This document shows, one piece after another, positions 1 through 64,000 of a stretch of 64,000 nt of DNA. The DNA is taken from the NCBI RefSeq assembly GCF_965641715.1, contig NZ_OZ282453.1; one strand, written 5' to 3'. The notes beneath the pieces were generated by a model, which was given only the letters and a program-made list of their open reading frames with translations, did no database searches and had not been told where the DNA came from. The position numbers were made by a program, and so were the translations under genes. Position 1 is the stretch's first letter, and every line of letters starts with the position of its first letter. The stretch is from Escherichia coli (lineage in GTDB: Bacteria > Pseudomonadota > Gammaproteobacteria > Enterobacterales > Enterobacteriaceae).

Positions 1-876
1 GTTCTCAAGCCCTGCCTGCCAGTTGTCGACTTTGACACCCAGTCGGCCACTCAAAGGAAAACCTGCATACGGCCAGCTCCAGCGACCATCGCTTACGGTC
101 AATTGTTGACGAGTAATTTGCCACGGCAAATCGAGCAACGGATCGCCGTTATCCCGTGCCAGCACGATCAATTGCCCGCTATTTTCCTGCCAGTCCAGCT
201 CGGCATCCACCAGTGACGGTTCCTGCGGCAAGTTTAACGTCGCAGTAGCATGCCCACTTACAGGAAGTCCATCCGGCACGAGCGGCATAGTAAATTCCCC
301 CACCAGTTTAACCGGCGGCTGATTTTCAAACGCGACGACATCCAGTTCGCTGACTGTAAGTTGTTGCCCTTTCAGCTGGCCTTGAAATTTAACTTTTTCG
401 CCCTGATAACGCAGTTGCTGGATATCAGAGGTTAATGCGAGAGAGAGTTTTCCCTGCCATTCCTGCCAGGGAGAAAAAATCAGTTTATCGATATTGATCC
501 AGGTGTTAGGCAGCATGGACTGCCACTGCGCGAGGGTTTTTGGAGCAGCTGGCGATTGCTCCGTCTGCGGCAATTTCGCCAGACAAGCAGAATCAAGTTC
601 TACCGTGCCGACGTTCAATAACCAGCGGCTGGGATGTGAAAGGCTGGCGTTGGTGATATGCGCAAGCTGACAATCTCCCACCAGATAACGGAGATCGGGA
701 ATGATTAAACCTTTACGCGTAATGCGTGGGCTTTCATCTAATGCAATACGTGTCCCGAGCGGTAGCCAGATGCCCGCCAGCGTGGGAACCCACAGCCCGA
801 GCGTCATCAGCAGCGTCAACGGCACAAGAATAATCAGTAATAACAGCGCGAGAACGGCTTTATATTTACCCAGCAT
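1..876 (-). CDS. ydbH: AsmA-family protein YdbH, 5' part; start codon at 874-876, gene runs off the window start
   Basis: Reverse-strand translation from 876 reads MLGKYKAVLALLLLII..., matching the YdbH N-terminus as I recall it; divergent from ldhA as in K-12. Not in the ORF track because it is truncated by the window edge. Confidence 0.8.
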   Translation of the reverse strand, partial: MLGKYKAVLALLLLIILVPLTLLMTLGLWVPTLAGIWLPLGTRIALDESPRITRKGLIIPDLRYLVGDCQLAHITNASLSHPSRWLLNVGTVELDSACLAKLPQTEQSPAAPKTLAQWQSMLPNTWINIDKLIFSPWQEWQGKLSLALTSDIQQLRYQGEKVKFQGQLKGQQLTVSELDVVAFENQPPVKLVGEFTMPLVPDGLPVSGHATATLNLPQEPSLVDAELDWQENSGQLIVLARDNGDPLLDLPWQITRQQLTVSDGRWSWPYAGFPLSGRLGVKVDNWQAGLEN

Positions 877-1083
877 GGGTAGTTAATATCCTGATTTAGC
901 GAAAAATTAAGCATTCAATACGGGTATTGTGGCATGTTTAACCGTTCAGTTGAAGGTTGCGCCTACACTAAGCATAGTTGTTGATGAATTTTTCAATATC
1001 GCCATAGCTTTCAATTATATTTGAAATTTTGTAAAATATTTTTAGTGGCTTAAATGTGATTCAACATCACTGGAGAAAGTCTT

Positions 1084-2073
1084 ATGAAACTCGCCGTTTA
1101 TAGCACAAAACAGTACGACAAGAAGTACCTGCAACAGGTGAACGAGTCCTTTGGCTTTGAGCTGGAATTTTTTGACTTTCTGCTGACGGAAAAAACCGCT
1201 AAAACTGCCAATGGCTGCGAAGCGGTATGTATTTTCGTAAACGATGACGGCAGCCGCCCGGTGCTGGAAGAGCTGAAAAAGCACGGCGTTAAATATATCG
1301 CCCTGCGCTGTGCCGGTTTCAATAACGTCGACCTTGACGCGGCAAAAGAACTGGGGCTGAAAGTAGTCCGTGTTCCAGCCTATGATCCAGAGGCCGTTGC
1401 TGAACACGCCATCGGTATGATGATGACGCTGAACCGCCGTATTCACCGCGCGTATCAGCGTACCCGTGACGCTAACTTCTCTCTGGAAGGTCTGACCGGC
1501 TTTACTATGTATGGCAAAACGGCAGGCGTTATCGGTACCGGTAAAATCGGTGTGGCGATGCTGCGCATTCTGAAAGGTTTTGGTATGCGTCTGCTGGCGT
1601 TCGATCCGTATCCAAGTGCAGCGGCGCTGGAACTCGGTGTGGAGTATGTCGATCTGCCAACCCTGTTCTCTGAATCTGACGTTATCTCTCTGCACTGCCC
1701 GCTGACACCGGAAAACTACCATCTGTTGAACGAAGCCGCCTTCGATCAGATGAAAAATGGCGTGATGATCGTCAATACCAGTCGCGGTGCATTGATTGAT
1801 TCTCAGGCAGCAATTGAAGCGCTGAAAAATCAGAAAATTGGTTCGTTGGGTATGGACGTGTATGAGAACGAACGCGATCTGTTCTTTGAAGATAAATCCA
1901 ACGACGTAATTCAGGATGACGTATTCCGTCGCCTGTCTGCCTGCCACAACGTGCTGTTTACCGGGCACCAGGCATTCCTGACAGCAGAAGCTCTGACCAG
2001 TATTTCTCAGACTACGCTGCAAAACTTAAGCAATCTGGAAAAAGGTGAAACCTGCCCGAACGAACTGGTTTAA
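1084..2073 (+). CDS. ldhA: D-lactate dehydrogenase (NAD-dependent fermentative)
   Basis: 329 aa ORF MKLAVYSTKQYDKKYLQQVNE... with 2-hydroxyacid dehydrogenase GxGxxG fold (GVIGTGKIG); matches LdhA. Confidence 0.97.
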   Translation: MKLAVYSTKQYDKKYLQQVNESFGFELEFFDFLLTEKTAKTANGCEAVCIFVNDDGSRPVLEELKKHGVKYIALRCAGFNNVDLDAAKELGLKVVRVPAYDPEAVAEHAIGMMMTLNRRIHRAYQRTRDANFSLEGLTGFTMYGKTAGVIGTGKIGVAMLRILKGFGMRLLAFDPYPSAAALELGVEYVDLPTLFSESDVISLHCPLTPENYHLLNEAAFDQMKNGVMIVNTSRGALIDSQAAIEALKNQKIGSLGMDVYENERDLFFEDKSNDVIQDDVFRRLSACHNVLFTGHQAFLTAEALTSISQTTLQNLSNLEKGETCPNELV

Positions 2074-2183
2074 TCTTGCCGCTCCCCTGCAATCCAGGGG
2101 AGCTGATTCAGATAATCCCCAATGACCTTTCATTCTCTATTCTTAAAATAGTCCTGAGTCAGAAACTGTAATTGAGAACCACA

Positions 2184-2606
2184 ATGAAGAAAGTAGCCGC
2201 GTTTGTTGCACTAAGCCTGCTGATGGCGGGATGTGTAAGTAATGACAAAATTGCTGTTACGCCAGAACAGCTACAGCATCATCGCTTTGTGCTGGAAAGC
2301 GTAAACGGTAAGCCCGTGACCAGCGATAAAAATCCGCCAGAAATCAGCTTTGGTGAAAAAATGATGATTTCCGGCAGCATGTGTAACCGCTTTAGCGGTG
2401 AAGGCAAACTGTCTAATGGTGAACTGACAGCCAAAGGGCTGGCAATGACCCGTATGATGTGCGCTAACCCGCAGCTTAATGAACTCGATAACACCATTAG
2501 CGAAATGCTGAAAGAAGGTGCACAAGTGGATCTGACCGCGAACCAGTTAACGCTGGCGACCGCGAAACAGACATTAACTTATAAGCTGGCGGATTTAATG
2601 AATTAA
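2184..2606 (+). CDS. hslJ: Heat-shock lipoprotein HslJ
   Basis: ORF 2172..2606; likely start at MKKVAAFVALSLLMAGC (lipoprotein signal with lipobox cysteine); matches HslJ. Confidence 0.9.
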   Translation: MKKVAAFVALSLLMAGCVSNDKIAVTPEQLQHHRFVLESVNGKPVTSDKNPPEISFGEKMMISGSMCNRFSGEGKLSNGELTAKGLAMTRMMCANPQLNELDNTISEMLKEGAQVDLTANQLTLATAKQTLTYKLADLMN

Positions 2607-2869
2607 TAGCTGCCACAGCTCCCGGCGGCAAGTGACTGTTCGCTACAGCGTTTGCCGTTGGGTAATGCACACATCCCAATCGCCGTACCATCCAGTTGAC
2701 GGGCAACAGAAAGCGAACCGCCGATCATTGCACAATTTGCTTCTCCAATACTGGACATCGACGCTTTTAAACCTGGCGCTACATGCGCCGCAGTCGCCTG
2801 CTGAACAGGTTCACTACTACACGCCGACAACAATAAAGCGGCACACCCTACCCAAAACGCTGCTCGCAT
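2603..2869 (-). CDS. ydbJ: Small lipoprotein YdbJ (DUF333)
   Basis: 88 aa ORF with signal peptide and lipobox (LLLSAC); position between hslJ and ydbK as in K-12. Confidence 0.8.
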   Translation of the reverse strand: MRAAFWVGCAALLLSACSSEPVQQATAAHVAPGLKASMSSIGEANCAMIGGSLSVARQLDGTAIGMCALPNGKRCSEQSLAAGSCGSY

Positions 2870-3142
2870 CTTTTCTTCCTCTGATCTTCAAGCCAAACGA
2901 CACCGCCATAAATAATAGGCAGCACAGAGGGCGGCGTCGAGAGCTGTCCTGCGCGTTGCCCCGCATTTTTACTTTTTTATGGCTATTTTTTTGCCCTCTG
3001 TTTGATCAAAACATTCATTACTCTGATGTGGGGGACACAAAAGCGAAAATGCAGAAGAAAGCCATTTGCTAAAATTGAAGGATTACTACTGGGCGCGCAG
3101 CAATTTCGTGCGCCCCTCATTTGCGCAATGTAAGGGTGTCAT

Positions 3143-6100
3143 ATGATTACTATTGACGGTAATGGTGCGGTTGCTTCGGTGGCGTTTCGCACCAGTGAAG
3201 TTATCGCCATCTACCCTATTACCCCCAGTTCCACGATGGCAGAACAGGCTGATGCCTGGGCCGGAAACGGCTTGAAGAACGTTTGGGGAGACACACCACG
3301 CGTGGTTGAAATGCAGTCGGAAGCGGGTGCTATCGCTACCGTGCATGGCGCTTTGCAGACGGGAGCCCTTTCAACATCGTTTACGTCATCGCAGGGTTTG
3401 CTGCTGATGATCCCGACGCTGTACAAACTGGCAGGCGAACTCACACCGTTTGTCCTGCATGTAGCGGCACGTACCGTTGCCACACATGCACTCTCTATTT
3501 TTGGCGATCATTCCGACGTCATGGCGGTGCGCCAGACGGGTTGCGCGATGTTGTGTGCGGCAAACGTCCAGGAAGCGCAAGACTTTGCTCTCATTTCGCA
3601 CATCGCGACGCTGAAAAGCCGCGTGCCATTTATTCATTTCTTTGATGGTTTCCGTACGTCCCACGAAATCAATAAAATTGTCCCGCTGGCCGATGACACG
3701 ATTCTTGATCTCATGCCGCAGGCCGAAATTGATGCTCATCGCGCCCGGGCGCTCAACCCGGAACATCCGGTGATCCGCGGTACGTCCGCCAATCCTGACA
3801 CTTATTTCCAGTCTCGCGAAGCCACCAACCCATGGTACAACGCGGTCTATGACCATGTTGAACAGGCGATGAATGATTTCTCTGCCGCGACAGGTCGTCA
3901 GTATCAGCCGTTTGAATATTACGGGCATCCGCAAGCGGAACGGGTGATTATCCTGATGGGCTCTGCCATTGGCACCTGTGAAGAAGTGGTTGATGAATTG
4001 CTAACCCGTGGCGAAAAAGTTGGCGTGCTGAAAGTTCGCCTGTACCGTCCCTTCTCCGCCAAACACTTGCTGCAAGCTCTGCCGGGATCCGTACGCAGCG
4101 TGGCGGTACTGGACAGAACCAAAGAACCCGGTGCCCAGGCAGAACCGCTCTATCTGGATGTAATGACCGCACTGGCAGAAGCCTTTAATAATGGCGAGCG
4201 CGAAACTCTGCCCCGTGTCATTGGTGGGCGCTATGGTCTTTCATCCAAAGAATTTGGCCCGGACTGTGTACTGGCGGTATTTGCCGAGCTCAACGCGGCT
4301 AAACCGAAAGCGCGCTTTACGGTTGGTATTTACGATGATGTGACCAATCTGTCACTGCCGTTGCCGGAAAACACCCTGCCAAACTCGGCGAAACTGGAAG
4401 CCTTGTTTTATGGCCTTGGTAGTGATGGCAGCGTTTCCGCGACCAAAAACAATATCAAGATTATCGGTAATTCCACGCCGTGGTACGCACAGGGCTATTT
4501 TGTTTACGACTCCAAAAAGGCGGGCGGCCTGACGGTTTCTCACCTTCGCGTGAGCGAACAGCCGATTCGTTCCGCTTATCTCATTTCCCAGGCTGATTTT
4601 GTTGGCTGCCACCAATTGCAGTTTATCGATAAATATCAGATGGCTGAGCGTTTAAAACCTGGCGGCATTTTCCTGCTCAACACGCCGTACAGCGCAGATG
4701 AAGTGTGGTCGCGCTTGCCGCAGGAAGTTCAGGCCGTGCTAAACCAGAAAAAAGCGCGCTTCTATGTGATTAACGCAGCGAAAATCGCCCGCGAATGTGG
4801 CCTGGCGGCCCGTATTAATACCGTCATGCAGATGGCTTTTTTCCATCTGACGCAAATTCTGCCTGGCGATAGCGCCCTCGCAGAATTGCAGGGTGCGATT
4901 GCCAAAAGTTACAGTAGCAAAGGCCAGGATCTGGTGGAGCGCAACTGGCAGGCTCTGGCGCTGGCGCGTGAATCCGTAGAAGAAGTTCCGTTGCAACCGG
5001 TAAATCCGCACAGCGCCAATCGACCGCCAGTGGTTTCCGATGCCGCCCCTGATTTCGTGAAAACCGTAACCGCTGCGATGCTCGCCGGGCTTGGTGATGC
5101 CCTCCCCGTTTCGGCGCTGCCGCCAGACGGCACCTGGCCGATGGGCACTACACGCTGGGAAAAACGCAATATCGCCGAAGAGATCCCCATCTGGAAAGAG
5201 GAACTCTGTACCCAATGTAACCACTGTGTTGCCGCTTGCCCACACTCAGCTATTCGCGCAAAAGTGGTACAGCCTGAAGCGATGGAAAACGCCCCTGCCA
5301 GCCTGCATTCGCTGGATGTGAAATCGCGTGATATGCGCGGGCAGAAATATGTCTTGCAGGTGGCTCCGGAAGATTGCACCGGTTGTAACCTGTGCGTCGA
5401 AGTTTGCCCGGCGAAAGACCGTCAGAATCCAGAGATTAAAGCCATCAATATGATGTCGCGCCTGGAACATGTCGAAGAAGAGAAAATCAATTACGATTTC
5501 TTCCTCAACCTGCCAGAAATCGACCGTAGCAAACTGGAACGTATTGATATTCGTACATCGCAGCTGATTACACCGCTGTTTGAATATTCAGGTGCTTGCT
5601 CCGGTTGTGGCGAGACGCCGTATATTAAATTGCTGACTCAGCTCTATGGTGACCGGATGTTGATCGCTAACGCCACCGGCTGTTCTTCAATTTATGGCGG
5701 TAACCTGCCCTCTACACCGTATACTACCGATGCCAACGGTCGTGGTCCGGCCTGGGCGAACTCTCTATTTGAAGATAATGCCGAATTTGGCCTTGGTTTC
5801 CGCCTGACGGTCGATCAACACCGTGTCCGCGTGCTGCGTCTGCTGGATCAATTTGCCGATAAAATCCCGGCGGAATTACTGACGGCGTTGAAATCAGACG
5901 CCGCGCCAGAGGTTCGTCGTGAACAGGTTGCAGCTTTACGCCAGCAACTCAATGATGTTGCCGAAGCACATGAACTGCTGCGTGACGCAGATGCACTGGT
6001 GGAAAAATCAATCTGGCTGATTGGTGGCGACGGCTGGGCTTACGATATCGGCTTTGGCGGTCTGGATCATGTATTGAGTTTGACGGAAAACGTCAACATT

Positions 6101-6667
6101 CTGGTGCTGGATACGCAATGCTATTCCAACACCGGTGGTCAGGCGTCGAAAGCGACACCGCTGGGTGCAGTAACTAAATTTGGCGAGCACGGCAAACGTA
6201 AAGCGCGTAAAGATCTTGGCGTCAGTATGATGATGTACGGTCATGTTTATGTGGCGCAGATTTCTCTCGGCGCGCAGCTCAACCAGACGGTGAAAGCGAT
6301 TCAGGAAGCGGAAGCGTATCCGGGGCCATCGCTGATCATCGCTTATAGCCCATGTGAAGAGCATGGTTACGATCTGGCACTCAGCCACGACCAGATGCGC
6401 CAACTCACAGCTACCGGCTTCTGGCCGCTATATCGCTTCGATCCGCGTCGTGCCGATGAAGGCAAACTGCCGCTGGCGCTGGATTCACGCCCGCCGTCAG
6501 AAGCACTGGAAGAAACGTTACTTCACGAGCAACGTTTCCGTCGTCTGAATTCGCAGCAGCCAGAAGTGGCAGAACAGTTATGGAAAGATGCTGCAGCTGA
6601 TTTGCAAAAACGCTATGACTTCCTGGCACAAATGGCCGGAAAAGCGGAAAAAAGCAACACCGATTAA
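3143..6667 (+). CDS. ydbK: Pyruvate:flavodoxin/ferredoxin oxidoreductase
   Basis: 1174 aa ORF with paired 4Fe-4S ferredoxin motifs (CTQCNHCVAACP, CTGCNLCVEVCP) and a TPP-binding region; matches YdbK. Confidence 0.97.
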   Translation: MITIDGNGAVASVAFRTSEVIAIYPITPSSTMAEQADAWAGNGLKNVWGDTPRVVEMQSEAGAIATVHGALQTGALSTSFTSSQGLLLMIPTLYKLAGELTPFVLHVAARTVATHALSIFGDHSDVMAVRQTGCAMLCAANVQEAQDFALISHIATLKSRVPFIHFFDGFRTSHEINKIVPLADDTILDLMPQAEIDAHRARALNPEHPVIRGTSANPDTYFQSREATNPWYNAVYDHVEQAMNDFSAATGRQYQPFEYYGHPQAERVIILMGSAIGTCEEVVDELLTRGEKVGVLKVRLYRPFSAKHLLQALPGSVRSVAVLDRTKEPGAQAEPLYLDVMTALAEAFNNGERETLPRVIGGRYGLSSKEFGPDCVLAVFAELNAAKPKARFTVGIYDDVTNLSLPLPENTLPNSAKLEALFYGLGSDGSVSATKNNIKIIGNSTPWYAQGYFVYDSKKAGGLTVSHLRVSEQPIRSAYLISQADFVGCHQLQFIDKYQMAERLKPGGIFLLNTPYSADEVWSRLPQEVQAVLNQKKARFYVINAAKIARECGLAARINTVMQMAFFHLTQILPGDSALAELQGAIAKSYSSKGQDLVERNWQALALARESVEEVPLQPVNPHSANRPPVVSDAAPDFVKTVTAAMLAGLGDALPVSALPPDGTWPMGTTRWEKRNIAEEIPIWKEELCTQCNHCVAACPHSAIRAKVVQPEAMENAPASLHSLDVKSRDMRGQKYVLQVAPEDCTGCNLCVEVCPAKDRQNPEIKAINMMSRLEHVEEEKINYDFFLNLPEIDRSKLERIDIRTSQLITPLFEYSGACSGCGETPYIKLLTQLYGDRMLIANATGCSSIYGGNLPSTPYTTDANGRGPAWANSLFEDNAEFGLGFRLTVDQHRVRVLRLLDQFADKIPAELLTALKSDAAPEVRREQVAALRQQLNDVAEAHELLRDADALVEKSIWLIGGDGWAYDIGFGGLDHVLSLTENVNILVLDTQCYSNTGGQASKATPLGAVTKFGEHGKRKARKDLGVSMMMYGHVYVAQISLGAQLNQTVKAIQEAEAYPGPSLIIAYSPCEEHGYDLALSHDQMRQLTATGFWPLYRFDPRRADEGKLPLALDSRPPSEALEETLLHEQRFRRLNSQQPEVAEQLWKDAAADLQKRYDFLAQMAGKAEKSNTD

Positions 6668-6702
6668 ATGCTCTGGATAAGGATTATCCAATTCTAAAAA
6701 AA

Positions 6703-6733
6703 AGCCCGGACGACTGTTCGGGCTTGTCTTTTT
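6703..6733 (+). terminator. Rho-independent terminator after ydbK
   Basis: Hairpin agcccgga-cgactgtt-cgggct followed by tgtcttttt. Confidence 0.7.
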
Positions 6734-7032
6734 ATATGTTGGAAAATCAGTGGCAATGCAATGGCCCAACAGAAAATAAAATCTGTGACAATAAAGGCAT
6801 ATAACCCGCGCAGAATAACTCATAGAAAATTAAAAGTATAATTTTTATTTTGTATGTATTATCTTCGATACATTCACCAGACTTATTATCATTTCAGAGG
6901 AATTATTTGATTAAGGTTTTACTTAAGGCGTAACAAATGATATTTATCGGCTAACTGAACTTCTCCTTTAGGATGTTTTCACTCCCCGAAATGGGGATAA
7001 AAGGCAAATAAAATAACTAAAGGATTTATTCA

Positions 7033-8166
7033 ATGAAAAGCAAAGTACTGGCACTTTTAATTCCTGCCCTGCTCGCCGCAGGTGCTGCACATGCAGCCGA
7101 AGTTTATAATAAAGACGGCAACAAATTAGATCTGTATGGCAAAGTTGATGGCCTGCATTATTTTTCTGATAATTCAGCGAAAGATGGCGACCAGAGCTAT
7201 GCGCGTCTGGGTTTTAAAGGCGAAACCCAAATTAACGATCAACTCACTGGCTACGGTCAATGGGAATACAATATTCAGGCAAACAACACTGAATCTTCAA
7301 AAAACCAGTCATGGACCCGTCTGGCATTTGCCGGACTGAAATTTGCAGATTACGGTTCTTTCGATTACGGACGTAATTATGGCGTAATGTACGACATCGA
7401 AGGCTGGACCGATATGCTGCCTGAATTTGGCGGTGACTCTTATACCAATGCAGACAACTTTATGACTGGTCGTGCCAATGGCGTCGCGACTTATCGTAAT
7501 ACTGATTTCTTCGGTCTGGTAAATGGTCTGAACTTCGCGGTGCAGTATCAAGGTAACAACGAAGGTGCCAGTAATGGTCAGGAAGGCACCAACAACGGAC
7601 GTGATGTTCGCCATGAAAACGGTGACGGCTGGGGTCTTTCCACAACATATGATTTAGGCATGGGCTTTAGCGCTGGTGCGGCATACACCTCTTCTGACCG
7701 CACCAATGACTAGGTTAACCATACTGCGGCGGGTGGTGATAAAGCAGACGCGTGGACTGCTGGGCTAAAATACGATGCTAACAATATTTACCTGGCAACC
7801 ATGTATTCAGAAACGCGTAATATGACCCCGTTTGGCGACAGCGATTATGCTGTTGCAAACAAAACCCAGAACTTTGAAGTCACTGCACAGTACCAGTTTG
7901 ATTTTGGTCTGCGTCCGGCAGTCTCTTTCCTGATGTCTAAAGGCCGTGACCTGCACGCTGCCGGTGGTGCAGACAACCCGGCAGGTGTTGATGATAAAGA
8001 TCTGGTTAAATACGCCGATGTTGGCGCGACTTACTATTTCAATAAAAACATGTCCACTTATGTTGACTATAAAATCAACCTGTTGGATGAAGATGACAGT
8101 TTCTACGCTGCCAACGGCATCTCTACCGATGATATTGTCGCTTTAGGTCTGGTTTATCAGTTCTAA
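7033..8166 (+). pseudogene. ompN: Outer membrane porin OmpN interrupted by an in-frame amber codon (TAG at 7711-7713)
   Basis: ORFs 7033..7713 and 7801..8166 are one reading frame; porin signal peptide [21 protein letters not shown] and C-terminal ...LGLVYQF; the frame continues ...[40 protein letters not shown]... across the stop. Confidence 0.8.
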
Positions 8167-8174
8167 ATCCTCCT

Positions 8175-8199
8175 GCCCGCTGTTATGGCGGGCTTTTTC
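8175..8199 (+). terminator. Rho-independent terminator after ompN
   Basis: Hairpin gcccgc-tgttatg-gcgggc followed by ttttt. Confidence 0.75.
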
Positions 8200-8225
8200 T
8201 GCTTATTCTTCCTCCTTTGATCTAA

Positions 8226-8741
<516 letters not shown>

Positions 8742-8748
8742 CACTAAC

Positions 8749-8773
8749 GCCCGCACATTGCTGCGGGCTTTTT
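8749..8773 (+). terminator. Rho-independent terminator after uspF
   Basis: Hairpin gcccgca-cattgc-tgcgggc followed by ttttt. Confidence 0.75.
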
Positions 8774-8916
8774 GATTCATTTCGCAAATGTGCTGACATT
8801 TTCCCCTCTAATCCGTACCATACACGCCACAGTTTTTATATCAGATTTCTTATGCTGGGCGTTCCGGCATGACGCATACTCTTCTGATGCCATATAACGA
8901 ATTGAGTCGCTTTTAA

Positions 8917-8970
8917 ATGTCGCAAAATCAAGAAATTAGCAAGAAAGAACAATACAATCTGAACAAGTAA
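8917..8970 (+). pseudogene. ttcC: ttcA 5' remnant (ttcC-like) left at the int-distal prophage junction
   Basis: Reads [17 protein letters not shown] and shares the 26-bp core aagaaagaacaatacaatctgaacaa (8941..8966) with the ttcA start at 53887..53912. Confidence 0.85.
8941..8966. repeat. att core, int-distal junction
   Basis: Exact 26-bp repeat of 53887..53912. Confidence 0.85.
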
Positions 8971-9067
8971 GGGTAAAAATCACAACTATCTGACGAACAA
9001 TGTTTTTATAATTTTTTCAACATGTTAGACAGGATGAACATCTACAATAAAGCACAATAATCTACAC

Positions 9068-9120
9068 TTTTTTTGCCCCATTTTTGCCCCTTTTACGGCC
9101 TTTTGTCCCATTTTTGCCAC
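9068..9120. repeat. Tandem TTTTTGCCCC-like decamers near the int-distal att (candidate Int arm-type sites)
   Basis: tttttgcccca tttttgcccc ttttacggcc ttttgtccca tttttgccac; related copies lie next to the other att (53819..53840). Confidence 0.5.
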
Positions 9121-9307
9121 AGTAAAAATCTATAACTAATCAATCTGTGATCTGCAATTTGCGCCCATGAATTCTTTCCAATAGAATCAGTTCCGGCTGG
9201 AATCATTAAATACCCCCACAGTCGAAAGTTCCCTAGCCAACTGCCGCCGTTCTTACATATGACGTACTGCGGCTATGTTTTTCAATCTGTAGCTGTGCTG
9301 GTGAATT

Positions 9308-9637
9308 ATGAGCAATCTGAATCCATGCATGACGTGTGGTGCCTGTTGTGCATTTTTCCGCGTCTCTTTTTACTGGGCCGAAGCCGATGATGCTGGCGGT
9401 ACTATCCCTGCAAGGCTCACAGAACAAATATCCCCTTTTCACCGATGTATGAGCGGTACCAATCAGAAAAATCCCCGCTGTGTCGCTCTGGCAGGCACTC
9501 CGGGCAAAAATGCCTGCTGCACAATATATGACAATCGTTCGTCCACATGCAGAGAATTCGCCATGTCTGGTGAGAACGGAGAAGCCAATGAGGCGTGCAA
9601 CAGAGCAAGGGCTAAATATGGGCTGGACCCGCTATAA
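9308..9637 (+). CDS. Cysteine-cluster protein (CxxCxxCC, YkgJ-like putative Zn/Fe-binding domain)
   Basis: 109 aa ORF with CMTCGACC motif and further cysteines; lies just inside the prophage boundary. Confidence 0.5.
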
Positions 9638-9914
9638 ATATACGACAATTGTAAAGCCCGACTGTTGTAACAGTCGGGCTTCATTTATTACAGCTTCTCT
9701 GCTTTTTTATTCTGTGAAACCTGGTTCATCTGGCCACACAATATCCGGTGCTACTGATGTATCAACACGGTTCAGCAACACCCGATACTTTTTCCAGGTT
9801 GTTACCAGACTCACATTCGTTCATTAATATGTCCTGTGATTTGCGTGCGGTGAGGTAGCCTTTTCCCAACCTCACCATCATCCGGCAATTTGTATTTATC
9901 ACAAACGGCCTGTA

Positions 9915-12317
9915 TCAGTTGTCTGTTGCACCAACCATACCCGCAAATTTGAGCCATTGTCCTGATGGACTTCTGTTACCGCGGTAGTGATAAACAAGGA
10001 TTGCATTTGTTACTCCACCATAGTCAGCTTTATGTGATGTGGTTAAGCGAATTGTATAATCACCATCGGGCAGGTTAAAAACTTCAATTACAGTCCCTGC
10101 TAATTCAACCGCTCCAAACCCCGTTATATTGTTGATGCTGCCCGCATTGAATCCCATCATATCGCCAAAACCAATCCAGTACTTTTTGCTGAACGCACCA
10201 TTTGACCTCAGGTGGTTAATAAATGTGGACATACTCATGCCCATTTCGCCGCCAGTTATGGCTGATGTACGTACCGAAATACTTGGCAGAGCACTACTCT
10301 TCACATAAGAGCTCAGAAGATTTATGACTTCTGTTTTCGTATAAGCATTAACGTTAGCCGCAGTCAACGTTATATCCGCAGTGCCATCAAACTTCACACC
10401 AGCAATTTCCCTTGCAGTCTGCAATTTCGTGGCACTGGCTGCGTTACCCGTTGTATCCTGATTGCCTGCCGCATTCACCCCCGGGATCAAATCTTTTACT
10501 GTATAAATCTGCGCCCAGTCCGACTCAAACCCATACTCATCCCGTGAGGAACGATAAAACAGCCCACCATTTTTATAATTGGCCCTGATTTGCAACGTCC
10601 GGCAACTTCCACCCCCTGTATAGAAGTTTGCAACAATATAGCTGCTGCCTGTCCGGGTGACATTGTATGCACCAGATTTGGCATTCCACGGAACGCCTCC
10701 CTCTGACTCTGCGTGCACACCGGACGATCCAAGAGCAAAAGCAGAGACATCTGCAGCGGACAGCCTGATGTCTGATTTCAATGCCTTACCATTCACCTTA
10801 CGACCAGATGGAACCCGGTCATTTGCATTATCATTCACCGCTTTCACCGCCATTGGTGTTGCCGCCAGCGATTCACTGTCACTGTCCGTGGCACTGCTGA
10901 GCTGTACCACCCCCTTTCTCGTCGTGCTCGCATCCTCTAGCGCCACGGCAGATGCAATATCCTCTGCCCGTTTTGCTGCTGTCTCGGCACGCGTTGCTGC
11001 AGATTCCGACGTACTTTTGCTCTGAGCTGCCGCTGTCGCACTACCAGCTGCCTCTGTCGCCTTCGTGGATGCCGTCGTGGCACTGACCTTCGCCTCTGAC
11101 GCCTGTCTTACCGCCTCATCTTTTGAAGCAGACGCCGATGATGCTGATGACGCCGCCGAACTGGCGGACGATGCGGCTGCCGTTTCTGAGGCTCCTGCGC
11201 GGGTTTCCGACGCTTTCGCATTCGTCTCAGATGTCTTCGCTGCGGAAGCAGAACTCGCAGCTGCAGTGGCCTGTTCAGTGGCTTCGCCAGCCTTCGTTGT
11301 GGCTGTTGAAGCGGACGATGCAGCGCTTTCTGCCGATTTTCCGGCGGCAGCGGCACTGGCTACAGCCTCCCCTGCCTTCACTGATGCCTCACGGGCCGAT
11401 GATGCAGCCGCGGTTTCTGAGCCTGCCGCAGCTGAGGCACTCTGTCCCGCTGCCGTTTCAGAAGACCTGGCGTTCGTCTCGGACGTTTTTGCCGCTTTCG
11501 CGGAATTGCCTGCCGCTGTTGCCGAGGAAGCTGCGCTACTGGCGCTCGAGGATGCGTTCGTTTCTGATGATTTTGCCGCCTCTTTTGAAGCCGCCGCATC
11601 CCGGGCTGAGGTGGCAGCTTCTGACGCTTTCGTAGTCGCGGTGGATGCAGAAGTGGCTGCTGATTGTTGTGACGCTGCCGCATTCGTTTCTGACGTTTTC
11701 GCGGCACTGGCACTGGTAGCTGCCGCGCTTTTTGAGGACTCTGCAGCGGCAGCACTTTTTGATGCTTCAGTGGCCTTTGTTGATGCCGTTCCTGCGCTGG
11801 AAGTCGCTGACTGAGCCGACGACGCGGCCTGTCCGGCTGACGTGCTGGCTGCGCGTGCTGAGTCCGCAGCATCAGTCGCATGGGTTGCCGCCTCACGGGC
11901 TGATGTGCTGGCATCACTGGCTGACTTCTTCGCGGCTGCCGTGTTCTGTGCCACCACGGACGCGTTACGCGCCACCTCTTCCACCATCAGCTCAAAACGG
12001 CGCAGTGCCTCCGGACGGGCATCATCCTCCGTCATGGCACCGAGAAAATCATTCAGCGTACCGGGTCGGGAATCTTCATACACGGTGATGGTCCCGGCAT
12101 GTGACGGCGGGAATCCTTCCACCAACAGAATAACGCTGTACTGACCGTACTCAACGTCCATGCTGTAACGCCCGGCTTCATCCGGATTTTCTGAGGCCAG
12201 CGTGTTCACCACCACCGTGGTACTGTTACGTTTTGCTTTCAGCTGGATTGTGCAGTTCTGTACCGGTTTTCCTGTGCCGTCTTTCAGTACACCTGAAATC
12301 TTTACTGCCATATTCAC
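9915..12317 (-). CDS. stf: Phage side tail fibre protein (Stf-like) with long Ala/Ser/Thr-rich repeat region
   Basis: 800 aa; N-terminus MAVKISGVLKDGTGKPVQNCTIQLKAKRN... typical of lambdoid prophage tail fibres; no tail-fibre assembly gene seen downstream. Confidence 0.85.
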   Translation of the reverse strand: MNMAVKISGVLKDGTGKPVQNCTIQLKAKRNSTTVVVNTLASENPDEAGRYSMDVEYGQYSVILLVEGFPPSHAGTITVYEDSRPGTLNDFLGAMTEDDARPEALRRFELMVEEVARNASVVAQNTAAAKKSASDASTSAREAATHATDAADSARAASTSAGQAASSAQSATSSAGTASTKATEASKSAAAAESSKSAAATSASAAKTSETNAAASQQSAATSASTATTKASEAATSARDAAASKEAAKSSETNASSSASSAASSATAAGNSAKAAKTSETNARSSETAAGQSASAAAGSETAAASSAREASVKAGEAVASAAAAGKSAESAASSASTATTKAGEATEQATAAASSASAAKTSETNAKASETRAGASETAAASSASSAASSASSASASKDEAVRQASEAKVSATTASTKATEAAGSATAAAQSKSTSESAATRAETAAKRAEDIASAVALEDASTTRKGVVQLSSATDSDSESLAATPMAVKAVNDNANDRVPSGRKVNGKALKSDIRLSAADVSAFALGSSGVHAESEGGVPWNAKSGAYNVTRTGSSYIVANFYTGGGSCRTLQIRANYKNGGLFYRSSRDEYGFESDWAQIYTVKDLIPGVNAAGNQDTTGNAASATKLQTAREIAGVKFDGTADITLTAANVNAYTKTEVINLLSSYVKSSALPSISVRTSAITGGEMGMSMSTFINHLRSNGAFSKKYWIGFGDMMGFNAGSINNITGFGAVELAGTVIEVFNLPDGDYTIRLTTSHKADYGGVTNAILVYHYRGNRSPSGQWLKFAGMVGATDN

Positions 12318-12375
12318 CCCACAAAAAAGCCCGCCTGAACCGGCGGGCTGTCATAACACTGTGTTACCTGGCTAA

Positions 12376-12975
12376 TCAGAATTTATAACCGACACCCACG
12401 ATGAAACCGTCAGTGCGCCAGTCACCACTGCCGGAGCCTTCATAAGCGACATCAATGGCCACGGATTCGGTCGGGTTAAACTGCACGCCAGCCCCCCACG
12501 CCAGAGACGTGTTGCTGTGGCGACCGTCATCACTTCCGGTCAGCACGTCGTGCGTTTTCCCCTTGTTATCAGTTACGCGGAGATAATCCCCGGAAAAAGT
12601 CGACACACGGCTGTAAGCCACACCCGCCATCGCATACGCGCTGAACCATTCATTCACGCGCACAGACGGCCCCGCCATCACGCTGAACCAGCGGTTACGC
12701 ACGGAATCTTCATGCCAGCGGGTATCGCTGTAACGGGTCAGCTGGCGATTCTTGTCTCCTGCATAGCTGAACGACGTCACCATCCCCAGTGTGTCCGTAA
12801 ACTCATAACGGTATTTCACGTTAATCCCGTTCAGATCATCGCTGCCGGGGACGTTCGTCGAGGCATGAAGATAGCCCGCGCTCAGCGTGGACTGATGTTC
12901 AGACGCCCATGCAGGCGCACAGGATGCGGCCAGACAAATGGCTGCGGACAAAATGGCGGCATAAAGTTTACGCAT
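12376..12975 (-). CDS. lom: Outer membrane protein Lom (Ail/Lom family)
   Basis: 199 aa with signal peptide and beta-barrel C-terminus ...GFIVGVGYKF; position after J as in lambda. Confidence 0.92.
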   Translation of the reverse strand: MRKLYAAILSAAICLAASCAPAWASEHQSTLSAGYLHASTNVPGSDDLNGINVKYRYEFTDTLGMVTSFSYAGDKNRQLTRYSDTRWHEDSVRNRWFSVMAGPSVRVNEWFSAYAMAGVAYSRVSTFSGDYLRVTDNKGKTHDVLTGSDDGRHSNTSLAWGAGVQFNPTESVAIDVAYEGSGSGDWRTDGFIVGVGYKF

Positions 12976-13044
12976 AATTACCTCTCGCTTTTCTGCAATA
13001 AAAAAGGCACCATTTCTGGTGCCCTTATCTGGGTTATAAATATT

Positions 13045-16000
13045 TCAACGGATACTGATACCGGAAGCCGCTTTTTTGGTCACTATCACCGTACAGTCTG
13101 TGATGTTACCTGCACCCTGATTGCCTTTCTGGAAAATCCTGAACTCCAGGGTGACGTTCCCACCACCACTCGGCATATCAATAACCGCGCTGTAACTCCC
13201 GGGAACTGCCCCTCTGGTTTCTCTGGATGCGATTAAGACACCGTTTTTGCGAACTTCAAAACCATAACCCGTGTACCTTGTACCTCCCGGGTTATTACCG
13301 CTCCCCGGATTGTCATACGCCACACCGTTAAAAATAATGGGCGGAATAATGATTTGACGGTCAAAGTTATGATCATCGCTGATGGTGACGGTAACCGTCC
13401 CGTCGGGTGTTTCCGTGTTCCCCCACGTACCGACTTTTTTCGGGAAGGCTTTTGATACAGCTTTAACGAAATCTCCTCTGACCTGGGTCGCCTCCAGCAT
13501 GCCCTTAATCGTACAGTTCTGGTTAATCGTGACATTGTTGAGCGTTCCTGAGTTCGCATTCACACTGCCACTGATATCCGCATTTTTCGCCGTCAGTCTC
13601 CCGTCTGGTGTCAGGGAAAATGCCGGCGGATTTCCACCGCTGGTAATGGTGGGAGCCGTCAGGCGTTTCAGGAACACGTCGTTCATGAATATCTGATCGC
13701 CCTGACCAACAAACATCGGTTTTGTGTTGCCATTCGCAGGATTAACCATCGCAATCCTGTCCGCCGCCAGCAGCACCTGACTCTGCATGCCGTCAGGGGT
13801 GTTCTCAATACCGGCACCAATACCCGCGATATAAAGGCGTCCGTCCTGCATCTGCTGCAGCTTCACAGCCCACATGCTGTTCAGGTTATTATTTGTATCA
13901 ACCTGAACCTTCTGTATCTGCTGAATTGCAGCACTCTGGTCTTCCAGTTTCTTATTGACGGTCTGCGTGATTTCATTGCTGACATCCGTAATGGACGTCC
14001 TGATTTCAGCCAGGTCAGGCGCAAGCTGACCGTTATCAATCTGCGTCCACAGCTCCTGAGCCAGATGGGTTTTCCCTATCTCGCCTTTGAAAAAATCCAG
14101 ATAACCGGATGCATCATCACTCGGCTGACCAACAGCCTCCACGAATGCCGATTTGCCAACGGTGTTCACACTGCGGATATAAAAGTAATAATCATGGCCC
14201 GGTTTGATATTGATACTGGCGGCTATCCAGTACAGCGCCGTGCCAAGATAGCGTGCTGTGGTTTCAACCTGCCTGATATCCGCAATCCGCTTTTCCGAGA
14301 ACCAGAACTCAAACTGTACCGTCGGATCATAAACCGCAAGATGCGGCGTGGCGGTTATCTGAAAATAGCCCGGCGTCAGCTCAATCCGCGACGGCGCTGC
14401 CGGTGCGGCAATCCGGAACGATACCGACGCCGGATCGCCCTGCTGCCCCCACGCATTTACTGCCCGGACTGTCAGCCTGTAGTTCCCCAGCGCCAGTTGT
14501 GTGAAGCGGTAAGTGGTTTCCGTCGTCCGGGCCGTGCTGACCAGCCACTCACTGCCGTCATCCGCTGTTACGGTCAGACGGAGCAGGAAGCTCACGCCCT
14601 TCACCACCTTCGGCGTGTCCCAGCGCGCCAGCACCTGATATTCCCCGCTGTCTGCGGTGACTTCGGCAGTCAGGTGCTGCACCGCTGGCGGCGTGACACC
14701 ATTCACCGTGCCGCTCTGGTCGCCGTCAAAGTGCGCCCCGTTATCCACGATGGCTTCTTTTTCCGGTACATGCTGCACGGCGGTGATGGCATACGTGCCG
14801 TCGTCGTTCTCACGGATACTCACGCAGCGGAACAGGCGCTGGCGCAGCGTCGGCAGCTTCAGCCCCCACACGCTGTATTCAGCAACGCCGTCAGGAACAC
14901 GGCTCACTTTCACCTTCACGCCGTCGGTGACGGACTGAACCTCCACGCTGACCGGATTGCCACTTCCGTCAACCAGGCTTATCAGCGTGGTGCCGGAGGA
15001 TGGCAGCGTGATTTCACGGTCGAGCGTCAGCGTCCGGGTCTGGCTGTTCACCGCCAGCACGCGCCCGCCGGTGCTGATACCGGCATAGTCATCATCGCAG
15101 ATTTCAATGACATCGCCCGGTACATGGCGAAGCCCTTCGGCACCCACGCTGAAGTCCACGGTCTGCGTTTCCAGCAGTTCTGTTTTAATCAGCCACAGCC
15201 CGGCGCGGTGCGCCTGCCCCCGACTGGTACAGCCAAACGCATCCATCTTCGTGACGTTACGACCGTAACGGGCAATGGCCTGCGAGTCCTCCACAAGCTC
15301 TGTCGCCGTCTCCTGGCCGTTATCCGGGTCAATCCAGTTCACTTCAACGGCATTATGGCGGTCTTTCAGGGCGCTGAAGCTGTAGCGGAATGGTGCGCCA
15401 TCATCCGGCATCACCACATTACTGCGGTTATAGGTCCACACCTTATCCGACGGTCGGTCCTGCACGAACGTCAGCGTCTGCCCGTTCCATACCGGCATAC
15501 AGCGCATCGCAGAGCAGAAATCACTGAGCACATCCCACGCCTTGCGCTGTGTGGTCAGGTACGCATTACAGGTGATGCGCGGCTCCGTGCCGCCAAAACC
15601 GTCCGGCACCGACTGATCGCAATGCTGGCCGATGACATACAGCGCCCATTTGTCCACATCCGCCGCACCAAGACGTTTCCCCATGCCGTAGCGCGGATGG
15701 GTCAGCATATCCCACAGACACCAGGCCATGTTGTTGCTGTATGCTGGCTTAAACGTTCCGTCCCAGATACCGCTGTATTGCCGCGTCTGCGGGTTATAGT
15801 TCGACGGCACCTGCAGAATACGCCCGCGCAGATGATAATTACGGCTCACCTGCTGGCTGCCGAACTGCTCCGAATCCACCTGTACGCCGACCAGTGCCGT
15901 GTTCGGGTAGCACTGTTTCACATCGATGATTTCGGTGTATGACGACCAGAGCGTTTTGTTCTGCAGCTGGTCTGTGGTGCTGTCCGGCGTCATTCTGCGC

Positions 16001-16542
16001 ATCCGGATATTAAACGGGCGCGGCGGCAGGTTATCCACCACCACCGAGGCCAGATACTGTGAAGTTGTTTTGCCCTTAATGGTGATATCTTTTTCCGTCA
16101 CCCAGCCACCGTTACGCTGTATCTGAACCAGCAGGCGGACTTCCGACGGATTCCGGTCCCCTTTTGAGGTGGTTTCCACCAGTGCCTGCACGCCGAAAGT
16201 AAAACGCAGACGGTCAATGTTTGCCGACGTGATGGTCCGGGTGATCGGCGTGTCATATTTCACTTCCGTACCCAGCACCGTCTCGGATCCGGAGGATTCA
16301 AAACCCTCCGGCGGTGTCTGCTCCTGCTCACCGGCCCGGAACACCACCGTGACACCGGAGATGTTGGTATTCCCCTCACTGTCCAGCACCGGCGTACTGT
16401 TCAGCAGCACGCTTTTTAATCCCTCCACCGGACCTTCTATCGGCCCTTCGCTGATGGCATCAATCACACTCAGCAACTGCGTGGATTTCAGATTGTCCTT
16501 CGCTTCTCGCGGGGTATGCCCCTTACTGCTGCCTTTACCCAT
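13045..16542 (-). CDS. J: Tail tip host-specificity protein J
   Basis: 1165 aa; [37 protein letters not shown]... near-identical to lambda J over most of its length, with a divergent C-terminal receptor-binding region. Confidence 0.97.
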
Positions 16543-16602
16543 TCGTCATACTCCATAAACGACAAAACCGCCCGCAGGCGGTTTCACATAAAACATGTTG
16601 TA

Positions 16603-17244
16603 TCAGCGACCAATCACCACAACCTGACCACCATCCCCTTCGTCTGCCGTGCTGATCTCCTGAGAAACCACCCGCGACCCCACGCGCATTTCACCGTACA
16701 GAACGGGCAGAACATTGCCCTGGGCAACCATGTTATCCAGTGAGGAGAAATACGTATTCTGTTTGCCGTTATCCGTTGTCTGTGTACGGGGGGTTCTGGG
16801 TTTAGGGGCCAGCATCTGTGCAACACCGCCAAGCGTCATACTGGCACCGAGAGAAAACAGCAGATTGCTCGCCATAATTCCTACCCCCGGCATCCATATA
16901 GCAACCGCCATAACAGCAGCGCCCAGCACAGCCTGAAACACTCCGCCACTTTTAGCCCCAGCCAGACGCGGCACGATGTGGATCACGGCACCATTCGCCA
17001 GCGGTTCATTAAGACGGGCTGATAATTCTGTTTCACCGGCATCATGCCCGGCAATGCGTACCTGATACCAGCCGTCGCTCAGTTTCTGACGAAACGCCGG
17101 GAGCTGTGTGGCCAGTGCCCGGATGGCTTCAGCCCCCGTTTTCACACGAAGGTCGATGCGGCGGCCAAATCGTTGTAAATCCCCGTAAAGGCAGATGCGT
17201 GCCATGCCCGGTGACGCCAGAGGGAGTGTGTGCGTCGCTGCCAT
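16603..17244 (-). CDS. I: Tail tip assembly protein I
   Basis: MAATHTLPLASPGMARICLYGDLQRFGRRIDLRVKTG... matches lambda I. Confidence 0.95.
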   Translation of the reverse strand: MAATHTLPLASPGMARICLYGDLQRFGRRIDLRVKTGAEAIRALATQLPAFRQKLSDGWYQVRIAGHDAGETELSARLNEPLANGAVIHIVPRLAGAKSGGVFQAVLGAAVMAVAIWMPGVGIMASNLLFSLGASMTLGGVAQMLAPKPRTPRTQTTDNGKQNTYFSSLDNMVAQGNVLPVLYGEMRVGSRVVSQEISTADEGDGGQVVVIGR

Positions 17245-17885
17245 TTGTCGGTATACCTCTCTCGTTTGCTCAGTTGTTCAGGAATATGGTGCAGCAGCTC
17301 GCCGTCGCCGCAGTAAATGGCGGCATGATTCGGCACCGATGAACCAAAGCAGCACAGCAGCACATCGCCCGGCTGCGCCTCTGTCAGTGCGACACGGTAA
17401 AAACCAGTCGCCTCCATATTGTCAAGATAGAGATTCTGGCCGTGACGCCACCAGTCATCCCCGCGATGAAAATCCGGCATCTCAATCCCCGCCAGATGGT
17501 AAGCGTCCCGGAACAGCGTGTAACAGTCCGTCACCCCGTGCTCAAAGCGCCGCCCGGTGAGATGCGGCACACAGCGGAACTTATGAATCACTCCCCGGCA
17601 GACCAGCCACCACGGCAAATCACTCTGCACCTGCAGCCGCCTGTCGGCCTCACTCAGCCAGGGCAGACCACCGGGGTGGCTGTGGACCAGCGCCACAATC
17701 TCACCCTGTATTTCTGCCTGCAGCCAGTCCTCCGGAGCCATCCGGAAATAATCCTCCGGCTCACCGGAGATATTCACGCAGGGAAAATATCTTTCTCCCT
17801 CCAGTGTTCTCACCACGAAGCCGCACGACTCCGCTGGCGCACATCGCCGGGCGTGCGCCAGAATCGCTGATTCAGTTTCTGTCAT
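17142..17885 (-). CDS. K: Tail tip assembly protein K
   Basis: MTETESAILAHARRCAPAESCGFV... matches lambda K; overlaps I as in lambda. The ORF track start at 17927 is probably upstream of the true start. Confidence 0.9.
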   Translation of the reverse strand: MTETESAILAHARRCAPAESCGFVVRTLEGERYFPCVNISGEPEDYFRMAPEDWLQAEIQGEIVALVHSHPGGLPWLSEADRRLQVQSDLPWWLVCRGVIHKFRCVPHLTGRRFEHGVTDCYTLFRDAYHLAGIEMPDFHRGDDWWRHGQNLYLDNMEATGFYRVALTEAQPGDVLLCCFGSSVPNHAAIYCGDGELLHHIPEQLSKRERYTDKWQRRTHSLWRHRAWHASAFTGIYNDLAAASTFV

Positions 17886-17889
17886 GGAT

Positions 17890-18588
17890 TTACTGCGAAA
17901 GTTTGTTAATGGAAAGGTAACCGCCAAAGTTGCCGAGGTTATTGCGAAACTTACAACCGCTCAGGCATTTGCTGCACTTATCCTTCGTGATATCGGACGT
18001 CGGCTGATCATATTCATCCGCGACCGCCGGACCGTGATAACCGCACTCATCGCCGCGATAGGTCCAGGTGCAGGTATTAGCCAGCATGATGCGCCCCGGA
18101 AAAACGGCACCATCCGTTTCCGTCGGTGTGGACAACACAAAGGAGGCACTGACCGCGCTCAGTTCGCTGCACTGCTCAATGCGCCAGCGGCTGAGCACCT
18201 CCTGCTCCGGATCGGCGTCACTGTTTCCGTTGACGAAGTTCACCGCATCCAGAAAACGGGCGTAAACCTTACGCCTGACCACCGTTCCGCCGACCAGACT
18301 CTGCAGATCTTCCGCCATCCCGGTGACCATACCGTGCAGGTTAGAAACCGTCAGTGTCGGACGGGCAGCACTGCCCTTGCCGTTCAGTTCAAATCCTGTC
18401 CCCTGAATGGGGTATGCCTGATACTGCCGCCCCTGCCAGGTGACCGGCTCACCTTTTTCGTTCTGCTCATTACAGAAAAAATAACGTTCTCCACCGACCT
18501 CTGTCAGGTCGATTTCCCAGAGCACCACGCTGGCCGACTGCTCCGCACGGGTGCATTCATTCAGTGTTTCCTGCCGGATATCCTGCAT
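17890..18588 (-). CDS. L: Tail tip assembly protein L
   Basis: 232 aa MQDIRQETLNECTRAEQSASVVLWEIDLTEVGGERYFF... matches lambda L. Confidence 0.96.
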   Translation of the reverse strand: MQDIRQETLNECTRAEQSASVVLWEIDLTEVGGERYFFCNEQNEKGEPVTWQGRQYQAYPIQGTGFELNGKGSAARPTLTVSNLHGMVTGMAEDLQSLVGGTVVRRKVYARFLDAVNFVNGNSDADPEQEVLSRWRIEQCSELSAVSASFVLSTPTETDGAVFPGRIMLANTCTWTYRGDECGYHGPAVADEYDQPTSDITKDKCSKCLSGCKFRNNLGNFGGYLSINKLSQ

Positions 18589-18917
18589 CAGTTCACCACC
18601 TGTTCAAACTCTGCGCTGAACTCAACACGCAACATACTGACCCGCGACGACCATTTTGCGCAGGTCACCTTTATCTGCCGGTAGCCATAAGGCGGCGTCC
18701 ACAGAAAGGCCTTCCAGCCCCCGTGCTCTGCCAGAAACGATTCCAGTGCCGTGGCCTCCTCGCGGGGAACAGAAAGCGTCACGCTGTACGTTTTCAGGTC
18801 GGCGTTCAGCCCGGCAGGCGCACGCTGAGAATAGCCATCACCAAAGCGCACCTTTCTTACAGAAGGGGCCGAAGCCACATCCATACCGGGTTTCACTTTC
18901 CAGCGGAAGGTTTTCAT
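18588..18917 (-). CDS. M: Tail tip protein M
   Basis: 109 aa MKTFRWKVKPGMDVASAPSVRKVRFGDGYSQRAP... matches lambda M. Confidence 0.96.
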   Translation of the reverse strand: MKTFRWKVKPGMDVASAPSVRKVRFGDGYSQRAPAGLNADLKTYSVTLSVPREEATALESFLAEHGGWKAFLWTPPYGYRQIKVTCAKWSSRVSMLRVEFSAEFEQVVN

Positions 18918-21493
18918 CGTCCACCTCCGGAGAACAGGCCACCATCACGCATCTGTGTCTGAATTTCATCACGGGCACCCTTGCGGGCCATGTCATACAC
19001 CGCCTTCAGAGCAGCCGGACCTATCTGCCCGTTCGTGCCGTCGTTGTTAATCACCACATGGTTATTCTGCTCAAACGTCCCGGACGCCTGCGACCGGCTG
19101 TCAGCCAGACTGCCCGGTGTACCGACATAACCACCGGTGGCATAGCCGCGCATCAGCCGGTAGAGATTCCCCACGCCAATCCGGCTGGTTGCCTCCTTCG
19201 TGAAGACAAATTCACCACGGTGAACAATCCCCGCTGGCTCATATTTGCCGCCGGTTCCCGTAAATCCCCCGGTCGCAAAATGGAATTTCGCCGCAGCGGC
19301 CTGAATGGCTGTACCGCCTGACGCGGATGCGCCGCCACCAACAGCCACGCCAATGGCGCTGCCGATACTCCCGACAATCCCCACCATTGCCTGCTTAAGC
19401 AGAATTTCTGTCATCATGGACAGCACGGAGCGGGTGAAGCTGCGCCAGTTCTGCTCACTGCCGGTCAGCATCGCCGCCATATTCTGTGCAATACCATCAA
19501 AGGTCTGCGTGGCTGCACTTTTTACCTGCGACATACTGTCCGTGGCGCTCTCTTCCCACTCACTCCAGCCGGACTTCAGGCCTGCCATCCAGCTCCCGCG
19601 AAGCTGGTCTTCAGCCGCCCAGGTCTTTTTCTGCTCTGACATGACGTTATTCAGCGCCAGAGGATTATCGCCATACTGTTCCTTCAGGCGCTGTTCCGTG
19701 GCTTCCCGCGCTGCCTGCCGGTCAGTCAGCCCCCGGCTTTTCGCATCAATGGCGGCCCGTTTTGCCCGTTGCTGCTGTGCGAATTTATCCGCCTGCTGCG
19801 CCAGCGCGTTCAGGCGCTCCTGATACGTAACCTTGTCGCCAAGTGCAGCCAGCTGGCGTTTGTACTCCAGCGTCTCATCTTTATGCGCCAGCAGGGATTT
19901 CTCCTGTGCAGACAGCTGGCGACGTTGCGCCGCCTCCTCCAGTACCGCGAACTGACTTTCTGCCTTCCACAAATCCCGGCGCTGCTGGCTGATTTTCTCA
20001 TTCGCTCCGGCATGCTTCTCCAGCATCCGGAGTTCTGCCTGAAGCGTCAGCAGGGCAGCATGAGCACTGTCTTCCTGGCGATCGCCTGCAGACACTTTCA
20101 CGCCGGACTGCTTCGGCTTTTTCAGCGTCGCTTCATAATCCTTTTTCGCTGCCGCCATCAGCGTGTTGTAATCTGCCTGCAGGATTTTCCCGTCTTTCAG
20201 TGCCTTATTCAGTTCTTCCTGACGGGCGGTATATTTCTCCAGCGGCGTCTGCAGGCGTTCGTAAGCCTTCTGCGCCTCTTCGGTATATTTCAGCCGTGAT
20301 GCCTCAGACTCGGCCCAGTCCTTTGCTGCCATCTCTCTGGCCTTTTCAAGATCGGCCTGCAACGTGGCGGCTGAAAGCCCAAGTTGCGCATTCGCTCTGT
20401 CCTCCCATGCTCCCCGGAGATTGGCAAGAAATGCTGAGGTTTTACCGCGCCGGTGGCTCCGGCTCTGATACCACTGCCATTTTTTGTCCGCCTCATCAAA
20501 AGCCTTTTCTGCTTTCTCCAGCATTCCCTGGGCAGTGTCCGGGCGACCAATATCCAGCACCGAATCCCACATGGATTTGAATGCCCGTGCTGTCCTGTCT
20601 GCCCAGGTCTCCAGCGTGCCCATGTTCTCTTTCAGGCGGCGGGTCTGGTCATCAAACCCTTTCGTTGCGGCCTCGTTCGCCGCCTGCAATGCCCCGGCTT
20701 CATCTCCGGAACGCTGCAACTGAGCAACATACGCAATCTGCTCCGCCGTCACGTTATGGAACTGACGTGCCATCGCTGTCAGTCCCGACGTCGGGTCTGT
20801 GGTCAGCTTCCCGAAGGCTTCAGCGACCTTGTCCACCTCCACGCCGGATGCAGAGGAGAAACGCGCCACACTCTGGCTGATCGCCTCAAACTGCTCACCA
20901 CCACGCACACCGGCATTCACCAGCGCCGTCAGTGACTCGCTGGTCTGGTTAAACGTCAGCCCTGCCGCCTGCCCGGCTCTGGACAGGACCAGCATGCGAT
21001 CTGCCGTCAGACCCGACTGATTGCCGGAAAGGACCAGCGTTTTGTTGAAATCGGACAGGGTTGAGTTGCCCTGATACCAGGCATACGCCAGCGCACCGGT
21101 CGCCACTGCCAGCGAGGTGGCCCCGACCATCGGCAGGGTGATCGCACCGGCAAGTCCCCTGAACATGGGGATCATACCGCCGAAGGAGTCCTTCACCTGA
21201 CCACCCTGTTGCAGCAGGATCAGCCACGGACTCTGCCCGCCTGCAAGCTGCGTGGCCACGTCGGTGAACTGTGCAGGAAGCATACGCATGGCGGCTTTAT
21301 ACTGTCCGACGGAAATCCCCGCTTTCTGTGCAGCCAGCGCCTGCCGGTTCATTGACTGTTCAACGACTGCCGCTGTTTTTTTCGCATCACTTTCCGTACC
21401 GGAAAAATGACGCCTGACTCTGGCCATCTGCTCGTCAAATCTGGCCGCATCCAGACTTAAATCAACGACCAGATCGCCTACCGGTTCAGCCAT
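18914..21493 (-). CDS. H: Tail tape-measure protein H
   Basis: 859 aa; matches lambda H in sequence and position. Confidence 0.96.
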   Translation of the reverse strand: MAEPVGDLVVDLSLDAARFDEQMARVRRHFSGTESDAKKTAAVVEQSMNRQALAAQKAGISVGQYKAAMRMLPAQFTDVATQLAGGQSPWLILLQQGGQVKDSFGGMIPMFRGLAGAITLPMVGATSLAVATGALAYAWYQGNSTLSDFNKTLVLSGNQSGLTADRMLVLSRAGQAAGLTFNQTSESLTALVNAGVRGGEQFEAISQSVARFSSASGVEVDKVAEAFGKLTTDPTSGLTAMARQFHNVTAEQIAYVAQLQRSGDEAGALQAANEAATKGFDDQTRRLKENMGTLETWADRTARAFKSMWDSVLDIGRPDTAQGMLEKAEKAFDEADKKWQWYQSRSHRRGKTSAFLANLRGAWEDRANAQLGLSAATLQADLEKAREMAAKDWAESEASRLKYTEEAQKAYERLQTPLEKYTARQEELNKALKDGKILQADYNTLMAAAKKDYEATLKKPKQSGVKVSAGDRQEDSAHAALLTLQAELRMLEKHAGANEKISQQRRDLWKAESQFAVLEEAAQRRQLSAQEKSLLAHKDETLEYKRQLAALGDKVTYQERLNALAQQADKFAQQQRAKRAAIDAKSRGLTDRQAAREATEQRLKEQYGDNPLALNNVMSEQKKTWAAEDQLRGSWMAGLKSGWSEWEESATDSMSQVKSAATQTFDGIAQNMAAMLTGSEQNWRSFTRSVLSMMTEILLKQAMVGIVGSIGSAIGVAVGGGASASGGTAIQAAAAKFHFATGGFTGTGGKYEPAGIVHRGEFVFTKEATSRIGVGNLYRLMRGYATGGYVGTPGSLADSRSQASGTFEQNNHVVINNDGTNGQIGPAALKAVYDMARKGARDEIQTQMRDGGLFSGGGR

Positions 21494-35273: not shown

Positions 35274-36017
35274 TTATTCTTGAGCGGAGCCAGAACTCAT
35301 CTCACTGAATGCAGCCATCCTGTAACCTTCCGGGGTGACCCCAAAATAACGCCTGAATACACTGATAAAATAAGATGTATTATTATAGCCACACTGCACA
35401 GCGATTCTGTTGATGGCACAGCTATATTGATGCAACAGCATTGCTGCCATTCTCATTCTCTCCGTAAGCAACAACTCACTGAAACATGTGCCTTCTTCTT
35501 TCAGTCTTTTTTTTAACAAACTTTCACTCATACATAACCGTGATGACACATCTCGCAGAGTCCAGTTTGCTGCAATGTCTGTATGAAACAACGCACCAAG
35601 CCTGCCGCTGATAGTACTGATACACGCGGTCATAAACGACGAAAACATTTTATCTGATGAAAAAAACGCCAGACACGAAAAGGAAAGCATTTCCGCTAAA
35701 TTGTCCGTATGAATCTTTTCCTCATAAAGATAATCAATCAGGATGCCCATCAATTCTGGCCTGGGAAAACTCATGCAAAGATATCGTGGCATTTTCCGGA
35801 CTAAAACAACATCCTGTTTTACCCCACTACGCAACAGGTAACGGCTAATTGTCGATTCACTGAGACTTATACGCCGAAAACATTCAGAAAAGGGCAATAA
35901 CGGTCCAGCCCCTCCCCTGACAAGAAGTGCACTACCACTTTCCAGAGAGAGTACTTTTCCTTCGAAGAGCACAACAAACGGGGAATGAACAAAAATAACA
36001 GAACAGGCCTCATTCAT
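35274..36017 (-). CDS. AraC-family transcriptional regulator (AppY/EnvY-like prophage moron)
   Basis: C-terminal AraC HTH (...NRIAVQCGYNNTSYFISVFRRYFGVTPEGY) resembling AppY; AT-rich; sits between Q and the lysis genes. Start may be 36077 or the internal Met at 36017. Confidence 0.8.
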   Translation of the reverse strand: MNEACSVIFVHSPFVVLFEGKVLSLESGSALLVRGGAGPLLPFSECFRRISLSESTISRYLLRSGVKQDVVLVRKMPRYLCMSFPRPELMGILIDYLYEEKIHTDNLAEMLSFSCLAFFSSDKMFSSFMTACISTISGRLGALFHTDIAANWTLRDVSSRLCMSESLLKKRLKEEGTCFSELLLTERMRMAAMLLHQYSCAINRIAVQCGYNNTSYFISVFRRYFGVTPEGYRMAAFSEMSSGSAQE

Positions 36018-36260
36018 ATCAATATCCCTGACATTACTGGTCGCAAGATAAGTATATATCACTTTACAAAAATGCAAGCCGTGAGCCCCGAATTCACAAC
36101 CACCAGCGCGTTTAACACCCTGTGCCGTTTTTCAGGCATAAAAAAACCCGCATAAAGCGGGCTCTTTCAGGTGTCCATGTCTGCTATTCGCCTCGCGATA
36201 CAGCTTTGCGAAGCGTACCAGAATTGAAGCAGTTTATTGGTAAAAATGCAATAACTTTTT

Positions 36261-36803
36261 TTATTGGTTTTCTCCACATAACGCTAACTTCATTGGTATA
36301 TACAAAATGTGTTCAGCAACACCCAACCATGCGTCAATGCGATTTCTGCAAGTTTTCAAGCTCCAGCCAGGACGATACTTATTTAACTGTTGTGCCATTT
36401 TCAGCTTACTCATCCCCCTCCCCTCATACCGTTGTCGGAGGATGCTAATCAATCCCGGATGTTCTGCCATTACTTCACTAATTACCCGGTCAATACATAA
36501 CGCCTCTGCATCAGTACAATGCGCCAGCCAGCTCTTTTGCTTGCCGTTGGTCATCTCTCGCAAAAACGCTTCCAGCTCAGGTTTCTCTATTCCCGCTTTT
36601 TTCATTCTGCGCAGGGCTTCATTGATGGCTGTTTTCGTCAATTTTTTGGATGCCAACAACTGATTGAACATATTTCCTGACCTGCCACCACCAATATACG
36701 ACCAGCGCCCCCACATACGTAGTTTTCCCTGAATCCAGACACTTTCCAGCGTGGTAAGACGAAGGTGCTCTCCGCTTTTTCCTGTGTTCGTTGGGTAAAT
36801 CAT
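36261..36803 (-). CDS. Putative late-gene antiterminator (Q-like, assigned by position)
   Basis: About 180 aa ORF immediately downstream of the YbcO-like nin gene and upstream of the late region; no sequence similarity to lambda Q recalled. Confidence 0.45.
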   Translation of the reverse strand: MIYPTNTGKSGEHLRLTTLESVWIQGKLRMWGRWSYIGGGRSGNMFNQLLASKKLTKTAINEALRRMKKAGIEKPELEAFLREMTNGKQKSWLAHCTDAEALCIDRVISEVMAEHPGLISILRQRYEGRGMSKLKMAQQLNKYRPGWSLKTCRNRIDAWLGVAEHILYIPMKLALCGENQ

Positions 36804-37090
36804 AAATAACCTTCCTTTCTCCAGATCTCTTGTGTGCGAAAAACACCTTCTGCATGCATCAGACGCAATTCTTCTTTGGTGTAATCGCTGGTTTTTACTC
36901 TCCCGTCGATTAAATCGTGGCATGAGTTACAGGCAATCGCCGCCTGCATATCGTGTGGTTTTGTCGCAGTTCCGCATGTTCCCGTCAGTCGGTAATGCGC
37001 CAGCACAGAAGTTTCGGGATTGTGATTGCAGTAGCCAGGAATTCTGACGGTGCACATCAGCCCCCGCGCCGCTTTACGTAAATCCACCAT
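36800..37090 (-). CDS. YbcO-like protein (DUF1364, putative nuclease of the nin region)
   Basis: 96 aa MVDLRKAARGLMCTVRIPGYCNHNPETSVLAHYRLTG... resembles DLP12 YbcO. Confidence 0.75.
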   Translation of the reverse strand: MVDLRKAARGLMCTVRIPGYCNHNPETSVLAHYRLTGTCGTATKPHDMQAAIACNSCHDLIDGRVKTSDYTKEELRLMHAEGVFRTQEIWRKEGYL

Positions 37091-37701
37091 TACGCAAACT
37101 CCAGTAACTGCGCGGCCACATTTTCGACTTCCTCCGGAGAGGAAAATTTACGGAACAGGATCCAGTTCCACAGCACATTCAGTACAGATTTATAAACCTG
37201 CTGAAACTCGGTTTCGTCCATGTTCGCAAATGCGATAGATTTTGCCCTGCGCCCACGACTACCATCAGGATAAATATGCTCGATGTAAAATCCGGCCTGA
37301 ATGGTTACCCATTCGCGAAAAGCCTCAAATGACTTGAGTAAGGCCGTATCCCGGGTTCTGCAAGTCGCAACGGTGTTAAGGTATTGCTCTGCGGCATCAC
37401 TCAGGGCTGGCGTATGTTCCCGACCTACTGATTCGCACAGGAAATCAACGAAACCGGACACCAGTTCTCGTTCGCGAGGCGTGATCGCCCCACCGTTCGG
37501 AGTCCAGTAATCGAATCCCAGTTGCAGGAGTTTGAAAAAACGCTTGTGGAACGCGTAGTTACGCACTCGCTTAAAGTCCGCGTGTATCCACTCACCTATT
37601 TTGATTTGATGCAAAAAATCGCAACTCTCCGGCGTCGCCGGGAGAAGTAATCCAGAAGAGGTTTGTTTGACCAGTTGTATATGCGCCATTGCTTTCTCCA
37701 A
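37090..37701 (-). CDS. Conserved lambdoid nin-region protein (DUF1367-like)
   Basis: 203 aa ORF adjacent to the YbcO-like gene; family assignment from memory. Confidence 0.5.
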   Translation of the reverse strand: MEKAMAHIQLVKQTSSGLLLPATPESCDFLHQIKIGEWIHADFKRVRNYAFHKRFFKLLQLGFDYWTPNGGAITPRERELVSGFVDFLCESVGREHTPALSDAAEQYLNTVATCRTRDTALLKSFEAFREWVTIQAGFYIEHIYPDGSRGRRAKSIAFANMDETEFQQVYKSVLNVLWNWILFRKFSSPEEVENVAAQLLEFA

Positions 37702-37748
37702 TGGCGCTGTAGGTTGCCAGGTGTTCAGGTTGGCTTACGAATTATAAC

Positions 37749-37923
37749 TCATTCCCGAACGACCTTGAAACCGAGCCTTTCCAGGTATTCAATGAATGCC
37801 TCGATAGATAAAATCACATGATCATCAGGAATTAACGTTGCGTAGATAACATCCCCGTTCTCAACGCGCACAGCATAGAGGCTATTTTCACTAAAAATTT
37901 CACGCAATTCTTCGATTTTCATC
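37749..37923 (-). CDS. Hypothetical small protein (57 aa)
   Basis: ORF MKIEELREIFSENSLYAVRVENGDVIYATLIPDDHVILSIEAFIEYLERLGFKVVRE, not in the ORF track (under 60 aa); weak RBS. Confidence 0.3.
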
Positions 37924-38172
37924 AGCAGAATCCTTCTGGATAAATAACTTTCCCCTGTTTGGGGTCCATCCCTCTTCTCCCTGCGCGCTAACTAAGTAAT
38001 ATGATTCTATTTACCCCTAACGGCCCCTCAAGAACCACAACCAACGGAGTACACAAAAAGCTAATCAACTACGCTACGCAATAAAAAACCCGCCGAAGCG
38101 GGTTAAGTGCGGGTGCGTTGAGGATGCCTGACACATCAGAGGTGGCGAGGGATTTCTCCCCCGCCAGGTCTC

Positions 38173-38328
38173 TTACTCCTCAGGTTCGTAAGCTGTGAAG
38201 ACAGCGACCTCCGTCTGGCCGGTTCGGATTCGTACCTCGCAGAGGTCTTTCCTCGTTACCAGTGCCGTCACAATGACGGTTAAACAGATGACGATCAGGG
38301 CGATTAACATCGCCTTTTGCTGCTTCAT
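38173..38328 (-). CDS. hok: Hok-family type I toxin
   Basis: 51 aa MKQQKAMLIALIVICLTVIVTALVTRKDLCEVRIRTGQTEVAVFTAYEPEE matches the Hok/Gef family (HokD-like); RBS GGAGG upstream. Confidence 0.92.
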   Translation of the reverse strand: MKQQKAMLIALIVICLTVIVTALVTRKDLCEVRIRTGQTEVAVFTAYEPEE

Positions 38329-38385
38329 AGACTGCTCCTCCTTGCCTTTCGGCACGTAAGAGGCTAACCTATGTGTGTAGAGCAT
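38173..38385 (-). CDS. mok: Mok (overlapping reading frame that couples hok translation)
   Basis: 70 aa ORF MLYTHRLASYVPKGKEEQSMKQQ... extending upstream in the hok frame, as in hok/mok/sok loci. Confidence 0.6.
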   Translation of the reverse strand: MLYTHRLASYVPKGKEEQSMKQQKAMLIALIVICLTVIVTALVTRKDLCEVRIRTGQTEVAVFTAYEPEE

Positions 38386-38400
38386 AGATATGGCCTCAGA
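38330..38400 (+). ncRNA. sok: Predicted Sok-like antisense RNA region (boundaries not determined)
   Basis: Inferred from the hok/mok architecture only; not mapped by sequence. Confidence 0.3.
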
Positions 38401-38699
38401 TTAATGTTAAGCGTCTTGCAGGACGCGTAATGTTAACTGGGGCTTTTCTCTGTCTGCCTTACAGTGGCATGCCCGAGGCAGACAGCCTCAAGCACCCGCA
38501 GCTATTCTACTTAACTATCCTTTTCCCGCAAATCGTTTTATCCTCAACGCAAATTTCACCAATCCCCCCCCAACTCGTGTCCCTTACCCTCAGGCTGTTT
38601 CCCTCTTTACACAGAAGATAATTAATGTATTGTTTTTTACAAACAATCAGTTAAGAGCTATCTGTGGGTGGAGTCGCCTTGCGGTAGCTTTTCCTTTTA

Positions 38700-38750
38700 T
38701 GCATTGCACACATACATGCTCTAATATATTCCTATATATTCAAAAGGACT
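38700..38750 (+). promoter_or_regulatory. Putative promoter and RBS of the two-gene cassette
   Basis: AT-rich region with TTGCAC and TAATAT/TATATT hexamers (spacing not ideal) and AAGGA 7 nt upstream of ATG 38755. Confidence 0.3.
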
Positions 38751-38754
38751 TTTC

Positions 38755-39687
38755 ATGCACAGCGTTAACTTCTATTCATTCCGTGTGTTAACCCACAAGG
38801 GCAGCCGAACCAGCAAAAGACTAAACAACCTAGGTTTAGGCGATAAAAAAACAGCATATGAATTATTTGTTGAGTATTTTAATAACTATAAAAACACACC
38901 TATTGAATTTGGTCTCTCGAAAACAAAGGTTTCTCTTGAACAACACACATCACTCACCTTTGATGCTCAAAACCAAGTAATATATGGATATGTAAAGGTT
39001 GGAAAATATGGTGAGAGCAGTGAAATAAAAGACGATAAACTTACTAAAATACGTTATACAACAACTATCAACGATGTAACTCTCAAACAGCGTTACATTT
39101 TAATATTTTTGCCTGACAATTTAGAAGAAGGGATTATAGCATTTCACGCTAATGACAATATTTCTGCTCGCAGCACACTCTCTGATGCATTACTAGACCA
39201 CTTGAAGACAAAATATAAACTTGAAGCGAGAATCAATCCCCTTTGCCACAAAAAAATCCCCCAACACATCCTTGATTCAGAATTAAAACAAATAAAAGCC
39301 CAAGGTTACAAAGCACCAAAGGACATCACGGATGCATTCGGAAATAACAAAACAAACATCAAAACTGATTTGGTAATAAAATCAAATCAAGGCGTATTTG
39401 GTAGTTTTAAAGACTTAAAAGACAAAAAACTAGGAAATATAATAGAAATAATTGAAGATAAGTGTGACGCAATAAAAGTTAGTTTACAATTAGGCAATAG
39501 AACAGTCATTTTTAATTACGACACCATCTTAAGAAAAGGAATTTCTGCCGAATTAGATGATAACGACTTAAACATAAACGCATCTACAGGAATCCCCGAT
39601 CTTAAAGCACTTCATGACACTGTTAAAATCATTGCGAATGATATACTAAGTGAGTTACATAGTGGTAATGGGGGAGTAAAAATATGA
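38755..39687 (+). CDS. Hypothetical 310 aa soluble protein, first gene of an AT-rich two-gene cassette (candidate phage-defence or exclusion component)
   Basis: ORF MHSVNFYSFRVLTHKGSRTSKRLNNLGLGDKK...; Lys/Asn/Ile-rich; no TM helices; no motif I can assign; stop overlaps the start of the next gene (ATGA). Confidence 0.6.
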   Translation: MHSVNFYSFRVLTHKGSRTSKRLNNLGLGDKKTAYELFVEYFNNYKNTPIEFGLSKTKVSLEQHTSLTFDAQNQVIYGYVKVGKYGESSEIKDDKLTKIRYTTTINDVTLKQRYILIFLPDNLEEGIIAFHANDNISARSTLSDALLDHLKTKYKLEARINPLCHKKIPQHILDSELKQIKAQGYKAPKDITDAFGNNKTNIKTDLVIKSNQGVFGSFKDLKDKKLGNIIEIIEDKCDAIKVSLQLGNRTVIFNYDTILRKGISAELDDNDLNINASTGIPDLKALHDTVKIIANDILSELHSGNGGVKI

Positions 39688-40238
39688 ACAAGATTAACGT
39701 AATGAGTGTAATAAAAAAACATTACACAACAATGTCGGATCAACGCGGAAATATTTTACTCGAAGACATCGCAATACACTTCATCATTCCTCTTACATTA
39801 TCATTAATCATATGTTTTACCTATGGGATAATGAAAACCTCTATCGCATCTGTTTTTGTTAACTTTGGAGCAATTACTACCGCGCTGTTAATGAGCGCGG
39901 TTATTATGATCTACGATCAAAAACAAAAAACTGCATTTAAAATTTCAGACATTGAGGAAAACAACAAACCACGTTCAAATCTAATAATTTTAAATAATAA
40001 TAAAACCGTATATGAGCAATTATGTCACAATGTTTCTTATGCCATATTAACATCTGTAGCGTTAGTTATTTTTTCGGTTGCGATATATTTTCTCCCAGAA
40101 ACCCCAAGTGAATTAAAAAAATGGTATTTCGCAACCCCTGCTTACATAATCAGTTATTTAGCATACTCATCCTTCTTTTTTACCGTAGTAACATTCTTGA
40201 TGGTTATAAAAAGATTTAGCACAATATTAGATAGTTAA
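39684..40238 (+). CDS. Hypothetical 184 aa integral membrane protein (four predicted TM helices), second gene of the cassette
   Basis: Hydrophobic segments IAIHFIIPLTLSLIICFTYGI, IASVFVNFGAITTALLMSAVIMIY, VSYAILTSVALVIFSVAIYFL, YIISYLAYSSFFFTVVTFLMVI; translationally coupled to the upstream gene. Confidence 0.6.
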   Translation: MNKINVMSVIKKHYTTMSDQRGNILLEDIAIHFIIPLTLSLIICFTYGIMKTSIASVFVNFGAITTALLMSAVIMIYDQKQKTAFKISDIEENNKPRSNLIILNNNKTVYEQLCHNVSYAILTSVALVIFSVAIYFLPETPSELKKWYFATPAYIISYLAYSSFFFTVVTFLMVIKRFSTILDS

Positions 40239-40249
40239 ACAATGGAACC

Positions 40250-40280
40250 GCCGCCCTTTCGGGCGGCTTCCTGATTTTCT
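40250..40280 (+). terminator. Rho-independent terminator after the cassette
   Basis: Hairpin gccgccc-tttc-gggcggc followed by ttcctgatttt. Confidence 0.65.
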
Positions 40281-40335
40281 GAGGGTGCAGAAATCCCTCC
40301 TGTTAAGGATTAATTTTTAGCAGTGCTAAATTTAA

Positions 40336-40692
40336 TTATTCAGTTCTGGATTTTGTCGCCCTGCGTATCCGCGCTTTCGCGTTACGCTCAATCTGAATTA
40401 GCTTTTCTATATTTTTTCGCCTTTCCCGTTCCTCCTTGCGCAATAGTCTTACATCATCTGCCAGTCTGGTTTCTCTTTTCGCCACAGAGAGCATCCAGTC
40501 AAATGGCTCCACAACTGCACCGCAGATTTTACAGCGGACCTGACGCTCTTTTTCGTCACCCCGGACAGAGGCGTGATGACAATATGGTCTTTCCGATGGC
40601 TCATAAAGAAAATTAACCTGATTACGTGGGTCATCCTCTTTTACCGGAAATAAAACAATATTACTTAACTCATCTTCTGGTTTTATTTCCAT
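40336..40692 (-). CDS. Hypothetical phage protein with a Cys/His cluster (possible zinc ribbon)
   Basis: ORF 40336..40734; probable start MEIKPEDEL...; contains CHH...CKIC. Confidence 0.4.
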   Translation of the reverse strand: MEIKPEDELSNIVLFPVKEDDPRNQVNFLYEPSERPYCHHASVRGDEKERQVRCKICGAVVEPFDWMLSVAKRETRLADDVRLLRKEERERRKNIEKLIQIERNAKARIRRATKSRTE

Positions 40693-40696
40693 GCTC

Positions 40697-41284
40697 CTAT
40701 CCTTTGATACGAATGCCAGCGGCGCGGGAATCATTCCATCGCTTTACTTCTTCACGAATTACGTCAATGCATTCTTTCGAATCCATTAGGTAATCTTCAT
40801 CAAAAAGACGTTCCTGTTCGTTTTCTATCGCAACAATGATTGCTTCAACTAACTTTTGTGCCTGAGAATCACTTTCTAACTCTGCTATGCGCTTACTCCC
40901 ATCCGAGATAACACCTTCGTAATACTCACGCTGCTCGTTGAGTTTTGATTTTGTCTCCTCAAGCTCAACACGCAGCTTCCCTACCGTTAGCGCAATTTCC
41001 TCGTTCTCCTGGTCGCGGCGTTTGATGTATTGCTGGTTTCTTTCCCGTTCGTCCAGTAGTGCCTGTACTACTTCAGGGTTGAAAGCTGCGATATAACGAG
41101 CGTTGTTCTCTGCGTTTTTCTGTTCGTCGAATCCAGGCCAGTCGACAATATCTCCGTGATGATTATCTCTAGGTGTGTGCACGGCGTACGTGCCGTATTT
41201 GCCCGGCGAAATAAATGCGACCCATTCGCCCTGTGTTGCCTGTTTTGCTAGCTCACGCAGTGCCTGATAGTCAATTTTGCTCAC
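40697..41284 (-). CDS. Ea22-like early phage protein
   Basis: 195 aa MSKIDYQALRELAKQATQGEWVAF... with coiled-coil middle; resembles the ead/Ea22 family of lambdoid prophages. Confidence 0.6.
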   Translation of the reverse strand: MSKIDYQALRELAKQATQGEWVAFISPGKYGTYAVHTPRDNHHGDIVDWPGFDEQKNAENNARYIAAFNPEVVQALLDERERNQQYIKRRDQENEEIALTVGKLRVELEETKSKLNEQREYYEGVISDGSKRIAELESDSQAQKLVEAIIVAIENEQERLFDEDYLMDSKECIDVIREEVKRWNDSRAAGIRIKG

Positions 41285-41505
41285 TCTTCATCCTCCAAGT
41301 CGGCAACGGCGTCCATCACATCAGAACCGCGAATAATCTCAAAAGCACGGCAGGCCATTTGAAATACCAGTTGCTCTTGCGGATGCGGTGATTCCCAATA
41401 TTTGAACCCAGGGCGATGCGCGTACCCCATCATGGTATAAAAATCGCCAGCAAGTTCAATCGCGGCATCAACAAGTTCGCGATTTGTCATCGTCTGTTCT
41501 GTCAT
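41281..41505 (-). CDS. Hypothetical phage protein (74 aa)
   Basis: ORF in operon context, overlapping its neighbours by 4 nt. Confidence 0.4.
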   Translation of the reverse strand: MTEQTMTNRELVDAAIELAGDFYTMMGYAHRPGFKYWESPHPQEQLVFQMACRAFEIIRGSDVMDAVADLEDEE

Positions 41506-41777
41506 TTGGTTTTCTCCTGTCTGAACATCATGATCATCAGGTCGCCTTTTGCCGTTATCCTGACTGTTGTGCCTGGCTCTATGCTGCTAAGGTCAAATGC
41601 ATCATAGAATTCATTCAACGCTTTCTGGCGCCTCTCCTGTTTGCGTCGCTTTTCCCACTGCTTCAGATAAACAGAGATCGCCCAACTCCCCGCGCTGAAC
41701 ATGATGTAACACCAACCAAGCAGCGCCAGACCTGTGTTGAGGACCGTATCAATCGTTATTGTTGTATCGATATTCAC
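41502..41777 (-). CDS. Hypothetical small membrane protein (91 aa)
   Basis: One hydrophobic helix LALLGWCYIMFSAGSWAISVYL; operon context. Confidence 0.4.
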   Translation of the reverse strand: MNIDTTITIDTVLNTGLALLGWCYIMFSAGSWAISVYLKQWEKRRKQERRQKALNEFYDAFDLSSIEPGTTVRITAKGDLMIMMFRQEKTK

Positions 41778-42211
41778 TGCGCTGCCTCCTGAAAGTATCC
41801 TCGATAAAACGCCAGCACGCGCTGCATAACCTCACTATTCCGGCACTCGCGACAGATTATGTTCTGTCGTCTGTTGTAACGACGTATTTCTCCGTCTGGT
41901 AATGACCAGATAAGGTCAGGATCAACCACAACCGATTTCTTCACCTTTGCCCTTGATAGTTTTTTGCGGGCGTTTTGCCAGTCTTTACGCGCCTGCTCAG
42001 ACGGTAATAATCCGTAGCCTGAATTGTAAACATCACCACTGGCGACCAGTTCTCTGGCGAGAGTGCTTATGTAATACCTTGATGCACCGGTTTTAGCCTC
42101 CAGAGCCCGTAACGTCTCGCGACCGCTCAGACGTACAAGTTCAACAACCTGCCCTTTAATTTTTTCCCGCTCTTCTGGTGTAAATACTTTTGCCATAAGC
42201 GCCTCCGGCAA
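41774..42211 (-). CDS. Hypothetical phage protein (145 aa)
   Basis: ORF in the early-right operon; probable start at MAKVFT. Confidence 0.4.
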   Translation of the reverse strand: MPEALMAKVFTPEEREKIKGQVVELVRLSGRETLRALEAKTGASRYYISTLARELVASGDVYNSGYGLLPSEQARKDWQNARKKLSRAKVKKSVVVDPDLIWSLPDGEIRRYNRRQNIICRECRNSEVMQRVLAFYRGYFQEAAQ

Positions 42212-42973
42212 TCACTTTTCCGATACAACACGGCGGGAAGAATCAGTAATCTGTCGAACAATATCCCGGTGCTTGTTCAGCTCCCGCAGCGCGGCGCAGA
42301 CTCGCTCCCACTTCTGAACATGATTTTTCGCCCGACGCAATTCGCGGTTTGCCATATGCAGCGATGGTAAAACCAGGTCATCCGCTCGCGTTTCAGTAAA
42401 CGATGGCAGCGACTGCACAATGTCCGCCACAGTTTCTGTTTTAATATCTTCCTGTGTTGCAGCCTCCTGTACTGGTAACGCAACACCTGCGGGCTGAGGA
42501 AAGGCCTTACCATCAGTTTCCGCTACCGATGCTGCTTTCGGCTCTGCTGGTAAATTATCGCCCGGTATGCAGTAACGAAATTTACCGCCCTGATTTACGC
42601 GAATCAGACGACCTTTGCTGATTGCCATTGCCAGCATTGAAGCCACTTTGCGTGATGCGGTACCAAACAATGTAGCCAGCTCATCAGCCGTTTGTGGTCC
42701 GCGTTGTTCAATCGTCGCGGTTAAATCGCACTCTGATATTTTCGCTACTGTTGCTGTGGTGGTTTCTTCCGGCAGTTCTGCCTGCGCTGGCTGTTCCTGC
42801 TGAACGTTGTTATCAGCCACACGCCAGGTGTACGCACTTTTATCAACAAAACCAGCCTTTTTCAGCTCCCATAGTTCGTTCAGCACTTCTTCACGACTGA
42901 TATCAAGTCGCGCAGCAAGTTCTATGGATGTGGCTTTTCCCATTGCTTTCAGTGCGTCAAAAACAGTCTCCAT
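42212..42973 (-). CDS. ydaW: YdaW-like protein (DUF1627-like)
   Basis: 253 aa ORF directly downstream of ydaV, as in Rac; predicted N-terminal winged helix. Confidence 0.5.
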
Positions 42974-42994
42974 TAAATTTTCTCCCGGTAAAAA

Positions 42995-43741
42995 TTACTT
43001 CGCAATTCCTGGCTGGACGACATTCGGACGCCAGCTCTCCCAGTTAAAATTCACCCATCGCCCGCCGTTCATGGTCATGCGATCCATAATCCGCTCGCCG
43101 AGCAATGTTTTCATGGCCTCATAGTTCAGGTTTGTCAGCATTCCCACGCTACGCATCGACGCTGTCCGTCGATCAATAATCTGGTGCAGTACCACCTGCT
43201 CGTTTTTCGTCTCGCGCTGAATGCCAATTTCATCAAGAACCAGCAGATCCACTTCGCACAGTTCCCGCAAAAATTTTTCGCCTGACTGCCCGTCGTCATA
43301 GCTGGCGTGGAGGGCACTCATAACATCAGCCACGGTAACCACAATCACTGTCTGACCGTCTTTCAGCAGGCGATTCCCGATAGCTGCTGCTAAGTGGTTC
43401 TTCCCGGTACCAGGTTTTCCGCTAAACGCGAAATTTGTGCATCCGGTAACCAGTTCGTCAGCGATAGATTTCGCCAGACTCAACGCGTATCGCTGGCCGT
43501 CGTTCTGCACCTGGTAATTCGCAAACGAGCATTTACGGTGCAACGGCTGGATGCCTGAGCGATTCAGAATTTTTTCCACCCGCAACTGGCGATTCAGGCG
43601 GTTGATCTCCTCGCTACGTTTCTGGCCTTCAGCAAGTTGCCACTCGCGCCACTCCGCTACCGTTCTGAATGGGGCAGTTACATGTGGTGGGGTCAGTCTG
43701 CGGATACGCTCCAGAACGCCTCCTGTCGCAATATTTTTCAT
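42995..43741 (-). CDS. ydaV: DnaC-like replication protein (helicase loader, AAA+)
   Basis: 248 aa with Walker A GKPGTGKNHLA and Walker B LLVLDEIG; matches Rac YdaV. Confidence 0.9.
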   Translation of the reverse strand: MKNIATGGVLERIRRLTPPHVTAPFRTVAEWREWQLAEGQKRSEEINRLNRQLRVEKILNRSGIQPLHRKCSFANYQVQNDGQRYALSLAKSIADELVTGCTNFAFSGKPGTGKNHLAAAIGNRLLKDGQTVIVVTVADVMSALHASYDDGQSGEKFLRELCEVDLLVLDEIGIQRETKNEQVVLHQIIDRRTASMRSVGMLTNLNYEAMKTLLGERIMDRMTMNGGRWVNFNWESWRPNVVQPGIAK

Positions 43742-43747
43742 GGTCTG

Positions 43748-44536
43748 TTACCCCCTGAAGCCTGGCGGGATCGCACTATCCGGTAACGAAACGGTGTTAA
43801 CCTGTCGGAGTAACGTCTCAGGTCGAACACCTTTCGGCGCGAACAAGCCCTGGTATTCATTAGCAATGCTGTGTCGAATCACCTGCTCAGGTGAAAAACC
43901 CTGCTGGCGGAATTTTTCCAGCTCTCGTATCGCCCCGTTAGCGCCCTGCTCCGTTCGAATCGGTTTTCGCAATGCCTGCCTGAACTGAACCCACTCATGC
44001 CAGAGTGTTTCCGGCAACCAGTCAGGCAGCTCGATAGCCTCCGGCTCGAATTTTTTAGACGCTCGTTTTTGGCGAAGGGGATTTAGGGGGAGATCAGTAT
44101 TTATATCTTCCTCTTCCTCTTCCTCTGGTAACGCTTTTTGATCCGTTTGTGTAACGCTGCCAGCGTTACCTTTTCGTTTCAGTTCGCGTATTTTTGTAAC
44201 TCGCTCGTTTGTAACCGCCCGTTTTTTAGAGCTTTTTCCGTTATGACGTTCAAAGTTAGGTAGAGAAAGCCCACCGTCATTTTCGACCAGCCATCCAACC
44301 TGAATTAACGCATCAGCAAAACCAGCCATAAAAGTGATGCGATCTATTGCACTTTTTGTAACGCCGCGAGCGTTACAATCTGCATTACCGTCTATCATTT
44401 GTTGATCCGCCCATGCCCAGAAGCGAATAACCTTCCCTAATGCGGCATCTGGATCAATATTCAGAATCTCAGCAAGCCTGAATATTTCCGGCTTATCCGG
44501 CGTAATAACTTCGAGCTTTATCCAGTTTGAAGCCAT
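43748..44536 (-). CDS. ydaU: Replication initiation protein YdaU-like (DUF1376)
   Basis: 262 aa MASNWIKLEVITPDKPEIFRLAEILNIDPDAALGKV...; Rac gene order; contains the palindromic repeats listed below. Confidence 0.8.
   Translation of the reverse strand: MASNWIKLEVITPDKPEIFRLAEILNIDPDAALGKVIRFWAWADQQMIDGNADCNARGVTKSAIDRITFMAGFADALIQVGWLVENDGGLSLPNFERHNGKSSKKRAVTNERVTKIRELKRKGNAGSVTQTDQKALPEEEEEEDINTDLPLNPLRQKRASKKFEPEAIELPDWLPETLWHEWVQFRQALRKPIRTEQGANGAIRELEKFRQQGFSPEQVIRHSIANEYQGLFAPKGVRPETLLRQVNTVSLPDSAIPPGFRG
44151..44169. repeat. 19-bp palindrome GTAACGCTGCCAGCGTTAC (copy 1 of 3)
   Basis: Perfect inverted repeat; related copies at 44358 and 44550. Confidence 0.8.
44358..44376. repeat. 19-bp palindrome GTAACGCCGCGAGCGTTAC (copy 2 of 3)
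   Basis: Same half-sites GTAACGC / GCGTTAC. Confidence 0.8.
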
Positions 44537-44549
44537 TTGTTTTCACCTT

Positions 44550-44568
44550 GTAACGCTCGCAGCGTTAC
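44550..44568. repeat. 19-bp palindrome GTAACGCTCGCAGCGTTAC (copy 3 of 3), just upstream of the ydaU start
   Basis: Same half-sites; lies in the ydaT-ydaU intergenic region. Confidence 0.8.
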
Positions 44569-44613
44569 ATTTAACTGATACCGAACAAAACAGTCCGGCA
44601 CGATTAATTTCAA

Positions 44614-45036
44614 TCAATGCACTACAACAGAATCGCCAGGCGACCCGCCGCCGCTGAAATGTGCTTTACGGTAAACGGCCTGGACTGCATCATCATGCGC
44701 ATCAATTGCCGTACTCAACGCTTCCTGCGCCGCCAGTAATGCACGGCGTTCCAGGGTATCGAAGATGCAGAGTCGGTGACGCAGCTCGCGCGGAAGAATT
44801 GCCAGAACCGCAGGGATCAGTGTCTGAATTTTTTCCCTTTGCGCTTTCGTTTCGCCTTTCAACCAGCGGTGATAGATGTTCTGCTGATTGTTCCAGTCCT
44901 TGCCTGGTACCAGCGGCAATTCGCCGCCCCCCTGGCGCAGATATTCTTCAGTAATTGCATTAGCTACCCACGCCTGCCCTTTTTCGGCTGCCAGGGCTAA
45001 CAACACTGATTCGATGTGCTCATGCCTGATTTTCAT
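44614..45036 (-). CDS. ydaT: YdaT-like protein (Rac toxic early protein)
   Basis: 140 aa MKIRHEHIESVLLALAAEKGQAWVANAITEEYLRQ...; length and position match Rac YdaT. Confidence 0.8.
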   Translation of the reverse strand: MKIRHEHIESVLLALAAEKGQAWVANAITEEYLRQGGGELPLVPGKDWNNQQNIYHRWLKGETKAQREKIQTLIPAVLAILPRELRHRLCIFDTLERRALLAAQEALSTAIDAHDDAVQAVYRKAHFSGGGSPGDSVVVH

Positions 45037-45322
45037 GAATCAACTCCTGTGCATTTTGTGTGTTAGCCTTGCATCCAACAGGTAAACCGTCGGTTGGGTT
45101 CGGGTAGATATCAGGCCGGAGTTCATGAGGTGTAACCTCGAAATTCGTAGCCTCTGCGATACGCAATACCTTTTCAGGGCTTAACTGACTACGTCCAGTA
45201 GCAACGAGGCTAATCATTGATTGCGAACAACCAGCCAGCGCGGCCAAACAAGACTGTCGTACACGATTTTTTTTCAAATATTCATCTAATGTCATAAGGG
45301 TCACCTTAGTAATGCTTACCAA
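45020..45322 (-). CDS. ydaS: Cro-like HTH regulator YdaS
   Basis: About 100 aa HTH protein divergent from racR; start may be the internal Met (MTLDEYLKK...). Confidence 0.75.
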   Translation of the reverse strand: MVSITKVTLMTLDEYLKKNRVRQSCLAALAGCSQSMISLVATGRSQLSPEKVLRIAEATNFEVTPHELRPDIYPNPTDGLPVGCKANTQNAQELIHENQA

Positions 45323-45399
45323 AATATTAACTATATTAATTTAAATGATCAACACCTATATCAGTTTGAGATTATGAGCTGTATTCATAAGATGGTGAT
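45323..45399. promoter_or_regulatory. Divergent promoter/operator region between ydaS and racR
   Basis: AT-rich intergenic segment with palindromic elements (ttaactatattaatttaa) between divergent regulator genes. Confidence 0.55.
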
Positions 45400-45864
45400 A
45401 TGAGAAGAAAACGCGAAGAAATCGCATCGCCGGAAGCTACGCAACGTCTGCGCGCAATCTGGGATGCAAAAAAGAGAGAGCTCAAACTGACTCAGGAGCT
45501 TGCTGCCGAGCTAATGGGTTTTGAGGCGCAATCTGCGGTTAGCCATTATCTCAACGGAAAGGCTCCACTTAATACTGATGCGGCATTAAAATTCGCTGTA
45601 TTACTAAGAGTTAAGCCTGAAGAGTTGAGGCCTGATTTAGCTGATCTGATGAATTACGTCCGTTCCTCAGGAACTTATGACGAAAGTTTCGAAGGCGAAG
45701 GTTGGCGGATGGTTAACAAGCAACAGGCTGATTTACTGGACCTTTTTGATATCCTTCCCGAATCAGAAAAAGCAAAACTAATCGAAAGGCTTAAAGGCCA
45801 GAATGAACTCTACAAAGAAGCGTTTGAAAATATGCTGGCAGCTCAAAAACGCATGAAGAAATAG
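45400..45864 (+). CDS. racR: Prophage repressor RacR-like (XRE-family HTH)
   Basis: 154 aa with HTH (LTQELAAELMGFEAQSAVSHYLNGK); divergent from ydaS/ydaT as in Rac. Confidence 0.8.
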   Translation: MRRKREEIASPEATQRLRAIWDAKKRELKLTQELAAELMGFEAQSAVSHYLNGKAPLNTDAALKFAVLLRVKPEELRPDLADLMNYVRSSGTYDESFEGEGWRMVNKQQADLLDLFDILPESEKAKLIERLKGQNELYKEAFENMLAAQKRMKK

Positions 45865-45883
45865 CTCCCACCACCTCGTAACT

Positions 45884-45909
45884 AAACCGCCATTTTTGGC
45901 GGTTTTTTT
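45884..45909 (+). terminator. Rho-independent terminator after racR
   Basis: Hairpin ccgcc-attttt-ggcgg followed by tttttttg. Confidence 0.7.
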
Positions 45910-46128
45910 GTCCCCTCCGCCCGTCCCCGCCTTACTTTTTATCAAAAAAACACTAAAAATTTCATTAGGATAGTACATTTTTATCAACAAAATGCATATT
46001 TGTGTTGATCATTAATATGAACATAACTAATATTATTACAGAAGCAGCACGGCGCTGTAGGTTTTAGTTCCGCCACCCGGCGTTAAAGGGAGAGATAAAA
46101 TGGTGCTTACGAAGTAGTTCAGTATTTG

Positions 46129-46233
46129 ATGGATTGTTGCGGTATCACTTACAGCCAAGCTGTACAGGCTTTACGCTGCAACGACTGGGATCTCTGGCAG
46201 GCAGAAGCCGCTATACGCAGCAACAAGATGTGA
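46129..46233 (+). CDS. Small protein (34 aa), YdaG-like by position
   Basis: ORF MDCCGITYSQAVQALRCNDWDLWQAEAAIRSNKM; not in the ORF track (short). Confidence 0.35.
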   Translation: MDCCGITYSQAVQALRCNDWDLWQAEAAIRSNKM

Positions 46234-46243
46234 TATTCGAAAA

Positions 46244-46399
46244 ATGCAAAAAATCGACCTCGGCAACAACGAATCTCTGGTATGTGGCGTGTTTCCCAAT
46301 CAGGACGGCACATTCACAGCCATGACGTATACCAAAAGCAAAACGTTTAAAACCGAAGCTGGCGCACGTCGCTGGTTGGCAATACATTCAGGTGAATAA
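46244..46399 (+). CDS. Small protein (51 aa), YdaF-like by position and length
   Basis: ORF MQKIDLGNNESLVCGVFPNQDGTFTAMTYTKSKTFKTEAGARRWLAIHSGE; not in the ORF track (short). Confidence 0.4.
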   Translation: MQKIDLGNNESLVCGVFPNQDGTFTAMTYTKSKTFKTEAGARRWLAIHSGE

Positions 46400-46400
46400 A

Positions 46401-46763
46401 ATGAACGAAACAGAATTAAAACACGTTATCGCTCTGCTTCTGGAGGATGCAAAGCGCCTCCAGCAGCTGGCCCCAAATGCAGGCACTGAAGAGCGAATTA
46501 TTATGGCTAATAAAAGTCTACATTCTGCATATGATACAAATACAAAGCAAACAGATAAAAATATTATTGTTTATGGGCACAGCGTTAACAGAGAATTTGC
46601 TTACTTTGTTCTGGAAAAATATCAACCTACATTTTGCCGGATAATAGAAGAACTAACATTAAAAGGCAAAGATAAAGAGTTTATTGAAAATGCTGTGGCA
46701 ACGGCAAGCGCAGCAGCCGTTGCCAGTATCAAATCAATGATTGCTCTAGCGATTAACCAATAA
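46401..46763 (+). CDS. Hypothetical protein (about 120 aa) at the position occupied by sieB in Rac
   Basis: ORF 46392..46763 with probable ATG at 46401; soluble and AT-rich; not similar to SieB. Confidence 0.5.
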   Translation: MNETELKHVIALLLEDAKRLQQLAPNAGTEERIIMANKSLHSAYDTNTKQTDKNIIVYGHSVNREFAYFVLEKYQPTFCRIIEELTLKGKDKEFIENAVATASAAAVASIKSMIALAINQ

Positions 46764-46920
46764 ACCCAGGGGGGATATCACGCTGAGGTGGGTTAAGAAG
46801 CTCGGTAAACACCGCTCTCAGGCGTTGAACTTCTGAAATAAAATCGGCTTCACTGCAATCCCAGCCTTTGGGGTGCTTAAGTCGCAAATATTCAAAAACT
46901 AACGAATCAATTTCATTCAT
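46753..46920 (-). CDS. Hypothetical small protein (about 55 aa), convergent with the preceding gene
   Basis: C-terminal part of ORF 46753..47124 starting MNEIDSLVFEYLRLKHPKGWDCSEADFISEVQRL...; the N-terminal extension looks spurious. Confidence 0.3.
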   Translation of the reverse strand: MNEIDSLVFEYLRLKHPKGWDCSEADFISEVQRLRAVFTELLNPPQRDIPPGFIG

Positions 46921-47338
46921 ATTGGATAGCACAATTATTCTCCTTACTAGTTGTGTGAGAACTCCAGTATACCACCGAGCCTGAAGTGGTAAAAAGACAG
47001 GCGCACAACACGAAGGCGCATTTCCGGTATCCATAAAGAGTCGGTCTTGTCTGTTAAATTTAAATGGTGGGAGTGCGCCTCCGGTTGTAAATAACAACAC
47101 TGCTGTGTGTAGTCTTGGCGGCATCAGTTTTTTCTTGAAGTTCGGCTGATGTCCGCCCTTTTTAAAGTGAATTTTGGGATGTGGTGAATGCGGCTAAGCG
47201 CACGTGGCACAGTTAAAAGTCATGTTAGTCCTTATTGGTTTGTGTGGGAAAACCGACAGTAATTGTTAACTGGTTGCAGTCACCTGGAGGCACCAGGCAC
47301 CGCATCCACAAATTTCATTTGTAAAAATGGAGATAATT

Positions 47339-47560
47339 ATGATTGCACATCACTTCGGAACTGATGAAATACCACGTCAGTGTGTGACTCCTGGCGATTA
47401 TGTTCTTCATGAAGGCCGAACATATATTGCATCGGCAAACAATATTAAAAAGCGAAAACTTTATATTCGTAATCTGACCACAAAAACATGCATTACTGAC
47501 TGCATGATTAAAGTCTTCCTCGGTCGTGATGGTTTACCCGTAAAGGCGGAGTCATGGTGA
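47339..47560 (+). CDS. kilR: KilR-like cell-division inhibitor
   Basis: 73 aa [42 protein letters not shown]...; length and position match Rac KilR. Confidence 0.7.
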
Positions 47561-47730
47561 TGACTAAGAAAATAAAATGTGCTTACCACCTTTGCAATAA
47601 AGAAATTGAAGAAAGCAAAAGTATTAAAAGACCACTTCATTTCATGCGTGGAGTTATCCCAACGACGGAAATGAAAAAATATTGTAGTAAAAGTTGTGCC
47701 GAAAAAGACCAGATGGCATACGAACTTTAA
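47560..47730 (+). CDS. ydaE: YdaE-like small zinc-binding protein (56 aa)
   Basis: [21 protein letters not shown]...KYCSKSCAEKDQMAYEL with CxxxC...CxxxC; start overlaps the kilR stop (TGATG); not in the ORF track. Confidence 0.55.
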   Translation: MTKKIKCAYHLCNKEIEESKSIKRPLHFMRGVIPTTEMKKYCSKSCAEKDQMAYEL

Positions 47731-47803
47731 TTAACTGACTATTCGAAACTGAATTTATGCCAGAAATGGCAGGGATTCACTCAACCGTAAAAAGGAAACA
47801 GCA

Positions 47804-48100
47804 ATGAACATTATTGAATGTGAAATTGAACTTGATGTCATTAACGATTCTCTCGCCGAATTTAAATGCGGGAATACATTACATGGTTTTATTCAGATTT
47901 CCCTGGAAGAAAAAGTTACGGTGATTATTGATGGCGGTTACGTTCTGGGAACATTTGATTGTTATGTATGTGCCGTTAAAGAAGTCGCATTACTCGCAGC
48001 TCGTATTGAAGAGGCCGACAAGAAATACGGTATCAGTTATCAACGACTGAAAGAACTCTCTTATATCGCATCATCAGTGCGTTTCTTTTATGCAATCTGA
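47804..48100 (+). CDS. RacC-like protein
   Basis: 98 aa ORF directly upstream of the recE remnant, as racC is in Rac. Confidence 0.45.
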   Translation: MNIIECEIELDVINDSLAEFKCGNTLHGFIQISLEEKVTVIIDGGYVLGTFDCYVCAVKEVALLAARIEEADKKYGISYQRLKELSYIASSVRFFYAI

Positions 48101-48123
48101 ATCTGCGTTGGGGTTAAAAAACA

Positions 48124-50109
48124 ATGAGCACAAAACCACTCTTCCTGTTACGGAAAGCGAAAAAATTATCCGGTGAACCTGACGTCGTCCTGTGGGCAAG
48201 CGACGATCTTGAATCGACCTGTGCCACTCTGGATTACCTGATCGTTAAGTCAGGTAAAAAACTGAGCAACTATTTTAAAGCTGTTGCTACTAATTTTCCT
48301 GTCGTTAACGACCTGCCCCCAGAAGGGGAGATCGATTTTACGTGGTGTGAACGCTATCAACTCGGCAAGGACTCAGTCACTTGGAAACTAAAACCGGGTG
48401 CAGCACCAGACAACGCTCACTATCAAGGCAATACCAACGTCAACGGCGAAGACATGACTGAGATTGAGGAGAATATGTTACTGCCGGTATCAGGTCAGAT
48501 TCTGCCTGTTCGATGGCTGGCACAGCATGGCAGCGAAAAACCGATCACACACGTTTCGCGGAGCGAACTGCGCGCATTACATAACGCACAGGATGAAAAA
48601 CTTCCCGCCGTTACCGCGCTGGCTATCTCAAATAAAGCAGCACAACTCGAACCGCTGGAAATTCGCGAGCTCCACAAACTGGTTCGTGACACTGACAAAG
48701 TTTTCCCTAATCCTAGTAATTCAGACCTGGGACTGATGACTGCTTTTTTCGAAGCATACCTGGGCGCTGACTACACCGATCGCGGTCTGCTTACAAAAGA
48801 GTGGATGAAGGGGAATCGTGTTTCACGCATCACCCGCACGGCTTCCGGTGCTAATGCTGGCGGCGGGAACCTCACCGATCGCGGCGAAGGTTTCGTCCAC
48901 GATCTGACGTCACTGGCGCGCGACGTAGCCACTGGCGTACTGGCCCGTTCAATGGATCTGGACATCTATAACCTTCATCCGGCACACGCTAAACGCATTG
49001 AGGAAATTATCGCTGAAAATAAACCGCCCTTTTCTGTTTTCCGCGACAAATTCATCACCATGCCTGGCGGGCTGGATTATTCCCGTGCCATCGTGGTTGC
49101 GTCCGTGAAAGAAGCACCAATTGGGATCGATGTCATCCCCGCGCAAGTCACTGAATATCTGAACAAAGTACTGACTGAAACCGATCATGCCAACCCTGAT
49201 CCGGAAATCGTGGATATTGCCTGCGGTCGCTCCTCTGCCCCGATGCTGCAGCGTGTAACAGAAGAAGAAAAACAGGATGATGAAGAAAAACCGCAACCAT
49301 CTTGCGCAATGGCAGATGAACAGGCAATGGCTGAAACAGTGGAACCGGATGCAACTGAACATCATCAGGACACGCAGCCGCTGGATGCTCAGTCACAGGT
49401 AAATGCTGTTGATGCGAAATATCAGAAACTGCGGACAGAACTCCATGAAGCCCGGAAAAACATTCCGTCCAAAAATCCTGTCGATGCAGACAAATTACTG
49501 GCTGCCTCTCGCGGAGAATTTGTTGAAGGGATTAGCGACCCGAATGATCCGAAATGGGTTAAGGGGATCCAGACCCACGATTCTGTGTACCAGAATCAAC
49601 CAGAAACGGAACAGAACGACCGAAAATCGGAACAGAACAGCCCAAATACGCAACAAAACGAGCCAGAAACGAAACAGCCTGAGCCAGTAGTGCAACAACT
49701 GGAAACGGAGAAAGTTTGCACCGCCTGCGGTCAGGCTGGCGGCGGCAACTGTCCTGACTGCGGCGCGGTGATGGGCGACGCAACGTATCAGAAAACCTTT
49801 AATGAAGAAAATCAGAATGAATATCAGGAAAAAGGTCTGGAGGAAATGGAAGGTGCTGAACATCCGCACAAGGAGAACGCTGGCAGCGTTCCGCATCGCG
49901 ATTGCAGTGATGAAACTGGCGAAGCAGCAGCTTCATCATTAGAAAAACTCGACTGGAAAAGACAAGTGGTGATTGCAGCGGTTTACGGTTTATGTGCGAA
50001 TCCTGCGGGTATAGCCTCAGCGCCATTAATTCCGGGTATTGCAATGATGATTGCAAACAAACTTGAAAATTTTGGGGTGACGGATGATGAGTACATGCCC
50101 AATTTTTGA
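48124..50109 (+). CDS. recE: RecE N-terminal region (truncated exonuclease VIII, lacks the C-terminal nuclease domain)
   Basis: 661 aa [46 protein letters not shown]... matches the non-catalytic N-terminal two-thirds of Rac RecE (866 aa); the frame ends where lambda gam begins. Confidence 0.8.
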
Positions 50110-50383
50110 TCGCATTGAAGAGCAGGCATGGTCACGCCACTACCAGCAAATCGTTCGCGAAGAAAAAGAAACGGCGCTGGCGGACGACCTGGAAAAAGGT
50201 CTGCCCCAGCACCTGTTTGAATCGCTCTGCATCGACCATTTGCAACGCCACGGTGCCAGCAAACAGGCAATCAGTCGCGCATTTGATGACGATGTTGAAT
50301 TTCAGGAACGCGTGGGGGAGCACATCCGGTACATGGTTGAAACCATTGCTCGTCACCAGGTTGATATTGATTCAGAGGTATAA
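50084..50383 (+). CDS. gam: Gam (RecBCD inhibitor), short form
   Basis: 99 aa ...[51 protein letters not shown]... matches lambda Gam. Confidence 0.9.
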
Positions 50384-50388
50384 AACGA

Positions 50389-51174
50389 ATGAGTACAGCA
50401 CTTGCAACACTGGCCGGGAAGCTGGCTGAACGCGTCGGCATGGATTCTGTCGACCCGCAGGAACTGATCGCCACTCTTCGCCAGACGGCATTTAAAGGTA
50501 ATGCCAGCGATGCGCAATTCATCGCGCTGCTGATCGTCGCCAACCAGTACGGACTTAATCCGTGGACGAAAGAGATTTACGCCTTCCCTGATAAGCAGAA
50601 CGGCATTGTTCCGGTGGTGGGCGTTGATGGCTGGTCCCGCATCATAAATGAAAACCAGCAGTTTGATGGCATGGACTTTGAGCAGGACAATGAATCATGT
50701 ACATGCCGGATTTACCGCAAGGACCGTAATCATCCGATCTGCGTTACCGAGTGGATGGATGAGTGCCGTCGCGAACCATTCAAAACCCGAGAAGGCAAAG
50801 AAATCATCGGACCGTGGCAGTCGCATCCCAAACGGATGTTACGGCATAAAGCCATGATTCAGTGTGCCCGTCTGGCCTTCGGATTTGCTGGTATCTATGA
50901 CAAGGATGAAGCCGAGCGCATTGTCGAAAATACCGCATGCACTGCAGAACATCAGCCGGAACGCGACATCACTCCGGTTAACGATGAAACCATGCAGGAG
51001 ATTAACACTCTGCTGATTGCCCTGGATAAAACATGGGATGACGACTTATTGCCGCTCTGTTCCCAGATATTTCGCCGCGACATTCGTGCATTGTCAGAAC
51101 TGAAACAGGCCGAAGCAGTGAAAGCTCTTGGATTCCTGAAACAGAAAGCCGCAGAGCAGAAGGTGGCAATATGA
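50389..51174 (+). CDS. bet: Bet (Red-beta single-strand annealing protein)
   Basis: 261 aa [37 protein letters not shown]... near-identical to lambda Bet. Confidence 0.97.
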
Positions 51175-51851
51175 CACCGGACATTATCCTGCAGCGTACC
51201 GGGATCGACGTGAGAGCTATCGTGCAGGGGGATGATGCGTGGCACAAATTACGGCTCGGCGTCATCACAGCTTCAGAAGTTCACAACGTGATAGCAAAAC
51301 CCCGCTCCGGAAAGAAATGGCCTGACATGAAAATGTCCTACTTCCACACCCTGCTTGCCGAGGTTTGCACCGGTGTGGCTCCGGAAATTAATGCTAAGGC
51401 GCTGGCCTGGGGAAAACAGTACGAGAACGACGCCAGAACCCTGTTTGAATTCACTTCCGGCGTGAATGTTACTGAATCCCCGATCATCTATCGCGACGAA
51501 AGTATGCGCACCGCCTGCTCTCCCGATGGTTTATGCAGTGACGGCAACGGCCTTGAGCTGAAATGCCCGTTTACCTCCCGGGATTTCATGAAGTTCCGGC
51601 TCGGTGGTTTCGAGGCCATAAAATCGGCTTACATGGCCCAGGTGCAGTACAGCATGTGGGTGACGCGAAAAGATGCCTGGTACTTTTCCAACTATGACCC
51701 GCGTATGAAGCGTGAAGGCCTGCACTATGTCGTGGTTGAGCGGGATGAAAAGTACATGGCGAGTTTTGACGAGATGGTGCCGGAGTTCATCGAAAAAATG
51801 GACGAGGCACTGGCTGAAATTGGTTTTGTATTTGGGGAGCAATGGAAATGA
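51171..51851 (+). CDS. exo: Exo (Red-alpha 5'-3' exonuclease)
   Basis: 226 aa [44 protein letters not shown]... near-identical to lambda Exo. Confidence 0.97.
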
Positions 51852-52078
51852 GCGCAGCCATAAAGCTCACAGGAGAAAAACCAGTGCTATACACAAAAGT
51901 CAAACCATGTCCGTTTTGTGGTTGTCCATCAGTAACGGTGAAAGCCATTTCAGGATATTACCGCGCAAAGTGTAACGGATGCGAATCCCGAACTGGCTAT
52001 AGTGGAAGTGAAAAAGAAGCACTCGAAAGATGGAATAAACGAACTACTGGAAATAATAATGGAGGTGTTCATGTATAA
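51842..52078 (+). CDS. lar: Lar/RalR-like restriction alleviation protein
   Basis: Small protein with zinc-finger CPFCGC...CNGC; position between exo and xis as in Rac. Confidence 0.65.
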
Positions 52079-52259
52079 AATTACCGCCACTATTGAAAAG
52101 GAAGGTGGCACTCCTACTAAATGGACAAGATATTCAAAATCTAAACTAACGAAATCAGAATGCGAAAAAATGCGCTCAGGTAAAAAAGAAGCAGGCGTTT
52201 CCAGAGAGCAGAAAGTAAAACTGATAAATTTTAATTGCGAGAAACGTCAGTCCTCGTGA
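52059..52259 (+). CDS. YdaC-like small protein
   Basis: ORF 52002..52259 with probable internal start ([17 protein letters not shown]...); Rac gene order. Confidence 0.4.
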   Translation: MEVFMYKITATIEKEGGTPTKWTRYSKSKLTKSECEKMRSGKKEAGVSREQKVKLINFNCEKRQSS

Positions 52260-52358
52260 ATTGCATTGTATTCAAATTAAAACTTCATAGCTGATTATTA
52301 ATAATCAACATCGGGCGTCAATTTCAGTCTAACATTGGCGCCTGCCAGAGGTGATGCG

Positions 52359-52574
52359 ATGGCACAAGTAATCTTTAATGAAGAGTGGATGGTTGAATAC
52401 GGCCTGATGCTTCGCACTGGTCTGGGGGCCAGACAAATTGAAGCATACCGCCAGAACTGTTGGGTGGAGGGCTTCCACTTCAAACGAGTATCTCCTTTAG
52501 GTAAGCCAGACAGCAAACGAGGGATTATCTGGTACAACTATCCAAAGATAAATCAGTTTATCAAAGATTCATGA
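52359..52574 (+). CDS. xis: Excisionase-like protein (Rac Xis/YdaQ-like)
   Basis: 71 aa [43 protein letters not shown]... immediately upstream of int. Confidence 0.7.
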
Positions 52575-52575
52575 T

Positions 52576-53811
52576 ATGTCTAAATTACCAACAGGTGTCG
52601 AGATTAGAGGTAGATACATTCGCATCTGGTTCATGTTTCGAGGAAAACGATGTCGGGAAACATTAAAAGGCTGGGAGATTACAAACAGTAATATTAAAAA
52701 GGCCGGAAATTTAAGAGCGCTGATAGTTCATGAAATAAACTCCGGTGAATTTGAGTATTTAAGACGTTTTCCCCAGTCCAGCACTGGGGCAAAAATGGTG
52801 ACAACGAGAGTCATAAAAACGTTCGGGGAGCTTTGTGATATCTGGACAAAAATTAAAGAGACAGAGTTAACAACAAACACAATGAAGAAAACGAAATCAC
52901 AATTAAAAACACTCAGAATAATAATTTGTGAAAGTACCCCGATATCACATATTCGTTATAGCGATATCTTAAACTACCGGAATGAACTGCTGCATGGAGA
53001 AACGCTTTACCTGGATAATCCAAGATCCAACAAAAAAGGAAGAACCGTGCGCACAGTTGATAACTATATCGCCCTGCTCTGTTCGCTGTTACGTTTTGCG
53101 TATCAGTCGGGATTTATATCAACCAAACCATTTGAAGGAGTAAAAAAATTACAGCGAAACAGAATAAAGCCTGATCCGTTATCTAAAACAGAATTCAATG
53201 CATTAATGGAAAGTGAAAAAGGACAGAGCCAAAACTTGTGGAAATTTGCCGTTTACTCAGGACTTCGTCACGGGGAACTGGCAGCTCTGGCGTGGGAGGA
53301 TGTGGATCTCGAAAAGGGAATAGTGAATGTCAGAAGAAACCTGACGATACTTGATATGTTCGGTCCCCCAAAAACAAATGCCGGGATCCGGACAGTAACA
53401 CTACTGCAGCCTGCTCTTGAAGCACTGAAGGAGCAATACAAACTGACCGGACATCATCGCAAAAGCGAAATCACCTTTTATCATAGGGAGTACGGCAGAA
53501 CCGAAAAGCAAAAACTGCATTTTGTTTTCATGCCCAGGATGTGTAACGGAAAACAGAAACCTTATTACTCGGTAAGCAGTTTGGGGGCAAGGTGGAATGC
53601 AACAGTAAAACGTGCTGGTATTCGCCGCCGTAATCCGTACCATACGCGGCATACTTTTGCCTGCTGGCTGTTGACGGCAGGAGCGAACCCGGCATTTATA
53701 GCCAGCCAGATGGGGCATGAAACTGCGCAGATGGTGTATGAAATTTACGGTATGTGGATTGATGACATGAACGACGAACAGGTAGCCATGTTGAATGCGC
53801 GGTTATCGTAG
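52576..53811 (+). CDS. int: Tyrosine site-specific integrase (IntR-like)
   Basis: 411 aa; C-terminal catalytic region with HxxR and Tyr (...YHTRHTFACWLL...MGHETAQMVYEIY); adjacent to the att core in ttcA. Confidence 0.93.
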   Translation: MSKLPTGVEIRGRYIRIWFMFRGKRCRETLKGWEITNSNIKKAGNLRALIVHEINSGEFEYLRRFPQSSTGAKMVTTRVIKTFGELCDIWTKIKETELTTNTMKKTKSQLKTLRIIICESTPISHIRYSDILNYRNELLHGETLYLDNPRSNKKGRTVRTVDNYIALLCSLLRFAYQSGFISTKPFEGVKKLQRNRIKPDPLSKTEFNALMESEKGQSQNLWKFAVYSGLRHGELAALAWEDVDLEKGIVNVRRNLTILDMFGPPKTNAGIRTVTLLQPALEALKEQYKLTGHHRKSEITFYHREYGRTEKQKLHFVFMPRMCNGKQKPYYSVSSLGARWNATVKRAGIRRRNPYHTRHTFACWLLTAGANPAFIASQMGHETAQMVYEIYGMWIDDMNDEQVAMLNARLS

Positions 53812-53818
53812 TTGCAAA

Positions 53819-53840
53819 GTTTGCCCCCAATTTGCCCCAT
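53819..53840. repeat. Two TTTGCCCC-type decamers next to the int-proximal att (candidate Int arm-type sites)
   Basis: gtttgccccc aatttgcccc; same motif family as 9068..9120. Confidence 0.5.
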
Positions 53841-53862
53841 TTAGTACCAGAGAACTGAAATA

Positions 53863-54798
53863 ATGCAAGAAAATCAAAAGAATACGAAGAAAGAACAATA
53901 CAATCTGAACAAATTACAAAAACGCCTGCGTCGTAACGTGGGCGAAGCCATTGCTGACTTCAATATGATTGAAGAAGGCGATCGCATCATGGTTTGCCTC
54001 TCCGGGGGTAAAGACAGCTATACCATGCTGGAGATTCTGCGCAATTTGCAGCAAAGCGCGCCAATCAATTTTTCGCTGGTGGCTGTTAACCTCGATCAAA
54101 AGCAACCGGGCTTCCCGGAACACGTTCTGCCCGAGTATCTTGAAAAGCTGGGCGTTGAGTACAAGATTGTTGAAGAGAACACTTACGGTATCGTGAAAGA
54201 GAAGATTCCAGAGGGCAAAACCACTTGCTCACTGTGTTCTCGCCTTCGTCGCGGTATTCTTTATCGTACCGCAACGGAACTGGGGGCGACGAAGATCGCG
54301 CTGGGTCACCATCGTGACGATATCCTGCAGACGCTGTTCTTAAATATGTTCTACGGCGGCAAGATGAAAGGTATGCCTCCGAAACTGATGAGCGATGATG
54401 GCAAACATATCGTTATTCGTCCGCTGGCCTACTGCCGCGAGAAAGATATTCAGCGATTTGCCGATGCAAAAGCGTTCCCGATTATTCCGTGCAACCTGTG
54501 CGGTTCACAGCCTAACCTGCAACGTCAGGTGATTGCTGACATGTTGCGTGACTGGGATAAACGTTATCCAGGGCGTATCGAGACGATGTTCAGCGCGATG
54601 CAGAATGTGGTGCCGTCGCATCTGTGCGATACCAACCTGTTCGATTTCAAAGGCATCACCCACGGTTCTGAAGTGGTTAACGGGGGTGATCTGGCGTTTG
54701 ATCGCGAAGAGATCCCACTACAACCGGCGGGCTGGCAGCCAGAAGAAGATGAAAATCAGTTGGATGAGTTACGGCTGAATGTGGTTGAAGTGAAATAA
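53863..54798 (+). CDS. ttcA: tRNA 2-thiocytidine(32) synthetase
   Basis: 311 aa with PP-loop SGGKDS and CxxC motifs; the first 8 codons are prophage-derived (see att). Confidence 0.96.
53887..53912. repeat. att core, int-proximal junction (inside the ttcA 5' end)
   Basis: Exact 26-bp repeat of 8941..8966. Confidence 0.85.
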
Positions 54799-54845
54799 CC
54801 AGGATAGCGCCCGATGCGCAAGCGTATCGGGCTACTCTTATGGAG

Positions 54846-54878
54846 GCCGGATAAGACGCGGCCAGCGTCGCATCCGGC
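54846..54878. repeat. REP (repetitive extragenic palindromic) element
   Basis: gccggataagacgcggccagcgtcgcatccggc, the typical E. coli REP palindrome. Confidence 0.75.
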
Positions 54879-54926
54879 AATCCCGAATAAGATGTTTACT
54901 CTTGCACCCGGCAATTCAACATTTCA

Positions 54927-56300
54927 TTATTTTAATAACCGCACCCGGCACGTTTTTCCTTTAATCTTCCCGCCCTGTAACTGTTTCCATGCTTTATGAG
55001 CAACAGCCTGACGGACCGCGACATAGACATGCGCCGGATGCACGGCGATTTTGCCAATATCTGCGCCATCAAGCCCGATATCTCCTGTCAGTGCACCTAA
55101 TACATCACCCGGGCGCATTTTGGCTTTTTTCCCGCCATCGATACACAACGTTGCCATTTCTGCTTCCAGCGTCACAATGGAACTATTAGCTGGCGGCGTT
55201 TGCCAGTTAAGTTTTATCTGCAACATGTCAGAAATGATATTGGCCCGCTGTGCTTCTTCCGGAGCACAGAAACTGATCGCCAGACCGCTATTTCCTGCAC
55301 GAGCTGTACGACCGATGCGATGTACATGAACTTCAGGGTCCCACGCCAGCTCAAAGTTCACCACCAGCTCAAGCGATTTAATATCCAGACCACGCGCAGC
55401 AACATCAGTCGCGACCAGTACACGGGCGCTACCGTTAGCAAAACGTACCAGGGTCTGATCGCGATCGCGTTGCTCCAGATCGCCGTGTAATGACAATGCA
55501 CTTTGCCCTACTTCATTCAGCGCGTCGCAGACAGCCTGGCAATCTTTTTTGGTATTGCAAAACACCACGCAAGAGGATGGCTGATGCAAGCTTAATAACC
55601 GTTGCAACAGAGGAATTTTGCCTTTGCTGGATGTCTCATAAAATTGTTGTTCAATGGGTGGCAAAGCATCTGTTGAGTCAATTTCAATCGCCAAAGGATC
55701 GCGTTGCACTCGTCCGCTGATTGCAGCGATGGCTTCCGGCCAGGTTGCCGAAAACAGAAGCGTCTGTCGAGATGCAGGCGCAAAACGGATGACATCATCA
55801 ATGGCATCGCTAAATCCCATATCCAGCATGCGGTCGGCCTCATCCATCACCAAAGTATTCAGCGCATCCAGTGATACCGTGCCTTTTTGCAAGTGATCCA
55901 GCAAACGACCCGGCGTTGCCACGATAATATGCGGCGCATGTTGCAACGAATCACGCTGCATACCGAACGGTTGACCACCGCACAACGTCAAAATTTTGGT
56001 ATTTGGCAGAAAACGCGCCAGCCGACGCAATTCACCTGCCACCTGATCCGCCAGTTCACGCGTAGGACACAGCACTAAAGCCTGGGTTTGAAATAGCGAC
56101 GCATCAATTTGCTGTAACAAGCCGAGGCCAAAAGCCGCCGTTTTGCCGCTGCCGGTTTTCGCCTGCACGCGAACATCTTTTCCGGCAAGGATCGCCGGAA
56201 GCGCGGCGGCCTGCACCGGCGTCATGGTTAAATAACCCAACTCATTAAGGTTCGTGAGTTGGGCGGGAGGCAAAACATTCAGGGTAGAAAAAGCGGTCAC
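54927..56300 (-). CDS. dbpA: ATP-dependent RNA helicase DbpA (DEAD-box)
   Basis: 457 aa with Walker A AKTGSGKTAAF, DEAD box, SAT and HRIGRTAR motifs. Confidence 0.96.
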   Translation of the reverse strand: MTAFSTLNVLPPAQLTNLNELGYLTMTPVQAAALPAILAGKDVRVQAKTGSGKTAAFGLGLLQQIDASLFQTQALVLCPTRELADQVAGELRRLARFLPNTKILTLCGGQPFGMQRDSLQHAPHIIVATPGRLLDHLQKGTVSLDALNTLVMDEADRMLDMGFSDAIDDVIRFAPASRQTLLFSATWPEAIAAISGRVQRDPLAIEIDSTDALPPIEQQFYETSSKGKIPLLQRLLSLHQPSSCVVFCNTKKDCQAVCDALNEVGQSALSLHGDLEQRDRDQTLVRFANGSARVLVATDVAARGLDIKSLELVVNFELAWDPEVHVHRIGRTARAGNSGLAISFCAPEEAQRANIISDMLQIKLNWQTPPANSSIVTLEAEMATLCIDGGKKAKMRPGDVLGALTGDIGLDGADIGKIAVHPAHVYVAVRQAVAHKAWKQLQGGKIKGKTCRVRLLK

Positions 56301-56329
56301 AATCTATTCTCGTGGTCATCGACGCAAAG

Positions 56330-56503
56330 TTAGCAGGCGCGTATCCTCGCAGATCTACGCTCACGATGCGACAATTTAATCGGTTCTTCATCGGGTGGTG
56401 GGTCAGGCATGGGTTGCGGGCGAGGGATCGGATCGGGCACTGGAACAGGATCGCCAGGAATCGGTTCAGGGACAGGAATTTGCAAATAAATAAGTGTCGT
56501 CAT
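56330..56503 (-). CDS. Hypothetical small proline-rich protein (57 aa)
   Basis: ORF MTTLIYLQIPVPEPIPGDPVPVPDPIPRPQPMPDPPPDEEPIKLSHRERRSARIRAC with GGAGGG RBS; not in the ORF track (short). Confidence 0.4.
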   Translation of the reverse strand: MTTLIYLQIPVPEPIPGDPVPVPDPIPRPQPMPDPPPDEEPIKLSHRERRSARIRAC

Positions 56504-56777
56504 ATTTCCCTCCGGTCATTGGGTGGACTCTTAAAGGGTAGACGCTGATAAATAACAGGCAAAAAAAAGCCGACTCATCAAAGTCGGCGTCGTACGAATC
56601 AATTGTGCTATGCAGTAATTCAAAAAAGGAAGTAAGACAATATGGAGCGCAACGCCCATCGCTTGACGTTGCATTCACCTGCAAGAGAGATATTGCCCTG
56701 AATGGGTAGAGAGTTTATTGACTTCGCTCAAACTTTGCGGCGTTTTTGTATACAGACAGCCGGAAAAATTGCTTTTG

Positions 56778-57782
<1,005 letters not shown>

Positions 57783-58014
57783 TTATTTTGTAGTCTAGCC
57801 TTCTGGCCCTGTTACGCAACATCTCATCACCCCATTACCCTGAAATGATTAATAAAATTCTGTCTAAATTGAATACAAAAAGCAAAATGCTTTTCCGTAT
57901 ACAAACCGTGTGAAGTGTTAAATAGCGTCTATCATTATCAGAATTATCTGATCATATGACGTGCTTTTTTGCGATCGGATAGCAACAAAAATTGATAAAA
58001 ATAACGGGATCTCA

Positions 58015-59247
58015 ATGATTACGCACAACTTCAATACCCTGGACTTACTCACCAGTCCTGTCTGGATCGTTTCGCCCTTTGAGGAACAGTTAATTTATGC
58101 CAATAGCGCGGCGCGACTGTTGATGCAAGACCTCACGTTTAGTCAGCTACGAACCGGTCCCTATTCCGTCTCCTCACAAAAAGAACTGCCGAAATACCTC
58201 TCCGATCTGCAAAACCAACACGATATTATCGAAATCCTCACTGTTCAGCGTAAAGAAGAGGAAACAGCATTAAGCTGTCGGCTTGTTTTGCGAGAGCTGA
58301 CAGAAACAGAACCGGTGATTATTTTCGAAGGTATCGAAGCGCCGGCAACGCTGGGGTTAAAAGCCAGTCGCTCGGCAAATTATCAGCGCAAAAAACAAGG
58401 TTTTTATGCGCGCTTTTTTCTGACTAACTCTGCACCAATGTTGTTGATTGACCCGTCACGAGATGGACAAATCGTCGATGCTAACCTCGCCGCGCTCAAT
58501 TTCTATGGTTATAACCATGAAACGATGTGCCAAAAACATACCTGGGAAATAAATATGCTCGGGCGTCGCGTCATGCCTATCATGCATGAAATTTCGCATT
58601 TACCCGGCGGTCATAAACCTTTGAATTTTGTTCATAAACTGGCGGATGGATCTACTCGTCATGTGCAGACCTATGCCGGACCGATTGAAATTTATGGCGA
58701 CAAGCTCATGTTATGTATTGTGCATGATATTACTGAGCAAAAACGGCTGGAGGAGCAGCTGGAACATGCTGCTCACCATGACGCGATGACCGGATTACTG
58801 AATCGGCGACAGTTTTATCACATTACGGAACCAGGCCAAATGCAGCATCTCGCCATCGCTCAGGATTACAGCTTGTTGCTCATCGACACCGATCGTTTTA
58901 AACACATTAACGATCTCTATGGGCATTCTAAAGGTGATGAGGTGTTATGCGCCCTCGCCCGTACCCTCGAAAGTTGCGCTCGCAAAGGCGATTTGGTGTT
59001 TCGTTGGGGAGGCGAAGAGTTTGTCTTATTGCTACCAAGAACCCCACTGGATACCGCGCTTTCGCTGGCTGAAACTATCCGCGTAAGCGTGGCAAAAGTG
59101 AGTATTTCGGGCTTACCACGCTTTACCGTCAGCATTGGTGTGGCGCATCACGAAGGAAATGAAAGCATCGATGAACTGTTTAAACGCGTTGATGATGCTT
59201 TGTATCGGGCGAAAAATGATGGACGCAACCGCGTGCTGGCGGCATAA
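58015..59247 (+). CDS. dgcM: Diguanylate cyclase DgcM (PAS-PAS-GGDEF)
   Basis: ORF 57961..59247; start at MITHNFNTLDLL; GGEEF active-site motif (RWGGEEF). Confidence 0.93.
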   Translation: MITHNFNTLDLLTSPVWIVSPFEEQLIYANSAARLLMQDLTFSQLRTGPYSVSSQKELPKYLSDLQNQHDIIEILTVQRKEEETALSCRLVLRELTETEPVIIFEGIEAPATLGLKASRSANYQRKKQGFYARFFLTNSAPMLLIDPSRDGQIVDANLAALNFYGYNHETMCQKHTWEINMLGRRVMPIMHEISHLPGGHKPLNFVHKLADGSTRHVQTYAGPIEIYGDKLMLCIVHDITEQKRLEEQLEHAAHHDAMTGLLNRRQFYHITEPGQMQHLAIAQDYSLLLIDTDRFKHINDLYGHSKGDEVLCALARTLESCARKGDLVFRWGGEEFVLLLPRTPLDTALSLAETIRVSVAKVSISGLPRFTVSIGVAHHEGNESIDELFKRVDDALYRAKNDGRNRVLAA

Positions 59248-59267
59248 GCCGCGGATGCGTCTCGAGA

Positions 59268-59831
59268 TCAACGACTGCGCTTAGCGTGGCGCTCCCAGTT
59301 TTCTTGCTTCGCCTGCGCCGTTTTACGTAGTGCGACGTAACACGCCCCGCTGCCGCCATGATGCGGTAGCGCGGTGCAATATGCCTGAACATCATCAAAT
59401 TCGGTCAGCCAGCGCGCCACATAGCTGCGGACAATATTGGCATGCGATTTATCATCCCGCCCTTTACCATGAATAATCAGCACGTTACGCAAACCATCCG
59501 CCAGGGCTTGTTGAATAAAACTGAACACCATTTTGCGGCACTCTTCCACCGGCTGGCGCAAAAGATTCAGGCTCGCCTGTTGCGGATATTTACCACTGCG
59601 CAGCTTATCCAGCACCCCATGTTGCAACCCTTCCCGCCGAAACTCCAGCGGCTGACTTAGCGGGATAATGTCGAGAAATCCGGTGGTGAGGAAATTATCA
59701 AGCTGCAGCGTGTCGATACGCTGCGGCGCACGTTGGTTACGCGTTGGATGCCAGTGGACATCTGTAGCACGTTTCAGCGGCTGGACATCTTCCATGGCGT
59801 CAAGAAACAGCGATTTGTCGTCAAGGTTCAT
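59268..59831 (-). CDS. smrA: Smr-domain endonuclease SmrA
   Basis: 187 aa with C-terminal Smr domain (...LIIHGKGRDD...); K-12 gene order. Confidence 0.9.
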   Translation of the reverse strand: MNLDDKSLFLDAMEDVQPLKRATDVHWHPTRNQRAPQRIDTLQLDNFLTTGFLDIIPLSQPLEFRREGLQHGVLDKLRSGKYPQQASLNLLRQPVEECRKMVFSFIQQALADGLRNVLIIHGKGRDDKSHANIVRSYVARWLTEFDDVQAYCTALPHHGGSGACYVALRKTAQAKQENWERHAKRSR

Positions 59832-60025
59832 GTAACCTCCTATGCACCTTCACACGTCGTGATTCAGACGGGTTAATTGTTCATACTTACTGCATCGTTC
59901 CCTTCACAGATTGAAACAATACTCTACTTCATACCTGTGAGTATCTGCGCAGGCGGGGCATTTTATACTAGCCTGTTAGCAGTATCGAACAGTTTAGCCC
60001 GAGTTTAATTCAGCACAGGCTCCGA

Positions 60026-61540
60026 TCAGGATGATTTATTCATAGCAGGAACCAACAAAAATGCGATAAATAACAGACCACTGATTAGCAGAAAGGTATC
60101 CGAAAATGCCATAGTTTGCGCCTCCCTCAGCATCAATTGACTCAATAATTTGGTTGAAGCCAGTATTTCCGATGTCTGGTCACTTCCACTGCGATTAAAA
60201 AATAAAGCACTTCTGGAAATGAAGTCATTCACCGTATGGGGAACAGAAACCATTTTTTCACCCATTCTCGAAAAATGAAAATTAGTTCGATTATTGAGAA
60301 TAGAGCCACACAGGGCAATACCAATCGCGCCCCCAAGATTACGTGTTAAATTAAATACACCAGAGGCTAACTTCAGCCGTTCTTTTGGAATTCCCCCCAG
60401 CGTTAATGTTACGATGGGGGCCATCGCAAACTGCTGCGAAATCCCTCTAATTGCCTGTGGAAACAGTAACTCCTGCCATCCCCATTCGTGGGTTATAGGG
60501 GTAAAAAGATACATTGAAAACACAAATCCGCCCAGCCCCGCCATCAACAGCCATCGCAGATTTATTTTTTTACTTAACCAGAAGTAAAAGGGAACAGAAA
60601 ATAACTGGAAAATACCTGTTGTGCAAACGGCAAAACCTATCTCTTCGGCATTTAATCCGCGAATCTGCCCCAAAAACACAGGTATTAAATATACAGTAGA
60701 GAATATCCCAACCCCTCCAGAAAAAGAAAAAAAACATCCCAGAGTGAAATTTTTATCCTTAAAAGCATGAAGATCCATTATCGGACTGGATATTGTAAGT
60801 GTACGCGCAGCAAATAAAATAAAACTCACCAATGCCAGAACTGATGTCAGCAAAATAGTATTATCATCCAGCCATCCCCAGCGCGCTCCTTCTTCAAGGG
60901 TATATTCCAGACATCCCAGTGTCATGGCCAACAGGATAATACTCGGATAATCAGCAACTTTCAGTAAAGAGAGGTCAGGTTTATCAAAATTAACCAGAAA
61001 AGGAATACTCAAAACTAAATATATGCCAGGTAATATATTGATATAAAATAGCCATCGCCAGTCGAGGTTATCAGTGATCCAGCCCCCCAGAGTTGGCCCT
61101 AGCGTCGGTGACAGTGAGGCCAGCGCACTGACTACCGCAGCAGCCAACCCCAACTCTTTACCCTGGTAATAAATAAACGCCGTCGTGAAAACTAAAGGGA
61201 TCATGGATGCGCCAGCAGCTCCCTGTAAAGCACGAAACAAAATCATGATCTGAATATTCCATGCAAGTCCACACGCGATACTCATTAAAGTAAATATTCC
61301 CGCGGATAGAGTAAAAAGCCAACGAGTGGAAAATACCCGTGACAGCCACCCAGAGAGCGGAATAACAATAATCTCAGCAATTAAATAGCTGGTCTGAAGC
61401 CAGGCCATTTCGTCTTTACCTGCGGACAGACCACCACCTATTTCATTTAGGGATGACGATACAATTTGAATATCAAGCTGAGCAATAAATAATCCCATAC
61501 ACATACTGGCGAAAGCAATATGTTTACGCATAGACATCAT
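60026..61540 (-). CDS. MFS efflux transporter, 14-TMS EmrB/QacA-type
   Basis: 504 aa polytopic membrane protein with MFS motifs; shares a 4-nt overlap with the upstream HlyD-family gene. Confidence 0.85.
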   Translation of the reverse strand: MMSMRKHIAFASMCMGLFIAQLDIQIVSSSLNEIGGGLSAGKDEMAWLQTSYLIAEIIVIPLSGWLSRVFSTRWLFTLSAGIFTLMSIACGLAWNIQIMILFRALQGAAGASMIPLVFTTAFIYYQGKELGLAAAVVSALASLSPTLGPTLGGWITDNLDWRWLFYINILPGIYLVLSIPFLVNFDKPDLSLLKVADYPSIILLAMTLGCLEYTLEEGARWGWLDDNTILLTSVLALVSFILFAARTLTISSPIMDLHAFKDKNFTLGCFFSFSGGVGIFSTVYLIPVFLGQIRGLNAEEIGFAVCTTGIFQLFSVPFYFWLSKKINLRWLLMAGLGGFVFSMYLFTPITHEWGWQELLFPQAIRGISQQFAMAPIVTLTLGGIPKERLKLASGVFNLTRNLGGAIGIALCGSILNNRTNFHFSRMGEKMVSVPHTVNDFISRSALFFNRSGSDQTSEILASTKLLSQLMLREAQTMAFSDTFLLISGLLFIAFLLVPAMNKSS

Positions 61541-62568
61541 CTCTCATCAACACTGACGGTGACGGACAGTCCCGGGCGAAGAAGTTGCTTTAATTCCTTT
61601 GCGTCGTCAAATGCAATCCGTACCGGGACACGCTGAACAATTTTGGTGAAATTGCCAGTGGCATTTTCTATCGGAATCAAGCTGAAACTAGCTCCTGTCG
61701 CTGGGGAAAGGCTTTCAATGTGACCGTGAAACACTTCCCCTTTGAGAATATCAGCACGGATCTCAGCCTTCATTCCAGGCTTCATTCCCGCTATTTGGTT
61801 TTCTTTATAATTTGCATCAACCCACAACTCACTGACTGGTACTAGTGAAACTAACGATGTGCCGCCTTCCACCCAACTGCCTGTATGGGCGCTGCGGTTT
61901 GCGACAATGCCATCAATCGGCGCACGAACAAGGGTAAATTCCAGATCCAGTAGTGCCTGAGTCAAAGCGGCCTGAACTTCTTCGATACTCGCACGTACGT
62001 TTTCTTCCTGAGCAGATAAAACTGCCAGCCGTTGCTTCTCCACCAGGAAATCGTTCGCGGCTTTGCGCTCCTTTGCTGCGACCTGCTGGTAGTCAAACCT
62101 GGCGTTATCAATAATTTGTTGCGATATTGCCGCTGATTGTGCGAGTTTTTCATAACGTTCAGTATCTCGCAGGCGCTTTTGCTCCTCATGTTTTACTGCC
62201 TGCCATGTTTCACTTGCACTTTGAATTATCGACTGCTGCATCGCAATAGTGGCTTGAATGCTTTCGAGATTGGCTTTGCTACTTTTTATTTTTGCCTCAA
62301 GCCTGGCGACATTTGCACGATAATCCCGATCATCGAGACGCAGGATAATATCGCCTTTTTTTACGCTCTGATTATCGCGCACCTCTATAGCAGAAATATA
62401 ACCAGAAACTTTACTTGCCACCGTGGTGATATTACCACCAATGTAAGCATCATCCGTCGTCTGTATAAATCTTCCTTTGCTTACCCACCAGATAAAAAAG
62501 ACAACGCCAGTCAAAAGAATACCGATCGCTACCACCCCAATAAGCTGTTTTTTAGAAATTATCATCAC
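61537..62568 (-). CDS. HlyD/EmrA-family membrane fusion protein
   Basis: 343 aa with N-terminal TM anchor, coiled-coil and beta-barrel regions typical of EmrA-like adaptors. Confidence 0.85.
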   Translation of the reverse strand: MMIISKKQLIGVVAIGILLTGVVFFIWWVSKGRFIQTTDDAYIGGNITTVASKVSGYISAIEVRDNQSVKKGDIILRLDDRDYRANVARLEAKIKSSKANLESIQATIAMQQSIIQSASETWQAVKHEEQKRLRDTERYEKLAQSAAISQQIIDNARFDYQQVAAKERKAANDFLVEKQRLAVLSAQEENVRASIEEVQAALTQALLDLEFTLVRAPIDGIVANRSAHTGSWVEGGTSLVSLVPVSELWVDANYKENQIAGMKPGMKAEIRADILKGEVFHGHIESLSPATGASFSLIPIENATGNFTKIVQRVPVRIAFDDAKELKQLLRPGLSVTVSVDER

Positions 62569-62661
62569 TCTTTACACCGTATATATCCGGAAACTTGCAT
62601 ACGTCATATTTAAAATTTAACATGGCTTATTTGATGATTTCTGACAAAATACCTACTGTAA

Positions 62662-63477
62662 ATGACAATTACACTGCAACCCAAAGCATCACCAGGGCAT
62701 CACATTATCGGACTGGATTCGGAACATCTGAATGGAGGTACAGTTCCCTGGCATAAACATCTCTATGCCCAGTTGCTTTACCCGGCTGAAGGAGTCGTTC
62801 GTGTATGGGCTGGAGAAAGCGTCTGGCTAGTCCATGCCAGCAGCGCGCTTTGGCTGCCCCCACAAATGCCGCATAAGTTTGTTGCGACAGGCAACGTACT
62901 TTTAAAAACCGTACTGGTTTCAGAAGCGGAAAGTGAAACGCTGGGAACAGTTTGCTTCATGACGGGTATTTCACCCCTGTTAAGGGAATTACTAATTGCA
63001 ATTAACCAACTTCCACCGTCGCAAAGTACCACAGATAAACAACAGTTACGTTTTTCAGCCCTCGAGACACTGATACTTCAGGAAATAAAAATGGGGGTGA
63101 AAATGTCACTTGAACTCCCTTGGCCAAATGATGAGCGGCTACAGCAGCTTTGTGAGAATTTGCTAAACAACCAAGGGTATCTGCCAACACTGGATAATCT
63201 AGCGGATAAAATTAACGTCAGTAGCCGTACACTCATGCGCTTATTTGTTAAAGAGACGGGATTAACATTTCGCCACTGGGTTCAGCAAATGCACGTTATT
63301 TCTGCAGTGACGCTTCTTGATGATGGATATTCGTTGACCAAAATTGCCCATCGTCTGGGCTATGCCTCAGCTGAATCGTTCGGCAATATGTTTAAGCGTC
63401 GAACGGGCTACTCGCCAGGTAAATTTACTCGTCGATTAACAATGCATGATTATGCAATCACAAGACAAATGATTTAA
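62662..63477 (+). CDS. AraC-family transcriptional regulator (cupin plus HTH), divergent from the efflux operon
   Basis: 271 aa with C-terminal AraC HTH (...IAHRLGYASAESFGNMFKRRTGYSPGKF). Confidence 0.85.
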   Translation: MTITLQPKASPGHHIIGLDSEHLNGGTVPWHKHLYAQLLYPAEGVVRVWAGESVWLVHASSALWLPPQMPHKFVATGNVLLKTVLVSEAESETLGTVCFMTGISPLLRELLIAINQLPPSQSTTDKQQLRFSALETLILQEIKMGVKMSLELPWPNDERLQQLCENLLNNQGYLPTLDNLADKINVSSRTLMRLFVKETGLTFRHWVQQMHVISAVTLLDDGYSLTKIAHRLGYASAESFGNMFKRRTGYSPGKFTRRLTMHDYAITRQMI

Positions 63478-64000
63478 CTTATATTTTCGTGAAATCTGTC
63501 ACTGAAGAAAATTGGCAACGGATGGGTAAAACCGTTATAACACTGTCACCGGTCACCAGGACCCCAGGCCGGATTTAAGACGAGGATGCACTGCTGTGTG
63601 TACTGTAGAGTCTGGCGGATGTCGACAGGCTCTATTTTTTTATTCATTTTTTAGCTCTGTAAATAACCACATTCTCGCCGGGGTTGGGGAATGAGTGACG
63701 AGATCAGTGGTGTCTGGCGGCTATCACGCCACAGAATCAAATAACAGATAGCCTACGGTAAAATTTCGCTGACTGGAATTATCCCACCCTCGACCCATGT
63801 GATGGCTTGCCCTCATTTCTTCAGGCAGAAAAATCAAAAAATCGCTTTATGCTATCAGACTGCGACAAACCAGACGCGAAACTGGGTACTTACTATTCGT
63901 TAGTCTTGCCCTATCCGCTTATCTTTTTGGTGGTATGGCTGCTGATGTTGCTGGCGTGGTATCTTGTTGGTCTGCCGATAGGTCCGGGGATTTACCCACG

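What the first reader, a model, noticed from the sequence alone, without database searches (positions are those of the whole stretch)
46401..46920. Non-Rac cassette at the sieB (superinfection exclusion) position
Between the YdaF-like gene and kilR, where Rac carries sieB, there is instead a soluble protein of about 120 aa with no recognisable family and a convergent ORF of about 55 aa. This slot in the leftward early operon is a known hotspot for exclusion and anti-restriction genes in lambdoid phages.
Basis: inference. Interest (0 to 1): 0.45.

Follow-up and report, generated by a model that had tools for sequence, protein, structure and literature searches.

The report
Convergent two-gene cassette replacing sieB
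In this Rac-like prophage the exclusion gene sieB has been swapped for a rare, conserved pair of converging genes of unknown function, one of which is a small YdiH-family protein whose tail copies the tail of the replication proteins DnaT and the phage initiator.

Summary
About 600 bp (46400-46999) replace the whole of sieB between ydaF and kilR. Only 8 of 5426 complete E. coli genomes carry the whole cassette.

It holds two genes under purifying selection (dN/dS 0.1-0.4):
- Gene A (46401-46763, +, 120 aa) lies in the leftward early operon.
- Gene B (46932-46753, -, 59 aa, GTG start) converges on A, overlaps it by 11 nt and has its own conserved extended -10 promoter.

"No recognisable family" is only partly right.
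- A's first ~46 residues are a widespread phage module found in four PHROGs, all of unknown function.
- A's C-terminal domain is related to phrog_23495 and also occurs as stand-alone 72-105 aa proteins.
- B is a divergent YdiH-family (PF15930) protein.

The A C-domain gene and a YdiH-like gene converge in 13 of the 14 lineages examined, across Escherichia, Salmonella, Enterobacter, Lelliottia and metagenomes, and in at least two genome slots. They therefore look like one functional module.

B's disordered tail (..DIPPGFIG*) resembles the extreme C-terminus of host DnaT and of the prophage's DnaT-like initiator (..IPPGFRG*). That initiator lies directly upstream of a DnaC paralog.

My best, unproven reading is that B is a lysogen-expressed tail decoy acting on DnaC-type helicase loading, and that A counteracts it after induction. 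No exclusion function has been shown.

The parts
46401..46763 (+). Gene A, 120 aa, in the leftward early operon directly after ydaF. It has two modules joined by a low-confidence linker.
   Evidence: ORF and Shine-Dalgarno sequence. 98% identical protein P0001 found on 42 contigs, and full-length homologues at 45-66% identity. dN/dS 0.11-0.24. AF2 model with pLDDT 74: helical hairpin, beta-hairpin and two long helices.
46401..46538 (+). N-module of A (residues 1-46, ELKHVIALLLEDAKRLQQxxPNAGTExRI). A widespread phage module joined to many different C-termini. Its DNA also serves as a left recombination junction.
   Evidence: phrog_30817, 12693, 2982 and 32391 all match residues 1-47 only. 177 database proteins share only this part. 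Its DNA occurs in 270 of 5426 E. coli genomes, with homology ending near codon 30.
46554..46760 (+). C-domain of A (residues about 52-120: beta-hairpin plus two helices). It also exists as stand-alone 72-105 aa phage proteins.
   Evidence: A profile search of 1.84 billion representative proteins gave 28 hits, mostly 72-105 aa. 16 of 24 aligned members hit phrog_23495. pLDDT is 85-94 over residues 70-100.
46753..46932 (-). Gene B, 59 aa (GTG start). A divergent YdiH-family small protein made of two helices and a disordered C-terminal tail.
   Evidence: ORF. PGAP makes the same call. A homologue is present in every locus with full-length A. dN/dS 0.09-0.40. hhalign against K-12 YdiH gives probability 86%, E 5e-6. 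A relative about 44% identical scores 29.5 bits on PF15930, above the 27-bit cut-off. AF2 gives helices at B residues 2-19 and 28-46.
46756..46794 (-). Tail of B (residues 47-59, LNPPQRDIPPGFIG). It resembles the extreme C-terminus of DnaT and of the prophage initiator.
   Evidence: Tail comparison. PSSM rank test. hhalign aligns only these 8 residues to DnaT 171-178. pLDDT 42-52. Codons differ at synonymous sites from the initiator tail.
46966..46993 (-). Promoter P_B for gene B: TTTACC, 16 nt, TG-n-TATACT (extended -10).
   Evidence: Consensus scan. Conserved in the Rac-slot loci examined, more weakly in L010 and L023, across three start-codon types. Not found in the tail-gene-slot loci L024 and L031. 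The same GGTGGTATACTG lies upstream of K-12 ydiH, whose promoter is experimentally active in stationary phase (PMC4488433).
46753..46763 (.). 3' overlap of the convergent genes A and B. The overlap is 11 nt here and 44-185 nt in homologous loci.
   Evidence: Coordinates.
43748..44536 (-). Context: replication initiator (262 aa) ending ..VSLPDSAIPPGFRG*. This is the DnaT-type tail that B's tail resembles.
   Evidence: Translation. E. coli DnaT ends ..VSEPDSQIPPGFRG*. PGAP names the homologue in DS26-1 'DnaT-like ssDNA-binding domain-containing protein'.
42995..43741 (-). Context: YdaV, a DnaC paralog encoded directly downstream of the tail-bearing initiator.
   Evidence: 49% identity to E. coli DnaC over 243 residues. 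A homologue follows every tail-bearing initiator examined.
46244..46399 (+). Context: ydaF (DUF1391), the left boundary of the replacement.
   Evidence: PF07151, E 1.8e-28. Alignment break.
47339..47560 (+). Context: kilR, the next gene of the leftward operon. Leftward transcripts must cross B in antisense to reach it.
   Evidence: phrog_294, E 5e-38. PGAP kilR in PEC41.

Best explanation
The cassette is a self-contained two-gene module.

Shown:
- Gene B is a 59-aa YdiH-family protein with its own conserved extended -10 promoter.
- B points against the leftward early operon, in the place and orientation of sieB.
- Gene A belongs to that early operon and converges on B with overlapping 3' ends.
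- The A C-domain and the YdiH-like gene travel together in almost every lineage.
- B ends in a disordered tail that resembles the conserved extreme C-terminus of DnaT and of the prophage's DnaT-like initiator. Those proteins are always encoded next to DnaC or a DnaC paralog.

Inferred:
- B is made in the lysogen. Its tail acts as a decoy for whatever site binds the DnaT/initiator tail during DnaB-DnaC(YdaV) helicase loading.
- This restrains replication of Rac-type replicons, either a superinfecting relative or the resident prophage.
- After induction, transcription from the early promoter runs head-on into P_B and lowers B. The early protein A then counteracts or replaces B so that the phage's own replication can proceed.

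Functionally this would be an analogue of sieB/esc that acts on replication initiation rather than on the membrane.
For: - Position and orientation match sieB.
- P_B is conserved across loci whose repressors differ. It has the same -10 block as the experimentally active K-12 ydiH promoter.
- A C-domain and YdiH-like genes converge in 13 of the 14 lineages examined. This includes stand-alone C-domain genes that lack the N-module, and a different slot among tail genes.
- B tails are IPPGFIG*, IPSGFVG* and VPDGFVSTL*. Initiator and DnaT tails are IP[PDK]GFRG*, carried on at least 4 unrelated initiator bodies.
- In a PSSM test on the C-termini of 1972 ORFs, the B proteins are the best non-initiator hits. 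They score 12.6-17.4, against a background of -16 +/- 6.4 and a best random ORF of 9.5.
- The resemblance is at peptide level, not DNA level.
- An initiator with a ..PEGFVVING* tail shows that GFV variants occur naturally in initiators.
- The tail is predicted disordered while the B core is helical, as expected for a short docking motif.
- Every tail-bearing initiator is followed by a DnaC paralog.
- In one lineage the C-domain gene sits directly downstream of an initiator and a DnaC-like gene. This links the other partner to the same pathway.
Against: - No experiment or structure ties the DnaT 154-179 tail to any partner. Reviews state that no DnaT-DnaC interaction is documented (PMC5778457, PMC11087952).
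- The tail match is short (7 of 11 residues) and was noticed post hoc.
- Other YdiH-family members of the module have different tails. L019 has ..SNEWRHF* although its initiator carries IPPGFRG*. The variable third position of the motif does not covary between B and the initiator within a locus.
- The AF2 model of an A C-domain/linker/B fusion gave pTM 0.36. An A-B complex is therefore not supported, although the test is weak.
- There is no hit to any defence or anti-defence model.
- B expression in lysogens is inferred from sequence only.
Confidence: 0.3

Rival explanations
1. Safety-catch or toxin-antidote pair unrelated to replication. The early protein A (C-domain) harms the host, as its neighbour KilR does. 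The constitutively made small protein B neutralises leaky A in the lysogen. Full induction swamps B.
For: - The A C-domain and B genes are strictly linked in different slots.
- The opposed promoters would give reciprocal expression.
- The neighbouring early genes (kilR, ydaS/ydaT-like) are known toxic prophage genes.
Against: - The AF2 fusion gave no confident A-B complex (pTM 0.36).
- There is no similarity to any known toxin or antitoxin.
- This model leaves the conserved DnaT-like tail of B unexplained.
- The P0131 lineage carries the C-domain gene without B.
Confidence: 0.2
2. SieB-like superinfection exclusion or abortive infection by an unknown route. B excludes heterologous phages and A plays the self-protection role of Esc, with no link to DnaT or DnaC.
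For: - The cassette replaces sieB precisely, in the same orientation and with its own promoter.
- The slot carries alternative accessory cargo in other strains.
- Antisense control is known at P22 sieB (my own knowledge of Ranade and Poteete 1993; not checked here).
Against: - B is a soluble 59-aa two-helix protein with no similarity to the membrane protein SieB.
- There are no PADLOC hits.
- The chromosomal homologue ydiH sits outside any annotated prophage genes in the 8-kb region examined.
- The evidence is positional only.
Confidence: 0.15
3. The main role is transcriptional. P_B fires against the leftward operon and, through collision and antisense RNA, damps read-through into the toxic kilR and rec genes in lysogens. 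The B peptide is secondary.
For: - P_B is the most conserved DNA of the cassette. It is nearly identical between loci whose B proteins are only distantly related, for example L026 and the window.
- Both the sieB cassette and this cassette place a convergent promoter between the early promoter and kilR.
- The genes overlap at their 3' ends.
Against: - B is under purifying selection as a protein (dN/dS 0.09-0.40). Its tail motif is conserved while neighbouring residues vary.
- The pair also occurs among tail genes, where there is no kilR.
Confidence: 0.15
4. A is an early anti-defence or host-takeover protein. The conserved N-module would be an adaptor and the C-domain a variable effector. B would be an unrelated neighbouring moron.
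For: - The N-module is fused to many unrelated C-termini in early operons of many enterobacterial prophages, a pattern typical of diversifying accessory genes.
- A lies in the early-left operon next to kil.
Against: - The C-domain, not the N-module, is what co-occurs with B, in 13 of 14 lineages. 'Unrelated neighbour' is therefore unlikely.
- There is no structural or sequence match to known anti-defence proteins.
Confidence: 0.1

Closest known systems
sieB / esc superinfection-exclusion locus of Rac, lambda and P22
   Same: Same slot between the immunity region and kil. In Rac, the same orientation against the early operon. A gene with its own promoter that can be expressed from the prophage.
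   Different: No sequence similarity. SieB is a 162-aa membrane protein, whereas B is a 59-aa soluble two-helix protein. Here the second component is a separate convergent gene, not an internal translation product. No exclusion phenotype is known.
YdiH (E. coli K-12 b1685, Pfam PF15930, unknown function)
   Same: B aligns over 42 columns with YdiH (hhalign probability 86%, E 5e-6). Closer relatives of B pass the Pfam cut-off. The two share the same GGTGGTATACTG -10 block upstream. Both end in a tail with an aromatic residue near the C-terminus.
   Different: B itself does not reach any Pfam score. K-12 ydiH is a chromosomal orphan with no convergent C-domain partner and lacks the IPPGF tail.
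C-terminal tail of primosomal protein DnaT (residues about 160-179) and of DnaT-like phage initiators
   Same: The motif P-x-x-[DE]-[IV]-P-x-G-F-x-G lies at the extreme C-terminus. The third position varies in both sets.
   Different: B has none of the DnaT three-helix ssDNA-binding domain; hhalign aligns only 8 residues. B has I or V where DnaT has R. The partner and function of the DnaT tail are themselves unknown (PMC4132743, PMC13377028).
phrog_23495 and the N-module PHROGs (30817, 12693, 2982, 32391)
   Same: A's two halves belong to, or are related to, these phage protein families.
   Different: All are annotated 'unknown function'. The window's own C-domain does not reach E 0.01 against phrog_23495. 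The fusion of the two modules and the pairing with a YdiH-like gene are not recorded in either library.

Membership tests
SieB (superinfection exclusion protein B) | Sequence similarity to Rac, lambda or P22 SieB, a membrane protein of about 160-190 aa | tested here: not met
   The DNA alignment with a sieB-carrying Rac shows no homology across 46400-46970. No Pfam or PHROG SieB hit for A, B or the 123-aa extended ORF. B's maximum hydropathy is 0.29.
SieB (superinfection exclusion protein B) | Exclusion of superinfecting phage by the lysogen | not testable with these tools
   Needs plating assays.
YdiH family (PF15930) | Score above the Pfam gathering threshold (27 bits) | tested here: not met
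   The window's B and its Salmonella and Enterobacter orthologues give no hit even at E 10. The L011 orthologue (about 44% identical to B) scores 29.5 bits, E 8.6e-7. P0148 and P0149 carry PF15930 in precomputed tables.
YdiH family (PF15930) | Profile-level homology to E. coli YdiH over the two-helix core | tested here: met
   hhalign of the B alignment against K-12 YdiH: probability 86%, E 5.1e-6, 42 columns. Shared promoter block.
phrog_23495 (A C-domain) | HMM match of the C-terminal domain | tested here: inconclusive
   The window's C-domain alone gives no hit at E 0.01. However, 16 of 24 proteins found with its profile (E down to 2e-36) hit phrog_23495, with a best E of 2e-47.
N-module PHROGs 30817 / 12693 / 2982 / 32391 | HMM match of residues 1-47 | tested here: met
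   E 6e-19, 8.7e-16, 1.7e-13 and 1.8e-10, all on residues 1-40 to 1-48 only.
DnaT / DnaT-like ssDNA-binding domain (PF17948) | Three-helix ssDNA-binding domain | tested here: not met
   hhalign of the B profile against DnaT aligns only the last 8 residues (probability 2.9%). The A C-domain profile against DnaT gives nothing.
DnaT / DnaT-like ssDNA-binding domain (PF17948) | Extreme C-terminal motif ..PDxxIPxGFRG* | tested here: inconclusive
   B has ..PPQRDIPPGFIG*. It ranks directly after the true initiators among 1972 ORF C-termini, but it lacks the Arg and the preceding VN-x-[VI]S block.
Known anti-phage defence or toxin-antitoxin systems (PADLOC-DB, Pfam, NCBIfam) | HMM match to any component | tested here: not met
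   No families for A or B in PADLOC. Only sub-threshold noise in Pfam and NCBIfam.

The most novel reading that the evidence does not exclude
B is a phage-encoded decoy of the DnaT/initiator C-terminal tail. It occupies the still unidentified docking site through which DnaT and DnaT-like phage initiators hand over to DnaB-DnaC. This would give the lysogen a replication-level exclusion system, with A as its antidote. It would also give experimenters a natural 59-aa probe for the long-unresolved question of how DnaT recruits the helicase-loader complex, and a first functional clue for the YdiH family.
Probability: 0.2. Interest if true: 0.75.

Novelty: new variant of a known kind. Interest (0 to 1): 0.5.

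Why it matters
The sieB slot of lambdoid prophages is where lysogens keep genes that decide the fate of incoming phages. Here it holds a different, conserved two-gene module, and neither of its proteins has a known function.

The analysis gives the first genomic context for the YdiH family (PF15930) and for phrog_23495. It shows that the two form a convergent pair with a dedicated promoter.

It also points to a specific, testable link to DnaC-type helicase loading through a copy of the DnaT tail. The literature read here says that how DnaT recruits DnaB-DnaC is still unknown. A small natural mimic of the DnaT tail would be a useful handle on that question.

If the link is false, this is still a well-delimited accessory cassette suitable for exclusion assays.

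Tried and rejected
- Foldseek of the A model against the PDB and BFVD gave no match at E <= 1e-3, only generic helical hairpins. The afdb50 library was unavailable.
- PDB sequence searches with the A and B profiles found nothing.
- Pfam, NCBIfam and PADLOC gave only sub-threshold noise for A and B, such as UL42, sortase and REase-ARP. I rejected these hits.
- The 123-aa extended minus-strand ORF (47124-46753) is rejected as the gene. Its N-terminal 64 residues lie over conserved non-coding DNA and the promoter, and homologues start at the Shine-Dalgarno-linked GTG, TTG or ATG.
- The genome-contig scan with the A alignment returned only N-module relatives.
- No isolate phage in INPHARED carries B or a full-length A.
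- hhalign of the A C-domain against DnaT gave no relation.
- I looked for covariation between the B tail and the initiator tail and found none. L019 has a tail-less B variant alongside a tail-bearing initiator.
- The AF2 model of the A C-domain, a 30-residue linker and B on a paired alignment of 11 sequences gave pTM 0.36. This is not evidence for a complex. It is also not strong evidence against one, because no PAE or coordinates were available.
- The idea that the tail is a recent DNA copy of the initiator's 3' end is rejected, because the codons differ at synonymous sites.
- From my own knowledge, I considered readings of the tail as a beta-clamp-binding motif or an SSB-tip motif and set them aside. 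The Gln is not conserved, and the motif is followed by 1-9 further residues in the variants seen.
- Literature searches on YdiH, YdaU/YdaV and sieB/kilR gave no functional data.

Full report
**1. Observation**

The region is the immunity and early-left part of a Rac-like prophage. The plus strand carries the following genes:
- a repressor (45400-45864), followed by a terminator-like hairpin (45884-45905);
- a ydaG-like ORF and ydaF (DUF1391, 46244-46399);
- the 120-aa ORF A (46401-46763);
- kilR (47339-47560), ydaE, a racC-like gene and recE.

The minus strand carries the cro-like and ydaT-like genes, an initiator (43748-44536) and ydaV (42995-43741).

The convergent small ORF runs from 46932 (GTG, 59 aa) or 46920 (ATG, 55 aa) to 46753. 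The GTG has a TAAGGAG Shine-Dalgarno sequence 7 nt upstream, and PGAP annotates the same 59-aa product in strain PEC41. A and B overlap by 11 nt.

**2. Replacement of sieB**

I aligned the window with strain PEC41 (99.3% identical) and with the sieB-carrying Rac phage vB_EcoS-666R9. Homology to the sieB type ends at the ydaF stop and resumes at about 46971-47000.

The annotated 203-aa SieB of that phage includes the 162-aa sequence that begins MLDVFTPLLK. The point where homology resumes lies about 70 nt upstream of that start. The entire sieB reading frame is therefore replaced.

The right flank (46941-47130) occurs in 1801 of 5426 complete E. coli genomes. The whole cassette occurs in 8. The cassette has GC 0.40 against 0.50 for the window.

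**3. Both ORFs are genes**

A has a 98% identical cluster (P0001, 42 contigs). It also has full-length homologues at 45-66% identity in Salmonella, Enterobacter and metagenomes. In these loci the gene lies in Rac-like prophages between the repressor and kilR or ydaE.

Protein databases list only 2-5 relatives of B. Six-frame translation nevertheless finds a B homologue on the opposite strand in every locus with a full-length A. It always converges on A and overlaps its 3' end.

Pairwise dN/dS is 0.11-0.24 for A and 0.09-0.40 for B.

**4. Gene A has two modules**

Residues 1-46 match four PHROG families of unknown function (E 6e-19 to 2e-10), and only over their first 40-48 positions. 177 database proteins share this module, and most share only it. 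They have many unrelated C-termini, and in one common E. coli protein the module lies in the C-terminal half.

The module's DNA occurs in 270 of 5426 E. coli genomes, with homology typically ending near codon 30. In strain DS26-1 the same stub is followed by a GhoS-like gene and a DUF1883 gene instead. The module therefore doubles as a recombination junction of a cargo hotspot.

A profile of the C-terminal 72 residues was searched against 1.84 billion representative proteins. It found 28 proteins, mostly stand-alone and 72-105 aa long. 16 of 24 aligned members hit phrog_23495, also of unknown function.

AF2 (pLDDT 74) predicts a helical hairpin, a low-confidence linker, a beta-hairpin and two long helices. 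Foldseek finds no significant match in the PDB or BFVD.

**5. Gene B is a divergent YdiH-family protein with its own promoter**

The window's B gives no Pfam hit. However:
- an orthologue about 44% identical (L011/L019) scores 29.5 bits on PF15930, whose cut-off is 27;
- two further relatives carry PF15930;
- the B profile aligns with E. coli K-12 YdiH at probability 86%, E 5e-6.

Upstream of B lies TTTACC, 16 nt, TG-n-TATACT (46993-46966). This block, the following GGAGTTCTCACAC and the Shine-Dalgarno sequence are conserved in the Rac-slot loci examined, more weakly in L010 and L023. The start codon varies (GTG, TTG or ATG) and the repressors differ. The two loci where the pair sits among tail genes (L024, L031) have a different upstream sequence.

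K-12 ydiH has the same GGTGGTATACTG upstream. Its promoter has been shown to be active in stationary phase (PMC4488433). B is thus very probably transcribed independently of the early operon, as sieB is.

**6. The A C-domain and B form a module**

A YdiH-like gene converges on the C-domain gene in all of the following:
- the window lineage (L001, L014-L017);
- L003/L004, L005, L010, L011/L019, L012, L013 and L018;
- loci where the C-domain protein stands alone without the N-module: L022 (P0141 with P0149, 185-nt overlap), L023, L024, L026 and L031.

In L024 and L031 the pair sits among tail genes rather than in the early operon.

N-module proteins with other C-termini have no B (loci L006-L009).

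The one exception is the P0131 lineage. There the C-domain gene has no B and lies directly downstream of an initiator and a DnaC-like gene.

**7. The tail of B**

B ends ..LNPPQRDIPPGFIG*. The prophage initiator ends ..VSLPDSAIPPGFRG*.

The same tail, (V/I)S-x-PD-x-x-(I/V)P-x-GFRG*, closes the initiators of all related loci, although these have at least four unrelated N-terminal bodies. E. coli DnaT ends ..VSEPDSQIPPGFRG*. Each of these genes is followed by dnaC or a DnaC paralog; YdaV is 49% identical to DnaC.

B orthologues keep [IV]P-x-GF while the surrounding residues diverge: IPSGFVG*, VPDGFVSTL*, VPPGFVSTPKPSES*.

I built a PSSM from nine initiator tails and scored the C-termini of 1972 stop-to-stop ORFs. 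After the initiators, the best scores are B proteins (17.4, 12.9 and 12.6 for the window's B). The background is -16 +/- 6.4, and the best unrelated ORF scores 9.5.

The codons differ at synonymous positions, so this is not a recent DNA copy. One initiator ends ..PEGFVVING*, which shows that GFV variants exist among initiators. AF2 predicts the tail as disordered (pLDDT 42-52), next to a two-helix core with pLDDT about 80.

The caveats are as follows:
- The motif is short.
- Other module members have different tails (..SNEWRHF*, ..KGFDLKDFDG*, ..SNDGF*, and K-12's ..YFAWRLGVH*). These share only an aromatic residue near the end.
- L019 combines a tail-less B with a tail-bearing initiator.

**8. 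What the literature says**

DnaT residues 154-179 are absent from the crystal structure. Their removal roughly doubles the apparent Kd for ssDNA and lowers cooperativity (PMC4132743).

The 2026 preprimosome structures describe DnaT's C-terminal domain, linker and N-terminal domain. They leave the recruitment of DnaB-DnaC unknown (PMC13377028).

Reviews and a 2024 study state that no DnaT-DnaC interaction has been documented, despite the shared operon (PMC5778457, PMC11087952).

The partner of the tail is therefore unknown. The decoy idea cannot be checked against existing data.

**9. Mechanism**

Shown:
- the cassette replaces sieB;
- it contains two selected genes;
- B has its own promoter, opposed to the early operon;
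- the pair is conserved;
- B's tail resembles the DnaT/initiator tail.

Inferred (confidence about 0.3):
- B is expressed in the lysogen, and its tail competes for the site that receives the DnaT/initiator tail during DnaC-type helicase loading;
- this restrains Rac-type replicons;
- induction lowers B through head-on transcription, and A counteracts it.

The rivals are:
- an A/B safety-catch or toxin-antidote pair;
- a SieB-like exclusion with an unknown mechanism;
- a mainly transcriptional brake on read-through into kilR;
- an anti-defence role for A.

An AF2 model of an A C-domain/linker/B fusion gave pTM 0.36. It neither supports nor excludes an A-B complex.

**10. Verdict**

The finding is a real and well-delimited accessory cassette.

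It is not a member of the SieB family. Its parts belong to, or border on, database families of unknown function.

The convergent pairing, the dedicated promoter shared with ydiH and the DnaT-like tail were not found in any paper or family description searched here. I rate it a new variant of the known kind 'lysogen-expressed accessory module in the exclusion slot of lambdoid prophages'. Interest is moderate, with a higher-interest but unproven replication-decoy reading.

Noticed in passing
window 43748-44536 (-) and 42995-43741 (-); L020 (K-12 dnaT-dnaC): The prophage replication initiators of all related loci have at least four unrelated N-terminal bodies. All nevertheless end in the same ~19-residue tail as host DnaT (..RDVNxxSxPDxxIPxGFRG*), and each is followed by a DnaC paralog that is 47-50% identical to DnaC. 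The tail looks like a portable docking peptide of the dnaT-dnaC pathway. The papers read here do not describe its partner.
   Followed up: partly
window 47104-47158 (+): A DicF-like RNA lies between the cassette and kilR. It scores 41.1 bits on Rfam RF00039 (E 5.7e-7, full model length), below the gathering score of 48. It sits in the flank shared by 1801 E. coli genomes. A weaker STnc100-like match lies at 47179-47305.
   Followed up: no
L001 3022-3141 (strain PEC41), equivalent to window 46401-46520: PGAP annotates only the first 40 codons of gene A as a pseudogene ('missing C-terminus'). The 120-codon frame is in fact intact there, with SNPs only. The same happens for the N-module stub in DS26-1. 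Protein evidence that covers only the shared N-module seems to mislead the pipeline.
   Followed up: partly
L021 3935-4123 (-) and upstream (K-12 ydiH): K-12 ydiH has the same GGTGGTATACTG extended -10 block as the prophage gene B, but no convergent C-domain partner. ydiH may be a domesticated orphan of this phage module, or the reverse.
   Followed up: partly
L025 2507-3720 (E. coli DS26-1): In another Rac-like prophage the same slot, behind the same N-module stub, carries a GhoS-like antitoxin gene and a DUF1883 gene, both convergent to the early operon. This is further cargo of the hotspot.
   Followed up: no
L027 1692-1919, L028 1760-1972, L030 3001-3210: In a small-genome phage lineage, a stand-alone relative of A's C-domain lies immediately downstream of the initiator and DnaC-like genes and before the lysis genes, with no YdiH-like partner. 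In L028 the initiator ends ..RPSNPEGFVVING*.
   Followed up: partly
L024 and L031 (about 3001-3454 in L031): The same convergent pair (C-domain protein plus YdiH-like protein) occurs between tail-region genes of another phage type. The pair therefore moves as a unit between genome slots.
   Followed up: partly

Follow-up and report, generated by a model that had tools for sequence, protein, structure and literature searches.

A nuclease-less RecE-family gene with a conserved C-terminal tail lies upstream of lambda Red genes in a Rac-family prophage of Escherichia coli

The window, that is, the whole analysed stretch of 64,000 nucleotides from E. coli (NCBI RefSeq assembly GCF_965641715.1, contig NZ_OZ282453.1), harbors a lambdoid prophage that is complete (about 45 kb), is integrated in ttcA and carries the full structural gene set. 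Its ends are marked by a 26-nt direct repeat of the ttcA 5' region, with the attL core (8941-8966) being an exact copy of the attR core (53887-53912), which lies inside the 5' end of ttcA (53863-54798); homology to the K-12 flank on the uspF/ompN side ends near the attL core. The early-left transcription unit is headed by a gene for a RacR-like HTH repressor (45400-45864, plus strand, as for all genes below unless stated otherwise; an ORF with an HTH_3 call in the identical locus L007), after which there is a terminator-like hairpin (45884-45905). Further downstream lie kilR (47339-47560), a homolog of the FtsZ inhibitor assigned by PF27398 in the same identical locus and by K-12 Rac homology, a gene for a ydaE-like zinc-binding protein (47554-47730; ORF and family annotation) and, in the position of racC, a 98-aa ORF without a family match (47804-48100). 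The right arm comprises ralR (51884-52078; Lar-family toxin with a GTG start, PF14354, 99% nucleotide identity to K-12 from 51896), the RalA antitoxin sRNA on the minus strand (52077-52255; Rfam RF02694, 205.5 bits, gathering score 170), rcbA/ydaC (52071-52259; DUF1187, PF06688), the excisionase gene xisR (52359-52574; PF06806) and the integrase gene intR (52576-53811; PF12167 and PF00589, 99% nucleotide identity to K-12). From ralR through dbpA, nucleotide identity to K-12 is 99%, and the ttcA site, the IntR/XisR arm and the duplication of the ttcA 5' region place the element in the Rac family.

Between these arms, four consecutive ORFs form the recombination module, all of them on the plus strand and at the positions given by an earlier sequence-only reading of the locus. 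The first (48124-50109, 661 aa, hereafter RecE-N) was assigned to the RecE family by PF06630, by alignment with K-12 RecE and by the NCBIfam model NF007259. The RecE nuclease domain is a C-terminal PD-(D/E)XK 5'-3' exonuclease (K-12 residues ~600-866; PF12684 in long forms), and a Pfam profile search of the ORF returned no nuclease domain, but only Exonuc_VIII (PF06630, E 2.2e-84) over residues 2-178. Likewise, NF007259 covered model positions 1-600 of 877 with 1103.8 bits, which is below its cutoff of 1269, and the protein thus falls outside the RecE/exodeoxyribonuclease VIII equivalog. When K-12 RecE was used as tblastn query against the 64-kb window, residues 1-587 aligned to RecE-N with 85% amino acid identity, while residues 588-866, that is, the nuclease, found nothing (best E >2). 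K-12 RecT had no match anywhere in the window either (tblastn, best E >2), and its position as partner gene is occupied by bet. The sequence-only reading had described the ORF as the non-catalytic, N-terminal part of RecE in a module devoid of recT, and both statements are borne out, as the 64-kb window contains neither a RecE nuclease domain nor a recT copy.

No solved structure was found for any part of RecE-N, and PADLOC, used to look for a defence function, gave no hit. An AF2 model of all 661 residues (alignment of 16 sequences) was unusable as a fold, with a mean pLDDT of 35. Residues 1-482, modelled from an alignment enlarged with relatives of 32-40% overall identity (scan of one genome per species), reached a pLDDT of 56 with confidence only in a helical region at ~120-235, and a Foldseek comparison of this model with the PDB yielded no match with E <2, so that no function could be assigned from its fold.

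Downstream, gam (50087-50383) encodes 98 aa from an ATGATG start, whose first ATG at 50084 would give 99 aa, and the overlap with the RecE-N stop amounts to 23-26 nt. Gam matches PF06064 over profile positions 4-98 of 98 (E 3.3e-56) and residues 41-138 of lambda Gam, which correspond to the GamS form, with 79.6% amino acid identity. The gene had been called short and lambda-like: it is indeed of the lambda type, but has full GamS length rather than being truncated. It is followed by bet (50389-51174; 261 aa), encoding the Red-beta annealase, which passes the TIGR01913 equivalog cutoff (167 bits against 76.95), also matches the RecT family (PF03837, E 1e-32) and is 96.9% identical to lambda Bet (96.6% by a second alignment), and by exo (51171-51851; 226 aa), the start of which overlaps bet by 4 nt. 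Lambda Exo possesses the catalytic triad D109/E129/K131 and contacts the 5'-phosphate through R28; all four residues are unchanged in the window protein, which is 96.5% identical to lambda Exo and matches YqaJ (PF09588, E 1.4e-29), its score of 53.7 for TIGR03033 being below the cutoff of 68.05. At the nucleotide level, bet and exo are near-identical to lambda, as had been read (95-97%), whereas gam is not (81%). The established functions of the lambda proteins are inhibition of RecBCD (Gam), resection of 5' ends (Exo) and annealing of the single strands thus exposed (Bet), and an identity of 80-97% together with intact catalytic residues suggests that the window proteins share them. By their coordinates, gam, bet and exo have the order and the overlapping or coupled starts of lambda Red, with a single transcription unit being predicted; consensus scans for promoters and terminators stayed at background throughout the block, the boundary of RecE-N and gam included.

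Alignment to K-12 and lambda, which the earlier reading had proposed, places the breakpoints. Homology to codons 1-587 of K-12 Rac recE extends over 48094-49930 on the plus strand (blastn, 88% nucleotide identity) and is itself a mosaic, with a K-12-like 5' end and, from ~48429, a sequence resembling strains PEC41 and M8 (identity per 100 nt). Lambda homology spans 50108-51859, and Rac-type homology resumes at 51873 for PEC41 and at 51896 for K-12, which sets the right-hand junction at 51860-51895 (blastn). The gap between the two blocks is a 177-nt segment on the plus strand (49931-50107) that resembles neither K-12 nor lambda, and the frame of RecE-N continues through it for 74 codons past the recE breakpoint. 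The ORF therefore does not end at the breakpoint, as had been assumed, but in a conserved orphan tail with a core motif of 42 residues. This tail had no Pfam match at E up to 10, only a weak PHROG match (phrog_26058, E 0.076) and no similarity to RecE nuclease domains (E >0.4); a search of 5.8 billion proteins retrieved only fragments from the protein group of RecE-N itself, to which all five matches among 1.84 billion representatives also belonged.

The tail bears a signature of constraint. When the window/M8 type is compared with the 75/02 and O104 types, its synonymous sites are near saturation (pS 0.61-0.69) while its amino acid sequence is kept, which suggests that selection acts on the protein. 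Comparisons between subtypes gave dN/dS values of 0.16, 0.09 and 0.18 for the tail (dS 0.5-1.8; Fisher p 1e-6 to 2e-4), and, judged by these substitution patterns, it is kept by purifying selection. For the RecE-N core, dN/dS is 0.12-0.16, although recombination with full-length copies of recE may account for part of the low ratio there and in the middle region, the tail (52 codons) being the only part specific to nuclease-less forms. In all 12 loci examined the RecE-type ORF is intact (661-690 aa) and ends in the gam start, including one copy that PGAP flags as a pseudogene.

RecE relatives as a whole were found to carry four alternative C-termini, namely two types of PD-(D/E)XK nuclease, a 3'-5' exonuclease or the orphan tail, all of which diverge right after the motif SDETGE. 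Among 80 loci from IMG/VR, the tail co-occurred with Gam-Bet-Exo in three of three cases and the nuclease domain with RecT in 69 of the 75 loci carrying a nuclease, with no mixed cases. Relatives from other genera were either nuclease-fused or disrupted forms of fused genes (12/12), and none of the 12 had the tail or Red. They provide the only evidence on the direction of evolution, that is, nuclease loss versus an ancestral separate gene, and on these sequences the direction is not proven. In Shigella sonnei, the tail and gam stand beside another recombinase (AAA_24), without bet or exo. Docking of the tail on lambda Exo, which had been considered as a role, is weakened by this arrangement.

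The cassette is furthermore widespread. Among 5,426 complete genomes of E. coli, its RecE-N/tail/gam junction occurs as two subtypes, in 26 and 74 genomes (~100 in all), and a protein identical to RecE-N is present on at least 69 contigs. The same cassette was found in E. coli M8, where it lies at yebY and is accompanied by a different integrase, in O104:H4 2011C-3493 adjoining ynfH, in the prophage at ttcA of the mouse strain from which KingRac was obtained, and in the Shigella phages 75/02 Stx and POCJ13 as well as phiSTEC1589-Stx1c and PhiR5_2. Both 75/02 Stx and POCJ13 are isolated phages with complete genome deposits, and several of the cassette-bearing phages with complete genomes are Stx-converting. 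The exact RecE-N protein and the cassette are already known from public databases and from phage genomes in the literature. Related prophages show what else can fill the slot: in the sister prophage of strain PEC41, which is 99% identical on both sides, it is held by recE (1042 aa) and recT. That Red stands where RecET stands elsewhere, as the sequence-only reading had proposed, hence agrees with the comparison; that the junction arose in this element does not, given that the same RecE-N, tail and gam occur in prophages that have other integrases, as well as in phages with complete genomes.

Taken together, we consider it probable (roughly three chances in four) that the locus is an old, mobile hybrid cassette of RecE-N, gam, bet and exo, in which Red provides the nuclease and RecE-N is a separate accessory protein under selection. 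The cassette would form part of the early-left operon in the order RecE-N, gam, bet, exo, with Red replacing both the RecE nuclease and RecT, and would have originated by exchange at the '...SDETGE' linker, where C-terminal modules appear to be interchangeable, rather than by a recent event in the window prophage. Substitution patterns and gene neighbourhoods show that RecE-N is kept intact under purifying selection and travels with gam. The N-terminal ~600 residues of RecE are reported to render the full-length protein far better at linear-linear recombination, and RecE-N, as a separate polypeptide, may supply this accessory role, with the tail conceivably substituting for the covalent link to the nuclease as a docking or folding element. 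Because structure prediction gave no usable fold or match, we infer the accessory role only by analogy with full-length RecE. The linkage of tail and gam, in turn, could be purely physical, as the ORFs overlap. A more specific scenario, possible but on balance unlikely, is a natural 'split RecE', in which the 587-residue region acts in trans with a separate exonuclease and Gam, while the tail docks to Gam, RecBCD or the Red complex.

Several other explanations were weighed against an old cassette with a selected RecE-N. A one-off replacement of RecET by lambda Red in the window prophage, leaving a non-functional RecE stump to decay, would account for an ORF without a nuclease domain and for the missing recT. 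It would also fit the PGAP label 'missing C-terminus' that marks the equivalent ORF as a pseudogene in some genomes, and a region that is visibly mosaic, its right flank being 99% K-12-like as compared to 88-92% for the left. However, the identical junction and tail recur at several integration sites in roughly 100 complete genomes, as well as in complete-genome phages, diverged subtypes retain frame, length and tail with dN/dS of 0.09-0.18, and no ORF is broken in the 12 loci, the copy labelled 'pseudo' included, which leaves this explanation very improbable and also contradicts the earlier description of RecE-N as a remnant. RecE-N might instead be an inactive leader that feeds ribosomes to gam by translational coupling, or a mere hitch-hiker of gam: in every subtype there is an overlap, of 26 nt or in the form ATGA, between its stop and the gam start, and tail and gam remain paired where bet and exo have been replaced. 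Coupling, however, requires translation of the last codons only and not 660 conserved residues, the amino acid sequence of the tail is kept at a pS of 0.61-0.69, and no such ORF precedes gam in lambda and many Stx phages, which express it all the same; we therefore regard this option as improbable.

An even more doubtful proposal is that the tail serves as a C-terminal membrane anchor or that RecE-N has been repurposed outside recombination, for example, in exclusion or anti-defence. A hydrophobic stretch within ~50 residues of the C-terminus reaches a maximum Kyte-Doolittle value of 1.62-1.70 over 19 residues, which is at the usual threshold, and AF2 placed helices in the tail, albeit with low confidence. 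Yet Ala, Pro and Gly are abundant in this stretch, and its insertion energy, an approximate value on the Hessa scale, was +3.9 to +5.1 kcal/mol, as compared to -1 to +1.7 kcal/mol for two transmembrane helices used as reference. With a borderline hydropathy but an unfavorable energy, the anchor was judged unlikely. Against repurposing in general speak the lack of a PADLOC hit and the location of the gene inside a recombination module in every case.

The genome segment itself is ordinary in that lambdoid phages shuffle their recombination modules. The main value of the analysis lies in correcting the reading as a remnant, as the non-catalytic region of RecE emerges as a gene in its own right that is under selection and adjoins an entire Red system. 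A 2023 review still listed the function of this region as unknown, and the presence of RecE-N in phages and in the presumed KingRac prophage makes the role of the N-terminal region testable by simple deletions. Automatic annotation is misleading here, naming the product 'exodeoxyribonuclease VIII' without a nuclease domain or calling a pseudogene although the ORF is intact. Were the 'split RecE' scenario true, it would make the long-unexplained function of the ~600 N-terminal residues of RecE directly accessible to genetics, and linear-linear activity might be added to Red-based recombineering.

Among known systems, one close counterpart is RecE/RecT of K-12 Rac, with which the window shares the ttcA site, kilR, ydaE, ralR/RalA, rcbA, xisR and intR as well as RecE residues 1-587 (85% at the amino acid level), but from which it differs by lacking the RecE 588-866 nuclease and recT and having the 74-residue tail and gam-bet-exo instead. 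Lambda and Rac are known to swap recombination modules, as in the lambda reverse (lambda rev) hybrids, in which lambda gains Rac recE in place of int-red-gam; here the direction is opposite, as a Rac-type phage has Red. With lambda Red, the window has gene order and overlaps in common, along with Bet (96.9%), Exo (96.5%) and a Gam equivalent to GamS (79.6%), whereas lambda has kil and cIII 5' of a 138-codon gam, where RecE-N is found in the window, and orf60a 3' of exo, where the window has Rac genes. For the 75/02 and O104:H4 subtypes, nucleotide identity to the window cassette is 83-84%, and the accompanying integrases are other ones. The ttcA prophage of the KingRac source strain (locus L107) shares the site, the right arm and the cassette (96.5% nucleotide identity over 48429-55000) and differs in the N-terminal ~100 residues of RecE-N and in the immunity region; judging by strain and position, it is presumably KingRac. 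KingRac forms particles and is transferred in vivo in the mouse gut (Frazao et al. 2019, PMC6731689). Finally, nuclease-less relatives of RecE have been noted in lambdoid phages as 'RecE-2' (Genome Res 2025, PMC12315714). By the description in that source, they resemble RecE-N in being RecE-related, lacking a nuclease domain and belonging to a lambdoid Rec module; they are termed 'distantly related' to Rac RecE there, whereas RecE-N is 85% identical to it over 587 residues.

The recombination genes of this prophage are four ORFs, all on the + strand and located where the sequence-only reading had placed them: RecE-N, a nuclease-less RecE-family protein (48124-50109, 661 aa; Pfam Exonuc_VIII over residues 2-178 only), gam (50084-50383, 99 aa; Pfam Gam), bet (50389-51174, 261 aa; Pfam RecT family, of which Bet is a member), and exo (51171-51851, 226 aa; Pfam YqaJ, the lambda Exo family). 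As had been proposed, RecE-N represents only the N-terminal, non-catalytic part of RecE: in tblastn searches, K-12 RecE residues 1-587 align to the window at 85% identity and nothing beyond does, while RecE 588-866 and RecT, which might have revealed a full recE or a recT elsewhere, found no match in the 64 kb. RecE-N thus falls outside RecE proper in three respects: it has no nuclease domain, it stays below the NCBIfam equivalog cutoff for RecE (1103.8 bits vs 1269, matching model positions 1-600 of 877), and no recT accompanies it. The claimed near-identity to lambda holds for bet and exo (95-97% nt; Bet 96.9% and Exo 96.5% identical at the protein level, with R28, D109, E129, and K131 of Exo all conserved) but not for gam (81% nt), whose shortness reflects the GamS form and no truncation, since it aligns to lambda Gam residues 41-138 (79.6% identity). 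Given 80-97% identity and intact active-site residues, the three Red proteins can be taken by homology to act in the established way, with Gam inhibiting RecBCD, Exo resecting 5'-3', and Bet annealing.

Alignment by blastn against K-12 Rac and lambda placed the breakpoints at 49930 (RecE) and 50108 (lambda). K-12 Rac recE codons 1-587 are matched by 48094-49930 (88% nt), lambda by 50108-51859 (93.8% nt; the match begins at GamS codon 8 and extends 7 nt beyond the exo stop), and K-12 from ralR to dbpA by 51896-56811 (99.06% nt); the 177 nt in between (49931-50107) match neither K-12 nor lambda. The ORF crosses the RecE breakpoint and continues for 74 further codons (hereafter the tail) through this unmatched segment, to stop 26 nt inside gam, which starts with ATGATG. 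At the other end, codons 1 to ~100 (48124-48429) are K-12-like (93-97% nt) and only ~50% identical to the genes of M8, PEC41, and IGC_RcoliRes_1.1 (the KingRac source strain), and an additional mosaic breakpoint therefore lies within the PF06630 region.

Copies of a 26-nt sequence at 8941-8966 and 53887-53912 delimit the prophage (~45 kb), which is inserted in ttcA and holds terminase, portal, capsid, tail, and lysis genes. Its recombination genes belong to the early-left block; before them come a RacR-like repressor, kilR, ydaE, and an ORF in the racC position, and after them ralR, then rcbA, xisR, and intR. Since the RalA antitoxin sRNA (52077-52255, -; Rfam RF02694, 205.5 bits), opposite rcbA and adjoining the toxin gene ralR (51884-52078, +), is complete, the Rac type I toxin-antitoxin pair RalR/RalA is intact directly 3' of exo. 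The closest complete-genome relative, the PEC41 prophage, shows 99.2% identity over 44000-47790 and 98.8% from 51873 onward, yet carries recE (1042 aa) and recT (350 aa) in between; the slot therefore behaves as a swappable cassette in which phages that are otherwise near-identical can differ. Some further features of the element may be mentioned here. A 123-aa ORF (46392-46763, +; no PADLOC match) lies between ydaG/ydaF-like genes and kilR, about where sieB lies, on the opposite strand, in K-12 Rac. A tRNA-Gly (anticodon TCC; 34782-34856, -) has a counterpart in the equivalent region of the PEC41 prophage, between regulatory and lysis genes. The 58-aa YdaE-like protein (47554-47730, +) scores 33.0 bits, exactly the Pfam gathering threshold, against PF04181 (eukaryotic Rtr1/RPAP2 zinc-finger family), probably owing to a common zinc-binding motif.

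The junction had been considered local to this element, which does not hold, as the order RecE-N (657-690 aa), gam, bet, exo recurs at other sites and in phages. It is found in E. coli M8 (yebY site, different integrase), in O104:H4 2011C-3493 (adjoining ynfH), in the Shigella phages 75/02 Stx and POCJ13, in phiSTEC1589-Stx1c and PhiR5_2, and in the ttcA-site prophage of the mouse strain IGC_RcoliRes_1.1. From strain and position, we infer the latter to be KingRac, which forms particles and was transferred in the mouse gut (PMC6731689). Among 5,426 complete E. coli genomes, 26 carry the window-type and 74 the 75/02-type junction. At least 69 public contigs carry the identical 661-aa protein; all five places inspected proved to be the ttcA locus, with unchanged neighbours.

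RecE-N had furthermore been taken for a remnant, against which both its integrity and the conservation of its tail argue. The ORF is intact in 12 of 12 tail-bearing loci examined, ending inside or at the gam start, and at least four sequence subtypes share the tail core [DN]WK[RK][12 protein letters not shown]...AP.IP.IA.MIAN[KR]LEN[FL]G. Over 52 tail codons (Nei-Gojobori), dN/dS was 0.16 for window vs 75/02 (dS 1.4, Fisher p 1e-6), 0.09 for window vs O104:H4 (dS 1.8, p 2e-9), and 0.18 for 75/02 vs O104:H4 (dS 0.5, p 2e-4); window and M8, being near-identical, differ too little to inform dN/dS. Between subtypes, the core (residues 206-378) gave 0.12-0.16 and the middle region ~0.3. As only nuclease-less proteins have the tail, these values speak directly for translation of, and constraint on, the nuclease-less ORF. 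Summed up, the sequence-only reading is partly supported, being right on the anatomy and wrong on "local junction" and "remnant". In some genomes, such as E. coli F2_407_2_2 (locus L002, 4001-6016), the 671-aa ORF is intact though PGAP calls it a pseudogene ("incomplete; missing C-terminus"), and in other genomes the same kind of ORF is labelled "RecE family exodeoxyribonuclease"; both labels are misleading, as the ORF is intact and has no nuclease domain.

RecE homologs come in four architectures: PF06630 alone plus tail (612-672 aa), PF06630 with a short PD-(D/E)XK domain (K-12 type, 866 aa), with the long PD-(D/E)XK domain PF12684 (about 1023-1042 aa), or with the 3'-5' exonuclease domain PF16473 (about 803 aa). 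Their sequences run in common as far as "...SDETGE", beyond which the four diverge at once, and the nucleotide matches of every class stop at one window position, 49930. The acidic linker ending in SDETGE (49889-49930; aligned in K-12 recE, PEC41 recE, and P0027) is a shared exchange point. Among 80 IMG/VR loci, the tail accompanies Gam-Bet-Exo in 3/3 tail-bearing loci and the nuclease domain RecT in 69 of 75 nuclease-bearing loci, with no mixed pairing. Twelve relatives from Enterobacter, Kluyvera, Klebsiella, Pluralibacter, Citrobacter, and Pseudescherichia (38-43% core identity) are nuclease-fused genes or disrupted versions thereof, and none has tail or Red, suggesting a derived origin of the tail form and its restriction to Escherichia/Shigella phages. 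In a Rac-like prophage of Shigella sonnei 53G (HE616528.1; locus L108, 1212-5611), an IS splits RecE-N, and a 365-aa PF13479 (AAA_24) gene, possibly for a Sak4-like recombinase, stands in place of bet, exo, and ralR. Since gam and a tail ORF of 77 aa persist there in the absence of bet and exo, tail plus gam form the tightest unit.

As a separate polypeptide, RecE-N may exert the same accessory activity as the RecE N-terminal region, which is reported to favour linear-linear recombination, and its tail could serve as a docking or folding element; a membrane anchor is unlikely. Searches of Pfam, PHROGs, PDB, and 1.84 billion representative proteins gave no homolog of the tail beyond its own group. 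AF2 gave poor models of RecE-N (pLDDT 35 over its full length, 56 for residues 1-482), and neither Foldseek nor PADLOC returned a match. A literature search found no description of the tail or of RecE-N/gam coupling, and a survey of O157 Sakai prophages keeps Red-type and ExoVIII-type systems apart in its listing (PMC2669165). The cassette as such is an already catalogued mosaic module; its residual value is that the RecE N-terminal region, unexplained in function, occurs here naturally on its own. A 2025 survey of lambdoid Rec modules mentions "RecE-2" proteins without nuclease domain, with roles unknown (PMC12315714). RecE-N resembles these in the absence of the nuclease and is a candidate member of the same group.

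Follow-up and report, generated by a model that had tools for sequence, protein, structure and literature searches.

A Rac-like prophage rebuilds the 5' end of ttcA in Escherichia coli and probably supplies a promoter carried inside its integrase gene

The prophage and its attachment site in ttcA

The window, that is, the whole stretch of 64,000 nucleotides analyzed here, contains a Rac-like lambdoid prophage inserted near the start of ttcA, with uspF on its other side (Table 1). The gene set of the prophage comprises a tail fiber, RecT, a RecE-type exonuclease, YqaJ, Lar, RalA, xis, and int; the early region is of the Rac type, and the tail fiber gene is found at the far end of the element, opposite int. 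The catalytic domain of the integrase was recognized as PF00589 (E = 1e-22), with YHTRHT at residues 355 to 360 as its HxxR box, and the whole protein shares 99% identity with its counterpart in a Rac-type phage record. Pairs of TTTGCCCC are present on both arms of the attachment site, at 9072/9083 (plus two degenerate copies) and at 53820/53831, and are putative arm-type sites for Int; those of the P arm fall within the 5' untranslated region of ttcA. Both cores, int, and xis are intact in the window, from which excision by Int and Xis is predicted here; excision has been demonstrated for Rac of K-12 (PMC4632033).

The ends of the prophage are marked by an exact 26-bp direct repeat, AAGAAAGAACAATACAATCTGAACAA, of which there is no third copy elsewhere in the window on either strand. 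By arithmetic, about 5e-7 such pairs of 26-mers would be expected by chance in 64 kb. The gene that contains the right copy encodes TtcA, as its translation includes the PP-loop domain and the motifs SGGKDS, CSLC, and CNLC, and homologues of the 311-aa product carry that name. Since its ATG is at 53863, the core begins exactly with codon 9 and ends after two bases of codon 17. The other copy, on the left, belongs to a short open reading frame located directly 3' of uspF and its terminator-like hairpin. A sequence-only reading of this DNA had placed the core inside codons 9 to 17 of ttcA, with MQENQKNT ahead of it in the resident gene and MSQNQEIS in the counterpart at 8917; the repeat and the reading frame bear out this placement, and both peptides and all the coordinates were correct. 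No inverted repeat marking a crossover point was found in the core. Both copies have a T (at 8958 and 53904, giving the synonymous codon AAT) where K-12, O157, Nissle, and the empty-site genome EA2 have a C (AAC); as the two window copies are identical at this base, the crossover point is not locatable from it.

Table 1. Features of the locus, in window coordinates.
Feature	Position	Strand	Evidence or remark
uspF	8307..8741	+	Pfam Usp; left chromosomal flank; directly upstream of ttcA in prophage-free genomes
Intrinsic-terminator-like hairpin of uspF	8749..8768	+	Terminator scan; 7-bp stem, then T run
Putative decayed Rac-type integrase fragment, native uspF-ttcA intergenic region	8774..8885	+	Local alignments, nhmmer
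Candidate pre-integration ttcA promoter	8793..8821	+	CTGACA, 17 nt, TACCAT; predicted TSS 8829
Displaced ttcA 5' stub, begins MSQNQEIS	8917..8970	+	17 codons, stop 8968-8970; same stub in K-12 (ttcC)
att core, left copy	8941..8966	+	Exact 26-bp repeat
Rac-like lambdoid prophage, 44,920 bp	8967..53886	.	Pfam, Rfam RalA; flanks contiguous in 2,486 genomes
P' arm repeats, TTTTGCCCC type, 11-nt spacing	9071..9118	+	Kept in K-12 and viral attP contigs; putative Int arm-type sites
Excisionase, XisR type, DUF1233	52335..52574	+	Pfam PF06806, E = 8.9e-21; precedes integrase
Tyrosine integrase, IntR type, 411 aa	52576..53811	+	Pfam Arm-DNA-bind_2 and Phage_integrase; intR in homologous genomes
Candidate int-embedded ttcA promoter	53615..53651	+	-35 CTGGTA 53615-53620, -10 TACCAT 53638-53643, TSS-equivalent A 53651
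P arm, two TTTGCCCC repeats 11 nt apart in int-ttcA spacer	53820..53838	+	TGCCCC pairs across genera; putative Int arm-type sites
Resident rebuilt ttcA, 311 aa	53863..54798	+	Pfam ATP_bind_3, residues 42-204
Phage-derived ttcA codons 1-8 (MQENQKNT)	53863..53886	+	Same position in contiguous attP contigs opens 17-codon mini-ORF
att core, right copy (ttcA codons 9-17)	53887..53912	+	Exact 26-bp repeat

Several other features of the window were recorded. The recombination module (48124 to 51851, plus strand) is unlike that of K-12 Rac, being made up of a 661-aa Exonuc_VIII-type protein, RecT, and a separate YqaJ-type exonuclease; the 661-aa protein lacks the C-terminal DUF3799 nuclease domain present at other loci. 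Three RNA genes of the prophage are all on the minus strand (the RalA antitoxin sRNA at 52077 to 52255, a sok-like antitoxin RNA at 38323 to 38497, and a tRNA gene at 34785 to 34856), and the flanking chromosome holds those of MicC (6688 to 6808), FnrS (56565 to 56682), and McaS (63548 to 63643). Between 7033 and 8166 (plus strand), the ompN region is split into two open reading frames of 226 and 121 aa, compared with a single ompN of 377 aa between nifJ/ydbK and uspF in other strains, which suggests that ompN may be disrupted in the window. A CxxCxxCC (YkgJ-like) open reading frame (9308 to 9637, plus strand), located some 340 nt beyond the stub at the P' end of the prophage, shares its strand with the displaced native promoter and stub, and no terminator-like site was found as far as 9300. 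The position of this frame is taken by a sitABCD-like metal ABC transporter in a related attP contig (L020, 1810 to 5259). Phage cargo may be placed so as to use the captured host promoter.

Origin and frequency of the two ttcA 5' ends

Uninterrupted attP was found in five IMG/VR contigs, in the order int, spacer, ATG with eight codons, core, and P' arm, where the ATG opens a mini-ORF of 17 codons that ends in a stop. Two of the five match the reconstituted attP of the window over 1.5 kb at about 96.7%, and one has phage genes on both sides. The contiguous attP was absent from the phage collection, in which the matches were prophage records with host flank or records cut at int. Its presence in viral contigs indicates that the start codon of ttcA, the first eight codons, and the DNA upstream of them, including the 51-bp spacer (53812 to 53862) that follows the int stop at 53811, are phage-borne. 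The TtcA sequence identical to that of the window is very common in public assemblies, and a 411-aa integrase was found 51 bp upstream of it in all 10 contexts read.

The two arrangements of the locus account for nearly all complete E. coli genomes. The reconstituted empty site (left flank, one core, and right flank, with uspF followed by ttcA) was found in 2,486 of 5,426 genomes at 95 to 99.5% identity, and the int-ttcA junction (53740 to 53890) in 2,912, always annotated as an integrase and then ttcA; together, the two classes make up 5,398 of the 5,426. The empty-site genome that was read has a TtcA starting with MSQNQEIS, preceded by DNA identical to the left junction of the window. The claim that codons 1 to 8 and the DNA ahead of them come from the phage thus agrees with the attP contigs, the empty site, and the invariable company of the integrase, and comparison with this prophage-free uspF-ttcA allele, with its MSQNQEIS start, confirmed that integration exchanges the N terminus of TtcA for MQENQKNT.

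At a threshold of 99%, the window junction has matches in about 194 complete genomes. The 5' region of the integrase was detected in 1,844 genomes, against 2,912 with the junction, so that in the roughly 1,070 junction genomes where it was not found the prophage must be at least partly decayed. Two such genomes were examined, Nissle 1917 and the ST131 strain MNCRE44 (both B2 type), in which uspF and ttcA are separated by a decayed Rac-like remnant of 2.3 kb (L024, 3798 to 6124; L025, 5798 to 8124) comprising a metal ABC permease with a frameshift, a DUF1627 fragment, and 231 bp of int that still include the promoter described below, followed by an intact ttcA. Both remnants have a single copy of the core, with the left core and the native -10 element deleted. 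With the attL copy lost, the phage-type 5' end is fixed in these strains and cannot be reversed by excision.

Some of this was already known. Liu et al. (2015, PMC4632033) showed that excision of Rac changes four N-terminal residues of TtcA, sorted strains according to whether they had Rac-like prophages, termed the excised form the ancient copy, and observed a fitness difference in carbenicillin; the exchange is repeated in the 2019 review by Ramisetty and Sudhakari (PMC6379469). Since it has been published for K-12 Rac, the N-terminal exchange, of which the window carries a common allelic form, is not new. The window prophage and K-12 Rac have in common the integration site, the MSQNQEIS stub beside uspF, the IntR/XisR pair, the spacer, the arm repeats, and the core except for one base. 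They differ in the N terminus, which is five residues away from the empty-site form in the window (MQENQKNT) and four in K-12 (MQENQQIT), and in size, as the window prophage is 44.9 kb long and retains morphogenesis genes, whereas K-12 Rac is a 23-kb remnant (23,060-bp deletion, PMC11014345). In O157:H7, which also has a prophage inserted at ttcA (PMC4632033), the comparison covered the start, the junction, and the core: the start is MQENQKNT as in the window, the junction is 98% identical, and the core differs at one synonymous base (T in the window and C in O157:H7).

The candidate ttcA promoter within int

In K-12, an operon consisting of ttcA alone (b1344) starts at 1,412,160 on the minus strand according to SMRT-Cappable-seq (PMC6131387, Supplementary Data 2). 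On NC_000913.3, an A within intR occupies this position; the ATG of ttcA follows 212 nt downstream, TACCAT precedes the A by 8 nt, and CTGGTA is found 17 nt upstream of TACCAT. The window is identical to K-12 from the -35 element to +1. In the window, the two hexamers are likewise separated by 17 nt, TACCAT is followed by 7 nt and then by the A equivalent to the transcription start site (TSS), and the whole element overlaps Int codons A347 to H356 (347 to 356). Given this identity, the same TSS is presumably used in the strain of the window. The sequence-only reading had proposed that the prophage supplies the promoter of ttcA, a proposal that the K-12 start within intR and the identical window sequence support, although they put the promoter in the integrase gene and not in the spacer.

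The TSS is documented in one K-12 data set (PMC6131387), and no second one was found in literature text, supplements, or a literature search. By consensus, the int-embedded promoter is weak: a few hundred of the approximately 320,000 combinations of position and spacer scored in the window match its position-weight score of 6.7, and a standard scan of 53300 to 54100 found neither a sigma-70-like site nor a terminator. It was comparative analysis together with the published TSS that pinpointed the promoter, as the position-weight scan alone singled out no site.

As there is no terminator between int and ttcA, read-through from xis-int may add to the ttcA transcripts. It has to be considered whether this could be the only source, with ttcA promoterless in the lysogen and its expression tracking that of the phage excision genes. 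The arrangement would allow it, since int and ttcA are co-directional, 51 bp apart, and have no terminator-like site between them, and the 3'-end tables of K-12 contain no 3' end between intR and ttcA. Yet the 5' end of the ttcA-only operon inside intR of K-12 is a capped primary end, and the strains reduced to the 231-bp int fragment, without xis or the 5' end of int, keep an intact ttcA, which makes exclusive dependence on the xis-int operon unlikely.

A separate observation concerns the first codons of ttcA. An IHF consensus, WATCAANNNNTTR, is found in codons 4 to 8 in K-12 (AATCAACAAATTA) and in the native stub (AATCAAGAAATTA) and is absent from the window allele (AATCAAAAGAATA); the positions concerned are 53872 to 53886 and 8926 to 8940 in the window and 433 to 447 in L011. 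The two phage alleles, those of K-12 and the window, differ at exactly these codons. IHF binding near the start of K-12 ttcA has been reported (PMC8407004).

Integrase relics upstream of ttcA

The native region between uspF and the stub also resembles int. Positions 8786 to 8836 can be aligned with the int coding DNA at 53608 to 53658 with 39 of 51 bases identical (43 of 51 with the integrase of another species), and with two Enterobacter loci carrying int 3' fragments upstream of ttcA the similarity reaches 112 to 118 nt. Over the int coding DNA of other loci, the alignments are 51 to 118 nt long, with z scores of 10 to 16 against 200 dinucleotide shuffles. An nhmmer profile of int 3' ends and spacers recovered the native region at E = 5.9e-6, while shuffled controls gave no match, and among the matches listed it also detected 107 of 114 other upstream regions at E ≤ 1e-3. 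When the Int protein was compared with the native region by tblastn, no significant match emerged, presumably owing to the short, frameshifted nature of the fragment.

The candidate native promoter within this fragment has the best sigma-70 score of the whole window and, in the lysogen, is attached to the stub alone. It is homologous position by position to the int-embedded one, with CTGGTA changed to CTGACA in the -35 element, and about 124 nt have been deleted between it and the ATG. Since the shared block encodes a catalytic motif in frame in the phage, descent would have gone from int to the native region. In empty-site strains, ttcA is presumably transcribed from the relic promoter. The earlier description of the sequence at 8917 as the displaced original 5' end consequently holds in part: the allele does predate integration, but it is not untouched host DNA, as its promoter region is a decayed Rac-type integrase fragment.

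To see the variation of this region, species-representative genomes were scanned for ttcA codons 9 to 21 (the att-core peptide being required), which gave at least 120 loci from Enterobacterales. Most of the loci listed have a Rac-type integrase, or its C-terminal fragment alone, ending about 54 nt before the ATG, and the first eight residues of TtcA are highly variable among them. A 14-nt block, AATCCGTACCATAC, preceded at a distance of exactly 17 nt by CTGG(T/C/A)A or CTGACA, was found in 114 of 119 evaluable loci among the matches listed; the five without it, among the same matches, were two Phytobacter and two Kosakonia loci with no trace of an integrase and a fifth locus with 168 nt of upstream sequence. 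Four further genera, picked for the similarity of their TtcA proteins and so independently of the att-core pattern (Pectobacterium, Serratia, Gibbsiella, and Buttiauxella), have the exact block and more integrase similarity with no integrase gene called upstream, and the Serratia and Gibbsiella relics include the C terminus of int and the P arm. A -35 element closer to consensus (CTGACA or CTGACT) is present in 17 of about 100 relics versus 1 of 19 intact integrases among the matches listed; these are small counts, and our statement that the element has improved is limited to the E. coli and Citrobacter allele.

The reverse direction, with the phage copying its promoter from an unaltered host sequence, the MSQNQEIS allele, would be in keeping with the MSQNQE-type starts of the two Phytobacter and two Kosakonia loci without integrase trace, and phages that rebuild their target must at some time have acquired a host-like gene end. 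However, the shared sequence encodes the catalytic box of the integrase, in frame in the phage, the similarity of the native region to int runs for 112 to 118 nt into further integrase codons, and the Serratia and Gibbsiella relics include the int C terminus and the P arm. We therefore regard copying from the host as unlikely.

The block AATCCGTACCATAC encodes N353-P-Y-H-T of Int, the beginning of the HxxR catalytic box, so its preservation could reflect the protein. Among 14 ttcA-targeting integrases with less than 95% mutual nucleotide identity, a single codon is used at each of V344, K345, A347, I349, and N353 to H356, whereas other invariant residues of the same integrases (e.g., L366, G369, V387, and L406) use three to five codons. 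A search for related loci with the window Int returned only integrases that were 99 to 100% identical, and annotated paralogues from the phage collection were taken as the control: in six of these, which use other att sites (933W, phiP27, and others; 40 to 44% identical), the motif region is kept, the codons vary freely, and there is no TACCAT. The same stretch stands out in 67 short relics from distinct contexts, in which identity to the consensus of intact int is 0.98 in the block, mostly 0.7 to 0.9 from about -44 to +1, and 0.41 and 0.47 in the flanks, bearing in mind that relic detection is biased to the most conserved part of int. In these alignments, the conserved stretch from -44 to +1 matches the extent of a promoter.

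These data bear on the view that the block has no promoter function and owes its conservation to constraint on the catalytic protein combined with recent loss of the prophages. It does encode part of the HxxR box, and profile searches favor just this part of int. Nevertheless, synonymous sites are frozen in the block and free at other invariant residues, paralogues with the same motif vary its codons, frameless relics retain the block at 98% identity between flanks of about 45%, and the TSS is 8 nt downstream of the block; protein constraint alone is very unlikely to produce this pattern. As for a promoter in the 51-bp spacer, either TTGAAT (53791)-18 nt-CAAAGT or TTGCCC (53832)-18 nt-TGAAAT, these are the best or near-best weak matches near the ATG in the position-weight scan, but with their poor -10 hexamers, missed by the standard scan, the K-12 TSS 212 nt upstream, and a spacer mostly taken up by the TTTGCCCC pair, the idea is hardly credible.

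Tyr355 is always encoded by TAC in intact integrases (53638 to 53640 in the window), although the synonymous TAT would give a better -10 element, TATCAT; TATCAT or TATTAT appeared in just four relics among loci L030 to L135, from Rahnella, Rouxiella, and Ewingella. A -10 hexamer would require neither invariance over 14 nt nor TAC; another constraint may therefore act on the block.

Proposed history of the ttcA promoter

We give a probability of about 0.8 to an account that joins Rac-like integration at ttcA, a rebuilt 5' end, a promoter embedded in int, and a displaced promoter that is homologous to it within a decayed int fragment. A Rac-like temperate phage would integrate by site-specific recombination, catalyzed by its tyrosine recombinase, at the 26-bp core formed by codons 9 to 17. 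The int side of attP would bring the 51-bp spacer (with the P arm, its two arm-type repeats, and a weak ribosome-binding site), the ATG, and eight in-frame codons, so that integration would yield a full-length ttcA of 311 aa starting with MQENQKNT and leave the MSQNQEIS end of the host 45 kb away as a 17-codon stub. The rebuilt gene would be transcribed from the sigma-70-type promoter in integrase codons 347 to 356, 212 nt upstream of the ATG, and the transcript would reach ttcA through the P arm after traversing the 3' end of int. The displaced host promoter would itself lie in an integrase fragment of about 110 nt, decayed after an earlier integration, with its -35 element improved to CTGACA and a leader of about 88 nt. 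As the native promoter is homologous to the int-embedded one, integration would swap one phage-derived promoter and N terminus for a younger homologue.

The position of the ttcA promoter is not discussed in PMC4632033 or PMC6379469, nor do these mention integrase-derived DNA in the empty-site allele. Three points appear to be new, namely, that the promoter is located in int, that its codons are frozen, and that the empty-site allele is a relic; they are based on comparative evidence and one published TSS. The closest parallel is found in e14 and phage 21 at icd, where the phage also brings a substitute end for the target gene, which stays intact, and leaves a displaced pseudo-copy; they replace the 3' end of icd, whereas the window prophage replaces the 5' end of ttcA with its translation start and promoter (PMC6379469 and general background). 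With a replaced 3' end, no promoter needs to be supplied. In lambda, the P arm of attP overlaps the end of int, and arm-type repeats are present on both arms. Lambda and the window prophage are therefore alike in that DNA of the recombination site and integrase coding sequence share one stretch; to our knowledge, no host gene is transcribed from within lambda int.

Extended to the order, the data lead us to favor, with moderate confidence, the view that in much of Enterobacterales the ttcA promoter is a domesticated fragment of a phage integrase: Rac-type phages would write a promoter into the codons of the catalytic box, thereby keeping the split host gene expressed, and upon decay of the prophage selection would preserve just an island of about 45 nt, the "prophage-free" allele of E. 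coli included. If so, each new integration replaces one phage-derived promoter and N terminus by another, and the short "integrase pseudogenes" upstream of ttcA are functional regulatory DNA. In E. coli, ttcA lies behind a phage-type junction in about 54% of complete genomes. Curing of Rac would alter the -35 hexamer in addition to four to five amino acids and shorten the ttcA leader from 212 to about 88 nt, a change that bears on the published phenotypes of Rac-cured strains. The locus offers a testable case of a promoter that overlaps the catalytic codons of a recombinase and outlasts the gene as a relic, with relevance for the annotation of integrase "pseudogene" fragments beside host genes.

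Follow-up and report, generated by a model that had tools for sequence, protein, structure and literature searches.

The proline-rich reading frame between dbpA and zntB of Escherichia coli is the small-protein gene ynaL, which has a conserved X-Pro core and lies between fnrS and a conserved junction with dbpA

A preliminary description of an Escherichia coli genome, made from the nucleotide sequence alone, had drawn attention to a proline-rich open reading frame of 57 codons between dbpA and zntB, which it regarded as unannotated and which it thought could be either a small protein or a small RNA with a short coding frame. The locus raises the question of whether this frame is a genuine gene, which parts of it are under selection, and to which of its neighbours it is tied. 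We followed up this question in the window, by which we mean the whole stretch of 64,000 nucleotides of contig NZ_OZ282453.1 (RefSeq assembly GCF_965641715.1) that was analysed, and in homologous loci of other species. The comparison provides handles on the gene in the form of selection that is limited to an acidic X-Pro core, a tie of the gene to fnrS rather than to dbpA, and conserved blocks at the junction with dbpA.

Identity of the reading frame

The ORF listing and direct reading both located the frame as described, at 56330..56503 on the minus strand, with 57 codons running from an ATG start to a TAA stop and with GGAGGG before the ATG; the same coding sequence is given by RefSeq and by the match to Pfam family PF23677. 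Its translation in the window is the 57-residue peptide MTTLIYLQIPVPEPIPGDPVPVPDPIPRPQPMPDPPPDEEPIKLSHRERRSARIRAC. By direct reading, the Shine-Dalgarno sequence GGAGGG (56508..56513, minus strand) lies 4 nt 5' of the ATG, or 5 nt if GGAGG is counted instead, and the 22 nt that precede the ATG on the minus strand read CACCCAATGACCGGAGGGAAAT. Alignment of 30 species showed that a Shine-Dalgarno sequence of the GGAG type and the ATG are retained at this position. The frame is flanked by zntB (56778..57761) and dbpA (54927..56300), both likewise on the minus strand, and when the 264-nt spacer was shuffled, an ATG-initiated ORF of 57 codons or more appeared on that strand in 4.7% of the shuffles. 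The length of the ORF is thus not improbable in itself, and its reality must therefore rest on conservation and on published tagging and ribosome profiling.

The ORF is ynaL, an already catalogued E. coli small-protein gene for which both the name and the demonstration of translation date from 2018, so that the label 'unannotated' has to be withdrawn. Its K-12 MG1655 equivalent is b4743 (YP_009518775.1), located at 1409308..1409481 between fnrS (b4699) and dbpA (b1343), and a comparison with K-12 YnaL revealed the same 57-residue peptide in the same fnrS > ynaL > dbpA position, with no differences. The spacer was found by megablast in 5392 of 5426 complete E. coli genomes, and in all 30 RefSeq records sampled across the identity ranking ynaL is annotated beneath the match, the RefSeq names being "proline-rich small protein YnaL" or "protein YnaL" (also WP_001296046.1). 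The peptide has its own Pfam family, PF23677 'Protein YnaL-like', which it matches with 136.9 bits against a cut-off of 27, residues 1–57 corresponding to profile positions 1–57. The finding is a rediscovery, in which a genuine gene, listed for years in the K-12 annotation, RefSeq and Pfam, was picked from raw sequence. The flanks of ynaL in the window strain are not base-for-base identical to those of MG1655.

Expression of the peptide has been documented in published work. VanOrsdel et al. 2018 (PMC6001520) gave the same 57-aa sequence at 1409308..1409481, obtained an immunoblot band for YnaL after chromosomal SPA tagging, reported YnaL also as an unannotated positive in a tetracycline ribosome-profiling screen and, based on the operon, suggested a function related to dbpA. 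Schumacher et al. 2023 (PMC10746267, Table S8) quantified Ribo-seq and RNA-seq reads on ynaL, which they listed as a "previously known sORF". Ribosome occupancy, the lack of which would have spoken against the frame in the preliminary description, is thus already on record from tetracycline ribosome profiling and from the 2023 Ribo-seq, and the proposal of a small protein is borne out by frame conservation, the SPA-tag immunoblot and Ribo-seq. In the literature searched, we found no published phenotype or functional experiment for ynaL.

Selection on the YnaL peptide and its predicted form

A word-indexed search yielded 164 YnaL homologues, and all of those that carry a source name belong to the Enterobacteriaceae. 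Additionally, we scanned one genome per species, for 100,044 species, with the back-translated motif P-x-P-D-P-x-P-D-x-x-P-I-K; this returned 94 loci, which were separated by ORF translation and synteny into 89 true ynaL loci and 5 chance matches (L041, L064, L071, L072 and L093 in our numbering). The 89 true loci are from Escherichia, Salmonella, Citrobacter, Enterobacter, Klebsiella, Raoultella, Kosakonia, Leclercia, Lelliottia, Superficieibacter, Pseudocitrobacter, Pseudenterobacter, Silvania, Huaxiibacter and Intestinirhabdus, together with a few metagenome-assembled genomes labelled only Proteobacteria or Enterobacteriaceae, and the order zntB-fnrS-ynaL-dbpA is maintained among them where flanks are available. 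Conservation of the frame across the Enterobacteriaceae, which the preliminary description had suggested as a check, was confirmed in about 15 genera and extends to the Erwiniaceae.

Protein-level selection was found in codons 18–43 (56375..56452, minus strand), which encode an acidic core of alternating X-Pro, DPVPVPDPIPRPQPMPDPPPDEEPIK. Across 87 species, positions 1 and 2 of codons 18–40 are conserved at about 1.0, against 0.34–0.84 for position 3, and pN/pS over codons 18–43 is 0.145 (Nei-Gojobori), with a Jukes-Cantor dN/dS of 0.08. Codons 11–150 of dbpA in the same genomes gave a pN/pS of 0.134 and a dN/dS of 0.065; as judged from these substitution patterns, the X-Pro core of YnaL is shown to be subject to purifying selection of the same strength as on the adjacent helicase. 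Thirteen prolines are invariant from Escherichia to Erwinia and the Erwiniaceae, and the N-terminal 10–17 residues vary freely in both sequence and length. In-frame length variants also occur, including an 11-codon deletion in E. coli E69 (locus L025) and a 10-codon duplication in a Salmonella protein (P0053). Within the core, codons 35–37 (56393..56401, minus strand) encode Pro-Pro-Pro inside a DPPPD motif, with P35 present in 100%, P36 in 97% and P37 in 100% of the 87 species and with variable third positions. Pro-Pro-Pro motifs of this kind need EF-P, and translation of ynaL would be expected to depend on it.

An AlphaFold model computed with 30 homologues contained no secondary structure, with a pLDDT of about 90 over residues 21–40 and a pTM of 0.22, and YnaL is predicted on this basis to be an extended, alternating X-Pro rod of the polyproline type with no globular fold. 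The polyproline spacer of TonB (PF16031 TonB_N; NF008084) likewise has an acidic tract of alternating X-Pro, for which a rigid polyproline-II rod is the expected form. Membership in TonB_N was rejected: over YnaL residues 9–43 the TonB profiles match with 11 bits against a cut-off of 33 (PF16031) and 20.8 against 315 (NF008084), scores that lie far below the cut-offs, and the resemblance is compositional. Unlike TonB, YnaL has neither a membrane anchor nor a C-terminal domain.

The fnrS neighbour and loci without an adjacent dbpA

The small RNA that the preliminary description had mentioned for the K-12 spacer is indeed present. It is FnrS (RF01796, 134.8 bits, E 9.7e-26), an FNR-activated small RNA encoded on the minus strand at 56561..56682 according to the K-12 annotation and at 56565..56682 according to Rfam, and it occupies the same spacer and strand as ynaL, always immediately 5' of it. 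A terminator scan placed a strong terminator at its end, consisting of an 8-bp stem (56569..56588, minus strand) followed by T8. The ynaL ORF, which starts at 56503, is outside the FnrS transcript, the end of which is about 58 nt upstream; FnrS is a separate transcript feature that ends at its own terminator with no overlap with the ORF, and the suggestion of an sRNA with a short coding frame fails on this point.

A broader form of that suggestion is that the region produces a non-coding RNA, either as an extension of FnrS or as a separate sRNA such as C0343, and that the ORF is incidental. Such a reading could draw on FnrS being 58 nt upstream, on the 4.7% of shuffles that give an equally long ORF, and on the array-detected candidate RNA C0343, which was placed in this spacer. 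We regard it as scarcely credible and, on these data, as refuted by the codon-position pattern together with the published immunoblot. Third-position variation and dN/dS mark the region as coding, the strong Shine-Dalgarno sequence is conserved, both epitope-tag and Ribo-seq evidence exist, and FnrS ends in a strong terminator; furthermore, an Rfam search of the region returned no family besides FnrS even at E <= 1, and the two junction blocks described below remained unmatched.

We favour ynaL as a gene in its own right, and its upstream region is consistent with this. Between the FnrS terminator and the ynaL Shine-Dalgarno sequence lies a motif, AGCGTCTACCCTTTAAGAG (56528..56546, minus strand), that is kept across genera and out to the Erwiniaceae. 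The TACCCT within it is probably the -10 of ynaL's own promoter, and TTGCCT, overlapping the end of the FnrS terminator T-run, is the probable -35. In two Erwinia loci a promoter scan detected the sigma-70-like site TTGCCA-17-TATGCT directly 5' of ynaL, and this site aligns with the motif common to every genus, which in E. coli reads TTTTTTTTGCCT-N16-TACCCTTTAAGAG (56528..56546). In the spacer of the window, the sigma-70 promoter scan found no site that reaches its threshold, the match of the ynaL promoter being too weak.

In every one of the 89 true loci for which the flank is available, and in 7 distant loci as well, the order zntB-fnrS-ynaL is retained. It is fnrS/zntB and not dbpA that ynaL keeps as its partner, several genera having ynaL with no dbpA beside it, and we infer from this synteny an autonomous ynaL that is physically linked to fnrS. 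The overlap of the probable ynaL -35 with the end of the FnrS terminator would explain why ynaL and fnrS never separate.

The distant loci came from a profile search of 1.84 billion representative proteins, which identified YnaL-like peptides in Mixta, Erwinia, Phytobacter, Scandinavium and unclassified Enterobacter, and all of these loci read zntB-FnrS-ynaL. No dbpA follows ynaL in Phytobacter, Mixta, Scandinavium and Enterobacter sp. BIGb0383; a hairpin comes next, and then a convergent ttcA. Two Erwinia loci have, 3' of ynaL and in this order, a hairpin with a T-run (read by eye), ttcA with its own TATAAT promoter, and dbpA. A same-strand gene directly after ynaL is hence not a constant feature, as Phytobacter, Mixta, Scandinavium, BIGb0383 and Erwinia show. 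The distant peptides share the alternating X-Pro core and have another end (...DPPPH[RM]*). Enterobacter sp. BIGb0383 keeps the residues PYKLSR with other codons, including CTA for Leu in place of the otherwise invariant TTG.

The ynaL-dbpA junction

The helicase DbpA acts on 23S rRNA, where it remodels the region of the peptidyl-transferase centre. The gene for this 23S rRNA-dependent DEAD-box helicase begins with GTG behind a weak Shine-Dalgarno sequence, CGAGA (56308..56312, minus strand), and the terminator scan found no terminator-like site in the 29 nt between the ynaL stop and the dbpA GTG. At this junction, two blocks of the ynaL frame are conserved at the nucleotide level. Block 1, CCGATTAAATTGTCGCAT (18 nt, 56366..56383, minus strand), corresponds to codons 41–46 (CCG ATT AAA tTG TCG CAT) and is conserved including third positions; block 2, AGATCTGCGAGGATACGCGCC (21 nt, 56336..56356, minus strand), corresponds to codons 50–56 (AGA TCT GCG AGG ATA CGC GCC, peptide RSARIRA) and is nucleotide-invariant. 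The major-codon frequency in codons 50–56 is 0.86–1.00 among the 87 species, with a mean of about 0.96 by our own averaging; dbpA averages 0.64 and attains at most 0.83 in any window of seven codons, namely in its first seven. No stretch of dbpA is as strongly conserved as these blocks of 21 nt and 18 nt, for which no described RNA family gave a match. Block 2 is single-copy in each locus, with no further copies in the window or in 97 loci.

The reading frame is less constant than the blocks. Between the blocks lie three variable codons, among which 15 of 87 species have a stop, giving peptides that end in KLSHR* or KLSR*, and block 2 is unchanged in these 15 species, in which the ORF stops before it. 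The ynaL stop can lie as early as -66 nt and as late as +47 nt with respect to the dbpA start, and the reading frame of dbpA has no fixed relation to that of ynaL (32/27/27). Because the blocks are invariant at the nucleotide level and the stop drifts around them, the RSARIRAC tail is probably conserved as nucleotides and not selected as a peptide. A second reading frame, a frameshift or a fusion to dbpA was rejected on the grounds of the random dbpA frame (32/27/27); the +1 frame is mostly open because the blocks are invariant.

Both blocks appear to occur only where dbpA directly follows ynaL. The Erwinia locus L101 lacks block 2, and when read by eye, no block 2 was seen 3' of ynaL in loci L098, L099, L103 and L104. 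Because they are tied to dbpA adjacency, conserved as nucleotides and tolerant of upstream stops, we judge blocks 1 and 2 to be, on balance, probable cis-regulatory elements of dbpA. Should dbpA be controlled by the blocks, this would be the first regulatory input known for this ribosome-assembly helicase. In the searchable literature we found no description of the linkage to fnrS, of the drifting stop or of the invariant junction blocks, and we present them as leads, not as results.

The explanation that we find somewhat better than an even bet is that ynaL, in itself a real and translated gene, is tied to fnrS, with an X-Pro core that is selected and a tail that would be a by-product of an element linked to dbpA. 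In this reading ynaL is autonomous, and in Erwinia it has a promoter-like site and a terminator hairpin of its own. In the group comprising Escherichia, Salmonella, Klebsiella and Enterobacter, the ynaL terminator is missing and dbpA is directly next, and the ORF would read on into the nucleotide-invariant control element linked to dbpA and end at any chance stop. As the ORF reads through this element, the last ~10 residues (ERRSARIRAC) would be a by-product and not a selected peptide.

An alternative that gives the tail a function is that YnaL acts as a cofactor of DbpA or as a ribosome-binding peptide, the rod and the basic tail together aiding 50S assembly, which would explain a ynaL-dbpA operon. 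The direct adjoining of ynaL and dbpA in 87 species, the basic tail of E. coli YnaL and the related function proposed from the operon by VanOrsdel 2018 are all consistent with this idea. However, the tail is not peptide-selected, given the early stops in 15 of 87 species and the nucleotide-level conservation; ynaL persists where dbpA is not adjacent, an argument that concerns adjacency only, as dbpA may lie elsewhere in those genomes; and the junction blocks have no similarity or complementarity to 16S/23S rRNA beyond that of shuffles. We consider a cofactor role distinctly improbable.

In the RNA of the junction, the variable segments flanking block 2 pair better with each other than with the corresponding segments of other clades, a weak signal in a derangement test (P = 0.003 with 12 representatives, 0.009 with 29), and convincing helices around block 2 are formed in Klebsiella, Raoultella, Kosakonia, Escherichia and some Citrobacter, but not in Enterobacter; block 2 would on this evidence be the loop of a clade-variable stem. 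RNAalifold reported for the junction only a 6-bp helix between GUCGCA of block 1 and UGUGAC, which includes the dbpA GUG, and no covariation is possible in it because both segments are invariant. In per-species partition functions, this helix has a median probability of 0.02 and is not thermodynamically favoured in most species. No consistent junction fold emerged across species, and the minimum free energy of the E. coli junction has a z-score of -1.0. Masking of the dbpA start by the 3' sequence of ynaL was not detected, the opening energy being 5.51 kcal/mol for native and 5.51 kcal/mol for shuffled sequences (z about 0), and only for the Kosakonia clade does the prediction show a sequestered dbpA start region (z 2–4). 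Simple unmasking of the dbpA start is thus unsupported by the folding tests.

Other partners for the blocks were also considered. Pairing of FnrS with the junction blocks was at background level. Comparison of the blocks with 16S and 23S rRNA gave similarity or complementarity no better than that of shuffles, and rRNA mimicry, along the lines of the DbpA target hairpin 92, was rejected for this reason. An inverted repeat in dbpA, I3, was rejected as the partner of block 2, the codons of I3 being not unusually conserved. Speculatively, block 1 could be read as a weak -10 (TAAATT; TAA[AG][TA]T) with a GC-rich discriminator, a reading for which no conserved -35 or TG extension exists.

The composition of the coding RNA bears on how translation of ynaL might affect dbpA. 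Over the 78 nt that encode the X-Pro tract, C makes up 47% of the RNA and G 18%, which is the 99.5th percentile of the window and is due to the CCN codons; if left untranslated, this C-rich tract would suit Rho loading. It is a tentative possibility, which we hold to be doubtful, that ynaL shares a transcript with dbpA in E. coli and that ribosomes crossing the C-rich, EF-P-type DPPPD tract influence the level of dbpA through polarity or coupling.

Taken further, ynaL would be a pure leader peptide, in which only the act of translation matters: pausing at DPPPD would sense EF-P, prolyl-tRNA or translation capacity, dbpA would be set through attenuation, Rho or start unmasking, and the released peptide would have no role. 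Several features fit such a leader, namely a variable N-terminus with the last ~30 residues conserved, as in regulatory nascent peptides, the near invariance of the PPP, a following dbpA with a GUG start, a weak Shine-Dalgarno sequence and no terminator before it, the invariant RNA/DNA blocks at the junction, the C-rich, rut-like tract, and the predicted sequestration of the dbpA start in Kosakonia (z 2–4). We nonetheless consider it unlikely, as ynaL with the same core occurs with no same-strand follower in Phytobacter, Mixta, Scandinavium and BIGb0383 and before a terminator hairpin in Erwinia, 26 consecutive codons are held at a dN/dS of about 0.08, beyond the need of a stall motif, the masking test is negative on average, and tagged YnaL accumulates. 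A further reading, which we hold to be a long shot, is that in the Escherichia-Klebsiella-Enterobacter group an ancestral, stand-alone ynaL was recruited as a sensor of translation quality for ribosome assembly, with passage through DPPPD and blocks 1 and 2 together setting the level of DbpA; in that case, the junction element might be the loop of a clade-variable hairpin bound by some factor.

Within our explanation, we give an even chance to the YnaL core working in trans, as a small module for binding or spacing, because the gene is autonomous in the Erwiniaceae, 26 codons are selected and the tagged protein accumulates.

Known leaders provide a further point of comparison. Proline-codon leader ORFs that sense EF-P or prolyl-tRNA include mgtP of Salmonella mgtCBR and mgtL of mgtA, and Rho-linked leaders include tnaC. 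By analogy, ynaL resembles leaders of the mgtP/mgtL/tnaC type in being a short ORF upstream of a same-strand gene, with C-rich RNA and consecutive Pro codons, where the progress of ribosomes could decide how the downstream gene is read, and the consecutive conserved Pro codons that characterise the mgtP/mgtL type are found in ynaL as the PPP of codons 35–37 (97–100%). Unlike the mgtP/mgtL-type leaders, YnaL is longer, its whole core is selected as a peptide, and it is a stand-alone gene in the Erwiniaceae; an alternative-structure switch of the kind in those leaders could not be shown at ynaL-dbpA in the folding and masking tests. A precedent among E. coli DEAD-box helicases is the autoregulation of deaD through Rho in its 5' UTR (Ojha and Jain 2020, PMC7430678), in which a long upstream region and Rho control the gene; no comparable control is known for dbpA, and the deaD leader is non-coding.

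Conserved blocks at the ynaL/dbpA junction

Two nucleotide-invariant blocks, CCGATTAAATTGTCGCAT and AGATCTGCGAGGATACGCGCC, mark the junction of ynaL, the 57-codon proline-rich small-protein gene, with the downstream helicase gene dbpA (window 56336..56383, minus strand), and their conservation exceeds that of every 7-codon stretch of dbpA. These blocks were found only at loci in which dbpA directly follows ynaL, and a search of Rfam returned no family matched by either of them. A weak co-variation signal was detected between the flanks of the second block (P 0.003–0.009).

A promoter-like site next to the FnrS terminator

On the other side of the gene, between the terminator of the small RNA FnrS and the ynaL Shine-Dalgarno sequence, we observed a conserved motif, CTAC(C/G)CTTAAAG (window 56528..56546, minus strand), whose aligned counterpart in two Erwinia loci (L101 2477..2505; L105 2444..2472) is a sigma-70-like site, TTGCCA-17-TATGCT. 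The −35 element of this promoter-like site would overlap the T-run of the FnrS terminator, and fnrS and ynaL would thus be physically interlocked.

Variation in ynaL and its surroundings

The length of ynaL varies in frame in E. coli E69 (L025 6414..6567), where 11 codons are deleted between direct repeats, and in Salmonella enterica, where the homologous protein P0053 contains a 10-codon duplication, PDPRPHPQPM. In the loci of Klebsiella oxytoca (L026), K. michiganensis (L030) and K. grimontii (L082), no stop codon closes the ynaL frame ahead of dbpA; it extends 47 nt inside the dbpA coding region in a different frame, giving predicted proteins of ~84 aa. A 1-nt deletion breaks the frame in one genome, Leclercia adecarboxylata NCTC13032 (L060), which may reflect a pseudogene or a sequencing error.

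Larger changes were also observed. In E. coli STEC388 (NZ_CP041425.1 2224596..2225923), the best match of the ynaL-bearing spacer is broken in two, and the annotation beneath it includes an IS1A transposase; we therefore place an IS1 copy inside the zntB-ynaL-dbpA region of this strain. FnrS is separated from the ynaL core by ~1.25 kb in Intestinirhabdus alba (L079 3465..4835), compared to ~270 nt elsewhere, indicating an insertion between the two. At the locus of Enterobacter sp. EA-1 (L050), the DbpA match is limited to the first 48 residues and the zntB match is 53% identical, which suggests that this locus is rearranged.

Neighbouring elements

A second tiny annotated ORF near ynaL, the 15-codon ynaN (K-12 identifier b4773), is present in RefSeq and maps from K-12 1407989..1408036 to window 57775..57822 on the minus strand, 13 nt upstream of zntB; in another strain its gene field reads 'ydaN'. 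A role as leader of this zinc transporter gene is possible. Finally, an almost perfect palindrome (window 54846..54878), GCCGGATAAGACGC / GCGTCGCATCCGGC, lies next to the dbpA 3′ end in the ttcA-dbpA spacer, and its appearance is that of a REP-type element.

Follow-up and report, generated by a model that had tools for sequence, protein, structure and literature searches.

Escherichia coli K-12 carries the genes smrA, mcaS, abgR, abgA, abgB, abgT, and ogt in this order, whereas in the 64,000-nt stretch of E. coli DNA analyzed here (contig NZ_OZ282453.1; hereafter the window) three further genes lie beside smrA, which raises the questions of what these genes encode, whether they were gained by some strains or lost from K-12, and whether the system that they encode still works. 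The original prediction, which correctly gave K-12 the abg genes beside smrA, proposed that an EmrAB-like efflux pair with a divergent AraC regulator may be a strain-variable insertion at this locus. The reading favored here, with a probability of roughly 0.7, is that the three genes form a horizontally acquired accessory efflux cassette with an EmrAB-like mechanism, which was inserted once and then spread.

The distribution of the module among complete E. coli genomes supports strain variability. A module shared by K-12 and the majority of E. coli would speak against an insertion of this kind, but comparison of the locus across genomes gave a different picture: the module is missing from K-12, and some part of it occurs in 1457 of 5426 genomes (about a quarter of strains); at least 80% of the module is present in 1316 genomes, and the other 141 carriers hold less than 80%. 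K-12 is matched only over a 159-bp stretch that covers mcaS and its upstream region. Strain names legible among the carriers include ST131, ST38, Nissle 1917, and ATCC 25922. A scan of genome contigs did not find the module in representatives of E. albertii, E. fergusonii, and E. marmotae, a result that is only suggestive because the scan used exact peptide words. Two high-identity records are labeled as plasmids, both from E. coli, one of 4.9 Mb (evidently a chromosome) and one of 252 kb; no genuine plasmid was identified as a carrier, and the remaining matches of the plasmid search, at most 63% identical, come from other phyla, where they lie on megaplasmids or chromids.

Gene content of the inserted segment

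The predicted EmrAB-like pair and divergent regulator are all present as open reading frames (positions 60,026–63,477 of the window; Table 1), and they lie in a segment of lower GC content than its flank (44.1 vs. 50.2%) that stands where the smrA-mcaS spacer of the K-12 type has 111 bp, as judged by BLAST against K-12. A repeat scan found no direct or inverted terminal repeats and no target duplications at the borders of the segment (59842/63441), and none of the three ORFs encodes an integrase, transposase, or recombinase; the insert therefore lacks the hallmarks of a mobile element.

Table 1. Features of the smrA-mcaS-abg region of the window (positions in nt).
Feature	Position	Strand	Evidence
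smrA (DNA endonuclease SmrA), core gene, left flank outside insert	59268..59831	-	NF033154, 252.8 bits vs. cutoff 180
194-nt spacer, pump stop codon to smrA start codon	59832..60025	-	Terminator scan, RNA fold
Inserted segment, 3,600 bp	59842..63441		BLAST vs. K-12, GC content, repeat scan, outgroup comparison
DHA2-family MFS efflux permease (pump), 504 aa, intact ORF	60026..61540	-	TIGR00711, Pfam MFS_1, PDB EmrB match
Periplasmic adaptor (membrane fusion protein), EmrA-like, 343 aa from GTG	61537..62568	-	Pfam, NCBIfam, PDB, hydropathy
Putative divergent promoter/operator region, 93 bp	62569..62661		Alignment of four intergenic regions; hexamer scan
AraC/XylS-family regulator, N-terminal cupin sensor domain, 271 aa	62662..63477	+	Pfam HTH_18, AraC_binding
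McaS/IsrA sRNA gene, native right flank	63548..63643	+	Rfam RF00115, 112.8 bits, gathering score 42
abgR 3'-end remnant, decayed, 75% identical to K-12 abgR	63644..63862	-	Sequence comparison with K-12
abgT 3'-end remnant, runs off window end	63862..64000	+	Comparison with K-12, deletion junction

The pump belongs to the DHA2 family of efflux MFS transporter permease subunits (TIGR00711; 401.5 bits vs. a cutoff of 230.2), which it matches end to end, with residues 9–496 aligning to profile positions 3–480 of 485. A crude hydropathy scan gives about 12 clear hydrophobic segments, the last of which (residues 482–500) follows a long loop, as in EmrB; the antiporter motif LGPTLGG is present, its G-P-x-x-G-G aligned with that of EmrB. 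The adaptor, for which RefSeq places the start at an ATG at 62565 (342 aa), overlaps the pump gene by 4 bp (ATGA, adaptor stop and pump start codon). It belongs to the membrane fusion protein/HlyD superfamily, having biotin-lipoyl-like and beta-barrel domains (HlyD_D23, 67.5 bits; HlyD_3, 61 bits; Biotin_lipoyl_2, 41.3 bits, all above the Pfam cutoffs) and an N-terminal anchor, which is the single transmembrane segment in the hydropathy profile (residues 9–27). The segment neither contains nor adjoins an outer-membrane factor gene.

The regulator combines a cupin sensor domain (AraC_binding, 34.7 bits vs. 21.1; Cupin_2, 29.7 vs. 27.2) with a following HTH_18 domain (78 bits vs. 33.6), the architecture of an AraC/XylS-family protein, and reaches no NCBIfam equivalog cutoff. 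Between the regulator and adaptor genes, promoter-like hexamers occur on both strands, and alignment of four intergenic regions revealed a block (consensus AAAATTTAACATGGCTTATTTGATGATT) that is conserved with cassettes of Kluyvera and Salmonella.

Relation to EmrAB and to cassettes of other genera

EmrB and EmrA are the closest solved structures to the pump and the adaptor, with nearly full-length matches (PDB 8zal_J, E 5.8e-55, and E 6.9e-43, respectively). The cassette resembles EmrAB-TolC (PDB 8zal/8zar) in pairing a DHA2 permease, presumably of the 14-TMS type, with a single-anchor adaptor encoded just upstream, and in both systems the gene for the outer-membrane channel lies outside the operon. 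Identity, however, is only 28.6% for the pump and 32.6% for the adaptor, and the scores fall far below the equivalog cutoffs: the pump reaches 216.3 bits against 925 for the EmrB orthologue model NF000391, and the adaptor 205.7 against 563 for the EmrA equivalog NF011715. The leading families for the adaptor are EmrA/EmrK (TIGR00998), its best NCBIfam match, and MdtN, both with full-length alignments but below their cutoffs (266.3 bits vs. 390.8 and 162 vs. 376), so that only the generic adaptor model TIGR01730 is passed (130.4 vs. 94.9). Because of the shortfall against the EmrA/EmrK and EmrB models, the cassette is judged on sequence not to be an orthologue of EmrAB. The two also differ in that EmrAB is core in E. 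coli and the cassette accessory, and in regulation: EmrR, which regulates EmrAB, is of the MarR type, whereas the cassette has a divergent AraC/cupin protein.

Nearer relatives occur in other genera. Kluyvera cryocrescens, Salmonella enterica, and Providencia rettgeri carry the same three genes in the same divergent layout, each at an unrelated locus, with amino-acid identities of 70–82% (about 82% for the pump, 70–79% for the regulator); the pump ORF is colinear with a 505-aa homologue of Kluyvera. The Salmonella cassette lies near an RTX/T1SS locus and the Providencia cassette near toxin-antitoxin genes, and a cassette of K. intermedia adjoins ychF-pth, unlike the smrA-mcaS site of E. coli. 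Because the divergent arrangement has been kept as a unit at unrelated loci, together with the conserved intergenic block, a link between regulator and pump is supported. In Citrobacter, Hafnia, and other genera the orthologue was seen as the pump protein only, and no orthologous cassette of another genus was found to bear a specific name. A more distant operon in Paraburkholderia (MarR-adaptor-DHA2-OMF) encodes a pump 51–52% identical to that of the cassette, with the adaptor immediately upstream; the locus examined has its own OMF gene and a MarR regulator in place of AraC, whereas the cassette has neither OMF nor MarR gene. In Acinetobacter, an AraC homologue (43% identical) is paired with an MFS protein of 12-TMS size and no adaptor. 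The cassette is an ordinary accessory efflux system, with no hint of new biochemistry.

Insertion, abg deletion, and spread

Whether the module was gained here or lost from K-12 is decided largely by outgroups. In Citrobacter rodentium, C. koseri, and Salmonella, ogt lies directly beside smrA and the module is missing, and the 100 bp upstream of smrA in K-12 align with these Citrobacter and Salmonella outgroups (z 3.9–8.7; 0 of 300 shuffles), whereas the corresponding region of the window does not (z 0.6–1.3); in the window, smrA itself is 99.5% identical to K-12 and K-12 homology stops about 10 nt upstream of its ATG. The 111 bp that were replaced thus carry the native smrA upstream region, conserved in both outgroup genera. 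At the other border, codons 261–271 of the AraC gene (63442–63477) consist of native E. coli spacer DNA homologous to K-12, and regulators of the cassettes in other genera (259–262 aa) lack this 11-residue tail and end where K-12 homology starts, which indicates that the insertion clipped the 3' end of the gene and fused it to 11 local codons.

An ancestral module deleted from K-12-type strains could account for an open 12-codon stretch of K-12 (MHDYSFTILIM*) in frame with the AraC tail, and for the same architecture in E69, a divergent Escherichia lineage (about 91% identical). Set against the outgroup alignments, the outgroups that lack the module, the tail missing from homologues elsewhere, the low GC content, and a synonymous divergence 3–8 times lower in the module than in flanking core genes, this history is very improbable and largely refuted. 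A search of the K-12-private 111 bp against the module, for the homology that such a deletion would leave behind, returned only chance 7–10-mers. On these comparisons the module is a true, derived insertion and not a K-12 loss, in agreement with the original prediction.

The same prediction implied a swap of abg for the module, which was not borne out. The module sits between smrA and mcaS, and the abg genes are affected by a separate deletion, with its junction at 63862, in which 5,040 bp (abgR'-abgA-abgB-abgT') are gone at a CCAGAC microhomology; the same junction is found in A30, ST131, Nissle 1917, and E69, and the equivalent of the abgR remnant is called a LysR pseudogene by RefSeq in A30. 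A single exchange of the abg operon for the module would fit the joint occurrence of the module and the loss of abg, seen both in the window and across 1171 genomes, in which a query spanning the abg deletion junction was covered to at least 80%, as well as the reported absence of abgAR from phylogroup B2 (Touchon et al., 2009, Table 5, PMC2617782). It is nonetheless refuted, and barely credible, given that an intact mcaS (with its 106-bp upstream region) and the 219-bp abgR remnant lie between the two lesions, that the abg deletion has a microhomology junction of its own, and that about 285 genomes (e.g., WCHEC96200) hold the module together with complete abgRABT; because of these genomes, insertion and abg loss are regarded as separate events. 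Beyond the reported absence of abgAR from B2, literature searches found no account of the module or of how the smrA/mcaS/abg locus varies; matches to "abgR" in the text of phylogroup papers proved to be the surname Abgrall.

Insert junctions are identical in every carrier examined. Together with the divergence values, they show, at the level of sequence, a single insertion into the spacer between smrA and mcaS in an ancestral Escherichia, and point to a later spread of haplotypes by homologous recombination. In this history, a low-GC 3.6-kb segment entered the spacer once, a separate deletion later removed abgR'-abgT', and haplotypes then passed between Escherichia lineages, with the pump inactivated in some. 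Several changes are thus superimposed at a single intergenic hot spot (gain of abg, insertion of the cassette, deletion of abg, and secondary decay of the pump), which makes the locus a clean illustrative case, with datable junctions and a polarity given by outgroups.

Pump decay, probable function, and native neighbors

The module is under purifying selection (dN/dS 0.04–0.17; 0.04–0.08 relative to Kluyvera and Salmonella, 0.10–0.16 relative to strain E69), and its ORFs are uninterrupted in the window, A30, WCHEC96200, and ST131. In Nissle 1917, ATCC 25922, and strain 400625 the pump is inactivated by an internal deletion of 1,843 bp, in E69 by a T8-to-T7 frameshift, and in Shigella flexneri by a C-terminal frameshift, which yields truncated proteins. 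This repeated inactivation, together with a dN/dS within Escherichia above that of the flanking core genes (0.06–0.39 vs. 0.00–0.06), suggests that selection is weak. Even in A30, WCHEC96200, and ST131, the pump gene is annotated by RefSeq as frameshifted and as a pseudogene; this flag looks like an annotation artifact of the reference chosen, because the pseudogene ends at exactly the stop codon that terminates a truncated protein of S. flexneri (WP_162471458.1, ...AFSVPFC). On the translated loci and this shared stop, the flag was rejected for these strains.

A decaying relic, with the pump no longer working in most carriers and the cassette slowly being lost, would be consistent with the recurrent lesions (with the internal deletion shared by the three strains), the 141 carriers of incomplete modules, the elevated dN/dS within Escherichia, and the RefSeq label taken at face value. 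It is quite unlikely, however, in view of the unbroken 504-aa ORF in the four backgrounds named above, the colinearity of the pump with Kluyvera homologues and with TIGR00711 from end to end, the apparent origin of the label in its reference, and the clearly purifying dN/dS of 0.10–0.16. The favored reading, an accessory efflux cassette, has consequences for surveys of efflux: ST131, the lineage that dominates clinically, carries the cassette in apparently intact form, as do other extraintestinal E. coli, efflux inventories based on K-12 miss it because K-12 lacks the module, and screens of resistomes and pan-genomes probably overlook it because of the systematic pseudogene label on the pump gene.

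By homology, the adaptor and a 14-helix DHA2 MFS proton antiporter would be made from one translationally coupled operon and, by analogy with EmrAB, would engage an outer-membrane channel whose gene lies elsewhere (presumably TolC) to expel hydrophobic or amphipathic compounds across both membranes; the divergent AraC/cupin protein is predicted to sense a small-molecule ligand and to control the 93-bp promoter region. Expectations about substrate, inducer, and TolC dependence derive from the roughly 29–33% identity to EmrB and EmrA. Export of a metabolite that is endogenous or specific to a niche (e.g., a fatty acid, a signaling molecule, or a compound derived from bile), possibly without TolC, in place of xenobiotics is rather unlikely but would suit several features: a dedicated ligand-sensing regulator where the Paraburkholderia operon has a MarR-type repressor, the lack of an outer-membrane factor gene in the cassette, the enrichment of the module in host-associated lineages such as ST131, and the adaptor-less Acinetobacter pairing. 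The periplasmic adaptor, however, implies that the substrate crosses the outer membrane by way of a channel, and the sequence offers nothing to tell metabolite export from multidrug efflux.

With the insertion, smrA lost its conserved upstream region, including the presumed promoter, and came to lie 194 nt beyond the end of the pump gene; at the other border, 70 nt separate the end of the AraC gene from the transcription start of mcaS downstream. A scan of the minus strand found no intrinsic terminator in the pump-smrA spacer (fold z −0.68, no hairpin with a U-run), so that read-through from the pump gene into smrA is possible. A rewiring of the native neighbors is unlikely; under it, expression of the SmrA endonuclease would follow the inducer of the efflux operon in module-carrying lineages, ST131 included, and the biofilm and motility sRNA McaS might be affected as well. 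Efflux, DNA processing, and biofilm control would in that case be coupled, in a way that is not seen in K-12.

An EmrAB-like efflux cassette beside smrA

The segment upstream of smrA carries a real, strain-variable, horizontally acquired cassette, an uncharacterised representative of a well-known type, EmrAB-like efflux. The original prediction of an EmrAB-like pair with a divergent AraC regulator beside smrA proved correct in every particular, as judged from the ORFs, their domain matches and low-identity matches to solved structures. The DHA2 efflux model TIGR00711 covers the 504-aa pump end to end (401.5 bits; cutoff 230.2), and the nearest solved structure is E. coli EmrB (E 5.8e-55; 28.6% identity). 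The 343-aa adaptor has a single, N-terminal hydrophobic anchor and HlyD/membrane-fusion domains; its top NCBIfam match is the EmrA/EmrK adaptor family, its nearest solved structure is E. coli EmrA (E 6.9e-43; 32.6% identity), and its stop codon overlaps the pump ATG by 4 bp. In the 271-aa regulator, a cupin/AraC_binding domain precedes an AraC-type double HTH.

Homology and operon layout suggest that an EmrAB-type assembly would be built from the adaptor and the DHA2 antiporter. There is no OMF gene among the three ORFs of the cassette, and the outer-membrane channel would be encoded elsewhere, presumably as TolC; in contrast, the Paraburkholderia operon examined, 52% identical, has both an OMF gene and a MarR regulator. 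The AraC/cupin protein probably controls the 93-bp divergent promoter region in response to a ligand: regulator and pump stay paired from genus to genus, and E. coli, Kluyvera and Salmonella share a conserved intergenic block.

In each E. coli locus examined that has a full-length pump gene, RefSeq/PGAP flags that gene as "frameshifted"; the flagged sequences nevertheless align with the window without gaps and encode 504 aa. The annotated pseudogene stops where a truncated S. flexneri protein, WP_162471458.1 (...AFSVPFC), has its stop codon; the choice of that protein as reference has probably produced the flag as an artefact.

Coordinates of features in the window and of flagged pump genes in other E. 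coli loci
Feature	Coordinates	Strand	Remark
MicC	6688-6808		flanks prophage
tRNA	34785-34856		within prophage
sok antitoxin RNA	38323-38497		within prophage
RalA antitoxin sRNA	52077-52255		within prophage
Integrase-size ORF	52576-53811		beside ttcA
dbpA	54927-56300	-	last 10 kb of window
FnrS sRNA	56565-56682		between dbpA and zntB; flanks prophage
zntB	56778-57761	-	
dgcM	57961-59247	+	
smrA	59268-59831	-	
Pump ORF, 504 aa	60026-61540	-	DHA2 efflux model TIGR00711
Adaptor ORF, 343 aa	61537-62568	-	HlyD/membrane-fusion domains
Regulator ORF, 271 aa	62662-63477	+	cupin/AraC_binding, AraC-type double HTH
McaS	63548-63643		Rfam McaS, 112.8 bits
Flagged pump gene, A30	L001 12186-13641		equivalent to window 60026-61540
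Flagged pump gene, WCHEC96200	L010 6044-7499		equivalent to window 60026-61540
Flagged pump gene, ST131 strain	L018 6560-8015		equivalent to window 60026-61540

Insertion at the smrA-mcaS interval and its distribution

In K-12, smrA is followed by a 330-bp spacer with mcaS inside it and then by abgR, abgA, abgB, abgT and ogt, in agreement with the original statement that the abg genes lie beside smrA there. Colinearity of the window with K-12 (99.2%) extends to 59841, which is some 10 nt upstream of the start codon of smrA; the following 3,600 bp (59842-63441) have no K-12 counterpart and occupy the place of 111 K-12 bases. From 63442 K-12 homology returns, with an overall identity of only 81%, across mcaS and a 219-bp piece from the 3′ end of abgR; the window then skips 5,040 bp of K-12 and passes at 63862 to the last 139 bp of abgT (97%). 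The alignment thus contains two distinct lesions: the insertion, placed between smrA and mcaS, and a deletion that runs from abgR′ through abgA and abgB to abgT′.

Comparison across 5426 complete E. coli genomes, as had been proposed, upheld the suggestion of a strain-variable insertion, and outgroup polarity agrees: some part of the module is present in a minority (1457/5426) that does not include K-12, and at least 80% of it in 1316. The abg block occurs in 4192 of the 5426 and the window's abg deletion junction in 1171. With a chimeric query in which the AraC 3′ end is followed by K-12 mcaS-abgR, module and abg were found together in about 285 genomes, of which WCHEC96200, with complete abgRABT, is an example. 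Three haplotypes thus emerge: the K-12 type in ~3900 genomes, module plus abg in ~285, and the module alone in ~1170. Module carriers include strains labelled ST131 and ST38. Touchon et al. (2009, Table 5; PMC2617782) listed abgAR as absent from phylogroup B2, which fits the abg-deleted haplotype of an ST131 strain and Nissle 1917; the window's flanks are closer to K-12 (99.1-99.5%) than to ST131 (97.4-98.5%), which suggests that this haplotype extends beyond B2.

Four independent lines agree in favouring insertion of the module over its loss by K-12. First, smrA directly adjoins ogt in Citrobacter rodentium, C. koseri and Salmonella (at about 7200-8000 in loci L020, L021 and L022), where both abg and the module are absent; a McaS homologue lies between them in C. 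koseri (L021 7662-7756, 59 bits). This adjacency suggests that the Escherichia lineage gained the abg operon as well, and insertions appear to have targeted the ogt-smrA interval repeatedly. Second, the 100 bp upstream of smrA in K-12 align with their outgroup equivalents (65-70 identical positions, z 3.9-8.7; none of 300 shuffles scored as well), whereas the window's 100 bp show no alignment with the same regions (z 0.6-1.3); K-12 has therefore kept the ancestral region, which the insert replaced in the window. Third, K-12 homology restarts exactly at codon 261 of the AraC ORF, the point at which the homologues of Kluyvera, Salmonella and Providencia end (259-262 aa), and the last 11 codons of the E. 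coli protein (MHDYAITRQMI) are read from local spacer DNA (63442 onward). Fourth, GC content is 44.1% in the insert (GC3 39-42%) vs. 50.2% in the flank. No terminal repeats, recombinase or transposase were found at the insert borders.

Origin, spread and maintenance of the cassette

The trio occurs as a unit, with AraC divergent to adaptor-pump, at unrelated loci in Kluyvera cryocrescens, Salmonella enterica (adjoining an RTX/T1SS locus) and Providencia rettgeri (close to toxin-antitoxin genes). The K. intermedia contig, on which adaptor and pump adjoin ychF-pth, stops inside the adaptor gene, leaving the regulator beyond view. Pump homologues about 82% identical, generically named throughout, are also found in Citrobacter, Hafnia, Pluralibacter, Serratia, Yokenella and Klebsiella. 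Pump identity falls from 99% (Escherichia, Shigella) to ~83% with nothing between, which points to an unsampled donor. No genuine plasmid among the PLSDB records was found to carry the cassette; NZ_CP134663.1, a 4.9-Mb E. coli "plasmid" with the module, is evidently a misfiled chromosome. An AraC homologue of Acinetobacter wuhouensis (L016 4668-6771; 43% identical) is divergent to a 404-aa MFS transporter, with no adaptor, which suggests that coupling to MFS exporters is general in this regulator subfamily.

E69, a divergent Escherichia lineage filed under E. coli (flanks 84-94% identical), shares both its insert junctions and its abg deletion junction with the window. Synonymous divergence from the window is several-fold lower in module genes than in flanking core genes, both for E69 (0.09-0.17 vs. 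0.33-0.88) and for WCHEC96200 (0.02-0.03 vs. 0.07-0.10). The abg deletion junction is a CCAGAC microhomology common to the window, A30, ST131, Nissle 1917 and E69. Most simply, the module was inserted once and abg was deleted once, after which the haplotypes moved between lineages, presumably by homologous recombination. The abgR remnant (63644-63862) matches the working abgR genes of K-12 and WCHEC96200 at just 75% identity, although the adjacent mcaS reaches ~97-99%. Taken together, the abgR and abgT remnants also vary strongly from carrier to carrier, with 87% identity between the window and Nissle 1917 and extra 20-bp and 12-bp deletions. Such divergence is greater than expected within E. 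coli.

The dN/dS values of the module (0.04-0.08 against Kluyvera and Salmonella, at long range; 0.10-0.16 against E69) show purifying selection, although weaker than on the core genes nearby (0.01-0.06). Each of the three ORFs is unbroken in the window, A30, WCHEC96200 and one ST131 strain. Pump or adaptor has been inactivated independently by a deletion and by frameshifts in E69 and S. flexneri. An identical 1,843-bp deletion (window 60452-62294) in Nissle 1917 (L019 5060-5689) and strain 400625 (L011 5277-5906) joins the pump gene to the adaptor gene but spares the AraC gene; ATCC 25922 (FDA strain Seattle 1946) has a matching 46% coverage pattern. The S. flexneri frameshift is C-terminal and removes the last transmembrane helix, and that of E69 is a T8-to-T7 change at window 60727-60734. 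This T8 run, on the coding strand, is possibly a slippage-prone on/off site.

Neighbouring genes and other features of the window

Through the insertion smrA lost an upstream region (K-12 counterpart L002 7890-8000) whose sequence is conserved in Citrobacter and Salmonella. The pump gene is now upstream of smrA, 194 nt away and on the same strand, and terminator scanning and folding revealed no recognisable terminator in the spacer (59832-60025); smrA may therefore be co-transcribed with the efflux operon, which could drive its expression. On the other side, the stop codon of the AraC gene is 70 nt upstream of the mcaS start, the 106 bp upstream of mcaS (63442-63547) are kept, and no terminator is predicted between the two genes; read-through from AraC to mcaS is conceivable. 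Co-transcription of smrA and read-through to mcaS are leads rather than established results. Most of the window is occupied by a Rac-like lambdoid prophage (about 9900-53811).
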